IMG/VR virus record: IMGVR_UViG_3300009360_000004
Direction: 5' to 3' (one strand)
DNA length: 42,338 nucleotides
From: a virus
Shown here: positions 1 to 42,338 of the stretch, one piece after another
Layout of the letters: each line of letters opens with the position of its first letter
Numbering within the stretch: position 1 is the stretch's first letter
The notes under the pieces: model-generated
Database searches by the model: none
Seen by the model: the letters and a program-made list of their open reading frames with translations, nothing else
What the model was told of the DNA's origin: nothing
Made by a program: the position numbers and the translations under genes

Positions 1-136
1 GACGAAGATCTCCCCTCGGCTCTCCAACTCACGGCCTGCGACATGGTGGATCACCAGATGCTGGAGATATCCGGTATCAAGTCTCAGAGTCTCGAAGGCG
101 CTTCGGTCACATACGAAAGTAGCTATTCTCAGAAGA
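1..136. repeat. Terminal direct repeat: bases 1-136 are identical to 42203-42338 (assembly overlap of a circular or circularly permuted genome; unit length 42202 bp)
   Basis: Read both ends directly; the first 136 nt and the last 136 nt are the same string (gacgaagatctcccc...ctcagaaga). Confidence 0.9.
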
Positions 137-180
137 TTCTCAACGCTCTCAACAGGTACAGGAGAGTCCGCTATGTTTAG
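1..180 (+). CDS. Head-tail connector/adaptor protein (gp6-like), 3-prime part; the 5-prime part of the same gene is 42074-42338
   Basis: Frame 1 open from base 1 to TAG at 178-180 and continuous with the ORF starting ATG 42074 through the terminal repeat; N-terminus MALLTLTQYKALRGI...DDDEDL resembles the gp6-like connector family; sits after capsid genes. Confidence 0.55.
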   Translation, partial: DEDLPSALQLTACDMVDHQMLEISGIKSQSLEGASVTYESSYSQKILNALNRYRRVRYV

Positions 181-511
181 CAAGTTCGCGACCCTGAATC
201 CTGCCTTCATTGACAAGCTGCCTCAGACCTCGTTCACTATCAAGTCGAATCCCACAGTCGCGATCGATCCGCTCACAGGCCTGCAAACAACGACATACGG
301 AACGGAGACGGAAACGACAGGCTACATCGGCACATGGAGACAGGACCAGATATCCAGCAGCAACGGCAAGCTTACACTCGAGTCTCTGAAGGTCATTCTC
401 ACGACTCAGGTTTCAGTATCAGACATACTGGAGATCAACAGTTCAGACTACCGCATCGACGTGCTGGAGATCAAGCAGGGCTACTTCGTTCTCGGAGTTA
501 ATCCCACATGA
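173..511 (+). CDS. Putative head-tail joining / head closure protein
   Basis: 112 aa ORF, ATG overlapping the upstream stop; position between connector and tail genes. Function by position only. Confidence 0.45.
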   Translation: MFSKFATLNPAFIDKLPQTSFTIKSNPTVAIDPLTGLQTTTYGTETETTGYIGTWRQDQISSSNGKLTLESLKVILTTQVSVSDILEINSSDYRIDVLEIKQGYFVLGVNPT

Positions 512-897
512 AACAGTACGGCGATCGAGATGCACACATACGCTCCAATGTGGATGAACTGAACAGATACCTTCAGATTCTCGCTGCGAAGATGGACCCT
601 GAGTGTGCGAAGTTTGTTGTTCGCGATCTTGCACTGGCAATACTTGCAGACTTGAAACTCAACTCGCCTGTCGTAACCGGGAATCTTCGAGGTAACTGGA
701 ATCTGGAAGAGATCGCAAACGCTATGGCCTATCACATCTACAACAACACGGAATATATCTTTGATGTCGAGTATGGTCAAGCAGCGAGCGCGGGATTCGT
801 CCGCAGGACACTCGAAGACTGGAGACTGAAAGCCCCTGAATTCATTCGCTCCAGGATCGAAGCCTGGATCGAAAAGAAAAGGAGGGAGGCACATTGA
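508..897 (+). CDS. HK97 gp10-like tail-completion protein (putative)
   Basis: 129 aa ORF, start overlaps upstream stop (ATGA); segment SPVVTGNLRGNWN is typical of the HK97 gp10 family. Confidence 0.5.
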   Translation: MKQYGDRDAHIRSNVDELNRYLQILAAKMDPECAKFVVRDLALAILADLKLNSPVVTGNLRGNWNLEEIANAMAYHIYNNTEYIFDVEYGQAASAGFVRRTLEDWRLKAPEFIRSRIEAWIEKKRREAH

Positions 898-1334
898 CGG
901 CCACTCTCTATCGCAACATTCAAGCGTCTCTGAGAATGTACTTCTCAGCCAAATACAGCTCGGGGACATGGTACATAGATCGAAAGAACGAGAACATGAC
1001 GGAGGACACCTTCATCGAACTTCAGACATCTCTAGGAAGGAGGCAGGATGAAAAGAAAGCGTATCAATATGATTTTGCGCAGCTCCTGGTACACAGCAAA
1101 AGCGTTGCGACGCTTGACACTGTCATTGGCACTCTCACAACGGCGATAGAAGGCGCCGGCGCGATCCCCGTCATGGACTATGTGGGTTACACGCCGCCTG
1201 AAGAGGGCGAGCCTCCGGCGGCACACACTCAAGTTGGAGAGCTTCAGATCTCCAGATACGAACTCTCCCAGCAATCGGCAATCAGCAACTACGCGGTGCG
1301 CGCAATCACCGTGTACTACGAATTCATCGAGTAA
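894..1334 (+). CDS. Putative tail component (tail terminator-like position)
   Basis: 146 aa ORF, TTG start overlapping upstream stop, preceded by GGAGGGAGG RBS. Confidence 0.4.
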   Translation: MTATLYRNIQASLRMYFSAKYSSGTWYIDRKNENMTEDTFIELQTSLGRRQDEKKAYQYDFAQLLVHSKSVATLDTVIGTLTTAIEGAGAIPVMDYVGYTPPEEGEPPAAHTQVGELQISRYELSQQSAISNYAVRAITVYYEFIE

Positions 1335-1348
1335 AGGAGGAACTTCTC

Positions 1349-1909
1349 ATGGGAAGACCATATCTTAGAAAGAAACACGTGACCATCTCGCTTTTTGATG
1401 CGACGACAACAACACCATTTACCCAGACCATCACCGGGTATGCCGACGTTCCGGAACTGCCCGAACCTGTCATAGACGCTCCGGCAGAAGGCTACGCCCC
1501 TCAAGGTGTGTTCAATTCGATCGAAGAAGGCGACGACACAATCAATCTGCCAGAGTTCTCAATCACAGTTGACATCAACGATGCAGATGTTGCGTCAAAC
1601 AAGTACGCGCTCAACGAATGGTTCAATAATCACAAAGATAGCACCGGCTCAACCACGCTCAAGTCCACGAATGACGGTTCGGCGTACCTGAAGAAGTCCA
1701 TCGACGGAAGCACTGTGTCTGCGAACCTTGCTACCGACTGGTTTACAATCGGTATGAAGATATTGTTTAACAACAGCGGAACTAGTAAAGCGTTTGGAAA
1801 GCAGTACAAGTATGTCAGACCTATTTCCGCAACTTTCAGTACCAGCAACAAGGCTCAGGTAACTCTCAGGATGCAGATAGTGGGCGCTCCGACCGACATC
1901 ACGTCGTAG
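1349..1909 (+). CDS. Putative major tail (tube) protein
   Basis: 186 aa ORF with AAAGGAGG RBS 7 nt upstream of ATG; T/S-rich beta-type composition; position in tail module. Confidence 0.4.
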   Translation: MGRPYLRKKHVTISLFDATTTTPFTQTITGYADVPELPEPVIDAPAEGYAPQGVFNSIEEGDDTINLPEFSITVDINDADVASNKYALNEWFNNHKDSTGSTTLKSTNDGSAYLKKSIDGSTVSANLATDWFTIGMKILFNNSGTSKAFGKQYKYVRPISATFSTSNKAQVTLRMQIVGAPTDITS

Positions 1910-1917
1910 GTGATGCT

Positions 1918-2157
1918 ATGAACATTGTTTATGAGATTGAACTGTACGACGGTAACGGAAAGCTGCTTGCAAAGTTTGAGAATCCGACAAAAACCACGAT
2001 CAAGGGTCCAATTACGATCGAGTCGGACAAGTTCATTGAGAACAACAAAGTCACTCTCCAATGCATTGCTACGAACGTTGTACTCGAAGAACTGAAAGAG
2101 GCTATCGTGAAGAGTCTTGGAACGAAAGAAGTAATCGACGACGAAAAAACTCTCTGA
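1918..2157 (+). CDS. Hypothetical protein (tail module)
   Basis: 79 aa ORF, ATG 1918, followed by a terminator hairpin. Confidence 0.45.
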   Translation: MNIVYEIELYDGNGKLLAKFENPTKTTIKGPITIESDKFIENNKVTLQCIATNVVLEELKEAIVKSLGTKEVIDDEKTL

Positions 2158-2186
2158 CGGAGGGGCTTCGGCCCCTTCGTTCTTTC
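2158..2186 (+). terminator. Rho-independent terminator (GGGGC-UUCG-GCCCC stem-loop plus T-rich tail)
   Basis: ggaggggcttcggccccttcgttcttt read directly; UUCG tetraloop hairpin followed by a T-rich run. Confidence 0.6.
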
Positions 2187-2198
2187 AGGAGGGATACT

Positions 2199-3557
2199 AT
2201 GGCATACAGAAAATGGCAGAAGAAAAAGACGAGTCTTAGCATAGAAGAACTCACAGAACAGGAAGTTCAAACAAGGATGCTGAATCGCACAAACAAAGGT
2301 CGATGCGGTTATACTCCTCACTTTTATGGTTCTCACTCTGGCCTTGTTGGAGCGAGAATAGGAGAGCTGGTAGCTCACAATATCCCAGACGATGCATATG
2401 GTGTGGAGTGGGATCTCAGCGACAGTTCTTCGGAGCTTACCAGGATAGGTCAAGCTGCAGGGATGGATTCTGATGACTTTGATCTTATTGAACCGTTTGC
2501 AAGTATAGAAAGAATGACTCTTGATAGTGACGGAAATTGGATAGCATCTTTTGGCGATGCGGGATTTGTTGAAGATGGTACAGCCGGTGATGTGGTATCA
2601 AGGTTCAAGAAAGCCTATTATTTTACATATTACTCGCCGGAAGACAAAAAAGTCAGAATGTACTTTTCACCTGAACCGCTGCCCGGGTTTGTACCGTTTG
2701 ACTGTTTTGTAACCGGCGGGCAAACACTCGAAGAAATATATCTAGGCGCATATGAAGGTACTGTTCAAAAAATATCAGACAGCTCATGGGTAGAAGACGC
2801 ATCAGACGGTTCGAATCCAATACAGATAGCTACTCTCGACCTTCCAGACCATATGTTACGTTCCGTCTCCGGAAGAAAGCCAAAAACTAACCAGAATTTA
2901 CCGGAGTTTCGTACTATGGCAGAGAACAGAGGCACTGGTTGGGGATTGGTTGATCTTAAACAGGCCGGAATGGTGAATCTGCTATATCTAATTAAATATG
3001 CTGATTTCGACGCTCAAACGACAGTGGGGCAGGGCATAACCGGAAAAGCATCTGGAACAGGGAACGAATCTGAATTGACTGGTGCAACAGCACTACTAGG
3101 AGCTGTGGACACAGGAGGAACCAACCTTGAAGCAGTCTCGCTATTCGGACTTGAAAACTGGTGGGGTAATATGTGGGAGTTCACAGACGGTGGTGGTATA
3201 AAGTCTGATGGGTTTTATGTAGCTCCAGATAGACCTTACAACGATACCCTAAGTGGATACACACAAATACCGTGTTCACCTCCATTGACAAACGGTTATC
3301 TGAAAGACTTTTACTGGACTCAGGACTCGAAAGGTCTGTTCCTGCCAAAAAGCGTTCAAACCGATGTTCCGTCTGCAAGCAAGTATGTGTGTGACTATCT
3401 ATATACTCCGGCAGCTTATACTACGAACTGCTTTCTACGGGGCGGCCGTTGGATTGACGGCTCGCATGCGGGGCCTTTCTATTGGCATCTGTATTATTCG
3501 TTTGCTTATCGGCATCGGAACGTCGGGGCGCGCGCCTGTTTTGTTCCTACGGTTTAA
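2199..3557 (+). CDS. DGR target protein: putative receptor-binding / tail protein with C-terminal variable region
   Basis: 452 aa from ATG 2199 (RBS caggaggg; the track ORF 2061-3557 reads through the terminator so the true start is 2199). C-terminus ...NCFLRGGRWIDGSHAGPFYWHLYYSFAYRHRNVGARACFVPTV matches the usual C-type-lectin-fold variable-region pattern of DGR targets (RGG-W...G.F...R.VGaR.C). Confidence 0.75.
   Translation: MAYRKWQKKKTSLSIEELTEQEVQTRMLNRTNKGRCGYTPHFYGSHSGLVGARIGELVAHNIPDDAYGVEWDLSDSSSELTRIGQAAGMDSDDFDLIEPFASIERMTLDSDGNWIASFGDAGFVEDGTAGDVVSRFKKAYYFTYYSPEDKKVRMYFSPEPLPGFVPFDCFVTGGQTLEEIYLGAYEGTVQKISDSSWVEDASDGSNPIQIATLDLPDHMLRSVSGRKPKTNQNLPEFRTMAENRGTGWGLVDLKQAGMVNLLYLIKYADFDAQTTVGQGITGKASGTGNESELTGATALLGAVDTGGTNLEAVSLFGLENWWGNMWEFTDGGGIKSDGFYVAPDRPYNDTLSGYTQIPCSPPLTNGYLKDFYWTQDSKGLFLPKSVQTDVPSASKYVCDYLYTPAAYTTNCFLRGGRWIDGSHAGPFYWHLYYSFAYRHRNVGARACFVPTV
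3428..3499 (+). repeat. DGR variable repeat (VR) at the 3-prime end of the target gene
   Basis: Aligns base for base with 3625-3696 (offset 197); 58/72 identical; all 14 mismatches sit where the other copy has A. Confidence 0.8.
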
Positions 3558-3624
3558 TGGTTTTCCGCGGTTTGTAACAATTTTGGTACATTAACATACA
3601 AGTTTGGTCTGTGATTGAAGGAAC

Positions 3625-3696
3625 CTGCTTTCAACAGGGCAGCAATTGGAATAACAGCTCGAATGCAGGGCCTTTCTATTGGAATCTGAATAATTA
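3625..3696 (+). repeat. DGR template repeat (TR), intergenic
   Basis: Non-coding copy of the VR carrying 22 adenines, 14 of which differ in the VR; seven AAY (Asn) codons in the VR reading frame, the classical TR signature. Confidence 0.8.
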
Positions 3697-3742
3697 CTCG
3701 TCTTACCGCATAATGACGTAAAGTGTAAAAAAAACAAACGAA

Positions 3743-3766
3743 GCAGCCTACAATAGGCTGTTTTTG
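3743..3766 (+). terminator. Rho-independent terminator immediately downstream of the TR
   Basis: cagccta-caa-taggctg hairpin followed by ttttt. Confidence 0.55.
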
Positions 3767-3809
3767 TTTATTAACGCAAATATCTTGAACCTCTACCGGA
3801 GGTGAATCT

Positions 3810-4715
3810 ATGAATGATTCAATGTATTTGGACTATGAGCTTTACGGCAATTCAGAAGCAAGAGATGAAATATACTATGACAATGGTTGGAAGTTGCTGA
3901 GACGCTGGCACAAAGAAACCGTTACTTTTGCCAGCAACACCGCAACGCTCTCAAAAGTCGGAAAAGGCGATTGTGAAGTCACGGGTGGTGTGGCAGGAGT
4001 CGTATCTGGCACCACCTGCACAGCAACCATCGCGGATGGAGACCATGAAGTTCTGTATATGCTTCTAATTCCTGAAACCACAGAAATTGGTGCGGGTGTT
4101 GGTTTTGCTACTGATAAAGACGGCGTAATGCTAGACCTTCATCAAGCCAAACAGGTCGATGTTTTTGTTGGTGATGGATATACAACCGAATTTACACTCA
4201 CTGAAACCCCGAATGGAACTGCAAGCATTAAGGCATTTGTAAATGGTCTTGAAGATACAGATGTAACCGTGACTACTACTAAGGTTACATTTACGACTGC
4301 CCCACGCCGCAAAGCGTTGGTTGAGGTTGAATATAGTCTTGCGGTCAAGTATCAGGAACCTTTGACGTATTTGGAATATCTCGAAGCCTCAGGAACCGTC
4401 GAAACAGTACCCGCTCTGGTAGATCTCACAGTCACAGAGAACGAAGAAAAGACAGGCTACGTCAACGTTGACGGTGCACCGCTCAAAGTCGCGGGTAACA
4501 AGACGTACACGGTCACAGTCAACAAAGATTTGATCGAGTCTCAGGACAATGTGCTGGAAGAATACAGAGACAAGAAATTCAGGCTCAAAGTTTCGAACTC
4601 AAGAGACTCAAGCAACGAATACCTCGGAGTCTGTCATATCGACCCCGACGCTTCTCTGGATTACCTGAACGGAACTGAATCAATCACGATAAAGTGTGGT
4701 GATCTCTATGATTAG
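3810..4715 (+). CDS. Putative structural (tail) protein, beta-rich, possible Ig-like C-terminal region
   Basis: 301 aa ORF, RBS cggaggtga before ATG 3810; T/V-rich segments (TVTVTTTKVTFTT, KTYTVTVNKD); no RT motifs. Confidence 0.45.
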   Translation: MNDSMYLDYELYGNSEARDEIYYDNGWKLLRRWHKETVTFASNTATLSKVGKGDCEVTGGVAGVVSGTTCTATIADGDHEVLYMLLIPETTEIGAGVGFATDKDGVMLDLHQAKQVDVFVGDGYTTEFTLTETPNGTASIKAFVNGLEDTDVTVTTTKVTFTTAPRRKALVEVEYSLAVKYQEPLTYLEYLEASGTVETVPALVDLTVTENEEKTGYVNVDGAPLKVAGNKTYTVTVNKDLIESQDNVLEEYRDKKFRLKVSNSRDSSNEYLGVCHIDPDASLDYLNGTESITIKCGDLYD

Positions 4716-5148
4716 CCTCGAATACGGCGTTGAAGTGATACAGCTCAAACCTAAAGACTACGAGAACTGGCTCTATTCTCCGAACGCTCCAACCGAGACA
4801 GACGCGGAATCAGGCGAAATCGTTGACAAGTGGGACACCGAGCAAGGTTCGACGTTTCAATACTTCTTGCTCACATGGGATGAGAACGGAGTGGCCACCC
4901 AGAGAGAAGTCTCGAAGCTCTACGACTTCCTGAAAGCGAAGCCGACCGTCGCAAACCCGATGACTCTCACATTCCCGATGTACCGGGAAGATGGTTCACA
5001 GTATCAGGGCAGGTTCTATGTGGTCTTTGCCGACACCGCGGGTGAGCAGCGTTGCCAATTTAATCAGGCTTTGCGCGCACCAGATGGCACGGCGTACTAC
5101 ACCGGAACGGTCGCATTGATCGAGATAGAAAGGAACGACGACGTGTAA
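4708..5148 (+). CDS. Hypothetical acidic protein (tail module)
   Basis: ORF 4696-5148; the ATG at 4708 overlaps the upstream stop; no recognisable motifs. Confidence 0.4.
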   Translation: MISLEYGVEVIQLKPKDYENWLYSPNAPTETDAESGEIVDKWDTEQGSTFQYFLLTWDENGVATQREVSKLYDFLKAKPTVANPMTLTFPMYREDGSQYQGRFYVVFADTAGEQRCQFNQALRAPDGTAYYTGTVALIEIERNDDV

Positions 5149-5167
5149 CACTCAGGGAGGGGATAAC

Positions 5168-6253
5168 TTGAAGGTCGCAGTTTACGCGATCGCAAAGAAC
5201 GAGGCTAAACACGTGCCTCGATGGTATGACTCCATCGCTGAAGCGGATGGAGTTTTTGTTACAGACACCGGTTCGACCGACAACACGGTTGAACTTCTCA
5301 AAGAACGTGGGGTCAATGTCTTTCATGCAGAGATCGAACCGTGGCGATTCGATGTAGCCAGAAACATCTCTCTTGAGAATGTACCTGAAGACTTCGACGT
5401 ATGTTTGTGCATTGATTTAGACGAAGTAATGGAGAAGGGCTGGAGAGAGAAGGTCGAGAGAATCTTTCGGCTTTACCCGCAGGCCACTCTCGTTCGCTGG
5501 CCGTTCGTGTTCAGCTGGTTCGATGAGAAATGCACGAAACCAAAGACTTCAATGTACCAGTGGAAGATTCACGTCAGACACGGTTATCACTGGGAGTCTC
5601 CCATTCACGAAATCTTGGTATGGCATGGGAATGGCGAGACTCTGGAAGTTTATTGCGAAGACATTCACAGCTGGCATTATCAGGATCTCTCGAAACCTAG
5701 AGAGTATCAGAAACTCATCGACAAGGCCGTCTCCGAAGATCCCACAGATCAACGTCTTTCATGGCTTCGTGCGAGAGAACTGATGATGCATAACAGATTT
5801 GAAGAGGCCATCGAAGAGGCCAAGAGGCACCTCGACCTCACCAAAGAGATCAAGGAAGGCGAGAACACGCTCGTTATTGAACAGCTCCGGGCGCTCTCAA
5901 TGCGGTATATCTCGCAGGCTCTCATGCAGAGACACAAGCAAGACAAGACAGTCGATGCGGGAGAAGTCATTGAATGGATGCTGAAGTCTGTGGCCGAGTG
6001 TCCCTGGCTCCGTGAATCGTGGGTGGCTCTCGCTCAAGCGTGGGCGCTCTTCGATCAGTGGGAACAGGTCTATGCGTGTGCGACTTTCGCGCAGACCATC
6101 AAGGCGAGAACGAATTCGATAGAAAACGACGAGCTGGCCTGGGGCGAGTACCCGGAAAAGCTCGCAAGAATAGCGTGGAAGCAGATCAGAAAAGGAGGGA
6201 AAAGATTTGAGCAACAAGCCAAAGACGGACGTTCAAAAAGCAGAAAAGTTTAA
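5168..6253 (+). CDS. Glycosyltransferase family 2-like protein with C-terminal helical (TPR-like) region
   Basis: 361 aa, TTG start after agggagggg RBS. N-terminus KVAVYAIAKNEAKHVPRWYDSIAEADGVFVTDTGSTDNTVELL plus downstream DLDEV (DxD) matches the GT-A fold pattern of GT2 enzymes. Confidence 0.6.
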   Translation: MKVAVYAIAKNEAKHVPRWYDSIAEADGVFVTDTGSTDNTVELLKERGVNVFHAEIEPWRFDVARNISLENVPEDFDVCLCIDLDEVMEKGWREKVERIFRLYPQATLVRWPFVFSWFDEKCTKPKTSMYQWKIHVRHGYHWESPIHEILVWHGNGETLEVYCEDIHSWHYQDLSKPREYQKLIDKAVSEDPTDQRLSWLRARELMMHNRFEEAIEEAKRHLDLTKEIKEGENTLVIEQLRALSMRYISQALMQRHKQDKTVDAGEVIEWMLKSVAECPWLRESWVALAQAWALFDQWEQVYACATFAQTIKARTNSIENDELAWGEYPEKLARIAWKQIRKGGKRFEQQAKDGRSKSRKV

Positions 6254-6773
6254 TCTCAAAGAGATGATGAAGGATCCCGGCAAGAAGGGATACTTCAGAT
6301 CTCACGGATACTCGGAAATCAAGGTCACGCGCATGAACGAAGAGGGCGAGATGGTCGTTGAGTATCCGAGAATTGAAATCTATCCTCTCGGGGATCACCC
6401 TGTGCTGAAACAATATCAAGATAAGTTCCCCGTTCCCGAGGCCCCAAAAACGATGCGGCTCATAAACAAGAACAACGGGAAAGAGTTCATCGACGAAGGG
6501 CTCTCGATCGAGCAGGCGAAGAACGACCCGAACTATGCCTGGGGCATGGTATATGACTACACCGACGGAGAATACCGCAAAGCAGTCGAGAAGCGAAGCA
6601 GCGATATCTCGATACTCATGATCATGATCTGTCTCGATATGGTCGAGGAGTTCGGGATCGAGAAGATAGAAGAGTTTCAGGAGGCTCTCAAAGATCTGGG
6701 CTTCACCGCAAATCAGCTCAACAAAATCGGGAGTGATATCAAGGCGCTGGATTTTTTGCCCAGCAAGAGCTAG
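6207..6773 (+). CDS. Tail assembly chaperone (gpG-like), upstream partner of a -1 frameshift pair
   Basis: 188 aa ORF immediately upstream of the tape measure gene, TTG start after aaaggaggg RBS; run of six T (6752-6757) near its 3-prime end; the -1 frame is open from 6737 to 7018. Confidence 0.55.
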   Translation: MSNKPKTDVQKAEKFNLKEMMKDPGKKGYFRSHGYSEIKVTRMNEEGEMVVEYPRIEIYPLGDHPVLKQYQDKFPVPEAPKTMRLINKNNGKEFIDEGLSIEQAKNDPNYAWGMVYDYTDGEYRKAVEKRSSDISILMIMICLDMVEEFGIEKIEEFQEALKDLGFTANQLNKIGSDIKALDFLPSKS

Positions 6774-7018
6774 AATACCGGGTACGTGACTGGTATGACT
6801 GGGACAGATTCGAGTACGAAGAGGAGTATGTCCCTGAAGCTCTGAAAGTGATGCTCTGCATACAGAAGTTTGGCCTCACGCTCGAGGAGTGGAGAGACCT
6901 GAAACGAGAGGACCAGCTGGTCTATCTCTACGGAATGACGGGAATCTCGATGCTCGAAAGGCGCGAAGCGGAGAGGGCAAAACAGGCAAGCCAGAATAGA
7001 GGGAGCGTTCTTGATTGA
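6752..7018 (+). other. Putative -1 programmed frameshift site (T TTT TTG) and gpT-like extension ORF
   Basis: Slippery heptamer at 6752-6758 in the zero frame of the chaperone; the -1 frame has no stop from 6737 to TGA 7016-7018 and no good start of its own; classic G/GT arrangement before a tape measure gene. Confidence 0.45.
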
Positions 7019-7036
7019 GCGCTCCTTTCTTTTGGA

Positions 7037-10000
7037 GTGATGACTATGGCTTTCGAAGGACTGAATTTTGATGTTGGCCTGAACTCGAGGCCGTTCACAG
7101 ACGGAATCAAGACGATGCAGACTCAGGCTGCCTCGTTTGATAATACAATCAAGAATATTGGCAGAACGCTTATGGGAGTCTTCGGGACCGTCTCTGTCGT
7201 CGCCACACTGAAGAAGTCTATCGAGTTGTGGGGCGAGCAGGAGCAAGCGATGATGAAACTCTCCATCGCCGCGCAGAGGTTCACGAGAGACGCGCAGGGT
7301 ACATACGACAGGGTCACAAAACTGTCGGGCAATCTCCAGCACCTCACGGGCATAGGGAACGAGACGTACCAATCCGTCGCGGCTCTGGGCCTCTCGCTCG
7401 GAATCACGGAGGAGAAGATCGAGAACGCCACGACCGCGGCGGCCCTCCTCTCGCAGGTGACGGGGATGGATCTGAACAGCGCCATGAAGAACCTGGCAAA
7501 GACTCAGGCGGGATTGACGGGTGAACTTGGAGAAGCTCTCCCGTTTCTCAGAGAACTGACGCAAGAACAATTGAAGAGTGGTGCAGCAATCGACCTCGTG
7601 ATTCAGAAGTATGACGGCTTTGCCGAGCAGCTTTCAGGCACAACGCAGGTGGCGATGAAGAGATTCTGGTCCGCGCTTGGAGATGTCGGGGAGGTCCTGG
7701 GCAAGTCGTTCAACCCCTTGATTCAAAAAGCCGCTGACTGGATGGAAGGCTTCAGCTCGAAGATCGAGAAACCGACCGACATTCTCAAGACACTAAAAGA
7801 CACGATCAAGGCAGGATACGAAGAACTCGGGCCGTTCGGCAAGGCTGTTGTAGGTGTAGGTGCTGCGTTCCTGACGCTCAAGGTTGCTGGCACTGCATGG
7901 AGCTTGCTCTCACAGATAGTTGTGGCTGGTGGTCATCTGATTGTAGGCGTGTTCAAGACGATATTCTCGTGGCCCACACTCTTAATTGCTGGTTTGTACA
8001 CCCTTCGTGTTGCATGGGATCACGACTGGTTCGGGATTCAGGGGACGGTTGAACACGTTTGGAAAGTGATTGAGCCTATATTTATAAAACTCAAAGACGG
8101 TCTCGTCTCAGCCTCCACATGGGCTATATCTCTGGTTTGGGAAGGCGTGAAGTGGGCTGGAGAAAAGATAGCCGTCACATACGAAACTATCAAAGACTGG
8201 GTGCTCGAAGAGCTTGCACTTGGGAAGTCCCCGCTTGAGATCGTCGTTGATGCCGCAAAGATTGCGGGCGGTGTTGTCTGGGATGGTCTTACATGGGTAG
8301 GAGAAAAAATCGCGCTAGGTACGCAAATAGTCTTTGACTGGGTAAAATCTCAATTTGGAGATGAAATAGAGGTTGTAATCAATGCAGCTAAAGTCTTCGG
8401 TGGTATGGTTTGGAAAGGGCTCAAATGGGCCGGAGAGAAAGCAATAGTTACTGCACAGATGATTTATGATTTTGCTCTTAAATATGTACCGCTTGGTATT
8501 GAGACTGTTATCAACGTTGCATCAGTGTTTGGTTCGGTGATTTGGTCCGGCTTAAAATGGATAGGTGAAAAAGCAGTTAATCTTGCGGTTCTTATCAAAG
8601 ACTTTGCAGAAAGTGAAATAGATACAGGCTTTGAACAAACAATACAGATTGCAAAAGTCTTCGGCTCTATCATATGGTCTGGTCTCAAGTGGGTTGGAGA
8701 AAAGATAGTTCTCGGTATCAAAGTGATAGAAGGTTGGGTGAGAGATCAACTTGATCTCCCAGAAACCGCAACGCTCCCTGAAATCTTCCTTGATATGGTC
8801 AGAGTAGTTGGCACGGCAGCGTGGGATGGCTTGAAATGGGTAGGCCAGAAGGTTGCTATTGGTGCCAAAGAAGTCTATGATTGGGCTTCCGAAGGGCTAG
8901 AAACAGGCTTTGAACTCACAATCGAAGTTGCTAAACTGTTTGGCGGGGTAGCCTGGCAAGGGTTGGTAAAACTCGGTGAATGGTCATATGATGTTGCTGT
9001 GTGGGCTAAGGACAATGTCCTCCCTGCTGTGATTGAGACTACGGTTGAAGTTGGAAAGGTAATCGGTGGCGTTAGCTGGCTAGGTCTCAAATGGGTAGGT
9101 TCACAGATTGCGATAGGTTTTGACACTCTCAGAAACTGGGTCTATTCGGAGCTTGGCCTTGACAAGTATGGAGCGACATCAAATATCCTGATCGAAGTTG
9201 CCAAAGTCTTCGGAGGTCTAGGCTGGCTCGGTTTGAAATGGACCGGAGAAACGATAATTCTCGGATACGAAGCGCTCAAGAAGTGGACTGAAGAGCAGCT
9301 AGGCACCACACCGGTTGACATCATTCTCAATGTTGCGAAAGTAACAGGCACGGCAATCTGGGAAGGTGTGAAGTGGATAGACGACAAACTCCCAAAGATT
9401 GATCTCGGTGCTGACGATGAACAGAAAGTAGATCAGGGCATCGTGGATGTAGTTGTGAGTGCGATAGCTAACATTGCATCGTGGCAGTGGAGGGGCTTTG
9501 TCTGGCTCACTGAGAAGGCTTCATTCGGGCTCGACTGGCTCGCAGATCAGATCCGACCGAAAATAAATGTTGAAGTAAACGGAGACGATAACTCGGGTTT
9601 TGATATTGGAGATATAGGAGTATTCGCAAAGGGAGTCGCGAAGGTATTCTCAATGAAGTGGGAAGCCGTCAAGTGGCTCTGGACGAAAGTCACACAGAGC
9701 ACTTTCATTGAGGACCTGAAAAACAGAATAAAGAAATCATCGGGCATAGATGATGAGGTCGAAGTCACCTGGAAAGACTTGTTAGTCCGGGGCTTCGGCT
9801 CTATTGGCTCTGCCGCGTGGGATGGTCTTACATGGTTTGCGGAAGGTCCGGTACATACATTTGCCGACTGGGTACGAAAGCAGATCGGTATGAGCGAAGC
9901 CGGAGAGATGAAAGTAAACCTCGGGGATGACATTAAAGTGATCCTCTCGGGTGCAGTCTCTGGTGCGACTTGGCTAGTTGATTGGGTCAAACAAGGGATA

Positions 10001-12346
10001 GGGGCCGCAACCGAATGGCTTCAAGATGTAGGAGCAGTCCTTCGTAGGGCTGTGGAAGGCGTAGAAATGAGCGCAGAGGATATAAAACTCTATGAAACCA
10101 CGGCTTCGTTTGGCGTAAAATTGGGTGAGTTCATAGGTGCTGGAATCAAAGCGGGCCTCAATCTTCTTGACATAATTCAGAGTGCGCTTGCTGGAGTAAT
10201 TGCAGAAATGACAGGCTCAAAAGAAGTTGGCCAAGTTGCTGGGACTGCAATTCCTTTGTTTTTCACTGCAAAGTGGCTCATGACTCCAATTGCTACACTT
10301 ACCCCATTTCTTGTTGCTGCAATGGGTTTCGCGGGATTGAAGCCTCTCACTTTCGGGACGTTCGGTGTGATGGTTGCGTTAAAAGTTGCGCAGGATCTTT
10401 CAACAGGCGAGGCCGAGTGGCAGGACATAGGGGCAAGGTTCGTTGCCGCCCTTGCCGTGGGTATGGGGATAGGAGCGTTTCTCGGCAGTCCGAGCGCGGG
10501 GGTGCTGACATTCGAGCTTCTCATGCTCGTCAAAGTTGAAAAGTTTGTTGACAGCATAGGAAATGTTGTGAAAGATCTTGTGGACGCTGTCCTGTTCCCT
10601 GAATTCGTCGATCTTCCTGTATCTGAGAAGATGGAGAAGACTATCGGCGCACTTGAAAAGCTCGATCAGACTCTTGACAGACCCGCAGACAATCTTGCAA
10701 CGTGGCTCATCACTGTGGATGAAGCACTCGGAAATTTTTACAATACATTCCCGACGAAAGTCGAACTCAATCAGATGGGCGAACTTGAACAGAGCTACTA
10801 TATGGCCGTGCTCGAATATGCTCATGCCCTTGAGGCGTCATCAAATGCGATACTCGATGCAGCAGATGATCTTGCAGCAACGGCTCAAATGATCGAGAAC
10901 ATGAGACAGATAGTTGTGCCGATACCTGGGAAAGCAGAAGGCGGTTACATCTCAGGCCCGGGCGGTCCTAAAGAGGATAGAATACCCGCCCTACTCTCGA
11001 ACGGTGAGTTCGTAGTCAATGCGAAGTCAACCGAAAAGTGGCTACCGTTCTTGAAAGCAATCAATGCTCAAGGCTTTGCAGACGGTGGAATAGCTCGGTT
11101 TGCCACAGGCACGGCAACGAAGATAGACGTTGGCAGTATTGGTGGTGGTCCGCTCACATGGTGGGATACAATTCTAAACACCCTTATGAGTGTGGTCGGA
11201 GACTATGCCGAGACCGCAAAGAAAGACTTCGGGATGATTAAGAACGTACTCGGAGACTTGCTCAGAACAATAGGTCTTGACATCGACGCGCCGCTAGACA
11301 ATCTGAACAAACTGCAAAGTGAGCTTGACGGTCTGACTCTTTCTACGAGCGATACAGGTGATACAGTAGAAGACTTCATGACCGCCATGTTCAGGGGATA
11401 TCGCAAAATCAATCAAATCTCTGAGGTTCTCAGTGAAGGCAAGATAGAGAACGTCAATAGACAGCTTGCGTTCCTTGATACTGCGATGAACGATCTTGAA
11501 AAACAGTTCATGGAAGGAACCATCCAGCTCGGAGAGTACACGGAAAGAATGACATATCTCAAGAATTTGACAGACAGTTTCTCTGACTCTCTCGGAGACC
11601 TCAAGAAGAAGATTGAACGCAGCTCGATAGTCGGTGACTCATCCGAGATATTCAAGGTTGACGAGAACACCGGCGAGCTGGTCTCTGTATTTGCAAAACT
11701 GAGGCCGGGCATGGAAGGACTCACAGATGTTGTGGGCAATTTAGCCACAGCGGGTGAAATGTTTGCCATGAGTCTGTTGAATCAGGTCGTGAACCTCGAA
11801 GCTATCAACATGCTCCTGAATCCGATCTCAACGATTCTCACAGGTGTGATGGAGATACTAGGTCCGATCATCAACCTCTTGAAACCTCTCGGCGACGCGC
11901 TGGTCAGCATAGGCAGAGTCTTCGCCCTGACGTTCAATCTCTTCGGTCAGGGCCTCCTGGTTCTCCAACCGTTCTTCAAGGCTCTAGGCTGGCTCGGTGC
12001 TACGATCTCGTATATCGCGGACCAGATAGTCCTGTTCGTCGATGGAATTTTCACCTGGTTAAGCACTCTGCCGTTCATAGGTGGTCTGTTCAGTCCTCTC
12101 CTAACAGAGGATCAGAGGCAGAGCATGAAGCGCACCATCCCGGAGAGGATGGAAGATATCGAGCTTCCACAGTCCACGACAGGGCAGGTCTTCCAGGCAG
12201 GGAGTTCCCAGCACATCACGAACAACTACCACTTCGAGTTCAGGGGAAACGACATTCTCACAGAAGACGACGAAAGCGCCCGACGGTTCGCAGATCTCAT
12301 CTACAAGAACCTTCGCGATCGCGGCGTTCAGTTGCAGGTAGGGTGA
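7037..12346 (+). CDS. Tail tape measure protein
   Basis: 1769 aa ORF (ATG at 7040 or 7046 more likely than GTG 7037); largest gene, after the chaperone pair; N-terminal coiled coil, hydrophobic central segments, at least ten tandem ~45 aa repeats carrying W-x-G-L-K-W-x-G-E-K. Confidence 0.85.
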   Translation: MMTMAFEGLNFDVGLNSRPFTDGIKTMQTQAASFDNTIKNIGRTLMGVFGTVSVVATLKKSIELWGEQEQAMMKLSIAAQRFTRDAQGTYDRVTKLSGNLQHLTGIGNETYQSVAALGLSLGITEEKIENATTAAALLSQVTGMDLNSAMKNLAKTQAGLTGELGEALPFLRELTQEQLKSGAAIDLVIQKYDGFAEQLSGTTQVAMKRFWSALGDVGEVLGKSFNPLIQKAADWMEGFSSKIEKPTDILKTLKDTIKAGYEELGPFGKAVVGVGAAFLTLKVAGTAWSLLSQIVVAGGHLIVGVFKTIFSWPTLLIAGLYTLRVAWDHDWFGIQGTVEHVWKVIEPIFIKLKDGLVSASTWAISLVWEGVKWAGEKIAVTYETIKDWVLEELALGKSPLEIVVDAAKIAGGVVWDGLTWVGEKIALGTQIVFDWVKSQFGDEIEVVINAAKVFGGMVWKGLKWAGEKAIVTAQMIYDFALKYVPLGIETVINVASVFGSVIWSGLKWIGEKAVNLAVLIKDFAESEIDTGFEQTIQIAKVFGSIIWSGLKWVGEKIVLGIKVIEGWVRDQLDLPETATLPEIFLDMVRVVGTAAWDGLKWVGQKVAIGAKEVYDWASEGLETGFELTIEVAKLFGGVAWQGLVKLGEWSYDVAVWAKDNVLPAVIETTVEVGKVIGGVSWLGLKWVGSQIAIGFDTLRNWVYSELGLDKYGATSNILIEVAKVFGGLGWLGLKWTGETIILGYEALKKWTEEQLGTTPVDIILNVAKVTGTAIWEGVKWIDDKLPKIDLGADDEQKVDQGIVDVVVSAIANIASWQWRGFVWLTEKASFGLDWLADQIRPKINVEVNGDDNSGFDIGDIGVFAKGVAKVFSMKWEAVKWLWTKVTQSTFIEDLKNRIKKSSGIDDEVEVTWKDLLVRGFGSIGSAAWDGLTWFAEGPVHTFADWVRKQIGMSEAGEMKVNLGDDIKVILSGAVSGATWLVDWVKQGIGAATEWLQDVGAVLRRAVEGVEMSAEDIKLYETTASFGVKLGEFIGAGIKAGLNLLDIIQSALAGVIAEMTGSKEVGQVAGTAIPLFFTAKWLMTPIATLTPFLVAAMGFAGLKPLTFGTFGVMVALKVAQDLSTGEAEWQDIGARFVAALAVGMGIGAFLGSPSAGVLTFELLMLVKVEKFVDSIGNVVKDLVDAVLFPEFVDLPVSEKMEKTIGALEKLDQTLDRPADNLATWLITVDEALGNFYNTFPTKVELNQMGELEQSYYMAVLEYAHALEASSNAILDAADDLAATAQMIENMRQIVVPIPGKAEGGYISGPGGPKEDRIPALLSNGEFVVNAKSTEKWLPFLKAINAQGFADGGIARFATGTATKIDVGSIGGGPLTWWDTILNTLMSVVGDYAETAKKDFGMIKNVLGDLLRTIGLDIDAPLDNLNKLQSELDGLTLSTSDTGDTVEDFMTAMFRGYRKINQISEVLSEGKIENVNRQLAFLDTAMNDLEKQFMEGTIQLGEYTERMTYLKNLTDSFSDSLGDLKKKIERSSIVGDSSEIFKVDENTGELVSVFAKLRPGMEGLTDVVGNLATAGEMFAMSLLNQVVNLEAINMLLNPISTILTGVMEILGPIINLLKPLGDALVSIGRVFALTFNLFGQGLLVLQPFFKALGWLGATISYIADQIVLFVDGIFTWLSTLPFIGGLFSPLLTEDQRQSMKRTIPERMEDIELPQSTTGQVFQAGSSQHITNNYHFEFRGNDILTEDDESARRFADLIYKNLRDRGVQLQVG

Positions 12347-12350
12347 TAGT

Positions 12351-12698
12351 ATGACAGTTGACATAGGATCTCTCAGTTTCACGGTGTACCCGAAGAAATA
12401 CAAGCACCCATACAGAACCAGAGTGATCGAGCCGGTGGAGGTCATAAACATTGCGCCCGACGGTTCGGCATATCACTATTGTGACGGCACGGTGAAGAGA
12501 TACAAAATACCTCTCTTCTTCACCGAGTCGGACAGAACCACGCTGGAATCATACAGGCAGACCGCGGCGACTTTGAAGATAGACTCGGAGTCTGCCGTGA
12601 ATGTGAAACTGATCGGGAACTACGAGTACAAAGAAAAGTGGATCAAAGGCGTGGCAATGTACGAAGAAACGCTTGAGTTCCTGGAGGTGGCCACATGA
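12351..12698 (+). CDS. Hypothetical tail protein (distal tail protein position)
   Basis: 115 aa ORF directly after the tape measure gene, overlapping the next gene by 4 nt. Confidence 0.4.
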   Translation: MTVDIGSLSFTVYPKKYKHPYRTRVIEPVEVINIAPDGSAYHYCDGTVKRYKIPLFFTESDRTTLESYRQTAATLKIDSESAVNVKLIGNYEYKEKWIKGVAMYEETLEFLEVAT

Positions 12699-15586
12699 GT
12701 TTTCAGGTCAACCTCAATAGTGTGGACATATCGGCCCGGATAGTCTCCGGGCCGGTTGTTCATAAGAACGACGTCCTTCACGGTCGGATCTCTCCGAACG
12801 AGTGCAGCTTCGATATAGACAACACGAATCTTGCCTATACCATCTCGAACCTCGACATTGAAGGCCAGCTCGTGGAAGTGTGGGTAGATTCAACGAAACA
12901 GTTTACAGGCTACGCAGAAAAGCCGACTCTCACGAGAAATGGTCGAACAGTCACAATCAAAGCGTTCGACAAGATGAAGCAGCTTCAGAAGCTCAAGTGC
13001 GACGACAAGATGTTCATCGGATCGACCGCGGACGACATTCTGACGTGGCTCGTGGAGACTTGCGGAGGCATAGGTTCGGGCAGTCATAGCCTCGACAGCA
13101 TACTCGTTGCGACCTCCGGCGGCACGACTCAGGCGGTCGTGGGGTACGCGTTGTATTCGGTCAAAGACAAACTCACGGATAGGCTTCAGGAGATCGTCGA
13201 TTCGTGCGGCGGGTCTATGTGGTTCGACGAGTCGGGGGTCCTCCAATTTCGGGCAGGATTCGCGGCCACCTGGTCAACGTCCACAGTCGGCACGATCACA
13301 GTCTCGAAACTGAAAGACATAGACTCTCTTCAATGGTTGCCGAGCGAGGGCGATCGAGTCATTGTCAAATCGAAGAACCGCAGTGTCAAGACCGAGAAAG
13401 AGCCCGTCTTCACCTGGTCCGGCGTGGTCACAAGTGACGGACTGCCGACCGGCAAGGACGAGAACGGCAACGCTATCACCGACGACCAGTGGCGCGCGAA
13501 GTTCGACTCTCCGGCCATTGAGATAGATGACTACGCAACCGTTGACGCGGCCAAAGAATTCGACTCCGGGCTGACACTCAATCAGACCGTGTACGACGCG
13601 AACTTCGACTCCGGCGTTCTGAAGTACCCGGACTTCATGTATCTCCAGATAGACAACAGCTCGGGCGTTGACAAGAACGTCACGAAGCTGGTTATCGAGG
13701 GGAAGCCGGTCGTGGAGAACTATCTGGAAGTGATTCACGACGCGGGTAGTTTCAACACGGAGAGGGAGGTCTCGAACGATCTGATCTCCTCGAAGGTCTG
13801 GGCTTCGTCTCTGGCGAAGTGGTTGTACGAAAACGGCAACGACAAGTTCGAAGCAGTCGTGCCGCTCGCGGACTTCTCACTTGGCTTGAGCTGGAGCGTC
13901 GGAGACAAGGTTAACATCGTCGATGCTTCGACGGGTCTTTCACACAGAGCGTGGGTCAGGGCGATAGACATAGACTACCGCAACAGGGATCTGACGGTCA
14001 CGCTCAGGAGCGACAGAGCCTCCGGGTTCGAGTACACGGCGCCTCCAGGTTCGATCACCGGTCCGGGAACGAATATACCCTACGAACCACAGTTCGGTGA
14101 CGGTTCGGCTCCGGCAACTCCTACGGGGCTCGCTCTCACGGCCTTCGCGGTCAAGAATAGAAGCTATGTCAAGGCCACGTGGGACGCGAACACCGAGGAG
14201 GACCTGATCGGGTACGAGGTGCAATGGAACTACGACAATGGTGCAACTTGGTACAACGCCGGGTTCGTGAACAACAACGAGCTGGTGATCGAGGTCACAA
14301 ATCAGTGGGTGTCGGGGACTTCATACACTGTTTACGTTCAGGTCAGGGCTGTGGATATCGAGAATCTTCGTTCCGACTGGTCGACTTCTGACAGCGAGAC
14401 TATTCTCTACGACACCACGGCACCGGCAATCCCCGGGAGCATCTCGGCGGTCGGTGGAGTCGGTTTGATTCACGTCGATTGGTCGCAGGTGTATGACTCG
14501 GACGTGGAGCAATACTATCTTTATCGAAAGGTTCAGACCTCGGACGGCGGCGCTTTCAGTGCAAATTGGACGTTCCTTGCCGCCGTGAAAGGCACTGACT
14601 TCGTAGACAAAGACGTCGAGTATCATATAACAGACTCGGACGACCCGAACTATCCGCAATGGCGAAAATATATCTACGCCGTCAGGGCGACCGATTATGC
14701 GAATAATGCTTCTGATCGCAGGGAAATGTCAACTGCAAACGCTGTCTATGCGACTCAAGCCACGGGCGATGACATAGCCGTAAACTCAATCACGGCAAAC
14801 CACATCAATGTGGCTCTGGATCTTTCGGTCGGTCGTCAGATAAAGGTCGGTTCTCAGATACAGATAGGAGCTGACGTTGGCCCTGTCGGCGATACGTTCG
14901 ACGGAATCTACGTAACAGACGGCACGAACTACGTCAGGCTCTCTGCCGATGAGGTCAAAATCAAAGGCGATTTAGTTATTGGCGCAGGAGACAACGTTAT
15001 AGAGTTCGAGGACTCGAACATCTCCCTGGGGGACACCACGACGGAAGTGGCAGGAAACCTGACGAGGTACTATCTTCAGTTCAAAGCCCTGACAGGGTGG
15101 GGGAGCGACCCTGACCGTCAGGTGTTGGCTGTCGGGTACGCCCTGAACACTACCGACGACGAGTACCATTCGTATCTGGAACTTCAGAATCGTTTCGACA
15201 ACTACTCGAATATGGCGAGATTTAACATCTATGCTAAGACCGGCTCGAATCTTTCCAGTGGTGCGCACGTCCAGCTAGGTTTCTACGCATACAACAATTC
15301 GGGGGCCAATCTTGCCGGAGGGATTCTCTCGTTCATCCGTGAGGCCGAGGCCTCTTCTAAAGGCTGGTTCTATACCGACTCGGCATTGGAGCAGGTTATC
15401 CCGTACTGGTATGGGACGAGCGGTTCGCCCACGGCTAAACTCCCGTCTTTCAGCACTTGGACGGACGCTGAAGATTGCCCGGCATCGAACATCTGGATAT
15501 GGAGAAATTCGGGGGATAGCAAATACTATCTCTATATTCGAGATGTGAATGGAGATGTTCTGAAATGTGAAATGACTTTGACATAG
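12695..15586 (+). CDS. Tail fibre / host-recognition protein with fibronectin type III-like repeats
   Basis: 963 aa; repeated beta-rich segments with the W...Y...V.A.D motif pattern of FN3 domains (e.g. KATWDANTEEDLIGYEVQWNYDNG...YTVYVQVRAVD); position after tape measure protein. Confidence 0.6.
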   Translation: MSFQVNLNSVDISARIVSGPVVHKNDVLHGRISPNECSFDIDNTNLAYTISNLDIEGQLVEVWVDSTKQFTGYAEKPTLTRNGRTVTIKAFDKMKQLQKLKCDDKMFIGSTADDILTWLVETCGGIGSGSHSLDSILVATSGGTTQAVVGYALYSVKDKLTDRLQEIVDSCGGSMWFDESGVLQFRAGFAATWSTSTVGTITVSKLKDIDSLQWLPSEGDRVIVKSKNRSVKTEKEPVFTWSGVVTSDGLPTGKDENGNAITDDQWRAKFDSPAIEIDDYATVDAAKEFDSGLTLNQTVYDANFDSGVLKYPDFMYLQIDNSSGVDKNVTKLVIEGKPVVENYLEVIHDAGSFNTEREVSNDLISSKVWASSLAKWLYENGNDKFEAVVPLADFSLGLSWSVGDKVNIVDASTGLSHRAWVRAIDIDYRNRDLTVTLRSDRASGFEYTAPPGSITGPGTNIPYEPQFGDGSAPATPTGLALTAFAVKNRSYVKATWDANTEEDLIGYEVQWNYDNGATWYNAGFVNNNELVIEVTNQWVSGTSYTVYVQVRAVDIENLRSDWSTSDSETILYDTTAPAIPGSISAVGGVGLIHVDWSQVYDSDVEQYYLYRKVQTSDGGAFSANWTFLAAVKGTDFVDKDVEYHITDSDDPNYPQWRKYIYAVRATDYANNASDRREMSTANAVYATQATGDDIAVNSITANHINVALDLSVGRQIKVGSQIQIGADVGPVGDTFDGIYVTDGTNYVRLSADEVKIKGDLVIGAGDNVIEFEDSNISLGDTTTEVAGNLTRYYLQFKALTGWGSDPDRQVLAVGYALNTTDDEYHSYLELQNRFDNYSNMARFNIYAKTGSNLSSGAHVQLGFYAYNNSGANLAGGILSFIREAEASSKGWFYTDSALEQVIPYWYGTSGSPTAKLPSFSTWTDAEDCPASNIWIWRNSGDSKYYLYIRDVNGDVLKCEMTLT

Positions 15587-15597
15587 GAGGGAATAGT

Positions 15598-15771
15598 TTG
15601 AACGACCTGAAGAGAAACTATGAGAACTTTAAGATGGCTCTAGTGGGAACAATGAATCTTGGCCTTGAGACTCTGGACAGAATGATTGCAAAAGCGGTCA
15701 CGGAGAACCAGGCGAAAGACCAGAGGATCAAGGAACTGGAAGCGAGAATCAAAGAGCTAGAGCAAAAGTAG
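15598..15771 (+). CDS. Small coiled-coil protein (XkdX-like position after the tail fibre)
   Basis: 57-codon ORF from TTG 15598, 5 nt after aggaggg RBS; too short for the ORF track; ends at TAG 15769-15771. Confidence 0.4.
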   Translation: MNDLKRNYENFKMALVGTMNLGLETLDRMIAKAVTENQAKDQRIKELEARIKELEQK

Positions 15772-15780
15772 ATATACGAA

Positions 15781-15812
15781 GAGGCCACCTGCCGGGGCGG
15801 CCTCTTCTCTTT
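15781..15812 (+). terminator. Rho-independent terminator after the tail genes
   Basis: gaggcc...ggcctc hairpin followed by ttctcttt. Confidence 0.5.
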
Positions 15813-15823
15813 GGAGGTACATC

Positions 15824-16249
15824 ATGGAGAGCTTGTACCACAACCCTATTTTAACAGTCTTTCTTTCCTTGCTGGCAATTATCATAATCGGCAACTCCGG
15901 GCTCCAACTCTATATGTTGAACGCTCCACCAGTCGTGATTGAGAAAGAGTTCGCCCATAACGGTGCCGCCGGTTGTCTTCACTGGGCGTTGCCTATCATC
16001 TATATCAACCCTACCGACCCTCCCACGACGAGCAGGGTACTCAGACACGAATATCAACACTATATGCAGAAAGCGATTCTCTCTCCGCTTGTTTTCAACA
16101 TAGCTTACTGTCTCGAAGACGCGTTGCACGGCTACGACGGCAACTGGTTCGAGCTTGACGCATACAGGGCGGAAGGTGATGGATTGGAGTTCAAGGTGTT
16201 CGGCTGGAACTTGAAAGGAATGATGGAGGTGAGACCGTGGACAAAGTAG
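15824..16249 (+). CDS. Membrane-anchored protein with HExxH motif (putative zinc metallopeptidase)
   Basis: 141 aa; N-terminal hydrophobic helix (ILTVFLSLLAIIIIG) and HEYQH motif; RBS tggaggt before ATG. Confidence 0.45.
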   Translation: MESLYHNPILTVFLSLLAIIIIGNSGLQLYMLNAPPVVIEKEFAHNGAAGCLHWALPIIYINPTDPPTTSRVLRHEYQHYMQKAILSPLVFNIAYCLEDALHGYDGNWFELDAYRAEGDGLEFKVFGWNLKGMMEVRPWTK

Positions 16250-16464
16250 TGCATGCAGGATTCGGATTCTTCTTCGCGCTCATATTTGGATTCATAATGC
16301 GCAACGCATGGCTTGGGTTCGCGATAGCTGTTCTAGCCGGGGCCACGAAAGAGGTTGTCTGGGACTGGTGGCTCAAGAAAGGGACGCCTGAGCTGTTAGA
16401 CTTCGTGGCGACACTCATCGGCGCGGCTCTAGGGTTTGCTATGCTGTTGCTCGTGCGCTTCTAG
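16237..16464 (+). CDS. Small multi-pass membrane protein (holin candidate)
   Basis: 75 aa, GTG start after ggaggt RBS; two to three hydrophobic helices (FGFFFALIFGFIM, LGFAIAVLAGA, FVATLIGAALGFAMLLLV). Confidence 0.45.
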   Translation: MDKVVHAGFGFFFALIFGFIMRNAWLGFAIAVLAGATKEVVWDWWLKKGTPELLDFVATLIGAALGFAMLLLVRF

Positions 16465-16474
16465 GGAGGTTGAT

Positions 16475-17599
16475 ATGAACAATCAATCGTGGACGGAATA
16501 CGAAGAAAAGAAAGCTGTCGAACTGCGAAACCGCGGGCTCACGTACCCGGAGATCGCGGCCGAGTTCCAGAAAGACGAACTTTGCCAGCCCAGGACCTCG
16601 GAGAGCATACGGCTCAGGACCTATGCCCTGACGGGGAAGACGCGTATCAAACCGAAACACAAAGAAAAACCAGCCTCAAAACCCACGGAAGAACCAGCCT
16701 CGAAGATCATCGACATACTCAAGCAACGCCGGGTAGCCACGCTGACCGAGCTGGCCGACGAGCTGGACACTTCTCCCCGTCGCACGAAAGAGGGCGTGCA
16801 GTCTCTCATCGCCGAGGGGAAGCGGCTGGAGCTGAAAGGCGAGACTGTGGAATTCATGGCCCCGAAAGGCGGAAAGACGACGACCTTGAAATCCGAGGAC
16901 GACGGCTGGTGCCGGTTCGGGCTGGTGTCGGACACGCATCTCGGTTCGAAGAAACAACAGATATCCGCGCTCAGGGACTTCTATCGTGAACTGAAGGCGC
17001 GCGGCATCACGAAGGCTTTCCACTCGGGCGACTGGGTGGCCGGGAAAAACATCTATCGTGGGCAGGAATACGAGCTTTTCTTGCACAGCATGAGAGAGCA
17101 GAAAGAGTATTTGATCCAGGAATACCCGGACGAGGGGATCGAGACAATCGGGATAGTGGGAAACCACGACTTTGCCTGGTCCGCGCTCGCGGGAGATTCG
17201 ATACTCGAAATGGCCGCGATGGTCCGCCCCGATATCAAGATCGTGGGTGAGTACCAGGCATTCGTCGAATGGAACGGCTTCAGGTTCTCGCTGCACCATC
17301 CAGACGGTGGGCAAGCATACGCGATCAGTTACAAACTTCAGAAACTCGTGGAGTCTTTCACAGCCGAGAACCTCCCCGACTTCGTGGTGATGGGCCACTT
17401 CCACCAAAAGGAATACGTGACCATCCGCGGTGTCGAGTGTTTCCAGCCAGGTTGCTTCGAGGCGCAGTCGCCGTACTTGATACGAAAGAACCTCCACCCA
17501 GCTATTGGAGGCTGGATTGTGGAGGCTCAGCGAAAAGAAAACCGCACACATATCATAGCAGAGTTTCTCAGTTATAAACCACTTGAACGGGACTGGTGA
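16475..17599 (+). CDS. HTH domain fused to calcineurin-like metallophosphoesterase
   Basis: 374 aa from ATG 16475 (RBS gggaggt). N-terminal HTH-like segments (LTYPEIAAEF; ATLTELADEL); C-terminal MPP motifs GLVSDTHLG, HSGDWVAG, GIVGNHDF, GHFHQ. Confidence 0.6.
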   Translation: MNNQSWTEYEEKKAVELRNRGLTYPEIAAEFQKDELCQPRTSESIRLRTYALTGKTRIKPKHKEKPASKPTEEPASKIIDILKQRRVATLTELADELDTSPRRTKEGVQSLIAEGKRLELKGETVEFMAPKGGKTTTLKSEDDGWCRFGLVSDTHLGSKKQQISALRDFYRELKARGITKAFHSGDWVAGKNIYRGQEYELFLHSMREQKEYLIQEYPDEGIETIGIVGNHDFAWSALAGDSILEMAAMVRPDIKIVGEYQAFVEWNGFRFSLHHPDGGQAYAISYKLQKLVESFTAENLPDFVVMGHFHQKEYVTIRGVECFQPGCFEAQSPYLIRKNLHPAIGGWIVEAQRKENRTHIIAEFLSYKPLERDW

Positions 17600-17886
17600 T
17601 AGACATGGCCGATGAATGCAAATATGCACACGATATTGAGCGAATGAAAACCGATACAACTGTTCTGTTGACAAAAATGGATGATGTTCAAAAGGATGTA
17701 GACAAGCTCGGCAATAAGATAGACAAACTCTCGGATGACTTGCATAACGGCCTAGTTGAAGAAAAGGTAGAAAAGGCCATAGATGCGAGAAACGGTAGAC
17801 TGCTGATGAAAATAATCTTTGCCGTAGTCAGCTCCACTTTCGGATTTGAGCTCGTTGCAAAATGGTTAAGCGGGTTGTTCAAATGA
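17596..17886 (+). CDS. Coiled-coil protein with C-terminal transmembrane helix (holin/spanin-like candidate)
   Basis: 96 aa ORF (GTG 17596 or ATG 17605); C-terminal hydrophobic segment IIFAVVSSTFGFELVAKWL. Confidence 0.4.
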   Translation: MIDMADECKYAHDIERMKTDTTVLLTKMDDVQKDVDKLGNKIDKLSDDLHNGLVEEKVEKAIDARNGRLLMKIIFAVVSSTFGFELVAKWLSGLFK

Positions 17887-17955
17887 AGTTTTTTCGTAGT
17901 TCTGCTCATAACTTTCCTAGCAGCTCAAGTTTCAACAATGGAGGTTGATACTCCA

Positions 17956-18420
17956 ATGGGCATAAAACTCGACTTCATCGAGAAGTACCGCAGCGACGCT
18001 ATTCTCGTCGGGCTGGCCTGTGACTTTCCTCCGATCATTCTTCTCGTGCAGGCCGCGCTCGAGACAGGCTGGGGGAGGCATATGGTCGGGAACAATCTGT
18101 TCGGTATCAAGGACGTTCCCTGGATTCCCGGGAGTGTGGAAAAAGAAACGACTGAATTTGATACTGTATGGAAAACTGAGACACACAGCTTTGAAACGTT
18201 CGACTCTCCTATCCAGTGCATGGTTGCGTATGTAGTAAAAATACGTACAGAACCAAGATATAGTACAGCCTGGAAATTCAGACATGAACCCACAACGTAC
18301 TTCGAAGAACTCCAGAAAGCAGGCTATGCCACAGATCCAGACTACGCTAAAAAACTTGTACGCATTTTTGATACATTCCCCGAATGGGAGGTGGATGATG
18401 CCAGCACCCAAAACGATTAA
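17956..18420 (+). CDS. Endolysin, glucosaminidase (N-acetylglucosaminidase-like) domain
   Basis: ATG 17956 preceded by ggaggt RBS (track ORF starts at 17938); motif VQAALETGWGRHMVGNNLFGIK typical of the glucosaminidase/FlgJ-type lysozyme family. Confidence 0.65.
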   Translation: MGIKLDFIEKYRSDAILVGLACDFPPIILLVQAALETGWGRHMVGNNLFGIKDVPWIPGSVEKETTEFDTVWKTETHSFETFDSPIQCMVAYVVKIRTEPRYSTAWKFRHEPTTYFEELQKAGYATDPDYAKKLVRIFDTFPEWEVDDASTQND

Positions 18421-18736
18421 GCTCGGAGCTTTCGAGTGGGGAGTCATGTTCAACGAAATCACGCAGGAGTGCGCCGAAGAATTCGACAACGAACCCCAGA
18501 ACGTTCTGGGATTCACGGACAGAAGAAACCTGGTCATGTACATCGACAAAACGCTCACACCGCAGGTGTTGAAGAGCACCTTCTTGCACGAGCTGGTCCA
18601 CGCGATGGGCGACTCGTTTGGACTCGGTTTCGAGGATACCGAGAATGAGGGTGCCGTCAACAAAATCGCGAATGCTTTCTACAACTTCATCAAACAAAAT
18701 CCAAAAGCCGTTGAGTGGCTGATAAAGGAGGAATAG
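18395..18736 (+). CDS. Small HExxH protein (putative zinc metallopeptidase)
   Basis: 113 aa from ATG 18395 (RBS gggaggtgg), overlapping the endolysin 3-prime end; motif FLHELVHAMGDSFGLGFED. Confidence 0.45.
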   Translation: MMPAPKTIKLGAFEWGVMFNEITQECAEEFDNEPQNVLGFTDRRNLVMYIDKTLTPQVLKSTFLHELVHAMGDSFGLGFEDTENEGAVNKIANAFYNFIKQNPKAVEWLIKEE

Positions 18737-18738
18737 AC

Positions 18739-19035
18739 GTGTTTGAAAAGATTCTAAATATCCTGAAACAGGGTGCCAAGTTTCTGAAAGATTCGGGCCT
18801 GGACATCACGGAAATAAAGGAGATAGTGAAAAAGAAGATAGAAGAGCTGGTCGAAAAGGCGATCGACTTCAAGATCGACTTTCTCGAATATCTGCTTGAG
18901 AGAATCATTATCATAGCGGTGAACATCGCGATCGACAGGTTCGTCGACGAGATCTTCGAGAACGACGAGAAAGCCGCAGCTCTTCCAGTTGATGCTCCCG
19001 AAGCCGAGATAGCCAAAGCCATATTCACAAAGTAG
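18739..19035 (+). CDS. Hypothetical protein
   Basis: 98 aa from GTG 18739, 8 nt after aaaggagg RBS; the GTG at 18715 lies inside the upstream gene. Confidence 0.4.
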   Translation: MFEKILNILKQGAKFLKDSGLDITEIKEIVKKKIEELVEKAIDFKIDFLEYLLERIIIIAVNIAIDRFVDEIFENDEKAAALPVDAPEAEIAKAIFTK

Positions 19036-19060
19036 TTACCCCTCCCGTGTTCTGGCACCG

Positions 19061-19090
19061 CGCCCCCTGGCGAAAGCTGGGGGGCTTTTC
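19061..19090 (+). terminator. Rho-independent terminator with GAAA tetraloop
   Basis: gccccctggc-gaaa-gctggggggc hairpin (about 10 bp stem) followed by ttttctt. Confidence 0.65.
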
Positions 19091-19204
19091 TTGTTGCTTA
19101 TCATATGTATAGATTCGTTACTTATACTTTACTCTACTTTTATTGTAGATAGCATTATATCATGATATACTTTAGTTAAGGAAGCACAAAGAGGAGGGGT
19201 AGAG

Positions 19205-19480
19205 ATGAAAGAGAGAAGAGATGTAGAAGAAATTCTGAAGGCTGGCGAACACGTTGGAGATTACGGAGTCCACTACGAATATAACCCAAAGGTTGAAGAA
19301 GTTGAAGAGAGTGTCTATGACTGGATTGAAAACAAAGGAAGCATCATGTTTCTCGACAGAGAGAAAATCGATTTTCTCAAGAACAGCAACGACAAGTCCA
19401 TAGCCGACGAAATTAACAAGAGAACCAACAACGGCGAAAACATTGGAACGGTTATTGCAGAGATTATGGAGAGGGCCTGA
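19205..19480 (+). CDS. Hypothetical protein (AT-rich island)
   Basis: 91 aa ORF, RBS gaggagggg before ATG; first gene after an AT-rich promoter-like region. Confidence 0.45.
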   Translation: MKERRDVEEILKAGEHVGDYGVHYEYNPKVEEVEESVYDWIENKGSIMFLDREKIDFLKNSNDKSIADEINKRTNNGENIGTVIAEIMERA

Positions 19481-19482
19481 AA

Positions 19483-19890
19483 ATGGCCCAGCTCCTTTTC
19501 AGAACTTCGGATGAACTAGCGAAAGAATACAAGGTATGGTTGGCAAAGAACGAAAGAACGATGAAAGAGCATCTGGAAGAGATAATACTGGCGGAGGTAT
19601 GGAAGATGAGATTCAACGAGAGAGCAAAGGAGGAACTGTTAGACAAAGTTATCTACGAAGGCGAAATCGAAGTCATTGAAAATCTGAAGGTTGAGCCGTG
19701 GTTTCAGGGAAGATTTAAGGAGGCTCCAAACGCTCCGGAAAGGTATTCTTTGTTTCAGGAAATAACCAAAAGAGGCATTGCCAAGCTTTGGGAAAAGGAA
19801 GAGTTCCCAGCGAAGGGTTCGTTCGTTCTTGAAGTTATTCACGAAATCAGCATTAATAACAGAGAGTTCAGACTGTTCTTTGTGGAATAG
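19483..19890 (+). CDS. Hypothetical protein, possible ribbon-helix-helix-like N-terminus
   Basis: 135 aa ORF; N-terminus LLFRTSDELAKEYKVWLAKNERTMKEHLEEIIL loosely resembles Arc/CopG-type RHH segments. Confidence 0.35.
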   Translation: MAQLLFRTSDELAKEYKVWLAKNERTMKEHLEEIILAEVWKMRFNERAKEELLDKVIYEGEIEVIENLKVEPWFQGRFKEAPNAPERYSLFQEITKRGIAKLWEKEEFPAKGSFVLEVIHEISINNREFRLFFVE

Positions 19891-19953
19891 CAACAGCTCA
19901 AATTGCTAGCCTCCCCGAAGGGAGGCTCCACAGAAAACAAAGGGGGAGTAGAA

Positions 19954-20229
19954 ATGACAAAGAGAGAACTGATTTCCATTGTTAGAAAAGAAAGAGAGAA
20001 CTGGGACAACTGCGATCTTGAACCCGCTATCGTGGCGGCACTTGACAGAGACAACTTGTGGGATGCTGCTAGAAAGCTGATCCCTGACGAGTGGCTCGCC
20101 GAAAACGGCGATCTGAACAGGGAAGAAGTGGAGAAAATGGTAGAAACCTACGGTGACGAAAACAGTTTCGATCGCTGGGCAGTCATCCTGTGGCTTTTCT
20201 CGGAGTTTGGCGAAGAGTACGACGCTTAA
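19954..20229 (+). CDS. Hypothetical acidic protein
   Basis: ATG 19954 after aaagggggag RBS (track ORF starts at 19903); ends convergent with the minus-strand gene. Confidence 0.4.
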   Translation: MTKRELISIVRKERENWDNCDLEPAIVAALDRDNLWDAARKLIPDEWLAENGDLNREEVEKMVETYGDENSFDRWAVILWLFSEFGEEYDA

Positions 20230-20849
20230 TCAGTTTCAGAATCATCGGGCGGCTTCGGTCGCCCTTTTATTTTTTCCTGGTAGTATTTTTTGTGATAGCC
20301 AGGGTTCTTTTCTTTGAATTGTTTCTGATACTCCCGGAATTTCTCTTTGTTCTCCCGATAATATTCTCTCATATACTGCCGACGCGCTTCGAGAAACGCT
20401 TCCGGGTTTTCGGCTTTTTTCTTTTGCGCCCAGCGAACGGCGAAGTACCCATGTATCGCGTTGTAGAGTTCAGGATTCTCAGCTCTCAATTTTCTGTCGC
20501 GCTTTCTGGTTCTCGCCTGTTCTTGTTCTCTATGCTCTGCATACCATCTCCGCCCACTCGCACGTTTTCGCTCAGCTCTGCAATCTTCGCACAGCCAGAT
20601 ACGAAAATATTTTGACATTTCAGAGACGTGGAGAATTTTTCCGCAATCTACACAGGCCCCATAGTCAGGTACTTCGCGTTTTTTTCTATGCTTTGCACGC
20701 CATTTGCGCGCGCTGACTCGGTTGCGCTCGGCCCGGCAGTCCTTGCATATCCAGATGCGAAATTGTTTCGGCATTTCGGAGACGTGGAGATTTTTTCCAC
20801 AGTCCATACAGGTTCCATATTCTTGCGTTTCTCGTTTTTTCTTGGCCAT
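20226..20849 (-). CDS. Tandem zinc-ribbon protein with basic C-terminal region (putative regulator)
   Basis: 207 aa, the only convincing minus-strand gene; two ~48 aa copies of YG.C.DCGK.LHVSEM.K.FRIW.C.DCRAER (C-x2-C...C-x2-C); TATAAT-type hexamer 6 nt upstream of the ATG and no Shine-Dalgarno. Confidence 0.6.
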   Translation of the reverse strand: MAKKKRETQEYGTCMDCGKNLHVSEMPKQFRIWICKDCRAERNRVSARKWRAKHRKKREVPDYGACVDCGKILHVSEMSKYFRIWLCEDCRAERKRASGRRWYAEHREQEQARTRKRDRKLRAENPELYNAIHGYFAVRWAQKKKAENPEAFLEARRQYMREYYRENKEKFREYQKQFKEKNPGYHKKYYQEKIKGRPKPPDDSETD

Positions 20850-21443
20850 AGAAAGATTATAGCAGCATCTCTGGCTTCGATAGAAGTAAGAAGATCACCC
20901 CCCAGGATCGCTCAGGTTGCATTTTTCTGTGTGCGGGTATGTATTTGTACCATGCGCCGGAGATCTTTCAACCTGGGGCGTTTTGCGAGGTCACCGGATT
21001 TTGGGAGTCGGTACAGCTTTCGACTGGCCGTCCCGTGGGGCTGCCAGTCTCAAAACCCCGGTTCTTAAATCATAGTCGAAAATAGTCACTTTTTGCCAAG
21101 TTGTGCCAAATTGTTAGAAATCTATGCGCAACTATACGAAACTAGGCGCAATCAGGCGAAACATATAGAAAGAAGTGTATAATCGCGCCTATTTGTGCAT
21201 AGTTGTCTGCAATTAACTTTGCATTACTTGACGCAACTGACTAGAATTGACTTGTAACGATCTTTGACATACACATATCAGGTTCGGGCGCATCCAAAAG
21301 GACGAGCGAGGACGAGGTTCCCTAGCGACTGATGTGTGACTATAAGTACCAAAAGGACGCTGAATCAAGGGTATCCCGCTTTTTTTATTGTGGGGCGCTT
21401 GATTGAGCGCCTTTTTTTATATCAATCGAAAGGAGTGATAAAC
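20850..21443. promoter_or_regulatory. Divergent regulatory region between the minus-strand regulator and the + strand early genes
   Basis: ~590 bp without a convincing ORF; TTGAC-type hexamers (21228-21269), TGTATAAT at 21176-21183, direct repeats ttgccaag / tgccaaattg and gcgcaa; the ORF-track reading frames here lack RBS. Confidence 0.5.
21394..21418 (+). terminator. Rho-independent terminator or attenuator upstream of the 21444 gene
   Basis: ggcgcttgattgagcgcc hairpin followed by seven T. Confidence 0.5.
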
Positions 21444-21632
21444 GTGGAAAGCACCGTGTTAGTCAGCGCCAGGGCGTTTGCGAAAAAGAACGGGATTGAC
21501 CCATGTGTGTTGAACGGCTTGATAAACCAGTACAAGATTAAGCCCGACGCACGATACGGCAAAGCCCGGCTCTTCAGGCCCGAACGCCTTCAGGGCATCG
21601 TCGATAATCTTGAAACCGTAATGAAAAGATAA
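21444..21632 (+). CDS. Small hypothetical protein (possible DNA-binding)
   Basis: 62 aa from GTG 21444, 5 nt after aaaggagtga RBS; the longer track ORF from 21336 spans the terminator hairpin. Confidence 0.4.
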   Translation: MESTVLVSARAFAKKNGIDPCVLNGLINQYKIKPDARYGKARLFRPERLQGIVDNLETVMKR

Positions 21633-21840
21633 CCCGACCTGCGAAACACCTCCTTGTGTTGAGTACCAACCCCCTTTCCGTCGGCAGCTTGAGACCCTGT
21701 CGGCGGTTTTTGAAACGAGTTTCGAAAGATAGCACCAAAAACTCAAGAAAGGAGGACCTCCTAAACCTATGTTCGGGCGCTGGAATGTGTCCGGCGCTCA
21801 ATTTTTGAAGTGAGAAAGCGAGATAGAAAGGAGGGGAAAG

Positions 21841-22140
21841 ATGAAAAGTATTGAAGTGAAGTTCGGAATTGGTGACATTGTATGCCCGACTCTTAATGCG
21901 GAGTTCGGCAAGATTGACAGAATGGCGGTGGAGCAAATCGAAATCAAGAAAGGGAGAAGGCGCTACCAAACAGACAACGGAGATTATTACCGTGAAGAGC
22001 AATTGGTTTCTGAAGCTGAGGCGTTCGACCTTGCCATTGCATACCACAAGCGGCAAGCCGAAATGCTCATCGAGGCAGCAACAGAAAAGCTGTGCCGGGT
22101 AGCAGAAGTAGAAGAACTCGTCCAGCAAGCAGAAGACTGA
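21841..22140 (+). CDS. Hypothetical protein
   Basis: 99 aa ORF with ggagggg RBS. Confidence 0.45.
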   Translation: MKSIEVKFGIGDIVCPTLNAEFGKIDRMAVEQIEIKKGRRRYQTDNGDYYREEQLVSEAEAFDLAIAYHKRQAEMLIEAATEKLCRVAEVEELVQQAED

Positions 22141-22411
22141 TTCTTTCTCACTGCCAGTCATCGCGGCTGGCAGTCGGAAACAATCAGTTCCAAAAATCAT
22201 GAAAGGAGGCTCCACTTGCGGCTATGCCGCTGGCAGCGTCCGGTTTCAGATGGGTTTCCGGGCGCATATCACAGTTCATAAGCAGTGGACGAAACACGAC
22301 GGCGTAGAGGCATGTAGCCTCCGCCGTCTTTTTGAGGAAAATTAAGACGATCAGACGCATCGTGAAGGTCGCGAAAGCGGCCAAAAAACTTACTGAGGGA
22401 GGAAGAAAAAG

Positions 22412-22597
22412 ATGACCAGAAGAGAGAGACCGTACCACGAGATCATAAGTAACGAGTACCCGCTGTACGAAGGCTCTAGCACCCAGCAGGCAATGAAGGT
22501 CTGGGAGGACGCGATCGCCGAACAGCTCGACGTCCAGTGGTACATAAACGGCGTTCGTTACAAGGTTAGCGGAAAGCCTTCGAGAGTTGCGGTATGA
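22412..22597 (+). CDS. Hypothetical protein
   Basis: 61 aa ORF with gggagg RBS. Confidence 0.4.
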   Translation: MTRRERPYHEIISNEYPLYEGSSTQQAMKVWEDAIAEQLDVQWYINGVRYKVSGKPSRVAV

Positions 22598-22767
22598 GCG
22601 GAAGAATCGAGGAGCTCAAGAACGAAATCAAGGACCTGATCGAGAGACAGGAAGCCGTGAAAGATCCTGTGGAGAAGATGGTTTATCAGGATCTCATAGC
22701 CGAGAAGGGCGCGGAACTGGAAGACCTGGAGCGGGAGTTCGGAGAACTGGCCCGCCAGTACGTATGA
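22594..22767 (+). CDS. Small coiled-coil protein
   Basis: 57-codon ORF, ATG overlapping the upstream stop (ATGA); below the ORF-track length cut-off. Confidence 0.35.
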   Translation: MSGRIEELKNEIKDLIERQEAVKDPVEKMVYQDLIAEKGAELEDLEREFGELARQYV

Positions 22768-22835
22768 AAAAAGCCGCTTTGCCGAGCGGCTCGAAACCTG
22801 AATATTCACAAGAAGTATAACACGAGGTGATCTAC

Positions 22836-24464
22836 ATGAGCAACGCGATAGTCAAGAACGGAAAGATCGGCCTCAAGTCCAGCATCAGCGAGTATCAGAA
22901 GTGCAAGCAGATACCCGGCGGGTACTGGAGCGGAAAGGCGAAGAGGTGGATCTACCCGGCTACGCCCGCCACAGCGAAGAGAATCCACGAACAGTTCAAG
23001 GAAGACCTTTCATACGACCTCGACTTTATGAACCTCCTCAAGGCAGCCGACGCGGTAGTCAGGAACCAGTCGTTCAAAGACGCGAACGACCTGCCCGATG
23101 TGCCGGTGTCGTTCACGAAGGCATGGCGGCACCAGAAACAGGCGTTCTGGTTTGCAAAGGATCTCAGAGCGGCGATGCTTGCTATGAGCATGGGCACTGG
23201 AAAGTCGAAAGTAGCCGTGGACCTGGTGGTCAACCGGAACCATAAGAAGACGCTCATAGTATGCCCGAAGTCGGTCGGGGCAGTCTGGCCCGACCAGTTC
23301 AAGATCCACAGCCCACAGACGAGAGTCATTGTATGCCTGGACCTGACGAGCGAGAAAGGCACGGTCGAGAAGAAGACGATCAAGGCCGGAGAGTTTCTCG
23401 AGCTGGCAAGAATCAAGGGCCAGCAAGCGGTAGTGATCATAAACTACGATTCTCTCTGGCGAAAGCCGTTCGGTGAATGGACAATGAAACAGGAATTCGA
23501 CCTCGTGATTCTCGACGAGTCGCACAGAATTAAGACCCCCGGATCTCAGGTCGGGAAGTTCGCGGCCAGGCTCGGTCGCACTGCAAAGTACAGGCTGGCC
23601 TTGACCGGAACGCCCATGCCCCACAGTCCGATGGATATCTATTCTCAGTATCGCTTCCTCGACACCGGGATATTCGGCACTTCGTTCGTGGCGTTCAAGA
23701 ACCGGTACGCGATCACGGGAGGCTTTCAGGGCCACGAGGTCATAGGCTGGCAGAACGAGGAGGAGATGAACAGGAAGTTCTTCTCCATCGCGTACAAGGC
23801 TGACAAATCGGTGATCCAACTCCCGGAGTACATGGACGTTTACAGGAAGGCCGAGCTTACGCCCAAAGCAATGAAAACTTACCGGGAATTGGAAGAAATT
23901 TTCTGGACTGATGTGGAGAAGGGCGAAGTAACAGCCGCGAATGCGCTTACCAGACTTCTCAGACTCCAGCAAGTCACTTCGGGGTACGTCACCACAGACG
24001 AGAGGGACGAAGTCGAGATCGACACGAGCAAGGCCGAGCTTCTGGCAGACATTATCGAAGACATTGAGATTGAAGAACCAGTCGCGGTGTTCGCCAGATT
24101 TCGGCACGATATCAGGACGATCAAGAAGACTTTCGAGAAGGCCGGGCGGTCCTGTGCGGAGCTGTCGGGTTCGGCAAATGAACTGAAGGACTGGCAGGAC
24201 GGAAAGTTCAACTCGATCGTGGTTCAGATCCAGTCCGGTGGCCTGGGCATCTCGCTGGTCCGCGCGAGGTACTGCATTTACTACTCGCTCGGATTCAGTC
24301 TCGGAGATTATGAGCAATCGAGGGCGAGAGTCCACAGACCGGGGCAGGAAAGAGAGGTCGTCTATATCCATCTGCTTATGAAAGACACGATAGACGAGAA
24401 GGTGTACGGAGCATTGAAAAAGAAGAGAGATGTTGTGCGAAGCATTCTCGACAGGGTGGTGTGA
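22836..24464 (+). CDS. SNF2-family helicase (DEAD/DEAH-box, SF2)
   Basis: ~543 aa from ATG 22836; Walker A MGTGKS, DEXH box LDESHRIK, SNF2-type LTGTPMPHSPMD, C-terminal helicase domain. Confidence 0.8.
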   Translation: MSNAIVKNGKIGLKSSISEYQKCKQIPGGYWSGKAKRWIYPATPATAKRIHEQFKEDLSYDLDFMNLLKAADAVVRNQSFKDANDLPDVPVSFTKAWRHQKQAFWFAKDLRAAMLAMSMGTGKSKVAVDLVVNRNHKKTLIVCPKSVGAVWPDQFKIHSPQTRVIVCLDLTSEKGTVEKKTIKAGEFLELARIKGQQAVVIINYDSLWRKPFGEWTMKQEFDLVILDESHRIKTPGSQVGKFAARLGRTAKYRLALTGTPMPHSPMDIYSQYRFLDTGIFGTSFVAFKNRYAITGGFQGHEVIGWQNEEEMNRKFFSIAYKADKSVIQLPEYMDVYRKAELTPKAMKTYRELEEIFWTDVEKGEVTAANALTRLLRLQQVTSGYVTTDERDEVEIDTSKAELLADIIEDIEIEEPVAVFARFRHDIRTIKKTFEKAGRSCAELSGSANELKDWQDGKFNSIVVQIQSGGLGISLVRARYCIYYSLGFSLGDYEQSRARVHRPGQEREVVYIHLLMKDTIDEKVYGALKKKRDVVRSILDRVV

Positions 24465-24465
24465 G

Positions 24466-24639
24466 ATGGAAGCACCCAGATTTGAAATCGGGAAAATACT
24501 GAAGCTGAACGGTCGGTTGGTCAGAATCGAAGATGTGGAACCGGGATGGGTTTACATACTCGATACCGGGGATTTCGCTTTCGAGCACGAACTGGAGGAA
24601 ACCGAAAATGAACTTTATTCTTCAGGTATACACAGGTAG
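24466..24639 (+). CDS. Small hypothetical protein
   Basis: 57 aa from ATG 24466, 2 nt after the SNF2 stop. Confidence 0.35.
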   Translation: MEAPRFEIGKILKLNGRLVRIEDVEPGWVYILDTGDFAFEHELEETENELYSSGIHR

Positions 24640-24734
24640 CCCATTCAGAGATTCGCCGTATTTCCCTATCTATATCGTTTCACAGAGAAAGTTACTTTAT
24701 AGAATCATGAATCTGAATTGAAGGAGGAATAGAC

Positions 24735-25166
24735 ATGAATATGACGAAAGTCAAGCAGTATGTGAACCTGCACGCGAAAAAGACGAAGCTCGAAGCCGAG
24801 CTCGCGAGTGTCAAGGAAAAGCTGAGCGAACTCGAGCCGTTCGTGCTCGAGCAATTTGAGAAGGCGGGGATTCAGAACATGAAGGTCGGAGACTGGAAGC
24901 CTTATGTCCACAGCCAGATCTGGGCCTCGGTCGACAAGAGCAATCCCCGGGCAATGGAGATCCTGAAAGCCAACGGGCTGGCAGACCTCGTGAGCGAGAC
25001 CGTGAACAGTCAAAGCCTCTCAGCCTACGTGCGCGAGCAGGTCAGGCTCTATGAAGACGCCGATTCGAAGAGCCTCGAAGAAGTATTGAAGGAAGCTATT
25101 TCACAGGAATTGCTAGAAGTGTTGAAAGTATCCGAGAAAACCAGCCTACGGGTTGTAAAGGCATAG
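24735..25166 (+). CDS. Hypothetical coiled-coil protein (replication/recombination module)
   Basis: 143 aa, RBS aaggagg; coiled-coil N-terminus. Confidence 0.45.
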   Translation: MNMTKVKQYVNLHAKKTKLEAELASVKEKLSELEPFVLEQFEKAGIQNMKVGDWKPYVHSQIWASVDKSNPRAMEILKANGLADLVSETVNSQSLSAYVREQVRLYEDADSKSLEEVLKEAISQELLEVLKVSEKTSLRVVKA

Positions 25167-25178
25167 GGAGGGAATGCA

Positions 25179-25901
25179 ATGAAGAAAGAAACAACTACCG
25201 CTATTGAAGTTGTGGAAAGCAAGTATCTTGTGTTGCAGGGAGATTCGGACATCGTCGAAATAGTCCAGGAAAACCTCGGCAGTGAAGGCGTTTCGGCATA
25301 CGATCTTGACCGCGTGAAGATCCCGGCGGGCGGAGCTACCGCGTTCGAAGTCCCCACGCTCGAGGGAGAGGAGAGCGTGAAGGAGATCGAGGGCATCATC
25401 ATTTTCTGGAAGACCGCTAGGGCCTACTGGCCCGAGAAGTTCAACGGCGAGAACAACCCGCCACAGTGCAGCTCGGTGGATGGCGAAGTCGGTCAGGGGA
25501 ACCCCGGAGGTTACTGCTCGAAGTGTCCGCTCGCTCAGTTCGGTTCGGCAGACAACGGTAAGGGTCAGGCGTGCAAGCAGATGAGACAGCTCTTCATCGT
25601 CCGCGAAAACGACATCCTGCCGCTGGTTCTCACGCTGCCACCCACAAGCATCAAGCCCGCGAAGCAGTATTTCATGAGACTGGCCAGCAAGGGTATAAAG
25701 TACACTCACGCAGTGACCAGAATCACCCTGGAGAAGGCCAAGAGTGGCGAGGGGATCACCTACTCCAAAGCGGCATTCGCGCTAGTGAAACAGCTTGAAC
25801 CGGCAGTCTGCACGAAGATCGATGCTTTCACGGAATCAATCAGACCGATGCTCGAGACCGTGGCAATAGAGAACGGCGAAGCCCCGGACTGGGACAACTG
25901 A
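25179..25901 (+). CDS. Hypothetical protein with central Cys cluster
   Basis: 240 aa, RBS gggaggg; segment CSSVDG...CSKCPLAQFG...CKQ suggests metal binding. Confidence 0.45.
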   Translation: MKKETTTAIEVVESKYLVLQGDSDIVEIVQENLGSEGVSAYDLDRVKIPAGGATAFEVPTLEGEESVKEIEGIIIFWKTARAYWPEKFNGENNPPQCSSVDGEVGQGNPGGYCSKCPLAQFGSADNGKGQACKQMRQLFIVRENDILPLVLTLPPTSIKPAKQYFMRLASKGIKYTHAVTRITLEKAKSGEGITYSKAAFALVKQLEPAVCTKIDAFTESIRPMLETVAIENGEAPDWDN

Positions 25902-25966
25902 ATCGAAGGGGAGGGGATGAAAGGGGCGTGCAATGAAGCACGCCCCATCTTTGAAGGAGTGATTCT

Positions 25967-27643
25967 ATGACCGAGTTTCTGCAAGAACTTTGGGGCTTCA
26001 AGCCGGAGAATTTGTTCGTGCTGGTCTGGCAGAAAAGAGGAAAGAAATCGAACTGGTTTCAGGATATAGGAAAGATCGAGAGCTTCGCCCAGAAGAACAG
26101 GGATCTGTCGGACCTGTACATCGGCGTGGGTTTGAGCCCGAAAGACTACGGATCGAAGAACCGCTGCCCCGCGAACGAGGTATCGGGGATCGCTGGATTT
26201 TGGGCCGACATTGACATTCTCGACGAGGTTCACAAGAAGGAGAACCTCCCTGCCTCGCTCGAAGAGGCAAAGAGTCTTTTCCCCGAACCGCCCACGTGCG
26301 TAATCCATTCGGGGCATGGCATACAGGCGTGGTGGTTGTTCAGAGAACCGTGGATCTTCGAGAACGAAGACGAAAGATTCAAGGCTCAGGCGATGTGTCA
26401 AGCCTGGCACCACAGGCTGTTGGAAAGGGCGACCGCCCGGGGCTGGGTGATCGACGCGACATTCGACCTGTCGAGGATTCTGAGAATCCCCGGGACGAAG
26501 AATCTCAAAGATCCGAAAGACGTTCGAGACGTGGAGCTGATCGAGCAAGAATGGACTACGAGGTACGAACCGGAAGATCTGGTCCCCGCGATCGTGGTCG
26601 AGAAGAAGGAAAGAGTCGAGACGGAGATCGGGAGGATCGCACTGCGGCCCGACGCCGCGCCGCCCACGGAGAAGTGGGAGGCCCTGATGAGCGCCGAGCC
26701 GAAATTCAAGAAATCGTGGAACCACGACAGGAAGGATCTCTCAGACCAGTCACCCAGTTCTTACGATTTTAGTCTTGCTTCGATCGCGTTTCAGGCCGAC
26801 TGGACGGACCAGGAGATCGTGGATCTTCTCATCGCCCACAGAAGGAAACACAAGGCAGATCTGAAGTTGCGAAAGGACTACTATCTCAGGACGCTTGAAA
26901 AGTTGAAGCTGGAAAGGAAGTACCAGGAAAAAATCAACGAGGCTCTGGAAACGCACAGCAAAAGAGCCACGGAAATAAAGGTAGCGCTCGCGAACGCCAA
27001 AGTCACATTGATCGAAGCGGAGAACAACGGCGCGAGCCTTGAGCGTGAAGAGATACTCAAAGAGCTGGAAAAGATTCTCGGCGTAAGAATCGAGAAGCTC
27101 CAGAAGTTCCTCTCCGAGCCTCCGTCGTACCGGCTTCAGACTCTGGCCACGAATATCAGCATCGAATCGGCCGGAGACATCATCTCGCAAACGAAATTCA
27201 GAATCAAGATCGCCGACGCTACCGGGGTCGTGATTCGACCGTTCAAGAAGGAAGAATGGTCGGACATAGCACAATTGATCCTAAACGCCTGCGAAGAGAT
27301 CGAGGTCGGTGAGGAGTCCACAGAGGCAGGATTCATAAACAGCCTACTAAGAAAATACCTGCACAGGAACACGAACTTAGTTTCGTTGCAGTCGGTGGAA
27401 GAGTACGGAGAGAAGATCCAGGAAGAGGGCTTTCCCTTTTCCCTAGAGGGCTACACGTACATTTCACTGTCGGAGATGCGAAAATTCATCCGCGTAACCA
27501 GCGGTGACGTACTAACGACCAAGCAGGTGGGTAAGTTGTTGAGAATAGCGGGGTGGAGCAACTGTGTAATCAACGTAAAGGTCGATGAAAAGAAGACTTC
27601 ACGCTCTCTGTTCAAGAAAAAAATCGAGCCTTCTGAAGTTTAA
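25967..27643 (+). CDS. Primase-polymerase (archaeo-eukaryotic primase superfamily) replication protein
   Basis: 558 aa; AEP-type motifs DIDILD (DxD), SGHGIQAWW (sGxGxH), RIPGTKN. Confidence 0.65.
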   Translation: MTEFLQELWGFKPENLFVLVWQKRGKKSNWFQDIGKIESFAQKNRDLSDLYIGVGLSPKDYGSKNRCPANEVSGIAGFWADIDILDEVHKKENLPASLEEAKSLFPEPPTCVIHSGHGIQAWWLFREPWIFENEDERFKAQAMCQAWHHRLLERATARGWVIDATFDLSRILRIPGTKNLKDPKDVRDVELIEQEWTTRYEPEDLVPAIVVEKKERVETEIGRIALRPDAAPPTEKWEALMSAEPKFKKSWNHDRKDLSDQSPSSYDFSLASIAFQADWTDQEIVDLLIAHRRKHKADLKLRKDYYLRTLEKLKLERKYQEKINEALETHSKRATEIKVALANAKVTLIEAENNGASLEREEILKELEKILGVRIEKLQKFLSEPPSYRLQTLATNISIESAGDIISQTKFRIKIADATGVVIRPFKKEEWSDIAQLILNACEEIEVGEESTEAGFINSLLRKYLHRNTNLVSLQSVEEYGEKIQEEGFPFSLEGYTYISLSEMRKFIRVTSGDVLTTKQVGKLLRIAGWSNCVINVKVDEKKTSRSLFKKKIEPSEV

Positions 27644-27650
27644 TAACAAC

Positions 27651-27672
27651 CCCTATATATAGGGATTTTTTT
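27651..27672 (+). terminator. Rho-independent terminator after the primase gene
   Basis: Palindrome ccctatatataggg followed by seven T. Confidence 0.55.
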
Positions 27673-27756
27673 CATTGATTTTTATTTTACTCATGATTTA
27701 GTTCCAGATCGTTAGTATAGTTAGTAACCCCCATCAATAGCCAAACACAGATTAGG

Positions 27757-27786
27757 GGAATGGTTAGGAATGGTTAGGAATGGTTA
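27757..27786. repeat. Three perfect tandem 10-bp direct repeats GGAATGGTTA (iteron-like)
   Basis: Read directly at 27757-27766, 27767-27776, 27777-27786 in an AT-rich gap between primase and helicase genes. Confidence 0.7.
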
Positions 27787-27999
27787 TTCTGACGGTTCGA
27801 CTGAAATAATGGAGCTGTTATTGATTAAAAGCCACTCGCACACAATAAAACAAAGAAAATTAGTATCTATTACTTACCAACGTGTCATATAACCGACCAT
27901 AAAACGCCGATTTGATGTAACTGATTTTACTACCCCGTGACAAATGTTACTGATTCGCGGCTGATGCAATGTAGTTTTAAGAAAAGGAGGTGATGTACT

Positions 28000-29688
28000 G
28001 TGGGCCAGGAATACAGAGTTTTCGGTCCTCCCGGGACGGGAAAGACCACGTATCTGAGTCGTCAAATTGAGAAAGCTGCCGGTGAATATAACGGCTCGGT
28101 GATAGTTTCTTCTTTCACAAGAGCCGCTGCCGTGGAGTTGGTTCAAAGAAAACTGCCGGTATCGCGCGAGAGTATCGGGACTCTCCACGCTCTATGTTAT
28201 CGGGCGCTGGGCCGACCGAAAATAGCGGAACTTTTCACGGAGGATTTCAACACGGAGCATCCGGGGTACAAGATCAGCCAGAGAGGGACGGCGATGGAGG
28301 ATATAGAGGCCGCGAAATCGAAGACGCAGGGCGATGAGATTTTCGCACAGATGCAGATCAAGCGCGCGCGAATGATACCGAAAAGCGTCTGGCCCGAGAC
28401 TCTTCTCGACTTCTCGCGAGTGTGGGAGGGCTGGAAAGAAGAAAACGGGTACATGGATTTCACGGACCTGATCGAGGAAGCTATCAGGTCCGTACCTGTG
28501 GCTCCTCAATCTCCCGCGGTAGGTTTCTTCGACGAGGTCCAGGACTTCACGCCCGTACAATTGAAGCTCGTGAGGCAGTGGGTGTCCCACATGGATTTTG
28601 CTATCTTGGCCGGAGACGACGATCAGTGCATATACTCTTTCGCGGGCGCTTCACCCGAGGCGTTCCTTGAACCCGAGCTTCCACAAGAATACGTCAGGGT
28701 GTTGAACCAGTCATGGAGACTCCCCAGAACGATTCAGGAGTACGCGGACTCGTGGATTCGCAAAGTCGCTGTCAGATACCCGAAGCAATACAGGCCCAAA
28801 GATTCCGAAGGTTTCGTGACTTTGTTTGACGCGAAATGGAAGAATCCTGAATTGTATATCCGTGAAATAGAACGGTATATACAGGGGGGTAAGACTGTGA
28901 TGATCCTCGCTACGTGTTCATACATGCTAGACCCTCTGAAGAAGATTCTCAAAGAAGCTGCTATCCCATTTCACAATCCGTACCGCAAGAGTCGAGGAGA
29001 CTGGAACCCATTAGGAAAAAGAAACGGCGTGTCGATGGTCGAGAGGATCATGGCCTTCCTTCTCCCCAGCTTCGAGGCGTGGGGTGAAGAGTCTCGCTGG
29101 TGGAGGCTGGACGACCTAAAGAAATGGATCATGGTTCTCAATTCCGCCGGAGTTCTCCAGCGCGGCGCGAAGAAGGCTTTGCTCGAGAAGCTCGAGACCA
29201 CAGAGGCCGTCGAGAAGAAAGAGGACGATTCCTTCGAGTTCGGCGCGAACATCATAGACGCCGAGTTCGAGTTCGGTGCAAACGAGAAGGAGGATCCCGC
29301 AATCGGCGTGGAGGAAATACTCTCGCAGTTCGAGCCGGAGGCTCGAAGGAGGGCCGAGGCTTCGGACCTGGACTGGTTCTACCACAATCTCTTGCCCGCA
29401 AAGAAGAAAATCGCGCAGTACCCGGTTTCCATCGTCCAGAAACACGGAGCAAGGGCGCTGGTGGAGAAGCCGCGACTAATTGTGGGGACGATTCACAGCG
29501 TGAAGGGCGGCGAGGCGGATATAGTCTATCTCTTCCCCGATCTCTCGCAGGAGGCATACCGCAACGCGATGACTGACAGGAGCAACAGAGACAGTATCAA
29601 ACGCCAGATGTACGTGGGCATGACGCGCGCGAGAGAGGGTCTCTATATCTGTGAGCCCTCGGATATGTGCCACGTGAAGTTTTCATAG
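28000..29688 (+). CDS. Superfamily 1 (UvrD/PcrA-like) DNA helicase
   Basis: 562 aa from GTG 28000 (RBS aaaggaggtga); Walker A GPPGTGKTT, FDEVQD, TIHSVKGGEAD, MYVGMTRAREGLYI. Confidence 0.75.
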   Translation: MGQEYRVFGPPGTGKTTYLSRQIEKAAGEYNGSVIVSSFTRAAAVELVQRKLPVSRESIGTLHALCYRALGRPKIAELFTEDFNTEHPGYKISQRGTAMEDIEAAKSKTQGDEIFAQMQIKRARMIPKSVWPETLLDFSRVWEGWKEENGYMDFTDLIEEAIRSVPVAPQSPAVGFFDEVQDFTPVQLKLVRQWVSHMDFAILAGDDDQCIYSFAGASPEAFLEPELPQEYVRVLNQSWRLPRTIQEYADSWIRKVAVRYPKQYRPKDSEGFVTLFDAKWKNPELYIREIERYIQGGKTVMILATCSYMLDPLKKILKEAAIPFHNPYRKSRGDWNPLGKRNGVSMVERIMAFLLPSFEAWGEESRWWRLDDLKKWIMVLNSAGVLQRGAKKALLEKLETTEAVEKKEDDSFEFGANIIDAEFEFGANEKEDPAIGVEEILSQFEPEARRRAEASDLDWFYHNLLPAKKKIAQYPVSIVQKHGARALVEKPRLIVGTIHSVKGGEADIVYLFPDLSQEAYRNAMTDRSNRDSIKRQMYVGMTRAREGLYICEPSDMCHVKFS

Positions 29689-29696
29689 GAGGCAGC

Positions 29697-29987
29697 ATGA
29701 GCGAAAAGTCGATAGTTAACTCGATACTGAAGTACCTGAACTCTCTTCCACAGTGCAGGGCCGAGAAGACCTGGGGCGGCGGGTACGGGAACGCAGGGAA
29801 ACCCGATATCACAGGGTGCCTGAGCGGGCGGCGCTTCGAGCTGGAGGTCAAGGTCCCCGGGGGTAAACTGACCCCGCTTCAAAAAGTCACGCTCGAGCAG
29901 TGGAAAGAGGCGGGCGCGATTGTGGCTGTGGTTCACAGTGTCGAAGAAGTGAAGGAGATATTGAAGGAGGCAAAATGCGAGAAATGA
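29697..29987 (+). CDS. VRR-NUC domain nuclease
   Basis: 96 aa from ATG 29697 (RBS taggagg); GKPDITG...ELEVKVPGGKLTPLQK matches the PD-(D/E)xK VRR-NUC pattern. Confidence 0.6.
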   Translation: MSEKSIVNSILKYLNSLPQCRAEKTWGGGYGNAGKPDITGCLSGRRFELEVKVPGGKLTPLQKVTLEQWKEAGAIVAVVHSVEEVKEILKEAKCEK

Positions 29988-30253
29988 TCGACTTCAACGG
30001 CGAAAAGCTGAGGGCAATCAGAGAAGAGAAGTGTCTGACGCAACGCGAACTGGCTTCTCGCGCGGGAGTTACGCAGGTGTATCTATCCAAGATGGAGTGC
30101 AATCACATCATCCCCAGACGGGCCGTGTGCGAGAAGCTGGCATGGGCTCTTCGTGTCGATCCCGATGAGTTTTTCGGACCTGCGGGCGAGACGCTCGACG
30201 ACATAGAAAATTACACCCGGATGTTCGAGAAAGTCCGGGCTATGGGGATGTGA
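29975..30253 (+). CDS. XRE-family helix-turn-helix transcriptional regulator
   Basis: ATG 29975 after gaaggagg RBS, overlapping the VRR-NUC 3-prime end; LRAIREEKCLTQRELASRAGVTQVYLSKMECN is a typical HTH_XRE segment. Confidence 0.65.
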   Translation: MREMIDFNGEKLRAIREEKCLTQRELASRAGVTQVYLSKMECNHIIPRRAVCEKLAWALRVDPDEFFGPAGETLDDIENYTRMFEKVRAMGM

Positions 30254-30266
30254 GGAGGGCCTAGAA

Positions 30267-31166
30267 ATGAGAATCGGTCTGATTGATGTTGATTCGAAGA
30301 TCCCTAACCTCGCCCTGATGAAGCTCTCGGCATGGCACAAAGCGAAAGGAGATAAGGTCGGGTTTTTCAATGCGCTTCAGAGATACGATCGTGTCTATGC
30401 CTCGAAAATCTTCGGCTTCACGGATGACTTCAAATACTGGCCTGGCTGCGAGATCGTAAAAGGCGGCAGCGGATATGACCTTGAGGCAAAACTCCCAGAA
30501 GAGATAGAGCATACTTACCCCGACTATGGGCTTTACGGTTGTGATTATGCTATGGGCTTCATCACTAGAGGTTGCATCCGAAACTGTCCTTTCTGCATTG
30601 TGCCGAGAAAAGAAGGCACGATACGCAAATCTGCTGATTTAGAAGAGTTCTGGAATGGGCAAAAGAGATTGATGCTTCTCGATAACAACATAACAGCAGC
30701 TCCAAAAGTGTTTGAAGAGACTATAAACAAAATTGTCGATTTGAAGATCAAAGTTGATTTTAGTCAAGGGTTGGACGCAAGACTCGTTGATGACAAAAAG
30801 TCGCTGCTGCTGTCGAAAGTCAGGTTGTGGAAGCAGATTCGTCTAGCTTGGGACAACGTAAAGGATGAGAGAGAAGTACTTCTAGGTTTGGAGATCCTTC
30901 TCAAATACAATTCCCCGAAACGCCTGATGATCTACGTCCTCATAGGCTTCGATTCCACGCCCGAGGAAGATCTCTATCGAGTAGAAAGGCTTCGAGAGAT
31001 GAAACTCGACTCTTTCGCTATGCCTTTCGACAGAAGAGATCCATACCAGAGGAACTTTGCGAGGTGGGTCAATCATAAGGCGATATTCAAGAGTGTTTCG
31101 TGGAATGAATACACTGCCAATAGAAAGAAGAGGAAAAGAAATCCGAGACAACTGGAGGTGAACTGA
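30267..31166 (+). CDS. Radical SAM protein with B12-binding-like N-terminal segment
   Basis: 299 aa, RBS gaggaggg; canonical C-x3-C-x2-C (CIRNCPFC) in GFITRGCIRNCPFCIV; N-terminus MRIGLIDVD...NLALMKLSAWHKAKGDKV resembles a Rossmann-like B12-binding segment. Confidence 0.65.
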   Translation: MRIGLIDVDSKIPNLALMKLSAWHKAKGDKVGFFNALQRYDRVYASKIFGFTDDFKYWPGCEIVKGGSGYDLEAKLPEEIEHTYPDYGLYGCDYAMGFITRGCIRNCPFCIVPRKEGTIRKSADLEEFWNGQKRLMLLDNNITAAPKVFEETINKIVDLKIKVDFSQGLDARLVDDKKSLLLSKVRLWKQIRLAWDNVKDEREVLLGLEILLKYNSPKRLMIYVLIGFDSTPEEDLYRVERLREMKLDSFAMPFDRRDPYQRNFARWVNHKAIFKSVSWNEYTANRKKRKRNPRQLEVN

Positions 31167-31339
31167 TGGAGATACAAGCGATAGAAGATTCGAAGCTGCT
31201 TAAGCGCGGGACGAAAGTGATCCACAACGGCCAGAAGTGTACGGTTCTGAACTTCAGGCACAACGGGAAGGGCTACGAATACTTCCTGAGCGACAGGAAG
31301 TGGGTGAAGAGACATCAGGTTAGGAGGGTGAGGGAATGA
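31166..31339 (+). CDS. Small basic hypothetical protein
   Basis: 57-codon ORF, ATG overlapping the radical SAM stop, RBS ctggaggtga; below the track cut-off. Confidence 0.35.
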   Translation: MEIQAIEDSKLLKRGTKVIHNGQKCTVLNFRHNGKGYEYFLSDRKWVKRHQVRRVRE

Positions 31340-31494
31340 AGAACGCAATCAAACCAAGCGGCATACCGATGTTTTGCTATTGCGTGGGTTGCAGAAAAAA
31401 GATATTTGACCTCTCCTCGGTATTGTTGTCGTTTGAGCATAAGGGAATTCTCTGCCATGATTGCTACTACAAAAAAGAGAGGAGGCAACAATGA
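31336..31494 (+). CDS. Small zinc-ribbon protein
   Basis: 52-codon ORF after taggagggtgaggga RBS; CYCVGC ... CHDC cysteine pairs. Confidence 0.35.
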   Translation: MKNAIKPSGIPMFCYCVGCRKKIFDLSSVLLSFEHKGILCHDCYYKKERRQQ

Positions 31495-31754
31495 CTGAAG
31501 ACATCACAGTAAAAGTCATACGTCACGATCCAAAAGACCCTTCCCTATACATCACCGGTGACATAGCCGATGCGTTGAGGGTGTTCGACGAGAGGGTAGC
31601 GGCACATTCGCAAACCGGTAGGCTTGTCGTTACAAAAGTCGAGCTGTGGGTCGGAGATAGACTCGTGAAGTATGCTGACAAAGAAGGAGTGTTCGATGTG
31701 AAATATACCAGAGCCGGTGTGTATCAAGGTGTTGAAAAGGAGGCCGCCGAATGA
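31491..31754 (+). CDS. Hypothetical protein
   Basis: ATG 31491 after agaggagg RBS (track ORF starts at 31461). Confidence 0.45.
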   Translation: MTEDITVKVIRHDPKDPSLYITGDIADALRVFDERVAAHSQTGRLVVTKVELWVGDRLVKYADKEGVFDVKYTRAGVYQGVEKEAAE

Positions 31755-32257
31755 GCGATAAGATCCAGGGTTTCAATCCTAACGTAGTTGACGAGATCCG
31801 CACGGTCTTCGACGCAGGAAAAGAGATCGACAGGATAGACATCGAAGATCTCTTCATCGCTATCGACTACTGGCGGCACGGTCAGCAGAAAGAACACGAG
31901 CTGGTAATCCAGGCTTTCAACGCTCAGAAACTCAGCTTCTTTGTGTACCAGTTGAAGTCCGAGCGGACGATGAACACCTCACTTTCACTGAAAGACCAGC
32001 TCAATAACTATGTCTTTGGGTTGGTGGGTGAAGTCGGTGAAGTCGTGGATCTCCTGAAGAAGTTCTTCTACCACGGCCACGAGGTTGATTCCAACAGGCT
32101 CAAAAGCGAACTCGGAGACATTCTCTGGTACGTCTCGGCTGTGGCAAGTCTGTTCGATATCAATCTTCAAGAGGTCGCACAACACAACATCGAGAAGCTG
32201 GAGAAGAGATATCCGAATGGGTTCTCAAGTGAAGCGAGCAAGGGAAGGGAGGGATAG
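31751..32257 (+). CDS. mazG: MazG-like nucleoside triphosphate pyrophosphohydrolase
   Basis: 168 aa; GLVGEVGEVVD and ELGDILWYV match the MazG/HisE EExxE-type motifs. Confidence 0.65.
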   Translation: MSDKIQGFNPNVVDEIRTVFDAGKEIDRIDIEDLFIAIDYWRHGQQKEHELVIQAFNAQKLSFFVYQLKSERTMNTSLSLKDQLNNYVFGLVGEVGEVVDLLKKFFYHGHEVDSNRLKSELGDILWYVSAVASLFDINLQEVAQHNIEKLEKRYPNGFSSEASKGREG

Positions 32258-32260
32258 AAG

Positions 32261-32749
32261 ATGAAAGATCAAGAAATTCGGGATCTGTCAGAAATTCTGG
32301 AACTTTATGAGAATTTGTCGGCAAACCAGAACCGCACCCAGGATGAGCAAGACAATCTCGATATGGCCGAGTATATCCTCATTCAGTCGATGAAACCTCT
32401 CCTGGAAGAGGCGAAGAAACTGAAATATGCGAGGTGTAAGAACTGCAAGTGGTTTAGCAGAGAGCCGATAGAGGGGAAATGGCCAAAATTCTCTAGTCGA
32501 ACCGATATCCAGGGTGAAAAGAAGCTACTCGACAAAGGTTTTGGAAGATGCGCCCACGACAAGGTGGACGAACAGGCGTTCTTCTACGATGACGAACAGG
32601 TCGGCTTCGGACAGCCCGGCTATCCCGAAAAGGTCGATTACACCGGAATGATGATCGATTGCAGCACGAATGAGTGTGGTTTCTTGCTCCACGAAACATT
32701 CGGGTGCGTGAACTTCGAGAAGAAGGAGGCAGGGAATGAAGAACGTTGA
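32261..32749 (+). CDS. Cysteine-rich hypothetical protein
   Basis: 162 aa; CKNCKW ... GRCAHD ... CSTNECG ... GC suggests metal binding. Confidence 0.45.
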   Translation: MKDQEIRDLSEILELYENLSANQNRTQDEQDNLDMAEYILIQSMKPLLEEAKKLKYARCKNCKWFSREPIEGKWPKFSSRTDIQGEKKLLDKGFGRCAHDKVDEQAFFYDDEQVGFGQPGYPEKVDYTGMMIDCSTNECGFLLHETFGCVNFEKKEAGNEER

Positions 32750-32906
32750 CAGATTCCTCAACAGACAGAAAGAAAAAGTAACCTCTCCCGAAAGGCTTGA
32801 GAAAAAGAGGATAAAGAAACAACTTCAAGAAGCGGCAAGAGCTGACGAAATCTATGGGCCTGAAGAAGAACGAGAGAATCGAAGGGAGGAGGCCACAAAT
32901 GATTAA
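32736..32906 (+). CDS. Small basic/acidic hypothetical protein
   Basis: 56-codon ORF with gaaggagg RBS; below track cut-off. Confidence 0.3.
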   Translation: MKNVDRFLNRQKEKVTSPERLEKKRIKKQLQEAARADEIYGPEEERENRREEATND

Positions 32907-33069
32907 GCGAACCTGCCCACTGTGCGGCTCTGTCTGGCACAGTGCAGTCGAGCAATGCCCCTGGAACTGCCAGAACTGCGGCTTCTTGCTCACGCCCGAC
33001 ATGAACGAGAATCCGGAGGAGAGAGATGCAGAGAGTCAACATGACGGTGTTCCGCAGAGTTTTCTTTGA
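32899..33069 (+). CDS. Small zinc-ribbon protein
   Basis: ATG 32899 after gggaggagg RBS; CPLCGS ... CPWNCQNCG. Confidence 0.4.
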   Translation: MIKRTCPLCGSVWHSAVEQCPWNCQNCGFLLTPDMNENPEERDAESQHDGVPQSFL

Positions 33070-33271
33070 ATCCGGTCTGAGCGTCGGGCAACTAACCAAA
33101 CACAGGATCAGACAAGAACTCACGCGCGGCATCTTGGACGGTGCAATTGACCGGATATCGTTCTCGTATGCCGCCAGCTACGCGAGGTTGTTCAAAGTGC
33201 CATATGACGAACTGTTTCCAAATACGAGAAAGATCGACAGGATCATTCGGGAATTTGCGGAGGTGGAATAA
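33026..33271 (+). CDS. Putative helix-turn-helix DNA-binding protein
   Basis: 81 aa, RBS cggaggag; GLSVGQLTKH ... RISFSYAASYARLFKVPYDELF resembles an HTH_XRE tail. Confidence 0.4.
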   Translation: MQRVNMTVFRRVFFESGLSVGQLTKHRIRQELTRGILDGAIDRISFSYAASYARLFKVPYDELFPNTRKIDRIIREFAEVE

Positions 33272-33486
33272 TGGGAATCTGGATATTTCTACTGGCTTCA
33301 GGGTGTTTTTGCGCGGGGTACTGCCTTTCCGGGATGCTCGGTTACGGCACCCGTGAAGATCTTGAGCGCGAGGCTGAAGAGTTGAGACGAGAGAACGCCC
33401 GACTGATGCGGAGTAATCTCACGCTTCAGGAAGAGATCGAACTGATGGAGAAAGAGACGAGATTCAGAGAGAAAACGAAGGTATGA
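33271..33486 (+). CDS. Small membrane/coiled-coil protein
   Basis: 71 aa; N-terminal hydrophobic helix (IWIFLLASGCFCAGYCLSGMLGYG) then coiled coil. Confidence 0.4.
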   Translation: MGIWIFLLASGCFCAGYCLSGMLGYGTREDLEREAEELRRENARLMRSNLTLQEEIELMEKETRFREKTKV

Positions 33487-33527
33487 GGGCCGCGGGGACG
33501 GCCCTTGCACCATTCAGGAGTGGGGCT

Positions 33528-33959
33528 ATGAATGATTCGTTGTGGGATATCGTTTTTCGAGTCGTGGAGGGTCGAATGCTGGCCCCGAAACAGGTCCATA
33601 AACTCTGGGCCTCACGCGAGACGATCGAGCGACACACCGAAAGTATGATCTTTTCCACCTCGTCCATAATATACCTCCAGAAGGACCGCATTGAACCAAA
33701 CGAGAAGATCACGAAAGACGCCTCAGCGGTCCGGGTGTTGGAAATCATGGACGGAGCGATGGAGTCTCTCGCGGATGAAGATCGCCGGGCATGGGGGTGG
33801 AGGTACTCCGAGGGGATGACACTTGAAGAGGTAGGCCAGATGATCGCCGATGCGCCGAGAGGGTGTGACAACGCAGGGAGGTTCTGGAGAGTGAAGGCGT
33901 TGCGAAAACTCGATCATATTGCGTTGATACTGGCCAGGAAGATGTGGAGAGGAGCATAA
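33528..33959 (+). CDS. Sigma-70 region-4-like HTH protein (putative late-gene regulator or small-terminase-like)
   Basis: ATG 33528 after caggagtgggg RBS; MTLEEVGQMIADA...RFWRVKALRKL resembles sigma-70 region 4. Confidence 0.45.
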   Translation: MNDSLWDIVFRVVEGRMLAPKQVHKLWASRETIERHTESMIFSTSSIIYLQKDRIEPNEKITKDASAVRVLEIMDGAMESLADEDRRAWGWRYSEGMTLEEVGQMIADAPRGCDNAGRFWRVKALRKLDHIALILARKMWRGA

Positions 33960-34032
33960 TTTCACCCACGCCACAGCCACTTGCTATTTTTGAAACAAGT
34001 GTGCTAAAATATGTTAGTGCTAAAAAACTGAG

Positions 34033-34066
34033 AAGGCCCGAGAGGGCCCGAGAGGGCCTTTTTTCA
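34033..34066 (+). terminator. Rho-independent terminator with tandemly duplicated hairpin
   Basis: ggcccgagagggcccgagagggcc followed by tttttt. Confidence 0.55.
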
Positions 34067-34131
34067 TGTAAACTCACACGGCTTTAATCCCGTGAAATAA
34101 GGCTCAGTAACTTACTAGAGGGAGGGTGCGA

Positions 34132-34518
34132 ATGAAAGTAACTATCGAGCAAGTTGCAGCAATTTGTCACGAAGTAAACAGGGCTTATGTTAATGCAACG
34201 GAGGGTAAAGACGTTCAACCGTGGCACTTAGCGCCACAGTGGCAAAAAGATTCCGCGATTGATGGCGTTAGGTATGCGTCTGAACATCCCGATAACACAC
34301 CAGAGAAAATGCACGATCGCTGGATGAAATATAGGCTGGCTAATGGTTGGGTTTATGGGGAGACTAAAGACGATGAAAAAAAGACCCATCCGTGTTTAGT
34401 TCCTTACTACGAGCTATCGGAGGCACAAAAGGCGAAAGACTATCTCTTTGATGCCGTTGTGAAAGCAGCTATGAATTATCTGAATTGCGACTTCTGCCCA
34501 CCAGCAGGTCGTCTATAA
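34132..34518 (+). CDS. RyR (ryanodine-receptor) domain protein
   Basis: ATG 34132 after agagggaggg RBS; HDRWMKYRLANGWVYGETKDDEKKTHPCLVPYYELSEAQKAKDY matches the RyR-domain signature (W...GW.YG...D..K.HP.LVP...L.E..K..D). Confidence 0.6.
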   Translation: MKVTIEQVAAICHEVNRAYVNATEGKDVQPWHLAPQWQKDSAIDGVRYASEHPDNTPEKMHDRWMKYRLANGWVYGETKDDEKKTHPCLVPYYELSEAQKAKDYLFDAVVKAAMNYLNCDFCPPAGRL

Positions 34519-34580
34519 TCACTACTGCTGGTTTGGTAAAGCCGAACAGGTTTATTCCACGGAAATAAAGTTATAAGGCT

Positions 34581-34652
34581 AGGCACGTAGCGCAATGGCA
34601 GCGCATCCGTCTCATAAACGGAAGGGTAGCGGTTCGAATCCGTTCGTGCCAC
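34581..34652 (+). tRNA. tRNA with CAU anticodon (tRNA-Met or lysidine-modified tRNA-Ile2 type)
   Basis: Hand-folded cloverleaf: 6 bp acceptor stem plus A1-A72 mismatch, D arm gcgc/aatggca/gcgc, anticodon arm tccgt-ctCATaa-acgga, variable loop agggt, T arm agcgg-ttcgaat-ccgtt. Confidence 0.6.
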
Positions 34653-34784
34653 GGCCTTTATTTGTGTTACCCACGTGGTGCGGCTGTGTTGGGGGGGTGC
34701 CCCACTCATGGTCGCAGCTGCTTGGAGCATATACTTTGCCAGATACGGCCAAGCACGTAGAAAAGCTGGCAGAACGCAGTGTTC

Positions 34785-34809
34785 GGGGAGCCTTCGGGCT
34801 CCCTTTTTA
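34785..34809 (+). terminator. Rho-independent terminator
   Basis: gggagcc-ttcg-ggctccc hairpin followed by ttttt. Confidence 0.55.
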
Positions 34810-34821
34810 TTGGAGGTCATT

Positions 34822-34998
34822 TTGAGTCAGGCCATACAATGCGACGAATGTGGAAAGACTGCACATATGACCCATCACTGGCACAAGCTCGACGGGCTGG
34901 ACTTCTGCTCGTGGAAGTGTGTGCGAAGGTTTGCGAATCGAAGGATCAAACAGGATCGGGAGTATCAGAGAGAGAAAGAAGGGATTGAATGCAGATAG
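34822..34998 (+). CDS. Small zinc-binding protein
   Basis: 58 aa from TTG 34822, 5 nt after tggaggt RBS; CDECGK ... CSWKC. Confidence 0.4.
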   Translation: MSQAIQCDECGKTAHMTHHWHKLDGLDFCSWKCVRRFANRRIKQDREYQREKEGIECR

Positions 34999-36155
34999 AA
35001 AAGAAGAAAGTCTCCGACTTAAAGTGTGCTCCATACAACCCGCGAAAGATTGACGACAAAGAGCTTGCAAAACTAAAACGAAGCATCACCGAGTTTGGTT
35101 ATGTAGAACCTATTGTCTGGAATAAACGCTCGGGCTTCGTTGTGGGAGGTAATCAGAGACTCAAGGCATTACGTGAGCTTGAAATAGAGGAAGCCGATGT
35201 CGTGGTTGTTGACCTTGACGACGCAAAGGAGAAAGCTCTCAATGTCGCCTTGAATAAAATCTCTGGCGAGTGGGACTTCATCAAGCTAAAGGACGTATTG
35301 ACTGACATTGACACAGGAGACTTTGACATAGAGCTGACTGGGTTTGATTTGGATGAGATAGGAGAATTGATAGCTTTCGACAAAGAACCTGAAGAAGATG
35401 GTTTCGACGTAGACGCTGCATTAGAAAACACAGAAGAACCCGTGACAAAACGCGGTGACATTTACCTGCTTGGAAAACATCGCCTGATGTGCGGGGACTC
35501 AACTATCAAAGAAGATGTCGAGAAGCTGATGGATGGTAAGAAAGCGGATATGGTGTTCACTGACCCGCCTTATGGGGTGAATTACGATGGCGGCACTAAA
35601 CTACGAAACAAATTAGCGGGCGATGATACCACCGATTTGTACGAGCCTTGCTGCAAAATGGCACGCGATTTCTCGACGAACGAAGCGGCTTTGTATCTTT
35701 GGCACGCAGGGGTGAAAGGGATAGCAGCCGCAGCCGCAGCCGCAGATTGGGTCATTCGTTGTGAGATAGTTTGGAATAAAAACCATGCACAATTCGGCGC
35801 GTTGTCGGCACAGTACAAACAAAAGCACGAGCCTTGTTATTATTGCTACAAAAAAGGAAAGACGGTAAATTGGTGTGGGCCGAAAAACGAAGTAACGGTG
35901 TGGGACGTTGACAGAGCGTTGGTGAATGAATACCATCCCACACAGAAGCCGGTGGAGTTGGCAAAACGCGCTATTCAAAACCACAAAGCGGATTTGGTAC
36001 TCGACTTATTCGGCGGCTCAGGCTCAACACTCATAGCTTGTGAACAGCTCAACCGCATCTGCTACATGATAGAAATTGACGAGCGATACTGCGATGTAAT
36101 CGTAAAGCGTTGGGAAGAATTCACAGGCAAGAAAGCTCAATTGATGAGGAAGTGA
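34989..36155 (+). CDS. ParB-like nuclease domain fused to DNA N6-adenine/N4-cytosine methyltransferase
   Basis: 388 aa; C-terminal motif IV FTDPPYG precedes motif I LDLFGGSGST; N-terminal ~120 aa is ParB/Srx-like. Confidence 0.7.
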   Translation: MQIEKKKVSDLKCAPYNPRKIDDKELAKLKRSITEFGYVEPIVWNKRSGFVVGGNQRLKALRELEIEEADVVVVDLDDAKEKALNVALNKISGEWDFIKLKDVLTDIDTGDFDIELTGFDLDEIGELIAFDKEPEEDGFDVDAALENTEEPVTKRGDIYLLGKHRLMCGDSTIKEDVEKLMDGKKADMVFTDPPYGVNYDGGTKLRNKLAGDDTTDLYEPCCKMARDFSTNEAALYLWHAGVKGIAAAAAAADWVIRCEIVWNKNHAQFGALSAQYKQKHEPCYYCYKKGKTVNWCGPKNEVTVWDVDRALVNEYHPTQKPVELAKRAIQNHKADLVLDLFGGSGSTLIACEQLNRICYMIEIDERYCDVIVKRWEEFTGKKAQLMRK

Positions 36156-36159
36156 TTTT

Positions 36160-36486
36160 ATGGCTGGCAGACCGAAAAAGAAAATAGACTATGAGCTTGT
36201 CGAGAAGCTGGCCTATATTCAGTGTACACAAGAAGAAATCAGCTCGATTCTTGGCATATCGACAAGGACTCTTCAGAGAGACAAAGAATTTTGTCGCATA
36301 TATAAAAACGGAATGGACAACGGGAAGATGTCTCTAAGGCGGTTACAGTGGAAGGCCGCAGAAAAAGGCAATAACACAATGCTAGTTTGGCTCGGTAAAC
36401 AGTACCTCGGCCAGACAGACAAGCAAGAGATGGCTCACTCTGGCAGCCTCGACATCACTGTGGACGTGGTTGAAGATGGCGATTAA
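36160..36486 (+). CDS. terS: Terminase small subunit
   Basis: 108 aa; MAGRPKKKIDYELVEKLAYIQCTQEEISSILGISTRTLQRD is a typical HTH-type small terminase N-terminus; directly upstream of the large subunit. Confidence 0.65.
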   Translation: MAGRPKKKIDYELVEKLAYIQCTQEEISSILGISTRTLQRDKEFCRIYKNGMDNGKMSLRRLQWKAAEKGNNTMLVWLGKQYLGQTDKQEMAHSGSLDITVDVVEDGD

Positions 36487-37684
36487 AATTCACACCCGCA
36501 TATTCAACAAGGCTTTCAAACCGTATCTCGACAACCGCTCGCGCTACGAGATCTTCTACGGTGGCGCAGGTTCGGGCAAGTCGATGTTTATCGCCCAGAG
36601 ACTCGTCCTTCGTGCAATGAAGGAGAAAGGTCACAAGTTTCTCATAGTCAGGAAGGTCGCAAAGACGAACCGGCATTCGACGTTCGCGCTTATCATGGGG
36701 ATTCTCAGGGTATGGAAGGTTCTCGGACTTTTCAAAGTCAACAAGTCCGACATGGAGATCGGCTGTCTGAATGGCAATCAAGTCATCTTCACCGGTCTTG
36801 ACGACGTGGAAAAGCTCAAGTCGATCGCGGGTATCACGGACATCTGGGTCGAAGAAGCGAGCGAGATCACGCAGGAAGACTTCCAGCAGCTTGACTTGCG
36901 ACTCAGGGGCAAGACTCAATGGCCGCTGCAAATCACAATGACATTCAATCCGGTGTCGGCTTTGAGCTGGTTGAAGGCTTTCTTCTTCGATGAACCGAAA
37001 GAGAACTGTGTCATCCACAAATCGACGTACAAAGACAATCGTTTCCTGGACGACGAATATAAGAAAGTCATAGAAGACTTGAAAAATCAGGATCACACGT
37101 ACTATCAGATATACGGACTCGGTGAATGGGGTGTTCTCGGAAACCTCGTCTTCCACAACTACGTGTTCGAAGACATTCCCTACAAAGAGCAAGACTTTGA
37201 CGCTGTTTATCAGGGCCTCGACTTTGGCTTCAATCATCCCTCGGCTCTCGTTCGTGTGGGATTCAAAGACGATGAACTCTACGTCTTCGACGAGCTGTAC
37301 GAGAAAGGGCTCACGAACGCGGAACTCATTCAGGAAGTCGGCAGGATGATCGACAAGCGTTCGCAGCTCATAGCGGACTCAGCCGAACCCGCGAGAATCA
37401 AAGAGTTTCAGCAGTCTGGTTTCAGAATCAGCGGTTCGGTCAAGGGCAAAGGTTCTGTGAAAGATGGTATCGACTGGCTCAAGAGACACAAGATCCACAT
37501 CTCGAAGAAGTGCCCAAACCTGCTTGCTGAGATTCAGCAATACAGCTACAAAGAAGACAAAGACGGCAATGTCTTGGATGAACCGATCGAATTCAAAGAC
37601 GACGCGATCGCGGCACTTAGATATGCGATCGAACCTGTGAGACTGAGACGCAAAATCACAGCCGGATACTCGGCGTGGAGGTAA
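36476..37684 (+). CDS. terL: Terminase large subunit (PBSX/Terminase_3-like)
   Basis: ATG 36476 (track ORF starts TTG 36470); Walker A YGGAGSGKS; acidic C-terminal nuclease-type region; followed by portal gene. Confidence 0.8.
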   Translation: MAIKIHTRIFNKAFKPYLDNRSRYEIFYGGAGSGKSMFIAQRLVLRAMKEKGHKFLIVRKVAKTNRHSTFALIMGILRVWKVLGLFKVNKSDMEIGCLNGNQVIFTGLDDVEKLKSIAGITDIWVEEASEITQEDFQQLDLRLRGKTQWPLQITMTFNPVSALSWLKAFFFDEPKENCVIHKSTYKDNRFLDDEYKKVIEDLKNQDHTYYQIYGLGEWGVLGNLVFHNYVFEDIPYKEQDFDAVYQGLDFGFNHPSALVRVGFKDDELYVFDELYEKGLTNAELIQEVGRMIDKRSQLIADSAEPARIKEFQQSGFRISGSVKGKGSVKDGIDWLKRHKIHISKKCPNLLAEIQQYSYKEDKDGNVLDEPIEFKDDAIAALRYAIEPVRLRRKITAGYSAWR

Positions 37685-37687
37685 ATC

Positions 37688-39046
37688 ATGGACCTTAACA
37701 CAATTCGCGAACTCATACGAATCAACGGTGAAGTAACTTCACAGATAATCACGGATCTCATAGATGAACACAGCGGCAGACATGAGACGATGAAGAGCCT
37801 GTATGAGAGATACAAAGCGTCCGAGGCCGGTGTCCCTATCTTCACGCGCTCATATTCGGTCGCGGACGACACGAAGATAAACAGAAAGCTGAACAACGAC
37901 TTCTTCTCGGAGATCATCGACACGAAGGTCGGGTACTTCATGGGGATCCCGACAGTGTACGAAGCGAACTCGAAAGACTTCGAGGACTTCGAGTTGAGAA
38001 ACCGGCTGGAACTTCTCGACTCGGAAACCGTGAAGCTGGCCACGATCTGTGGCACGGCCGCGAGACTTCTGTATGTCGATACCGAGGCGAAGATCCGCGC
38101 TATGAACACCTGGCCCTGGGAATGCATCTGGGTGATGGACCGCTCGATCGACGAGGTCCAGTTCGCTCTCAGATACTACGATATGGAGTATGTCAAACCT
38201 GACGGCTCGACAGAAACAAGGGAACGGGTCGAGTGGTATGACAAAGAGAAGGTAACATACTACACCAAGACCGAGAATGGCTACGTCCTGGACGACACGG
38301 AAAAACTTAATCCGCAGACTCACTTCTTCAGTTATGTTCCTCTGATCGAGTACCCAAACAACCTTGAACGTCTGGGTGACTCTGAGAAGGTTCTCAGTCT
38401 CATAGACGCTTACGACCGTAAAGAGTCAGACCTCGACTCCGAGCTTGAGCAATGGAGGCTGGCGTACATGAAGGCGATAGGTGCCGACATCACGAGGGAA
38501 GTTGTGGAGGTTGCGAAGCGCACGGGGGCTTTCAATCTCCCCGAAGGCGCGGATCTTGCCTTTATCGAGAAAAATATAAATGTTGCTGCGATAGACTCAC
38601 ATCTGAACAGACTTGAAGCCAACATTCTCAGATTCTCCAAGTCTGTCAACTTCGCCGACAAAGAATTCACCAGCGACATCTCGGGCGAGTCGAGAAAGTA
38701 CAAGCTCCTGTCGCTTGAGAACAAGTGCATCACGACAGAGCGACAGTTCTCGGCGAGCAATCAGAGAATGTTCAAGGTCCTGGCCTCGGCTCCGGCGTTC
38801 AACTTCGACTGGCTGAATGTCACGCAGAGGTTCACTCGAAACCTTCCCGTCAGTCTGGAGAAAGACGCTCAGATCCTCGCCGCGCTCAAGGGCATCGTGC
38901 CGGATGAGATTCTATACTCCCTCGCTTCGTTCATCGACGATCCGAAAGAGGTCATCAAAATGATGGACGAGCAGAGAGAGAAAGAAATGAGCTACTACCC
39001 GCCGGTAAACCTCGAAGAGGATGAGGAAGATGGCGCTAACAACTAA
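37688..39046 (+). CDS. Portal protein (SPP1 gp6-like)
   Basis: 452 aa, RBS ggaggt; size and position between terminase and head-morphogenesis genes. Confidence 0.7.
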   Translation: MDLNTIRELIRINGEVTSQIITDLIDEHSGRHETMKSLYERYKASEAGVPIFTRSYSVADDTKINRKLNNDFFSEIIDTKVGYFMGIPTVYEANSKDFEDFELRNRLELLDSETVKLATICGTAARLLYVDTEAKIRAMNTWPWECIWVMDRSIDEVQFALRYYDMEYVKPDGSTETRERVEWYDKEKVTYYTKTENGYVLDDTEKLNPQTHFFSYVPLIEYPNNLERLGDSEKVLSLIDAYDRKESDLDSELEQWRLAYMKAIGADITREVVEVAKRTGAFNLPEGADLAFIEKNINVAAIDSHLNRLEANILRFSKSVNFADKEFTSDISGESRKYKLLSLENKCITTERQFSASNQRMFKVLASAPAFNFDWLNVTQRFTRNLPVSLEKDAQILAALKGIVPDEILYSLASFIDDPKEVIKMMDEQREKEMSYYPPVNLEEDEEDGANN

Positions 39047-39950
39047 GGGCGCTTTCGACGACTTCGAGCGATGGTACGACGGCTTCACGAAGCGGCAGTT
39101 GAAGGAACTGGAGAAAGCCTACCGCGAGTCGCTCAAGGTCACAAAAGAGGAACTCGAGAAATACTACAAGACTTTCTCGAGAGGTGGCAAACTCACACTG
39201 GCCGAGATGCAGAAGTACGACCGGCTTCGAAAGATGCAGAAAGATCTCGACGCCGCGATTCTCGATCTCTCGCGTACCCAGGCGAAAGAGGTCCTGACTC
39301 TTCTATCTGAGGTTTATTTTGAAGGCTACAACCGCATGGGCTGGCTTGCAGAACAGGCGACAGGAATCAACCTCAGATGGTACGTACTGCCGAAAGACTT
39401 CATCAAGAAAGCGATTCAAAATCCGGTGTCTGGCCTGACCCTGAACGAAGTCCTCGAAAAGAACAGACAGGAGATCCTCTGGCGCATCCGCCAGGAAGTC
39501 ACGCAAGGTTTGATAAAAGGTGAGAGCTACTTCGACACGGCCAAACGGCTCAAGGAAGCGCTCGAAGGGAACTATGCGAAAGCCCAGAGAATAGTCTGGA
39601 CCGAGAGTCACAGGTGTAAGGAACAGGCGCAACTCGAAGCACACCAGAGGTTGAAAGAAAAAGGAGTCGATGTCAAGAGGATGTGGGTGGCCACCCTTGA
39701 TAATAAGACTCGCGACACCCACGGCGAACTTGATGGTCAGATAGATGACAAAGATGGATACTTTCACGTTCGGGGCATGACAACCAAAGCTCCTGGAATG
39801 TTTGGCATAGCGAGCGAGGATTGTAATTGCAGATGCGCTGCAATAGAGATCTTCGAGGGCAGCGAACCTCGCACGAGAATGATTCAGGGTAAGGGGATAA
39901 GCGATTACATAACATACAGTGAATGGAAGAGACAGCAAAAGGAGGGATAG
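39030..39950 (+). CDS. Head morphogenesis protein (SPP1 gp7 / Mu F-like minor capsid protein)
   Basis: ATG 39030 (or 39021); C-terminal RMWVATLDNKTRDTHGELDGQ...NCRC matches the Phage_Mu_F signature. Confidence 0.75.
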   Translation: MALTTKGAFDDFERWYDGFTKRQLKELEKAYRESLKVTKEELEKYYKTFSRGGKLTLAEMQKYDRLRKMQKDLDAAILDLSRTQAKEVLTLLSEVYFEGYNRMGWLAEQATGINLRWYVLPKDFIKKAIQNPVSGLTLNEVLEKNRQEILWRIRQEVTQGLIKGESYFDTAKRLKEALEGNYAKAQRIVWTESHRCKEQAQLEAHQRLKEKGVDVKRMWVATLDNKTRDTHGELDGQIDDKDGYFHVRGMTTKAPGMFGIASEDCNCRCAAIEIFEGSEPRTRMIQGKGISDYITYSEWKRQQKEG

Positions 39951-40042
39951 TGAGCGAAATTTAGAAAGGTCTTAGAGAAAATCACGATTTTTAATTACAA
40001 CACTCTGAGGGCATATGGCACTCGGAGGGACAGGAGATATAT

Positions 40043-40657
40043 ATGGAACTCAAAGAAGCATTGGAACTGATAGGCAAGAACCTCGAAGCACCTGAGGTCA
40101 AGGAATTCACGACGAAGTTCAACCCGTTGGCGACCGTCACCAAAGACAATGTGGGTGAATTTGTCGAGAAAAACGACGTGCTGAAAAGCTACCGCGATTC
40201 TCACGTCACAAAGGGGATCGAGACCTGGAAGAGCAACAACCTCGACAAGATCGTGGAAGAGAAGCTCAAGACGCTAAATCCTACCGAAACTCCAGAACAG
40301 AAGAAGATCAGGGAGTTGGAAGCCCGACTCAACGAAGAATCGGCAGCGAGAAAGAAGGAAAGCCTCAAGAATCTTGCCATCAAGAAGCTCACCGAAAAGA
40401 AGCTCCCTGTTGACATAGTCGACAACCTGATCGGTTCTGACGAGGAGAGCACGGAGAAGACACTCACGGCGTATGAGCAGGCTTTGGAGAGCTACAAAAA
40501 AGCGCTCACGGAGCAACTGCTCAAAAATAACGGTCGAGATCCCATCAACCCCGATCCCGCGCCGGGAATGATAACCCGCGAGCAGGCGAGGGAAATGGCC
40601 AAGAAAGACCCAGCCAAGTTCAACAAGTTGTTCGAAGAAGGAAAAATCAAACTCTAA
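40043..40657 (+). CDS. Scaffolding protein
   Basis: 204 aa, K/E-rich coiled coil, RBS ggagggacaggag; immediately upstream of the capsid gene. Confidence 0.6.
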   Translation: MELKEALELIGKNLEAPEVKEFTTKFNPLATVTKDNVGEFVEKNDVLKSYRDSHVTKGIETWKSNNLDKIVEEKLKTLNPTETPEQKKIRELEARLNEESAARKKESLKNLAIKKLTEKKLPVDIVDNLIGSDEESTEKTLTAYEQALESYKKALTEQLLKNNGRDPINPDPAPGMITREQAREMAKKDPAKFNKLFEEGKIKL

Positions 40658-40672
40658 GGAAGGTGAAAAGCA

Positions 40673-41515
40673 ATGCCAATTGACAACTTTATTCCCGAGA
40701 TATGGAGCACTAGACTCATGCGGCATCTCGACAAGAATCTCGTGTTCAAGCAACTCGTGAATACAGATTACGAAGGCGAGATTAAAGCCGCCGGAGATAC
40801 AGTTAGAATCAACCAGATAGGCAACATTACAGTAAAGCCTTACGTTAAAAACGTCGCGATCGCGGATCCCGACCAGCTCGATTCCGCCCAACAGCTCCTG
40901 CTCATCGACCAGCTCCACTATTACAACTTCTACGTCGATGACGTGGACGCCGCCCAGTCGAACGTGACGCTCATGGATAAAGCTATGGCCAGAGCGGCAT
41001 ACGCTCTTGCGGACCTGATCGACCAGGATGTCGCGGGTCTTCACGGAGACGCAGGCATAACGATGGACGACGGCGGGGCCGCCTACTCTGTGGGAAACGG
41101 AGCGGGAGATGAAAACCCCTACGACCTCATAGTCGATGTTGGTGTCGAGATGGATGAGCACAACGTTCCCAGAGAGGGCAGATGGATAGTCATTCCGCCC
41201 TGGTATCACGGAGTCCTTTTGAAGGATGACGACTACAAGCAGGCATGGCAGAACTACATGGCCACAGGAGTCGTCCCCGTAGTCGCCGGATTCTCTGTGC
41301 TCTGGTCCAACAACCTCGATATCGCAGCCGGAGGCACCGACTACCACGTCCTTGCCGGGACCAGAGAGGCCATCAGCTTCGCCGGTCAGGTCAACAAGAC
41401 CGAGGCGTACAGAGTCGAGAAGATGTTCGCGGACGCGATCAAGGGACTCTACGTGTACGGCCGCAAAGTCGTTCAGCCCACTTGCCTCGTCGATCTTCTT
41501 GTGGCAAAGGCTTAA
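40673..41515 (+). CDS. Major capsid protein (putative)
   Basis: 280 aa, RBS aaggaaggtga; position after scaffold and followed by a strong terminator one gene later; no family-specific motif recognised. Confidence 0.55.
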   Translation: MPIDNFIPEIWSTRLMRHLDKNLVFKQLVNTDYEGEIKAAGDTVRINQIGNITVKPYVKNVAIADPDQLDSAQQLLLIDQLHYYNFYVDDVDAAQSNVTLMDKAMARAAYALADLIDQDVAGLHGDAGITMDDGGAAYSVGNGAGDENPYDLIVDVGVEMDEHNVPREGRWIVIPPWYHGVLLKDDDYKQAWQNYMATGVVPVVAGFSVLWSNNLDIAAGGTDYHVLAGTREAISFAGQVNKTEAYRVEKMFADAIKGLYVYGRKVVQPTCLVDLLVAKA

Positions 41516-41526
41516 GAGGTGACATC

Positions 41527-42036
41527 ATGAGAAAACTTGCAACCCTGCTTGTTGTTATCGCCCTCCTGGTCGGAGGGCTTACTTTTGGCACGACCATCAC
41601 GGCCACGCCGGTTGAGGTTACGGGCCTCGATTTCGTGGAGTTTGACCTGAGCGGCATGACTTCCCTCACGCTGGTGGCTACGACCTCGACCAACGTCTCG
41701 ACGGACACATACGCCTGTACATTCAATTTCGCATATGACTCGCCGCGGATAGGTATTATGTTTGGAATCGATCCTGAGCTCTCTGATGCCTCGCCCACAG
41801 CTTACGCCACCAGTATAGTTATTGAAATTCTCCCGGGCGACTTTGGAGGTGCATCAAAAGGATCGCTGAGCACTACGCTCACCGGCACGGACACCACAAG
41901 TCTCCTGCTCGGGCCACTCGAAACCTTCCAGTTTTTGAAGTCGGGAGGCTATATTTCGGTGAAAGTCACCTGGAACGCAGTAGCTACGAACGGCGTGCCT
42001 ACTGTCGAGGTATATCTATTCAAGTTCGAATATTAA
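41527..42036 (+). CDS. Secreted/membrane-anchored protein with N-terminal hydrophobic signal-like segment (capsid-module accessory)
   Basis: 169 aa from ATG 41527 (RBS aagaggtga); N-terminus MRKLATLLVVIALLVGGLTFGTT; the track ORF from 41245 overlaps the capsid gene and is rejected. Confidence 0.5.
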   Translation: MRKLATLLVVIALLVGGLTFGTTITATPVEVTGLDFVEFDLSGMTSLTLVATTSTNVSTDTYACTFNFAYDSPRIGIMFGIDPELSDASPTAYATSIVIEILPGDFGGASKGSLSTTLTGTDTTSLLLGPLETFQFLKSGGYISVKVTWNAVATNGVPTVEVYLFKFEY

Positions 42037-42040
42037 CGAA

Positions 42041-42062
42041 GGGGCCTAGACGGCCCCTTTTT
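42041..42062 (+). terminator. Rho-independent terminator after the capsid operon
   Basis: ggggcc-tagac-ggcccc hairpin followed by ttttt. Confidence 0.6.
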
Positions 42063-42073
42063 GGAGGTGCTAT

Positions 42074-42338
42074 ATGGCACTCCTGACATTGACGCAATAC
42101 AAAGCACTCAGGGGAATCACAAGCTCGACTCAAGATACTCAACTCACGGCGATAATCTCGGCGGTCGAAGCAGAGATCAAGGGTGTCTGTGGGTACGACG
42201 ATGACGAAGATCTCCCCTCGGCTCTCCAACTCACGGCCTGCGACATGGTGGATCACCAGATGCTGGAGATATCCGGTATCAAGTCTCAGAGTCTCGAAGG
42301 CGCTTCGGTCACATACGAAAGTAGCTATTCTCAGAAGA
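42074..42338 (+). CDS. Head-tail connector/adaptor protein (gp6-like), 5-prime part; continues at 1-180
   Basis: ATG 42074 after ggaggtg RBS; reading frame continuous through the terminal repeat to the stop at 178-180 (about 102 aa in total). Confidence 0.55.
   Translation, partial: MALLTLTQYKALRGITSSTQDTQLTAIISAVEAEIKGVCGYDDDEDLPSALQLTACDMVDHQMLEISGIKSQSLEGASVTYESSYSQK

What the first reader, a model, noticed from the sequence alone, without database searches (positions are those of the whole stretch)
17956..18736. Single-domain glucosaminidase endolysin overlapped by a separate small HExxH protein
The endolysin (17956-18420) is only ~154 aa, one glucosaminidase domain with no obvious cell-wall-binding domain. 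A 113 aa ORF with FLHELVHAMGD starts 26 nt before its stop. This could be a two-polypeptide lysin (glycosidase plus peptidase) or a metalloprotease regulator of the ImmA/IrrE type placed in the lysis cassette.
Basis: partly seen in the sequence, partly recalled or inferred. Interest (0 to 1): 0.45.

Follow-up and report, generated by a model that had tools for sequence, protein, structure and literature searches.

The report
Ordinary endolysin plus small orphan zincin
A phage cell-wall-cutting enzyme is followed by a separate 112-residue zinc-protease-like protein from a widespread, unstudied phage family; across phages that protein sits next to DNA-nuclease-like phosphoesterases far more consistently than next to lysis enzymes, so it is probably not part of the lysin.

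Summary
ORF 17956-18420 is a single-domain GH73 glucosaminidase. An overlapping, separately translated ORF (18398-18736, 112 aa) carries FLHELVHAMGD.

The small protein is a real zincin. Its AlphaFold model is confident (pLDDT 92.7) and matches only zincins. H64, E65 and H68 are invariant and E84 nearly so across 136 relatives.

It belongs to an abundant phage family of stand-alone 95-130 aa proteins, PHROG 1233, function unknown. Sequence places it nearest IrrE/ImmA (M78), but it scores below Pfam's cut-off and has no adjacent XRE partner.

The two-polypeptide lysin idea is not supported:
- In 86 non-redundant family loci the gene lies mostly in packaging/head modules or DNA-metabolism regions.
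- A syntenic Kosmotoga pacifica prophage keeps the rest of the cassette but has no zincin.

The steadier neighbour is a calcineurin-like phosphoesterase, found within 2.4 kb in 21 of 86 loci and never farther away. In the window this is a wHTH protein resembling the PolD-DP1/Mre11 exonucleases.

Most likely the zincin is an accessory intracellular protease riding at the end of the late operon; its substrate is unknown. The host is probably Thermotogota. Interest is modest.

The parts
17956..18420 (+). Single-domain GH73 (FlgJ-like) N-acetylglucosaminidase endolysin, 154 aa. An alternative start at ATG 17938 gives 160 aa.
   Evidence: Pfam PF01832 E 5.8e-25, covering residues 27-146 of 160. PHROG endolysin families, best E 4e-31. 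FlgJ-like in NCBIfam, below that model's cut-off. The sequence shows the motifs QAALETGWG and GYATDPDYAKKL. No N-terminal hydrophobic segment.
18386..18391 (+). Shine-Dalgarno-like GGGAGG inside the 3' end of the lysin gene, serving the zincin start.
   Evidence: Read directly from the sequence. The same GGGAGG precedes the ATG in L001-L006.
18398..18736 (+). Stand-alone minimal zincin, 112 aa (113 aa if ATG 18395 is used). HELVH is at residues 64-68 and the candidate third ligand is E84. It overlaps the lysin gene by 23 (or 26) nt.
18739..19035 (+). 98-aa helical protein of unknown function, the last gene of the operon. It starts at GTG 18739, which is preceded by AAGGAGG.
   Evidence: ORF and Shine-Dalgarno read from the sequence. 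Called as 98 aa in L001/L002. Conserved together with the zincin only inside the clade. No Pfam, PHROG, NCBIfam or PADLOC match.
19062..19095 (+). Intrinsic-terminator-like hairpin (10-bp stem, 8 G-C pairs, then a T run) that ends the late/lysis operon.
   Evidence: It coincides with the point where relatives L001/L002 and L003-L006 diverge in gene content.
17596..17886 (+). XhlA-like coiled-coil protein with a C-terminal membrane helix (96 aa). Probable lysis accessory protein or holin.
   Evidence: Weak hits to the haemolysin XhlA families: phrog_1193 E 0.0016 and PF10779 E 0.76. Conserved upstream of the lysin in L001-L004, L011 and the Kosmotoga prophage.
16469..17599 (+). wHTH plus calcineurin-like phosphoesterase resembling the PolD-DP1/Mre11 exonucleases. 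It is the recurrent genomic partner of the zincin family. The longest ORF starts at TTG 16436.
16237..16464 (+). 75-aa protein with three hydrophobic segments; holin candidate.
   Evidence: Sequence. phrog_35767 E 3.9e-6. Homologues in L002, L011 and the Kosmotoga prophage.

Best explanation
The window is a complete siphovirus-like genome of about 42 kb, probably from a Thermotogota host.

Its late operon ends with this gene string: a 75-aa membrane protein, a wHTH/DP1-Mre11-like phosphoesterase, an XhlA-like membrane protein, a GH73 endolysin, a 112-aa zincin, a 98-aa protein, and then a terminator.

The GH73 protein is an ordinary globular endolysin. It is made in the cytoplasm without a signal sequence and depends on membrane lesions made by the neighbouring membrane proteins.

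The zincin is a separate polypeptide whose translation is coupled to the lysin's through a ribosome-binding site inside the lysin's 3' end. It is a soluble, minimal Zn-endopeptidase (HExxH plus a Glu 16 residues downstream) of the IrrE/ImmA-SprT superfamily.

It most likely cuts a protein substrate inside the cell late in infection, not peptidoglycan. It behaves as a mobile accessory gene that here has settled at the end of the late operon.

Across phages its most regular neighbour is a calcineurin-like phosphoesterase or nuclease. The likeliest job is therefore a proteolytic step that works together with that enzyme, for example clearing or inactivating a DNA-bound or regulatory protein.

Shown: fold, motif conservation, separate translation, family distribution, linkage to phosphoesterases.
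Inferred: catalytic activity, intracellular protein substrate, cooperation with the phosphoesterase.
For: Fold and motif:
- AF2 pLDDT 92.7.
- The family profile hits IrrE at E 1.2e-4.
- Individual members hit DUF6782 (49), M78 (42) and SprT-like (30) of 136.
- H, E, H invariant and E84 in 134 of 138.

Separate polypeptide: in-frame TAG plus GGGAGG before the ATG in relatives.

Not lysis-specific:
- 96 of 120 IMG/VR pattern hits are family members, giving 86 non-redundant loci.
- At least 16 loci lie within 3 kb of terminase, portal, MuF or scaffold genes (examples).
- Others sit in DNA-metabolism or early regions.
- The Pfam census of neighbours is spread over many functions.

Dispensable in a relative: the Kosmotoga pacifica prophage keeps the TM75, phosphoesterase (E 2e-153) and XhlA-like genes plus an SLT lysin, but no zincin.

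Phosphoesterase linkage:
- 21 of 86 loci have one within 2.4 kb, 20 on the same strand and 9 adjacent.
- None lies beyond 2.5 kb, although 55% of the fetched DNA does.
- About 11 independent lineages are involved.
- The partners fall in phrog_221, phrog_704 and phrog_7339.
- The window's copy is DP1/Mre11-like.

Operon: overlapping or abutting genes and a strong terminator at 19062.
Against: - No activity or substrate is known for any member of the family.
- Within this clade the XhlA-like/GH73/zincin/98-aa block is inherited as a unit across a mosaic breakpoint.
- Peptidoglycan hydrolases of several types (GH73, GH24 lysozyme, GH108, SLT, and an ORF that reads like an M15 peptidase) recur near zincin-plus-phosphoesterase loci. 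Some lysis-related role therefore cannot be excluded.
- Some family members have degenerate HExxH motifs, so the function may not always be catalytic.
Confidence: 0.55

Rival explanations
1. Two-polypeptide lysin. The zincin is a peptidoglycan peptidase, or an obligatory subunit, that complements the glycosidase, the two being made in fixed ratio by translational coupling.
For: - Gene overlap with an internal Shine-Dalgarno site.
- The pair is kept down to 54% lysin identity and 68% zincin identity in L011.
- The block is inherited as a unit.
- The lysin has no wall-binding domain.
- Other family members sit just after lysis cassettes with different lysins: L135, L106, L140, L020.
Against: - Most family members are far from any lysin.
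- The syntenic Kosmotoga prophage lacks the zincin.
- No known peptidoglycan-peptidase family appears among the fold or profile matches.
- In L135 and L106 the zincin comes after a complete holin-like, lysozyme and small-membrane-protein set and abuts the phosphoesterase.
- Lysins without a wall-binding domain are normal for hosts with an outer envelope (general knowledge of endolysins).
Confidence: 0.08
2. ImmA/IrrE-type regulator. The zincin cleaves or sequesters an XRE-type repressor or another transcription factor to switch a phage or host programme.
For: - The best sequence relationship is to IrrE and to PF06114.
- In Streptococcus prophages a member is the first gene facing the CI-like repressor.
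- IrrE and ImmA are known to cleave XRE repressors, and Rir acts without cleavage (PMC6868357).
Against: - PF06114 scores 17.9 bits, below the 22-bit cut-off.
- No XRE gene is adjacent; the only HTH_3 gene found among the window ORFs scanned is at 29900-30253, and no integrase was seen.
- The gene sits at the end of the late operon, an odd place for a switch.
- Most family contexts have no neighbouring repressor.
Confidence: 0.12
3. Counter-defence or host-takeover protease. The zincin destroys a host immunity or housekeeping protein, like the protease domain of the antirestriction protein ArdC.
For: - The gene has a floating, moron-like distribution between modules.
- One member lies two genes from an Acb2/Tad1-hairpin gene in an early accessory cluster.
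Against: - No PADLOC or anti-defence family match.
- Late-operon placement here would be too late to block first-line defences unless the protein is packaged.
- The structural similarity is generic to zincins.
Confidence: 0.15
4. Outer-envelope breaker. In a Thermotogota host the protease cuts protein anchors of the toga, acting as the third lysis step in place of spanins.
For: - The host is probably Thermotogota.
- No spanin-like gene was recognised in the cassette.
- The gene is placed right after the lysin.
Against: - The Kosmotoga prophage lacks it.
- The same family occurs in phages with very different envelope targets and in head or packaging modules.
- There is no signal sequence.
Confidence: 0.05

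Closest known systems
IrrE/PprI and ImmA (peptidase family M78, COG2856)
   Same: Zincin fold. The segment G-x-x-D...I-x-I...(Q/R)-x-T-L-x-HE-x-x-HA aligns with IrrE. There is a Glu candidate as third metal ligand. Both are intracellular, and both are often carried on mobile elements and phages (PMC6868357).
   Different: - Only 112 aa, with no GAF or extra domains.
- Below Pfam's cut-off.
- The Glu lies 16 residues after the second His (a different spacing from IrrE as I recall it).
- No adjacent XRE partner.
- Typical neighbours are phosphoesterases or packaging genes.
SprT/Spartan/Wss1 proteases and the ArdC protease domain
   Different: - No third His after HExxH; residues 69-80 are AMGDSFGLGFED.
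- No zinc-ribbon or DNA-binding tail.
- The query itself gives no PF10263 hit.
Minigluzincins (selecase, proabylysin, projannalysin)
   Different: Those are archaeal and not phage-borne. Sequence similarity is not significant. This family has a distinct N-terminal beta-hairpin and an N-P motif.
Two-gene or multimeric endolysins (e.g. streptococcal phage C1 PlyC; isoform heteromers such as phage 2638A, PMC12203907)
   Same: A lysin function spread over more than one polypeptide encoded at one locus.
   Different: In those cases, as I recall them, the second chain is a wall-binding subunit or an isoform of the same gene. Here the second protein is an unrelated zincin whose family is mostly not next to lysins.
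Listeria phage-derived metzincin/TIMP-like pair (PMC8235301)
   Same: A phage-origin HExxH protease that, per its title and abstract, influences sensitivity of the wall to lysins; it is followed by a small partner gene.
   Different: That protease is secreted and is a metzincin with a lipoprotein inhibitor. This one has no signal peptide and an uncharacterised soluble downstream protein.
FlgJ-type GH73 glucosaminidases (for the lysin)
   Same: Pfam PF01832 above cut-off. Best NCBIfam similarity is to the FlgJ C-terminal domain.
   Different: Stand-alone 154-aa protein in a phage lysis cassette, without the FlgJ rod-binding N-terminal half.

Membership tests
GH73 / Pfam Glucosaminidase (endolysin) | Profile match above the curated cut-off | tested here: met
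   88.8 bits against a cut-off of 30.2, residues 27-146.
GH73 / Pfam Glucosaminidase (endolysin) | Conserved catalytic-Glu motif and YATD motif | tested here: met
   QAALETGWG and GYATDPDYAKKL are present in the translation. Assigning these as catalytic motifs rests on my knowledge of GH73.
Phage lysis cassette | Lysin flanked by small membrane proteins at the end of the late operon | tested here: met
   XhlA-like protein with a C-terminal TM helix, a 75-aa protein with three hydrophobic segments, and a terminator at 19062. The same order occurs in the Kosmotoga prophage.
PHROG 1233 (phage small zincin, function unknown) | Significant profile match over the whole protein | tested here: met
   E 1.8e-19, residues 2-111. 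My own family HMM gives E 1.9e-37.
Zincin metallopeptidases (clan MA) | HExxH on a helix packed against a beta-sheet | tested here: met
   [not shown]
Zincin metallopeptidases (clan MA) | Third metal ligand in place | tested here: inconclusive
   E84 is conserved in 134 of 138 and lies at the start of the next helix.
Peptidase M78 (ImmA/IrrE) | Pfam PF06114 above the gathering score | tested here: not met
   17.9 bits against 22. 42 of 136 relatives reach E<0.01.
Peptidase M78 (ImmA/IrrE) | Adjacent XRE-family repressor gene as substrate | tested here: not met
   The neighbours are GH73 and a 98-aa protein with no family hit. The only HTH_3 gene found among the window ORFs scanned is at 29900-30253.
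SprT-like / Wss1 / Spartan | HExxHxxxxxH with a third His; PF10263 match | tested here: not met
   No His in residues 69-80, and no PF10263 hit at E<=1 for the query.
Two-component endolysin | Second polypeptide physically and functionally required for lysis | not testable with these tools
   Only indirect evidence. The pairing is clade-restricted and the zincin is absent from the syntenic prophage.
Peptidoglycan peptidases | Profile or fold match to a known muralytic peptidase family | tested here: not met
   [not shown]

The most novel reading that the evidence does not exclude
The small zincin and the DP1/Mre11-like phosphoesterase form a conserved two-enzyme phage module. In several unrelated lineages the module is wired into the lysis cassette next to whatever lysin the phage uses (GH73, GH24 lysozyme, GH108, SLT, or an ORF that reads like an M15 peptidase). 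It would act at the moment of lysis. Possible roles are clearing DNA-bound or envelope-anchoring proteins and nucleic acid so that virions escape, or, in Thermotogota, helping to breach the proteinaceous toga. That would make it a previously unrecognised class of lysis accessory factor.
Probability: 0.12. Interest if true: 0.65.

Novelty: new member of a known kind. Interest (0 to 1): 0.35.

Why it matters
The lysin itself is routine.

The small protein belongs to a very common phage family (533 clusters at 50% identity) that no curated library names and nobody seems to have studied. Knowing what it cuts would annotate thousands of phage genes.

The unexpected result is its linkage to nuclease-like phosphoesterases, sometimes together with lysins. 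This gives a concrete, testable pairing for two of the commonest 'hypothetical enzyme' genes in phage genomes.

It also warns against reading function from position in a lysis cassette. This cassette carries a DNA-exonuclease-like gene in its middle.

Tried and rejected
- DNA similarity of 15000-22000 to GenBank phages found nothing.
- tblastn of the zincin and of a distant member against GenBank phages gave only weak hits in Streptococcus prophages, one Lacticaseibacillus phage and Ralstonia phages.
- A PDB sequence search with the close-relative profile found nothing meaningful.
- The search for related loci with the broad alignment failed for lack of conserved stretches.
- The afdb50 fold library was unavailable.
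- NCBIfam and PADLOC gave no family for the zincin or the 98-aa protein.
- Literature searches for DUF6782, small phage HExxH proteases, lysin-plus-metallopeptidase pairs and phage phosphoesterases found no study of this family.
- A frameshift fusion of lysin and zincin was rejected, because relatives have a stop codon right before the zincin ATG.
- Homology between the 98-aa downstream protein and downstream neighbours of distant zincins: none found.
- The window's second HExxH protein (15824-16249) is not a member of this family.
- The Thermosipho contig carrying a phosphoesterase homologue has no zincin.
- Model coordinates are not exposed, so active-site geometry could not be measured.
- I did not attempt a complex prediction of lysin plus zincin.

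Full report
**What is in the sequence**

The window reads as one phage genome. It encodes a large terminase (36470-37684), an SPP1-type portal, a MuF-like protein, a scaffold protein and a capsid protein. It also has a 1769-aa tape-measure protein and a 963-aa tail protein, plus SNF2 and UvrD helicases. The region tested is 100% identical to an IMG/VR contig. The same proteins occur on a 42,430-bp contig.

After the tail genes comes a string of overlapping or abutting plus-strand ORFs:
- 15824-16249: a 141-aa protein with an N-terminal hydrophobic segment and HEYQHYMQ
- 16237-16464: a 75-aa protein with three hydrophobic segments
- 16436/16469-17599: an HTH-plus-Metallophos protein
- 17596-17886: an XhlA-like coiled-coil protein with a C-terminal membrane helix
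- 17938/17956-18420: the GH73 lysin
- 18395/18398-18736: the small HExxH protein
- 18739-19035: a 98-aa protein

A strong terminator-like hairpin follows at 19062-19095.

**The observation**

The lysin matches Pfam Glucosaminidase at E 5.8e-25 over residues 27-146 of 160, so it is a single domain. PHROG endolysin families match as well.

The small ORF carries FLHELVHAMGD. Homologues start at the next codon, and GGGAGG lies 6 nt before ATG 18398, so I take 18398 as the start.

HExxH by itself is not rare: it occurs five times in the six-frame translation of the window. The motif is made real by conservation and fold, described next.

**The small protein is a true zincin of an abundant, unnamed phage family**

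A word-indexed search found only three close clusters. An exhaustive HMMER search with their alignment found 533 cluster representatives at E<=1e-3, almost all stand-alone proteins of 95-130 residues.

In an alignment of 136 to 138 of them, H64, E65 and H68 are invariant. G38, E84 and N101 are at least 90% conserved, with P102 and T61 also frequent.

AlphaFold2 with that alignment gave pLDDT 92.7. The model has four strands followed by three helices; HELVH lies in the first long helix and E84 at the start of the second.

By sequence:
- The query hits PHROG 1233 (function unknown) at E 1.8e-19.
- It hits Pfam M78 at only 17.9 bits (cut-off 22) and DUF6782 at 17.1 bits (cut-off 27).
- The family profile hits IrrE in the PDB at E 1.2e-4 over the strand plus the HExxH helix.
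- Among 136 members, 49 touch DUF6782, 42 touch M78 and 30 touch SprT-like at E<0.01.
- NCBIfam and PADLOC have nothing.

The protein is therefore a minimal zincin sitting between the M78 and SprT families. Its ligand pattern is of the Glu type rather than the His type, and no curated model covers it.

**It is a separate polypeptide, co-expressed with the lysin**

In six close relatives an in-frame TAG immediately precedes the ATG, with GGGAGG seven bases upstream. A frameshift fusion is excluded, and translational coupling is the simplest reading.

The block of XhlA-like, GH73, zincin and 98-aa genes is shared by the window, L001-L006 and L011. L011 has 54% lysin identity and 68% zincin identity. 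The genes beyond the terminator differ between L001/L002 and L003-L006.

**Is it part of the lysin? The family says no**

I first looked at about 20 loci found through close and distant relatives. I then sampled IMG/VR with the back-translated pattern T-[LF]-[LF]-H-E-x-x-H-A.

Of the 120 stretches returned, 96 encode a family member. Together with the earlier loci this gives 86 clusters at roughly 70% identity.

Where the gene lies:
- At least 16 loci are within 3 kb of terminase, portal, MuF or scaffold genes. Typical slots are between MuF and the scaffold, or just before the terminase.
- Others are among DNA-metabolism genes.
- One is in an early accessory cluster two genes from an Acb2/Tad1-hairpin gene.
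- One faces a CI-like repressor.
- One lies between the tail chaperone and the tape measure.

Pfam censuses of the two genes upstream and the two genes downstream show no dominant neighbour. Upstream the top counts are Phage_lysozyme 4, Metallophos 4, 5'-3' exonuclease 3 and terminase 3. Downstream they are terminase 6, scaffold 3 and portal 3.

A prophage in the Kosmotoga pacifica chromosome is syntenic with the window through the tape measure, the tail protein, the TM75 homologue (E 6e-13), the phosphoesterase (E 2e-153) and the XhlA-like gene (E 4e-6). It then has an SLT lysin and a 108-aa protein with hydrophobic stretches, with no zincin, before host genes begin. The zincin is thus dispensable to that cassette. 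No known muralytic peptidase family shows up for the zincin in any search.

**The steadier partner is a phosphoesterase**

Iterated searches seeded with the phosphoesterases seen next to zincins found one in 21 of the 86 loci.
- All lie within 2.4 kb of the zincin.
- 20 are on the same strand.
- 9 are adjacent or overlapping.
- None lies farther than 2.5 kb, although 434 of 786 kb of fetched DNA does.

The linked zincins fall into about 11 sub-lineages. Even at that count, finding all of them within 2.5 kb has a chance of about 1e-4 by my calculation.

The partners belong to phrog_221 ('metallo-phosphoesterase') and to phrog_704 and phrog_7339 ('DNA repair exonuclease').

Within the 21 linked loci, the four genes on either side include eight peptidoglycan hydrolases: Glucosaminidase 3, Phage_lysozyme 3, GH108 1 and SLT 1. 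They also include Thy1, 5'-3' exonuclease, endonuclease I, DNA polymerase A, ribonucleotide reductase and ERF.

I searched with seeds for GH73, GH24 and an ORF in L020 that reads like an M15 peptidase (its family was not tested). All six loci with such a hydrolase within 3 kb are phosphoesterase-linked, and none of the 65 others has one. Two arrangements stand out:
- L135 and L106: holin-like, lysozyme, small membrane protein, zincin, phosphoesterase.
- L140: phosphoesterase, 100-aa protein, lysozyme, membrane protein, zincin.

Why this trio recurs with different lysin types is unexplained. It is the main reason a lysis-related role cannot be dismissed entirely.

**Host**

Close homologues of the phosphoesterase are in Kosmotoga pacifica (59% identity, several copies) and a Thermosipho MAG. 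The Kosmotoga prophage is syntenic.

Portal-cluster members were binned to Thermotogota, Synergistaceae and Syntrophorhabdaceae MAGs; such binning of short contigs is unreliable.

A Thermotogota host is the best guess. It makes a lysin without a wall-binding domain unremarkable.

**Mechanism and rivals**

I commit to the following reading. The zincin is a soluble intracellular endopeptidase made late in infection. It is an accessory gene rather than a lysin subunit, and it probably works with the phosphoesterase/nuclease on a protein substrate.

The rivals are:
- a peptidoglycan peptidase partner of the lysin (about 0.08)
- an ImmA/IrrE-type regulator (about 0.12)
- a counter-defence protease of the ArdC kind (about 0.15)
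- a toga-breaching protease (about 0.05)

Degenerate and tandem-duplicated members show that some relatives may act by binding, and that the unit may be a dimer. P0046, P0074 and P0110 each have one dead copy, and P0088 has none intact.

**Novelty and verdict**

The lysin is already known biology. The zincin is a new member of a catalogued but uncharacterised phage family. The zincin-phosphoesterase linkage is a modestly interesting lead. Overall interest is 0.35.

Noticed in passing
[not shown]
   Followed up: yes
86 non-redundant family loci (L007-L148), e.g. L022:4323-5381, L135:3283-4465, L071:387-1372: The small-zincin family is linked to metallophosphoesterase genes of three PHROG families (221, 704, 7339). 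21 of 86 loci have one within 2.4 kb and none farther away. Within 3 kb, peptidoglycan hydrolases of the three seed types searched (GH73, GH24, an M15-like ORF) were found only in phosphoesterase-linked loci.
   Followed up: partly
L151 (Kosmotoga pacifica CP011232.1, 141831-156934): Prophage end syntenic with window 7000-18400, but with an SLT lysin instead of GH73 and a 108-aa protein with hydrophobic stretches instead of the zincin and 98-aa genes. It points to a Thermotogota host for the window's phage.
   Followed up: yes
window 15824-16249: A second HExxH protein (141 aa) with an N-terminal hydrophobic segment and the motif RHEYQHYMQ (HExxHxxQ). It has no Pfam, PHROG, NCBIfam or PADLOC hit. 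A homologue occupies the same position in L011. It is not a member of the small-zincin family.
   Followed up: partly
window 19062-19095: Strong terminator-like hairpin right after the 98-aa gene. It coincides with the mosaic breakpoint between two groups of close relatives (L001/L002 versus L003-L006).
   Followed up: partly
PDB chains 11fw_A, 11go_A, 11gp_A, 9pnr_A (virion RNA polymerases of 2493-3500 aa): The zincin family profile gives marginal hits (E 0.02-0.04) to an internal segment, ...GWTNFDDKTIYLVSPSMETLIHELVHAS..., of giant virion-packaged phage RNA polymerases. This hints at a related zincin-like module inside an ejected protein.
   Followed up: no
proteins P0046, P0047, P0074, P0088, P0110: Tandem-duplicated versions of the small zincin. 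In three of them one copy has lost HExxH, and in P0088 both copies have lost the second His. This suggests a dimeric unit and possibly non-catalytic members.
   Followed up: no
window 34126-34518, 31751-32257, 34989-36155, 24735-25166, 5168-6253: Other accessory genes: a RyR-domain protein, a MazG pyrophosphohydrolase, a ParB-N/N6-N4 DNA methylase fusion, a Pam3 gp33-like DUF7307 protein, and a glycosyltransferase-like gene (phrog_13126) placed among the structural genes.
   Followed up: no
window 20226-20849 (minus strand): A 207-aa protein on the opposite strand with two internal repeats of a C-x2-C...C-x2-C zinc-ribbon-like motif. It has weak HNH-like PHROG hits. It is conserved in relatives L003-L006.
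   Followed up: no

Follow-up and report, generated by a model that had tools for sequence, protein, structure and literature searches.

The minus-strand zinc-ribbon gene analyzed here, which we call ZnR, is best read as encoding an autonomously expressed DNA-binding accessory protein. The window, the whole stretch of 42,338 nucleotides that was analyzed, is a complete phage genome with a 136-bp terminal repeat, and the explanation of ZnR that we favor as a whole, with a little better than even confidence, is that it is a functional accessory gene and not a core regulator. With its basic, apparently leaderless minus-strand protein facing the early region, the gene has the look of a repressor, and the initial annotation had proposed it as a candidate switch regulator; the related phages show it instead as optional cargo. 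The features discussed below are listed in Table 1.

Table 1. Coordinates of ZnR, its promoter, its partner gene and the adjoining elements in the window
Feature	Position	Strand	Remarks
ZnR CDS, basic zinc-ribbon protein	20226..20849	-	207 aa; evidence from dN/dS and purine content
ZnR ATG start	20847..20849	-	A (20849) is the 7th base past the -10 hexamer, predicted +1
Extended -10, TGCTATAAT	20856..20864	-	No usable -35; TGnTATAAT in L008 and L021
Promoter-bearing cassette end, 45 nt	20850..20894	-	Homology to ZnR-less relatives starts at 20895
Block A, conserved non-coding element adjoining the cassette	20895..21060	.	Also in ZnR-less phages
Repeat copy 1	20679..20834	-	Residues 6-57; CxxC-x17-CxxC (C14, C17, C35, C38); basic helix
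Repeat copy 2	20523..20678	-	Residues 58-109; CxxC-x17-CxxC (C66, C69, C87, C90); basic helix
ZnR tail	20262..20537	-	Five helices, residues about 105-196; K/R/E/Y/W-rich; NPE/NKE/NPG breaks
Partner gene (convergent) for an acidic protein of 91 aa, pI 4.2	19951..20229	+	4-nt overlap (TTAA) between its stop and that of ZnR
Intrinsic terminator of the plus-strand accessory operon	20247..20274	+	Inside the last ZnR codons (GRPKPP)

The ZnR protein has the length that the initial annotation gave it, and its ATG is the earliest possible start codon downstream of an in-frame TGA. The frame contains no frameshifts, and all eight cysteines are kept, in both copies of the zinc module and in the orthologs. 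Comparison with the 85%-identical L021 ortholog gives a dN/dS of 0.086 (dS 0.79), with values of 0.075 for the zinc region and 0.098 for the tail. Its purine richness of 0.62 is at the level of real genes in this genome and is unique among the minus-strand ORFs scored, the remainder of which have values of 0.50 or less and each overlap a better-scoring plus-strand ORF. The 20-21 kb bin is also the only one in the window with a negative AT skew, and together these two observations support the earlier statement that ZnR is the only minus-strand gene. The codon-usage score is low (0.04 per codon versus 0.2-0.5 in the other genes), and amino-acid composition, not foreign origin, may be the cause of this. 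By these sequence measures ZnR is a real gene under selection. Its family is rare, with 19 matches among 1.84 billion representative proteins, so that even a basic DNA-binding result for ZnR would be new.

The tandem duplication of a zinc module reported in the initial annotation holds up as to the two copies and the underlying DNA repeat (156 nt, where ~150 had been given), but the repeat unit is 52 aa and not ~48. The two repeats are in frame and share 73% nucleotide identity and 34/52 amino acids, and copy 1 of the window is orthologous to copy 1 of L021 (89% nucleotide identity). Between the two copies dN/dS is 0.16 and dS is 1.28, a saturated value; the duplication is by all appearances old, and all Cys ligands have been retained in both copies. 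The single-module ZnR of L008 is a copy 1/copy 2 chimera with its crossover in TCTCCACGTCTC, and this one-module form is evidently a recombinational deletion. The K/R/E/Y-rich tail noted earlier is borne out as a series of basic/aromatic helices with recurring NPE/NKE/NPG caps (at residues 125, 148, 167 and 182), and the entire protein is about 24 kDa with a pI of 9.8 and 56 Lys plus Arg residues. Structure prediction, which had been suggested as a check, was performed with AlphaFold and gives a two-unit zinc region and a helical tail (mean pLDDT 81, pTM 0.33), arranged as two successive units of beta-hairpin, beta-hairpin and long helix, followed by five helices. The predicted protein consists of two C4 zinc ribbons, with an Arg/Lys helix after each, and then an array of short NPE-capped basic/aromatic helices. 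We infer that ZnR binds nucleic acid, most likely DNA, and its helices may lie along a groove as STPR repeats do.

Profile and structure searches with ZnR gave the following: phrog_2255 ("HNH endonuclease") matches with E 2e-5; HNH and intron-encoded endonucleases make up most of the top Foldseek matches in BFVD (E 1e-4 to 1e-2, TM 0.2-0.3); and BLASTP aligns ZnR with the first 130 aa of gp19, a putative HNH endonuclease of Roseobacter phage CRP-603, at a pairwise E of 5e-8 and 25% identity, with ZnR stopping where the HNH domain of gp19 starts. There is no HNH family among the Pfam matches listed for ZnR, which reach E 1.8, and the idea that the zinc modules are degenerate HNH motifs was rejected because their 17-residue spacing is too short and profile support is absent. 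By a weak and composition-biased similarity, ZnR resembles the N-terminal, non-catalytic portion (presumably the targeting region) of zinc-ribbon HNH endonucleases that some phages and giant viruses encode, and it lacks a nuclease domain. Pfam XPA_N (PF01286) reaches 30.2 bits (cut-off 27.1) only when summed over two stretches; the precomputed XPA_N match is flagged "faint", the PDB XPA match has E 0.51, and XPA_C was not found in ZnR, from which the XPA DNA-binding domain is absent. The Pfam scan also gave weak zinc-ribbon and treble-clef matches. The zf_Tbcl_2/TIGR04272 spacing occurs twice, with scores below the cut-offs (14.2 against 27 and 11.8 against 36), and phmmer ties ZnR to P0005, a protein with four zf_Tbcl_2 copies (E 2.8e-8). 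Neither DksA/TraR nor Ogr_Delta (PF04606) is among the Pfam matches listed (phrog_54 has E 0.74, and only the Cys spacing agrees with DksA/TraR), and the profile searches gave no HTH or S24 match. Foldseek against the PDB found nothing at E <= 0.001 (best, the Stc1 tandem zinc finger, E 0.15), the PDB sequence search had no match with E below 0.01 (best, LysW, 0.015), PADLOC and NCBIfam yielded nothing useful (PADLOC had no hit), and a word-indexed search with a zinc-module profile returned no candidates.

The initial annotation had located a minus-strand TATAAT at 20856-20861, separated by 6 nt from the ATG, with no Shine-Dalgarno sequence (SD). This is correct, the 6 nt being CTTTCT, and the hexamer is in fact part of an extended -10, TGCTATAAT; a GGAGG-type SD is absent from ZnR, though most plus-strand genes have one. 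Because the A of the start codon is the predicted +1, the mRNA would be leaderless. The layout behind the original leaderless proposal is strengthened by the extended -10 and by its conservation, and the leaderless mRNA itself stays a prediction: transcription probably begins on ZnR's own AUG. TGnTATAAT (with TGC or TGT) is preserved in the window, L008 and L021 haplotypes, and TATAAT-N6-ATG without an SD is also present in L029, whose homolog has about 50% amino-acid identity and lies in unrelated flanking sequence. Since this arrangement is conserved between relatives with differing flanks, ZnR is a clean candidate for the study of leaderless expression in an uncultured phage-host pair. The promoter rules are assumed to be those of sigma-70/sigma-A, an assumption supported by the strong GGAGG SDs and the placement of TATAAT. 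The window has four TATAAT hexamers (6.8 expected), three of them intergenic and the fourth at an ORF 3' end, 62 nt upstream of tRNA-Met, and two occurrences of TGNTATAAT (0.54 expected).

The leaderless layout appears to be specific to ZnR, since a normal SD precedes the CI-like gene in L029; a leaderless start as a general trait of prophage-side genes was rejected for the same reason. The start of ZnR has been misplaced by gene callers in two relatives (extended in P0002 and truncated in P0004) because the SD is absent. In L029 another TGATATAAT lies some 100 nt farther upstream, and a longer transcript may coexist there with the predicted leaderless one; a weak minus-strand promoter farther upstream, in block A, is another possible driver of ZnR. 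No minus-strand terminator was found downstream of ZnR. On the model that we favor, ZnR would be its own transcription unit, read by the host RNA polymerase from its own promoter, so that no phage factor would be needed, and the extended -10 (TGnTATAAT, no -35) would set the start on the A of the AUG to give a leaderless mRNA.

Where does this transcription unit lie, and do related phages need it? ZnR makes up a two-gene cassette with the convergent acidic gene, and the two occupy a hypervariable slot that follows the late and lysis genes; the flanks of this slot (19080-19216 and block A) are conserved and the cargo varies. ZnR is absent from L016/L017/L019/L020, L022, L024 and L025, all of which keep block A, and block A is therefore outside the cassette. 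The early genes of three of these ZnR-less phages (L016, L017 and L020) are 88-93% identical to those of the window, and most of block B is retained in L016/L017/L019/L020 and L025. L001-L004 carry the ZnR protein, yet their 21055-21428 region is replaced by other DNA (HTH genes in L001/L002/L004 and a 564-aa gene in L003). In the temperate phage L029 the ZnR homolog has as neighbors a serine integrase and, as a separate gene, an HTH repressor of the CI type; it lies about 430 nt downstream of the 491-aa serine recombinase on the same strand, and the slot there borders the integrase/CI block. The interval from lysis to attP-int in temperate siphoviruses is the classical "moron" or lysogenic-conversion position, and the ZnR cassette has the attributes of such accessory cassettes: its own promoter and terminator, presence or absence among close relatives, and conserved flanks. 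To judge from these genome comparisons, the cassette is optional accessory cargo that close relatives do without. Megablast with this region found no annotated relatives in the phage collection.

Other roles for block A were also considered. Rfam finds only tRNA-Met in the whole window, and a permissive scan of 20800-21500 gave one chance-level match. The plus strand of block A folds with a z of -2.47; a structured RNA was rejected after RNAalifold analysis of 9 variants, in which the changes are one-sided only and no compensatory pairs occur. The L017 changes are non-synonymous, and on that ground a small ORF in block A was rejected as well. A host-derived or prophage site was rejected after a 21-mer scan whose single match, in a 70% GC Polyangiaceae MAG, is a chance one.

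The acidic gene is present in every locus that has ZnR and in none that lacks it, a co-occurrence that amounts to about three independent lineages. Its domain is fused to RHH_1 in L021 (confirmed by Pfam) and to a p135 homolog in L029 (RHH type by pattern only), and the convergent 4-nt overlap is conserved in window-type, L021-type and L029-type phages. The hairpin of the terminator counterpart in L029 is kept through two compensatory G-C to A-T pair changes and one G-T to G-C change. Transcription of the convergent plus-strand operon, with its terminator inside the 3' end of ZnR, could damp ZnR, and we infer that the acidic domain either works with ZnR or antagonizes it. The partner gene and the embedded terminator are concrete experimental handles on ZnR.

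These same observations bear on the first alternative, a toxin/antitoxin-like or defense/exclusion module in which ZnR would be a DNA-binding effector, one that blocks the DNA of the host or of a competing phage for instance, and the acidic domain would neutralize it. The strict co-occurrence and the overlap conserved in all three phage types suit it, as do the complementary charges of the two proteins (pI 9.8 for ZnR and 4.2 for the acidic protein), the RHH plus acidic C-terminal domain of L021, which is the classic layout of a type II antitoxin, and the position of the L029 cassette in a moron slot beside int. We nevertheless consider it unlikely: the two genes converge, whereas toxin and antitoxin genes are normally co-directional in one operon, PADLOC gave no hit, and few lineages were sampled. 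A more elaborate proposal, to which we attach a low probability, is that ZnR and the acidic domain are an undescribed two-protein module, in which a nuclease-less, leaderless and partner-controlled descendant of a homing-endonuclease targeting domain would act as a secondary immunity, exclusion or host-takeover device. In such a module ZnR would be synthesized at once from an mRNA that is leaderless and requires no factor, the zinc ribbons and the array of NPE-capped helices would track DNA in an STPR-like manner, and the acidic partner (RHH-tethered in relatives) would neutralize or redirect it, aided by the 3'-overlapping convergent transcription; its logic would be comparable to that of P22 immI.

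A switch repressor that binds operators in 20850-21443, controls the early promoter and replaces CI is quite improbable in our estimation. ZnR is a basic zinc protein encoded upstream of the early region, on the strand that carries none of the lytic genes, its leaderless layout is that of lambda cI, a TATAAT at 21178 is flanked by an inverted repeat, and CI and integrase are missing from the window (the initial annotation's failure to recognize an integrase is confirmed, as no integrase family matched the large ORFs scanned in the complete genome). However, block A persists in the ZnR-less relatives, and with it, in several, the early genes and block B; L001-L004 keep ZnR despite the replacement of 21055-21428, and the L029 homolog coexists with a serine integrase and lies beside that phage's own CI-type repressor and so does not replace CI there. 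In addition, ZnR lacks an HTH and looks like the targeting region of an endonuclease, the genome has neither an integrase nor a partition system for lysogeny, and the block A 21-mer revealed no prophage in 185,579 bacterial/archaeal species (one genome each). From these comparisons, ZnR is not the lysis/lysogeny switch of this phage; the regulator role is not supported, but the minus-strand position does mark kinship with the prophage-side gene block, and to that extent the switch idea was reasonable.

That ZnR is an accessory factor of a serine integrase (for example, a recombination directionality factor) left over in an integrase-less phage seems to us slightly more improbable still. Factors of this kind form a varied set of small proteins, many of which are basic or bind zinc, and the location of the L029 homolog some 430 nt downstream of the 491-aa recombinase on the same strand would fit; against this are the strong purifying selection between the integrase-less window and L021, the separate ZnR promoter and L029 integrase terminator, and the fact that ZnR co-varies with the acidic gene and not with integrase. 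The idea that ZnR is the decaying relic of a homing endonuclease, once a free-standing HNH gene and now without nuclease or function, would explain the similarity to N-terminal parts of HNH endonucleases, the presence/absence polymorphism between near-identical phages and the gene's own promoter, but is barely credible given the dN/dS of 0.086, the eight intact cysteines in both copies and in orthologs, the lack of frameshifts and a promoter/start geometry conserved as far as L029.

How does ZnR, as a functional accessory gene, compare with known systems? It has the Cys spacing of zf_Tbcl_2 (PF23477/TIGR04272) and its CxxCGK...MPK..R...CxxC pattern; with the DksA/TraR C4 zinc finger it has only the spacing in common, and not the conserved I/R/P pattern flanked by RNA-polymerase-channel helices. 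Like morons, it has a variable-cargo slot between conserved flanks (seen in L029), an autonomous promoter and a boundary terminator, but there is no integrase in the window phage, its cargo is a putative nucleic-acid-binding protein and not a toxin or surface factor, and the genes are a convergent pair. Leaderless phage repressor transcripts include that of lambda cI from PRM and those of several actinophage repressors; ZnR is like these in that its -10 puts the predicted +1 on the A of the AUG, there is no SD and it is on the strand opposite the lytic genes, and unlike them in having no HTH, in not being tied to immunity or the early region and in being dispensable in close relatives. P2 Ogr and P4 Delta are small C4 zinc-finger late activators, and in Delta an Ogr-like unit is duplicated covalently and in tandem; two ZnR modules versus one in L008 and L029 is a parallel, but the Cys spacing, the long helical tail, and the position and conservation of ZnR are not those of a late activator. 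STPR, an animal transcription-factor family typified by Bombyx FMBP-1 (PDB 5D23), has strict 23-residue repeats with Glu1, Thr/Ser2 and Arg9 (PMC4856987), whereas the ZnR repeats are 23, 19 and 15 aa long with NPE caps in place of Glu1-Thr2...Arg9 and no sequence similarity. The HNH endonucleases with a zinc ribbon that occur in phages and giant viruses (cf. PMC3592412), such as CRP-603 gp19, are like ZnR in having an N-terminal C4 ribbon and tandem N-(P/K)-E-capped basic/aromatic helices, with similarity in sequence and fold over about 130 aa, and both are patchy among close phages. ZnR differs from them in having two ribbons instead of one, no HNH/beta-beta-alpha-Me domain, and selection as a stand-alone putative binder paired with an acidic-domain gene; if the link to their targeting domain is true, ZnR would exemplify a nuclease-free derivative that has been kept by selection.

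The minus-strand ORF at 20226-20849, encoding the 207-aa basic (pI 9.8) double zinc-ribbon protein ZnR, matches the initial annotation exactly and, by AT skew and purine content, is the only gene-like minus-strand ORF of the window: AT skew is negative in no bin other than 20-21 kb, and ZnR purine content is 0.62, as in plus-strand genes, with all other scored minus-strand ORFs at 0.50 or less. The internal duplication is a 156-nt direct repeat (20523-20678 and 20679-20834, 73% identity), each copy of which encodes a 52-aa unit with a C-x2-C-x17-C-x2-C motif (34 of 52 residues identical between units); the tail carries helix caps NPE125, NPE148, NKE167 and NPG182. Comparison with the orthologue of the related phage locus L021 (85% identity) gave a dS of 0.79 and a dN/dS of 0.086 (0.075 in the zinc region and a similar 0.098 in the tail), which marks the gene as genuine and selected. 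Its codon-usage score per codon (0.04) is far under the 0.2-0.5 of other genes, which could reflect foreign origin or simply its extreme K/R/E/Y composition.

Copies 1 and 2 of ZnR differ from each other with saturated dS and a dN/dS of 0.16, and L021 copies 1 and 2 are orthologous to window copies 1 and 2, respectively; on these comparisons the two zinc modules are old paralogues. L008 encodes a chimeric one-module protein (P0002) whose 5' half resembles copy 1 and 3' half copy 2, with the crossover in TCTCCACGTCTC, which is common to both copies, and its tail is nearly identical to that of L021 (dS 0.018). Because of the chimera and the L021-like tail, we interpret this form not as ancestral but as the product of a recent deletion through unequal recombination.

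The TATAAT reported upstream of the ZnR ATG is present as part of an extended -10, TGCTATAAT (20856-20864, minus strand), with no usable -35 upstream of it. Six bases (CTTTCT) separate the hexamer from the ATG, and setting the hexamer at -12 to -7 places +1 at the A of the ATG. A Shine-Dalgarno (SD) sequence is indeed absent, unlike most plus-strand genes, which have GGAGG-type sites. TATAAT occurs four times in the window (6.8 expected), and TGNTATAAT twice (0.54 expected). Three haplotypes share the extended -10 and its spacing; the window and L001-L007 read TGC, L008 and L021 TGT. The homologue in the temperate relative L029 (IMGVR_UViG_3300033178_000179, found through ZnR's neighbouring gene) has about 50% protein identity and upstream sequence otherwise unlike the window's; it reads TATAAT-CATCTC-ATG, again without an SD, and this geometry is the strongest support for a leaderless layout. 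The CI-like gene of L029 has an ordinary SD. In both relatives the start was wrongly called (P0002 too long, P0004 too short), which agrees with a start that has no SD. The leaderless ZnR mRNA first proposed from the single sequence is thus strengthened by comparison and is a well-supported prediction. L029 also has a second TGATATAAT (4752-4760, minus strand) about 100 nt upstream of its ZnR homologue. Elsewhere in the window (34514-34652), the perfect TATAAT 5' of tRNA-Met is probably that gene's own promoter.

ZnR converges on a gene for an acidic protein, and TTAA is common to the two stops. The acidic domain is found in every ZnR-containing locus (window type, L008, L021 and L029/L028) and in none of the ZnR-less loci. 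In L021 it is the C-terminal part of an RHH_1 protein (28.4 bits, cut-off 20.5), and in L029 it is fused to a homologue of the window's 135-aa protein with an N-terminus that is RHH-like by pattern only. ZnR-less L025 has the same RHH_1 domain as L021 but a different, unrelated C-terminal domain. In L029 the accessory-operon terminator retains its hairpin: two G-C pairs have become A-T by compensatory changes, and one G-T pair has become G-C. Since the terminator lies inside the ZnR 3' end, the 3' ends of the two transcription units must overlap.

The 136-bp direct repeat at the window ends (1-136 and 42203-42338) shows that the assembly is complete and circular, at about 42.2 kb, and a 33.8-kb IMG/VR fragment (IMGVR_UViG_3300009362_000005) is 100% identical to it. 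PHROG scans gave a siphovirus-like gene order, wholly on the plus strand, and no integrase-family match among the large ORFs scanned. The early radical-SAM, MazG-like pyrophosphatase and ParB-like/DNA-methyltransferase fusion genes (30267-31166, 31751-32257 and 34989-36155) may be linked to nucleotide or DNA modification.

Features of the window and of the temperate relative L029
Feature	Sequence	Position	Strand	Remarks
Early genes	window	21444 to about 36155	+	two helicases, primase/polymerase, radical-SAM protein, MazG, ParB-methyltransferase fusion (PHROG scans)
Late genes	window	wrap through window ends	+	terminases, portal, scaffold, major head protein, then tail genes (PHROG scans)
Small terminase	window	36160	+	
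Large terminase	window	36470	+	
Tape measure	window	among tail genes	+	1769 aa
Endolysin	window	17938	+	
tRNA-Met (CAT)	window	34581		within early-gene span
Late-operon terminator	window	19062-19095		upstream of palindromic -10 pair
Extended -10 TGATATAAT	window	19154-19162	-	one half of palindromic pair
Extended -10 TGATATACT	window	19163-19171	+	other half of palindromic pair
TATAAT	window	19154	-	after terminator
TATAAT	window	20856	-	ZnR gene
TATAAT	window	21178	+	early control region
TATAAT	window	34514	+	3' end of ORF 34126-34518, 62 nt upstream of tRNA-Met
Convergent partner gene	window	19951-20229	+	91-aa acidic protein, pI 4.2
Accessory-operon terminator	window	20247-20274	+	inside last ZnR codons
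Accessory operon	L029	order 1	+	
One-module ZnR homologue	L029	order 2, 4264-4647	-	convergent 4-nt overlap
Gap	L029	order 3		~430 nt; holds integrase terminator (4996-5028, minus strand)
Serine recombinase	L029	order 4	-	491 aa
CI-like HTH repressor	L029	order 5	-	
Further genes	L029	order 6	-	

ZnR lies in a hypervariable slot (about 19200-20895) whose cargo differs among relatives between conserved flanks: 19080-19216, which contains the terminator and the palindromic -10 pair, on one side and block A (20895-21060) on the other. The stretch 19062-19171 is kept in relatives with different cargo, and its plus-strand element would drive a small accessory operon (19205-20229). RHH-type proteins with swapped C-terminal domains recur at the slot end (compared in L020, L021, L022, L024, L025 and L029). 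Non-coding block A, some 165 nt long, is conserved at 91-98% across at least nine phage variants with differing DNA on both sides; no coding signal, RNA covariation or convincing promoter was found in it, and it may serve as a regulatory site, an origin or a recombination boundary.

Farther on, a 24-nt inverted repeat (79% complementary, within 21129-21205) brackets the TATAAT at 21178 and resembles an operator placed over the early promoter. The early-operon leader (21255-21425, plus strand) folds strongly (z -4.06). Roughly 20 nt separate the SD and GTG of the first early gene from the end of a long terminator made of A-tract, hairpin and U-tract (21351-21420), an arrangement pointing to control by antitermination or attenuation, or to a small RNA some 170-240 nt long. 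That gene (21444-21632, 62 aa) has the appearance of a small DNA-binding protein and matched no family.

Is ZnR the switch regulator that the initial annotation proposed? Relatives were recovered from viral and metagenome collections with a 21-mer from the conserved element adjoining ZnR, and L016/L017/L019/L020, L022, L024 and L025 lack the gene. All of these have block A at 91-98% identity, most of block B (a further stretch of the control region) persists in L016/L017/L019/L020 and L025, and the early genes of L016, L017 and L020 are 88-93% identical to the window's. Homology with the ZnR-less relatives begins 45 nt 5' of the ZnR ATG, at 20895, so the ZnR promoter travels with its ORF; in L016/L017, L022 and L025 a plus-strand terminator directly abuts block A. 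Conversely, L001-L004 have essentially the same ZnR protein with 21055-21428 swapped for other DNA: an HTH_3 gene in L001, L002 and L004, additionally HTH_38 and 159-aa genes in L001 and L002, and a 564-aa gene without family match in L003. Block A is separated from the first early gene by a second mosaic hotspot (L001 688-2849, L003 733-2872), where HTH_3 is 78 aa and HTH_38 341 aa (L001, L002); the L004 sequence ends after the second gene.

L029, unlike the window phage, has both int and CI. Its layout indicates that the ZnR family belongs to the prophage-side block, and ZnR there occupies the classical moron position, between lysis/accessory genes and int; attP may lie inside the gap between int and ZnR. 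Since ZnR coexists with a true CI there, it is no replacement for CI. The gene is thus absent where the control region is kept, present where 21055-21428 is replaced, and found beside CI; the switch-repressor reading is not supported, and by these comparisons ZnR is optional cargo. Three further rival readings were weighed: a TA-like module, an integrase accessory factor and a dead endonuclease relic. What the comparisons establish for ZnR is an optional gene that is under selection and autonomous, whose promoter-start geometry and convergent partner are conserved and whose 3' end contains a terminator.

ZnR would be transcribed by host RNA polymerase as a leaderless mRNA immediately on DNA entry; in an L029-type prophage, leaderless transcription would instead be constitutive. 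The basic protein, with its zinc ribbons and helical repeats, would bind DNA and be modulated by the acidic/RHH partner and by convergent transcription. Its role could be exclusion, takeover or secondary regulation.

ZnR homologues are very rare, with two close clusters in a collection of 5.8 billion proteins and 19 matches among 1.84 billion representative proteins. Most of the 19 are phage proteins of 100-125 aa whose zinc ribbon differs and whose C-terminal ~45 aa are those of ZnR (YMxEYYxxNKEKFxEYxxxFKxKNPxY); in three such phages (two of ~38 kb) the gene is within the early region or at its start, and in two of the three it adjoins replication genes. Pfam XPA_N passes only when summed over two half-matches, and zinc-ribbon and treble-clef matches are weak. 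The AlphaFold model (mean pLDDT 81, pTM 0.33) comprises two (hairpin, hairpin, long helix) units plus five helices, and many of its best BFVD structure matches are HNH or intron-encoded endonucleases. Likewise, phrog_2255 ('HNH endonuclease') matches at E 2e-5, and the N-terminus of CRP-603 gp19, a putative HNH endonuclease, aligns with ZnR over 135 aa. Gene20 of Chlorobiaceae phage CV-1-33 is made up of tandem copies of a 15-aa unit (REYQRKWRAENPEKV) with the same NPE cap. ZnR itself has no nuclease motif. With its convergent acidic-domain gene it forms a moron-type cassette, in which ZnR resembles the N-terminal part of HNH endonucleases.

Follow-up and report, generated by a model that had tools for sequence, protein, structure and literature searches.

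An iteron-like repeat array that co-varies with the C-terminal tail of its neighbouring primase-polymerase: a candidate replication origin in a tailed-phage genome

Results

Gene Content and Replication Module

The window analysed here, i.e. the whole 42,338-nucleotide stretch of IMG/VR record IMGVR_UViG_3300009360_000004, is a complete or near-complete tailed-phage genome with nearly all of its genes on the plus strand (Table 1). Its replication module comprises, in the first part, an SNF2 helicase, DUF7307, an unknown ORF (orf25179), a 558-residue primase-polymerase, and a UvrD/SF1 helicase, followed in the second part by a small endonuclease, an HTH protein, a radical-SAM protein, and MazG. 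The window thus encodes two helicases (SNF2 and SF1/UvrD) and a primase-polymerase, and no phage DNA polymerase gene is recognisable in it. A search of GenBank phage DNA with the window gave no match, leaving it without an annotated close relative, and protein-level searches returned nothing beyond distant AEP matches in actinophages. A host scan of a genome collection identified only a 3.9-kb contig in a Bacteroidales MAG bin and two distant Dehalococcoidia prophages (L055 and L056). The primase to SF1-helicase synteny persists to about 31–35% identity, including in these two prophages, where there is no gap after the primase gene. In the window the SF1-helicase gene has a GTG start codon and a strong Shine-Dalgarno sequence at 27985–27993.

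Several features elsewhere in the window were recorded. The stretch 34989–36155 encodes a DNA methyltransferase joined to a ParB-like N-terminal domain, with a tRNA-Met gene (34581–34652) just upstream, and GAGAGGGCCC is repeated 2.9 times in tandem at 34030–34058, in a short non-coding stretch before the ORF for a RyR-domain protein (34126–34518). In AT content, the stretch 19086–19190 (GC 0.20–0.26) ranks second in the genome; it lies directly after a strong terminator (19062–19085) and before a block of unknown small genes. An Rfam search of the window returned tRNA only, with nothing credible in the gap between the primase-polymerase and SF1-helicase genes.

Table 1. Features of the window discussed in the text (coordinates in the 42,338-nucleotide window)
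Feature	Position	Strand	Remarks
Tail and tape-measure genes	2–16 kb		
Endolysin	17.9 kb		
Replication module	22.8–31 kb (22827–31166)		
Primase-polymerase	25967–27643	+	PHROG 2478/28894 DNA polymerase/primase; AlphaFold2 model; Foldseek
Terminal β-hairpin ("wing", residues 531–552), codons	27557–27622	+	Hold co-varying residues 534, 536, 538, 543, 551
Possible inverted site 0, GTTATT	27642–27647	−	Overlaps primase stop codon; far side of AT tract
Palindrome CCCTATATATAGGG	27651–27664	.	Part of conserved TATAGGGA + T-run box
AT tract with phased T-runs	27665–27704	.	GC 17%; second least stable 40-mer by nearest-neighbour energy
Sites 1 and 2 (GTTAG at 27711, GTTAG at 27720; 9 bp apart)	27711–27724	+	Occupied in L004 and type B too
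Box AGCCAAACA	27739–27747	+	Between sites 2 and 3; AGCCAAA(C/G)A in types A and B
Sites 3–6 (ATTAGG 27751, GTTAGG 27763, GTTAGG 27773, GTTAT 27783)	27751–27787	+	
Non-coding helicase leader ("module 2")	27831–27975	+	Exchangeable cassette outside the iteron array; contains "actgatt" pair
SF1 (UvrD-like) helicase	28000–29688	+	Pfam UvrD-helicase/AAA_19/UvrD_C; PHROG 1967
Terminase large subunit, portal, and head genes	36.5–40 kb		

The Gap between the Primase-Polymerase and Helicase Genes

A first-pass annotation of the window, made from its letters and open reading frames, had pointed to an AT-rich gap between the primase and SF1-helicase genes. This gap is indeed present; it measures 356 bp (27644–27999) and has a GC content of 36% versus 50% for the window. 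The AT-richest 40-mer of the window (GC 0.17) lies within it as the AT tract of Table 1, and the AT-richest 350-bp stretch is also found here (27606–27955). The AT tract is a candidate DNA-unwinding element and is positioned laterally to the main repeat array described below, not centrally.

Between the primase stop codon and the AT tract is a short palindrome, which the first-pass annotation had taken for a primase terminator. The palindrome has a 5-bp stem with three GC pairs and a folding energy of −6 kcal/mol (z −1.0), and the hairpin is not formed in the related loci L004, L016, and L049, though the TATAGGGA + T-run sequence is kept. This motif occurs once in the window, where far stronger terminators exist elsewhere. 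The palindrome is at best a weak terminator, and may instead be DNA that melts or bends readily. GC skew, proposed along with the first-pass annotation as a check on the origin reading, rises cumulatively from about 2 kb to about 40 kb without an inflection at 27.7 kb; such a steady rise is uninformative on the origin because nearly all genes lie on one strand, and is not contrary to an origin in the gap.

A Triple Repeat Forms the 3′ Half of a Six- to Seven-Site Array

The three perfect tandem copies of GGAATGGTTA reported in the first-pass annotation were confirmed at 27757–27786, where they form the top-scoring tandem repeat of the window (TRF score 60). The chance expectation for a perfect triple 10-mer is about 4e-8 in 42 kb, and none was found in 200 shuffles. 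The partial copy described as preceding the triple is likewise real, since ATTAGG at 27751–27756 is itself a conserved site (site 3). The triple corresponds to sites 4–6, i.e. the 3′ half, of an array of 6–7 sites with the motif RTTAG(G), whose six main members all lie on the plus strand at successive spacings of 9, 31, 12, 10, and 10 bp (Table 1). With a spacing of 9–12 bp and direct orientation, neighbouring sites would lie on one face of the DNA helix. The first site is 68 bp after the primase stop codon, and an array is present at this position in 20 or more relatives. Five of the 22 plus-strand RTTAG copies in the window sit within 67 bp in the array and no second RTTAG cluster occurs elsewhere in the window; in a plain 5-mer count, the array region only ties the top 0.5% of 80-bp windows. 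The case for the wider array therefore rests on the comparison with relatives and not on 5-mer enrichment by itself.

A possible seventh site (site 0) lies in inverted orientation over the primase stop codon. At or near this codon, an inverted TTACG (CGTAA) is found in six of eight type-B loci, against a background of 0.57 per kb, and ATAAC in four of five type-A loci (types are defined below). From these sequences an opposed layout of sites across the AT tract is suggestive only. The box AGCCAAACA is degenerate in L047, L048, and L049. Its presence in both specificity types implies that it is not read by the variable hairpin of the primase-polymerase described below; the box may instead serve a host factor or mark the point where priming starts.

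Other functions were considered for the repeats and their surroundings. Folded as single-stranded DNA, 27700–27800 gives −5.5 kcal/mol (z +0.71), no better than shuffled sequence, and an ssi-type hairpin primase origin like that used by RSF1010 RepB′ was rejected. A small ORF at 27770–27892 (40 residues) has no family match and is not conserved in type-B relatives. A pac/cos site was rejected, the terminase and portal genes being at 36.5–39 kb, as was a partition site, the sole ParB-like match being the N-terminal domain of the DNA methyltransferase fusion.

Array Geometry Is Conserved While the Motif Switches between Two Types

About 50 related loci were gathered from IMG/VR, from JGI/ENA/Logan metagenomes, and from GTDB genomes. 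The near-identity of the gap in the 96% identical relatives L002 and L003 was rejected as a sign of constraint, the entire 26.3–29.1 kb block being about 99% identical in them. More distant relatives are informative: the six-site geometry holds across relatives of about 70% identity. L004, L018, and L048 (primase identity 68%) keep the sites, at the same spacing, in a degenerate form; sites 1 and 2 of L004 are GTTAG and ATTAG, and its sites 3–6 are spaced by 12, 10, and 9 bp. L047 carries four copies of TTAGG and, like the window, belongs to the TTAG type (type A). In a second set of loci (type B: L008–L010, L012–L016, L019, and L049–L053) the geometry is retained with RTTACG in place of RTTAG(G). 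The positions of sites 1 and 2 are TTGCG and GTTACG in type B, and TTACG is found at the positions homologous to sites 3–6. The change from TTAG(G) to TTACG is a concerted G-to-C substitution at one motif position in sites 2, 3, 4, and 6.

At about 35% identity, several loci have short repeats of other kinds directly following the primase stop codon, i.e. CCGTAA (seven copies) in L021, GTTATC (five copies, including three of GGTTATCT) in L023, ACTACG (four copies) in L031, GGGTTA (five copies) in L034, and GAGTAG (five copies) in L035. In all five the repeats exceed the background of their own contig by 6-mer enrichment, and in L021, L034, and L035 inverted repeat sets flank an AT-rich centre. 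No significant array was found in 9 of about 14 distant loci. The apparent repeats in L022 and L028/29 are not significant by exact 6-mer enrichment, and the primase gene abuts the next gene, leaving no gap, in L030, L036/37, L039, L055, and L056.

The Helicase Leader and a Second Repeat-Bearing Region

The non-coding leader of the helicase gene (module 2) occurs in at least three unrelated versions among the relatives. L010 lacks it, and a palindrome (CCGATTGTTTGTAAT...ATTTACAAATCGG) takes the place of part of it in L047 and L053. The versions share only GTTACTGATT/GTTACTAAT, about 50 nt ahead of the start codon. The "actgatt" repeats that the first-pass annotation had placed near the helicase do exist, as a two-copy, 12-nt pair with one mismatch (27915–27926 and 27944–27955), but they are not borne out as iterons, since they belong to this exchangeable leader and the second copy alone is conserved. 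A structured RNA in this distal part of the gap was rejected, its fold being no better than that of shuffled sequence (z +1.27) and without an Rfam match.

A second non-coding region with repeats is present at 21094–21205, within the non-coding stretch 21069–21430. It contains two copies of TGCCAA(G/A)TTG and four units with a 10-bp period (CTATGCGCAA, CTATACGAAA, CTAGGCGCAA, and TCAGGCGAAA), with a 24-nt inverted partner at 21182–21205. The region is 94.8% identical in L004, versus 75–84% for the flanking genes. It may serve as an operator/switch region, encode an sRNA, or act as an alternative origin.

Predicted Structure of the Primase-Polymerase

The primase-polymerase was modelled with AlphaFold2 (pLDDT 91 over its whole length, 95 over residues 360–558). 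The model comprises an AEP catalytic domain (residues about 1–205), a helix bundle (residues 234–300) predicted to follow the AEP domain, in the position of a PriCT-type domain but without a Pfam match, a long helix (residues 303–354), and a C-terminal region (residues about 360–552) predicted to consist of winged-helix-type domains. Neither Pfam, PHROGs, nor the model gave a P-loop/ATPase, i.e. an ATPase/helicase domain, in the 558 residues. Foldseek matches to the AEP domain include the cyanophage S-2L PrimPol (6zp9, E 1.8e-6) and RepB′ (3h25, E 5.8e-4), and D81-x-D83 and S115-G-H-G118 are (nearly) invariant among 98 homologues. The protein is assigned to the AEP superfamily by its modelled fold together with these DxD and sGH motifs.

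The last winged helix of the model is formed by helices 501–512 and 518–527 and the hairpin 531–552, in which DSSP assigns strands to residues 531–539 and 542–552. The C-terminal model most closely resembles the C-terminal regions by which SCCmec Cch and SaPI Rep bind their origins; a PDB sequence search with the family profile gave spurious calmodulin matches only. By β-strand geometry, residues 534, 536, and 538, which alternate on one strand of the predicted hairpin, would point to the same face.

Motif Type Co-varies with the Terminal Hairpin

We aligned the primases and identified the columns that separate TTAG-type from TTACG-type loci. Perfect segregation was observed for columns 534, 536, 538, 543, 551, and 554, all in the last 25 residues of the primase. 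Overall 5–6 of about 1665 testable columns segregate, with about 552–560 columns tested in the primase, and none of about 1100 segregates in the SNF2 helicase, DUF7307, orf25179, the SF1 helicase, and the endonuclease. The scan covered the primase and these five neighbours, i.e. proteins encoded on short contigs. In a prospective test, the motif type was predicted from protein tails alone and previously unseen contigs were then fetched; tail type predicted motif type correctly in seven of seven new contigs, with TTAGG and (C/T)TAG arrays for the tail-A cases P0007 and P0025, and TTACG arrays for the tail-B cases P0005, P0011, and P0024.

Sequence identity between the window and the type-B members of its clade varies sharply along the locus. 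The body of the primase is 86–92% identical, the tail codons 47–52%, the 64 nt of palindrome and AT tract 91–96%, the repeat module 53–56%, and the downstream sequence 84–99%. Type-A L047, by comparison, is 88–95% identical to the window in its tail, AT-tract, and repeat segments. The association of tail with motif also holds in L004, L018, and L048, where the C-terminal region of the primase is otherwise only about 57% identical to that of the window. The independent tail/repeat exchange events behind the perfect association are probably few (2–4).

L004 also contains a 52–55-bp direct duplication of the primase tail-coding segment just after the repeats (7605–7660 versus 7833–7887), and the same is seen in L018 and L048. 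The duplication has the appearance of a scar left by recombination in which a cassette comprising tail, AT tract, and repeats was exchanged.

Discussion

A Candidate Origin and Its Proposed Recognition by the Primase-Polymerase

We favour, with somewhat better than even confidence, the interpretation that the array consists of iterons bound by the winged helix of the primase-polymerase itself and marks a replication origin before the SF1-helicase gene, by analogy with the systems compared below. The first-pass annotation had described tandem iterons in an AT-rich gap flanked by replication genes as typical of a replication origin, and the gap as a candidate origin. The comparison of relatives gives good support to the part of that claim concerning iterons of a protein-binding type in an AT-rich gap; origin function is argued by analogy. 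In the proposed mechanism, the primase-polymerase would bind the array sites via its own C-terminal winged helix, whose terminal hairpin would read, with one of its faces (residues 534, 536, and 538, plus 543 and 551), the base in which TTAGG and TTACG differ. Several primase-polymerases on the array, perhaps joined by the long helix 303–354, would then distort and open the adjacent AT tract, on which the AEP domain would prime. The SF1 helicase, encoded directly downstream, may take over unwinding, and a host polymerase presumably elongates, a presumption made because a phage DNA polymerase gene was not found. Physical binding, unwinding, and priming at the array, and hence its function as an origin, are what we infer from the arrangement.

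Alternative Explanations

The array could instead be a transcriptional control site, through which the primase (by autoregulation) or another regulator controls read-through or a promoter of the helicase operon; we consider this rather unlikely. Its position between the weak terminator-like palindrome and the helicase leader would suit such a role, but a scan for sigma-70-like promoters found none in 27300–28300, and L010 keeps the array though the leader is absent and a Shine-Dalgarno sequence follows directly. An HTH_3 regulator is encoded 2 kb downstream of the array (29900–30253), yet its gene is missing at the syntenic position in L004 and L014, both of which carry the array. Initiators commonly autoregulate through their own iterons, as in iteron plasmids, and the co-variation with the primase tail equally fits an operator bound by the primase. 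Such an operator would, however, be expected upstream of the primase gene, whereas the array is downstream of it, and autoregulation would in any case leave origin function possible.

A further possibility is that the sites are recognised by some protein besides the primase whose gene lies beyond the compared contigs, for instance the HTH protein at 29900–30253, in which case the co-variation would reflect physical linkage and mosaic recombination. The tail-coding patch is just about 70–150 bp from the repeats, the compared contigs are short and cover a minor part of the genome, and the independent exchange events are few. Nevertheless, the two divergent patches are split by 64 conserved nt (91–96% identity), making linkage within one contiguous cassette an unlikely explanation, and the SF1 helicase, whose 5′ end is similarly close to the array, has no segregating column among 554. 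Moreover, on one strand of the modelled winged-helix hairpin the segregating residues occupy positions i, i+2, and i+4, where contacts with DNA are expected, and the association persists in L004, L018, and L048 despite the low identity of their primase C-terminal regions. A binder other than the primase therefore seems improbable.

A true origin elsewhere, e.g. at 21094–21205, would make the array an auxiliary cis site (similar to P4 crr) or a site of primase loading or pausing. Phage P4 needs two iteron clusters, the second being crr, and the 21.1-kb region of the window, with its four 10-bp-period repeats and 24-nt inverted repeat, is more conserved in L004 than the flanking genes. The repeats there differ in sequence from those of the array, though, and RTTAG clusters are found nowhere else in the window, the primase-matched motif being confined to the gap; we assign this alternative a low probability. 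Finally, the three copies do not differ by a single letter, which hints at a recent duplication, and by 5-mer count the region only ties the top 0.5% of windows, but it is highly improbable that the triple is a non-functional slippage product in a spacer, given that site positions and spacing are kept in relatives of about 70% identity, that the motif shifts in concert across sites, and that it matches the primase tail in all seven prospective cases.

Implications of Putative Initiator and Iteron Pairs

If the primase-polymerase does bind the array, the two types may represent natural orthogonal initiator/origin pairs, in which a one-base iteron switch is matched by 5–6 residues on one face of the hairpin, and phages that circulate together swap the determinants in two patches that do not adjoin, with scars such as the duplication in L004 left behind. 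We hold this reading tentatively, as a serious possibility that falls somewhat short of even. If true, it would imply selection for replicon specificity, i.e. escape from competition or hijacking by relatives, and a phage lineage in which the primase itself binds the origin, with an SF1/UvrD-type helicase as its partner. To our knowledge, a pairing of a primase origin binder with an SF1/UvrD-type helicase is uncharacterised for theta-type initiation. Confirmation would provide a defined origin and initiator for an uncultivated phage lineage of engineered/anaerobic metagenomes, and a compact, testable recognition rule relating five hairpin residues to one base of a 5–6-bp iteron, which could supply orthogonal replication modules. 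It would also place an origin-binding winged helix on an AEP primase-polymerase with a separate SF1 helicase.

Comparison with Known Systems

SaPI Rep and SCCmec Cch2 have 5–6-bp iterons directly downstream of their own genes, bound by C-terminal (winged-helix) domains (PMC9371898; PMC7581432). The locus described here resembles these and P4-like iteron-type origins in having short repeats that are spaced by about one helical turn and directly follow the putative initiator ORF, an AT-rich region beside the iterons, and a predicted winged-helix domain on the initiator. The initiator and iteron specificities also appear, from the sequences compared, to be matched (hairpin residues versus TTAG/TTACG). 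In contrast to the initiators of these origins, the putative phage initiator is not a (self-loading) replicative helicase in its own right. The SaPI winged helix is carried by a self-loading hexameric helicase, whereas here it is predicted on a helicase-less AEP primase-polymerase, with the SF1/UvrD gene separate, and sequence homology is not detectable. Furthermore, in the clade of the window nearly every site points the same way, and the AT tract lies to one side of the array and not, as in SaPIs, at its centre. Opposed, SaPI-like site sets are evident only in the distant loci L021, L034, and L035, the window having one candidate inverted site. The SCCmec system differs in that the origin binder (Cch/Cch2) is an MCM-like helicase and not a primase, in that its CCPol-MP primase is not of the AEP type, and in that the host element is a chromosomal cassette and not a tailed phage.

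Among AEPs, origin recognition has been predicted for AEP-PriCT-WH architectures, and ColE2 Rep, a helicase-less AEP, binds and opens its origin via C-terminal DNA-binding modules (PMC5862659). The phage primase-polymerase is similar to ColE2 Rep with respect to being an AEP without a helicase, with C-terminal modules of a predicted DNA-binding type. The ColE2 origin differs from the present locus in having a single short site in place of an array of 6–7 sites, and the ColE2 Rep monomer makes a fixed 3-nt primer, with no dedicated helicase partner encoded. In ColE2 the origin follows closely after rep, and what separates the specificity of ColE2 from that of ColE3 is a small number of C-terminal residues and one differing base in the origin. 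Phage P4 alpha is a primase-helicase whose C-terminal winged-helix origin-binding domain reads repeated short sites, and the present system may, by analogy, be likened to it as a phage primase-containing initiator with a C-terminal winged helix and short repeated sites. If confirmed, the locus would extend the known design of an initiator gene followed by its own iterons, as found in SaPIs, SCCmec, and some plasmids, without invoking a new principle.

Follow-up and report, generated by a model that had tools for sequence, protein, structure and literature searches.

A length-variable, in-frame hexanucleotide repeat in the predicted alphaE helix of a phage ParB-methyltransferase fusion

Changes in DNA methyltransferases driven by repeats are a major subject of bacterial epigenetics, and the known cases work either by frameshifting the gene ON and OFF, as in Type I and Type III systems, or by recombination of specificity genes. 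In phasevarions, the repeats shift the reading frame and so switch the enzyme ON or OFF. A repeat that stays in frame has been described in HsdS, in which one extra TAEL repeat distinguishes EcoR124I from EcoR124II and alters specificity (cited in PMC7383803), and the same paper on phasevarions leaves repeats 'divisible by three' to future analysis. For the beta class of methyltransferases, dimerisation is essential for activity according to a review (PMC7544214). Moreover, a 2025 survey of the ParB-CTPase fold, which it regards as an NTP-binding switch, found the fusion of this fold to N6_N4 methyltransferases to be enriched in phages and prophages and proposed anti-defence roles for it (PMC12704722). 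Here we describe a phage gene of this fused architecture which carries, inside its methyltransferase domain, a hexanucleotide repeat that varies in copy number among relatives while always preserving the reading frame.

The window, by which we mean the whole stretch of 42,338 nucleotides that was analysed, is an entire metagenomic contig (JGI 3300009121, Ga0118671_1000282). Its two ends have an exact 136-bp overlap in common, hence the genome, of about 42.2 kb and 50% G+C, is circular and complete, and it is that of a siphovirus-like phage, which also encodes a tape-measure protein, tail and structural proteins, helicases and a primase/polymerase. A megablast search of positions 34000-38000 against GenBank phages gave no match at all, so the phage has no close cultured relative there. 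The methyltransferase operon begins after a terminator-like hairpin (GGGGAGCC-TTCG-GGCTCCC followed by a T run; 34785..34804, + strand) that closes the preceding unit, which contains a tRNA-Met (34581-34652). First in the operon is a 58-aa zinc-ribbon-like ORF of the CxxC...CxxxC type (34822..34998, + strand) with a TTG start, a GGAGG ribosome-binding site and weak Pfam treble-clef/TRASH matches, and its 3' end shares 10 nt with the start of the methyltransferase gene, an arrangement suggestive of translational coupling. On the other side, a small-terminase-like HTH protein of 108 aa (36160..36486, + strand; PHROG 309, E 3.8e-8) starts 4 nt past the methyltransferase stop codon, followed by the large terminase subunit (36470..37684, + strand; Pfam/PHROG) and an SPP1-type portal gene (37688-39046). 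The methyltransferase is therefore the second gene of a tight packaging operon, placed between the zinc-ribbon-like ORF and the terminase genes, and since no restriction enzyme gene is adjacent to it, we consider it an orphan methyltransferase. In relatives, a Pfam scan found terminase domains in four of eight downstream ORFs, so that a constant adjacency of this gene family to terminase is only partly shown.

According to the sequence and the ORF list, the gene occupies 34989-36155 on the + strand and runs from ATG to TGA, encoding 388 aa. Its N-terminal part, residues 2-83 (34992..35237, + strand), matches ParB_N (PF02195) with 32.6 bits against a cut-off of 26.3, and residues 187-372 (35547..36104, + strand) match N6_N4_Mtase (PF01555) with 93.8 bits against a cut-off of 26.7, covering profile positions 2-220 of 221. 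Motif IV, D192-P-P-Y195 (35562-35573), lies N-terminal to motif I, F341-G-G-S-G-S-T347 (36009-36029), and this order, IV before I, is that of the circularly permuted beta class; D192, P193, P194, Y195, F341, G343, S344, G345 and T347 do not vary across 59 homologues. The DPPY motif together with the nearest solved relatives suggests that the predicted enzyme is specific for N6-adenine, and NCBIfam returned only sub-threshold methyltransferase and ParB matches, with no curated equivalog or known specificity. In the N-terminal domain, whose profile matches Spo0J, Noc and ParB chains, a Box II-like motif, G53-G-N-Q-R57 (35145-35159), has G53, G54 and R57 near-invariant in the same 59 homologues, which makes NTP binding plausible. 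This domain is the NTP-binding fold of the ParB N-terminus (ParB/Srx, CTPase type) with a conserved GxxR motif, for which 'ParB-like nuclease' is a fold name only. The protein is not a canonical partition ParB because it has no HTH or C-terminal dimerisation domain by Pfam, and its neighbours are the zinc-ribbon ORF and the terminase genes. An ORF on the opposite strand (35582-35818) was dismissed as a gene, as it only reads the complement of the repeat described below. Hence the three features of the original prediction that concern the gene itself stand: the fusion of a ParB-like domain to a methyltransferase, for which both Pfam matches exceed their curated thresholds, the beta-class motif order, and the phage setting, evident from terminase, portal and tape-measure genes in the same genome.

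As a fusion, the protein is far from rare. It matches PHROG 498 ('DNA methyltransferase') end to end over residues 1-385 with an E-value of 7.8e-141, all of the 8000 candidates scored in the protein database reached E<=1e-20, and 302 GenBank phage records contain matches over 80% or more of its length at 40-49% identity, from phages whose hosts include Bacillus, Clostridium, Streptococcus, Lachnospiraceae and others. The ParB_N-methyltransferase fusion is thus an ordinary member of a published, phage-enriched architecture.

What sets this gene apart is an in-frame hexanucleotide microsatellite, (GCAGCC)3.7, at 35724..35745 on the + strand, which encodes A246-A252, the body of the helix that we assign to alphaE. 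Tandem Repeats Finder reported this tract with a period of 6, 3.7 copies, 100% matches and the consensus GCAGCC. It spells (GCAGCC)3GCA, so that the protein reads ...VKG-I-AAAAAAA-DWVIRCEIVWNK with seven Ala. No other perfect repeat with a period of 4-12 and at least 3.5 copies is present in the window, and none of 300 order-1 Markov simulations of the window produced an equivalent one, thus the repeat is real and not a product of chance. Twenty-three contigs, drawn from many samples, encode the exact 388-aa protein, and the gene was identical at the nucleotide level in the six of them that were read; this look-up worked by exact identity and is therefore blind to variants. At 3.5 units, the window allele is short and may be fairly stable.

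A poly-Ala tract occurs at this position in 17 of the top 120 homologues. One relative (L001, 96% aa identity to the window protein) has four units plus GCA, another (L002, 83%) has five units plus GCA, and all three other members of the window protein's 90% cluster have 9 Ala. For a wider sampling, the flanking motif WHAG[VI]KGIAA was back-translated and viral, metagenome and genome collections were scanned with it, which yielded 46 distinct contexts carrying 5, 7, 9, 11, 13 or 15 Ala, with rare tracts of 8 and 12 arising from flank substitutions. A scan with back-translated CEIVWNKN, from the strand that follows the tract, added a single, unrelated locus (L066). The codon pair depends on the lineage and can be GCA/GCC, GCC/GCA, GCC/GCT, GCG/GCA, GCG/GCT or GCT/GCC, and 42 of 47 distinct related tracts show perfect two-codon alternation; the same phage DNA, 934 kb in total, contains four other runs of at least five Ala, none of which alternates. 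A neighbour-joining tree resolved about 30 deep lineages over which the codon pairs are scattered, and for most pairs of lineages the flanks have less than 75% nucleotide identity. We rejected alternation between tRNAs as a cause of the two-codon pattern, as both codons of the GCG/GCA pair would be read by a single tRNA. A preference for a helical phase was likewise rejected, given that the 5/9/13 and the 7/11/15 Ala classes are both populated.

Comparison of close relatives reveals how fast the tract length changes. The number of Ala differs in four of six pairs with 100% identical flanks and in all seven pairs at 95-100% flank identity. In three pairs a one-unit difference in the repeat is the only indel: L013/L014, 99.56% identical over 6.1 kb; L034/L043, 99.4% over 1.3 kb; and L011/L033, 98.5% over 5.5 kb. 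Within the window's own lineage, recognised by 'DWVIRCEI', tracts of 7, 9, 13 and 15 Ala occur at 95-98% flank identity. Length turnover of the tract thus outpaces any other indel in the surrounding kilobases. The reading frame is kept in every allele, and it is uninterrupted wherever both ends of the gene lie on the contig. Decaying tracts were observed as well, namely one with a single C>T (Ala>Val) interruption (L147) and a degenerate one (L149), and consequently all stages of microsatellite life are represented among the relatives. Elsewhere in the family, a second subclade (ADAH-A(n)-GY.ITAQIIW.K) has (GCTGCC)n or (GCAGCC)n in the same helix, a third has there a perfect 12-nt (AAVT)2.5 repeat encoded by different codons at two loci, and the remaining members have an ordinary helix such as EGLNFRKAFKDAGF. 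It had been proposed that a (GCAGCC)x3.7 repeat at 35724-35745 encodes poly-Ala and that its copy number changes in frame; both proposals were borne out, the second by relatives that range from 5 to 15 Ala in steps of two, and the suggested comparison of copy number among related genomes was positive in that near-identical phages differ by one unit. We conclude that the tract is very probably a hypermutable, self-homogenising, in-frame microsatellite which has been kept perfect across a protein subfamily, presumably via slippage-driven homogenisation, and which varies the length of alphaE.

To place the tract in the protein fold, we used an AlphaFold2 monomer model of the window protein, built from a 59-sequence alignment and having a pLDDT of 82.9. 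In this model, strand beta5 spans residues 229-238, a helix spans 245-251 and strand beta6 spans 254-265, and in the model of a relative with 11 Ala (P0002) the corresponding helix has 13 residues (250-262); since it is longer at the same place, the helix appears to lengthen with the tract. The best Foldseek matches against the PDB were M1.HpyAVI, M.BceJIV and CcrM; 5hfj led with an E-value of 2e-13, a probability of 1.0 and a target-normalised TM score of 0.77, followed by 8urk, 6pbd, 8s9o, 2zif, 1eg2, 1g60 and 1boo. Profile comparison gave E-values of 2e-26 for M1.HpyAVI, 1e-16 for CcrM and 1e-21 for M.BceJIV. By phmmer and profile alignment, which is gapless in the alphaE region near the conserved W.K strand, the tract matches up with residues 92-98 of M1.HpyAVI ('ADFLEEN'), with 'HNIFRVGVAVQDLGF' of CcrM and with the equivalent helix of M.BceJIV. 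The M1.HpyAVI dimer is held by R86, D93 and E96 (PMC5173035), and the latter two correspond in the alignment to the second and the fifth Ala of the tract. In CcrM, a hydrogen bond to the target base T4 comes in trans from I110 of the partner subunit, and the interface contains a pair formed by D113 and H134 (PMC6787082); these two residues, I110 and D113, correspond to I256 and E259, just past the tract. Taken together, homology at 20-27% identity and the monomer models lead us to infer that the tract lies at or beside the dimer interface.

The original prediction had taken the poly-Ala run for a linker within the methyltransferase domain, and had suggested that changes in its length might modulate activity or specificity. 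A homopolymeric Ala run of variable length would fit a flexible linker of this kind, but this part of the prediction did not hold up, as both models put the tract in a helix between two core strands and the alignments equate it with alphaE of three solved enzymes, and the linker proper lies elsewhere, in a low-confidence, acidic interdomain segment with short helices at residues ~97-150 (35277..35438, + strand; pLDDT 60-70, the lowest in the model). We regard the linker reading as hardly credible. We judge nearly as improbable that copy-number differences stem from errors of assembly or sequencing, or that the repeat works as DNA or RNA, in the manner of a pac site or a regulatory element. Every relative comes from a metagenomic contig, and mis-assembly is a risk with tandem repeats; however, the tracts are at most 45 nt long, below typical short-read length and below the k=141 of some contigs. 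Furthermore, independent assemblies agree, in that the window allele recurs in JGI, ENA and Logan data, a 15-Ala allele is found in L013, L048 and L055 and an 11-Ala allele in L011, L015, L057 and L058, and the length changes always keep frame and parity. As to a role of the DNA itself, the tract is located ~430 nt upstream of the small-terminase gene, yet the sequence of the unit varies by lineage while the encoded Ala is constant, which argues against a sequence-specific DNA site.

We propose, tentatively and with somewhat less than even confidence in the whole chain, that the microsatellite provides graded tuning of a dimer-dependent activity through the length of the tract. Slipped-strand mispairing would add or remove whole units, that is two Ala at a time, and continual re-homogenisation would let a perfect two-codon repeat stay while its codon pair drifts. 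As alphaE is predicted to lie at or beside the two-fold interface of a dimer that beta-class enzymes need for activity, the packing of the dimer, and with it methylation activity, would probably vary among alleles of 5-15 Ala, so that the repeat would work as a tuning knob rather than as an ON/OFF frameshift, and a phage population may gain standing variation in the level of DNA methylation before packaging. Against tuning, a poly-Ala helix is the sort of element most prone to tolerate a change of length neutrally, and the distribution of lengths, with its mode at 9-11 Ala, also fits stabilising selection plus mutational noise. A stronger version, which we hold to be rather unlikely, is that of a selected phage contingency locus, an in-frame 'rheostat' kept pure by second-order selection, whose copy number would re-set the dimer interface and thereby the amount or the sequence of DNA methylated before packaging.

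The main rival to tuning is a near-neutral hypermutable tract, a reading that we consider quite possible though not our first choice: slippage is real, but a surface poly-Ala helix tolerates a gain or loss of 2-6 residues with no meaningful effect, and the tract persists only because slippage outpaces point mutation. Such neutrality is consistent with the clustering of lengths at 9-11 Ala, where 9 Ala gives a 13-residue segment between the conserved G and IR, just as in the non-repeat helix of the family, and also with the interrupted or decayed tracts in seemingly intact genes and with the 7, 9, 13 and 15 Ala of the 'DWVIRCEI' lineage, which come with no compensating change in the flanks. On the other hand, short arrays of 2.5-7.5 hexamer units usually decay, yet here perfect ones persist in about 30 deep lineages that have flanks below 75% nucleotide identity and show codon-pair turnover; in addition, a 12-nt repeat is present, independently, in the same helix of a sister subclade, and that helix aligns with a functionally critical interface. 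Instead of grading activity, the length of alphaE could act as a specificity switch by re-setting the subunit geometry, with the dimer then recognising and methylating another sequence or spacing, comparable to EcoR124I versus EcoR124II. For this there is the precedent, cited in PMC7383803, of an in-frame helical repeat that alters methyltransferase specificity; moreover, CcrM I110, which corresponds to I256 here and follows directly after alphaE, contacts the target base from the partner subunit (PMC6787082), and beta-class dimers split DNA recognition and catalysis between their subunits (PMC7544214). Nevertheless, alphaE belongs to the catalytic fold itself rather than setting two recognition domains apart, and as each two-residue step would rotate the helix by ~200 degrees, a regular change in spacing is not expected. 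A switch of specificity is therefore possible but less likely than near-neutral polymorphism, and we regard it as improbable. Graded tuning of activity through tract length remains our preferred, albeit tentative, explanation.

The gene itself is routine, and it is the family-wide variable helix that is unexpected. In the literature searched, which mostly leaves subscription journals outside and so gives weak evidence of novelty, we found no description of in-frame, hexanucleotide or polyalanine repeats in methyltransferases or of phage contingency repeats, and the tract looks like an undescribed way to vary a methyltransferase while leaving it switched on. If length matters, epigenetic variation would have a new, graded form, the contest between phages and restriction systems would gain a further layer, and the alleles of 5-15 Ala would make a natural allelic series for probing beta-class dimers. 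If the 'rheostat' proved true, a phage population could spread its bets over hosts that use classical restriction-modification and hosts whose restriction depends on methylation, and this would be the first methyltransferase phase variation based on protein length rather than on frameshift, as well as the first in viruses. Even if length is neutral, the tract is an unusually clean, self-renewing coding microsatellite that is conserved over deep divergence, and it offers a ready strain marker for these phages.

Finally, we compared the locus with the systems that resemble it most closely. With M1.HpyAVI (5HEK/5HFJ), CcrM (6PBD) and M.BceJIV (8URK) the phage protein has the same fold and motif order, but identity is only 20-27%, a ParB domain is missing from all three, the C-terminal DNA-binding domain of CcrM has no counterpart in the phage protein, and alphaE of the solved enzymes is a helix of mixed sequence and fixed length where the phage family has a variable poly-Ala tract. 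The fusions of PHROG 498 and of the published survey (PMC12704722) have the same two domains, the ParB GxxR motif and a phage setting, often beside terminase genes, and do not differ in architecture; the internal repeat, however, is absent from that survey, and most members of the PHROG 498 type have an ordinary alphaE such as EGLNFRKAFKDAGF in place of poly-Ala. In the phasevarions (Type III mod, Type I hsdM/hsdS), as here, a simple sequence repeat within a methyltransferase ORF is varied by slippage among near-identical genomes, whereas in our case the unit is 6 nt and always in frame, the enzyme is an orphan of a phage, and it is the length of the protein rather than its expression that changes; with every observed allele in frame, frameshift ON/OFF switching does not apply, and a phasevarion-type enzyme was rejected. 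The TAEL repeats of HsdS (EcoR124I/II) are likewise in-frame tandem repeats that encode helix and differ in copy number between natural variants, and one sister subclade here even has a repeat unit of the same four-residue size (AAVT). In HsdS, however, the helix forms a coiled coil that spaces two target-recognition domains apart, whereas in the phage protein it is a core helix in the Rossmann-like catalytic fold of a predicted homodimeric, Type II-like enzyme; with the tract placed in alphaE of that fold and no paired recognition domains, an HsdS-type spacer repeat was likewise rejected.

Because its two ends share an exact direct overlap of 136 bp (window 1-136 = 42203-42338), the window is a circularly closed phage genome of about 42.2 kb, which is probably complete.

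The region ahead of the methyltransferase gene (34989-36155, + strand) carries several small features. Downstream of the ORF at 33483-33959 lies a repeat, 'GAGAGGGCCC' x2.9 (34030-34058), that in fact consists of two GC-rich hairpins, which overlap and lead into a run of T; this arrangement looks like a terminator in which one arm has been duplicated. A RyR domain protein of 130 aa is encoded at 34126-34518 (Pfam, 1.8e-14), and it is missing from an otherwise near-identical variant contig, L005. Further along come a phage-encoded tRNA-Met (CAT) at 34581-34652 (Rfam, 62 bits) and, after it, a terminator-like hairpin (34785-34804), directly before the operon that comprises a zinc-ribbon-like ORF and the methyltransferase, small and large terminase and portal genes. 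A 58-aa ORF at 34822-34998, with a TTG start, a GGAGG ribosome-binding site and a CxxC...CxxxC motif, shares 10 nt with the start of the methyltransferase gene; it gave weak Pfam matches to treble-clef/TRASH-like families, and close relatives conserve it ahead of their own methyltransferase gene, at 56-100% identity (tblastn).

Repeats also occur in relatives at alphaE, the methyltransferase core helix that the hexanucleotide array encodes in the window. In the related loci L071 and L092, which form a sister subclade, a perfect 12-nt repeat encodes (AAVT)2.5 at this helix, with synonymous codons that differ between the two loci, a pattern suggestive of concerted evolution acting on a different unit in the same place. 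The methyltransferase gene of another relative, L147 (protein P0014; 1501-2646), has a (GCAGCC) array with a single C>T interruption. This protein has lost any match to ParB_N that Pfam can recognise. Downstream, a GTP cyclohydrolase I gene sits between the methyltransferase and terminase genes of L147 and hints at a 7-deazaguanine-type DNA modification module.

The window phage codes for a radical SAM domain protein (30267-31166; PHROG 9298, 4.5e-95) and a beta-1,4-glycosyltransferase-like protein (5168-6253; PHROG 13126, 2.8e-80).

Finally, an AT-rich intergenic gap of 356 nt, with a primase/polymerase-like gene on one side (25967-27643) and a helicase gene on the other (28000-29688), holds three copies of a perfect 10-mer, GGAATGGTTA (27757-27786). 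This array resembles iterons and may lie at a replication origin.
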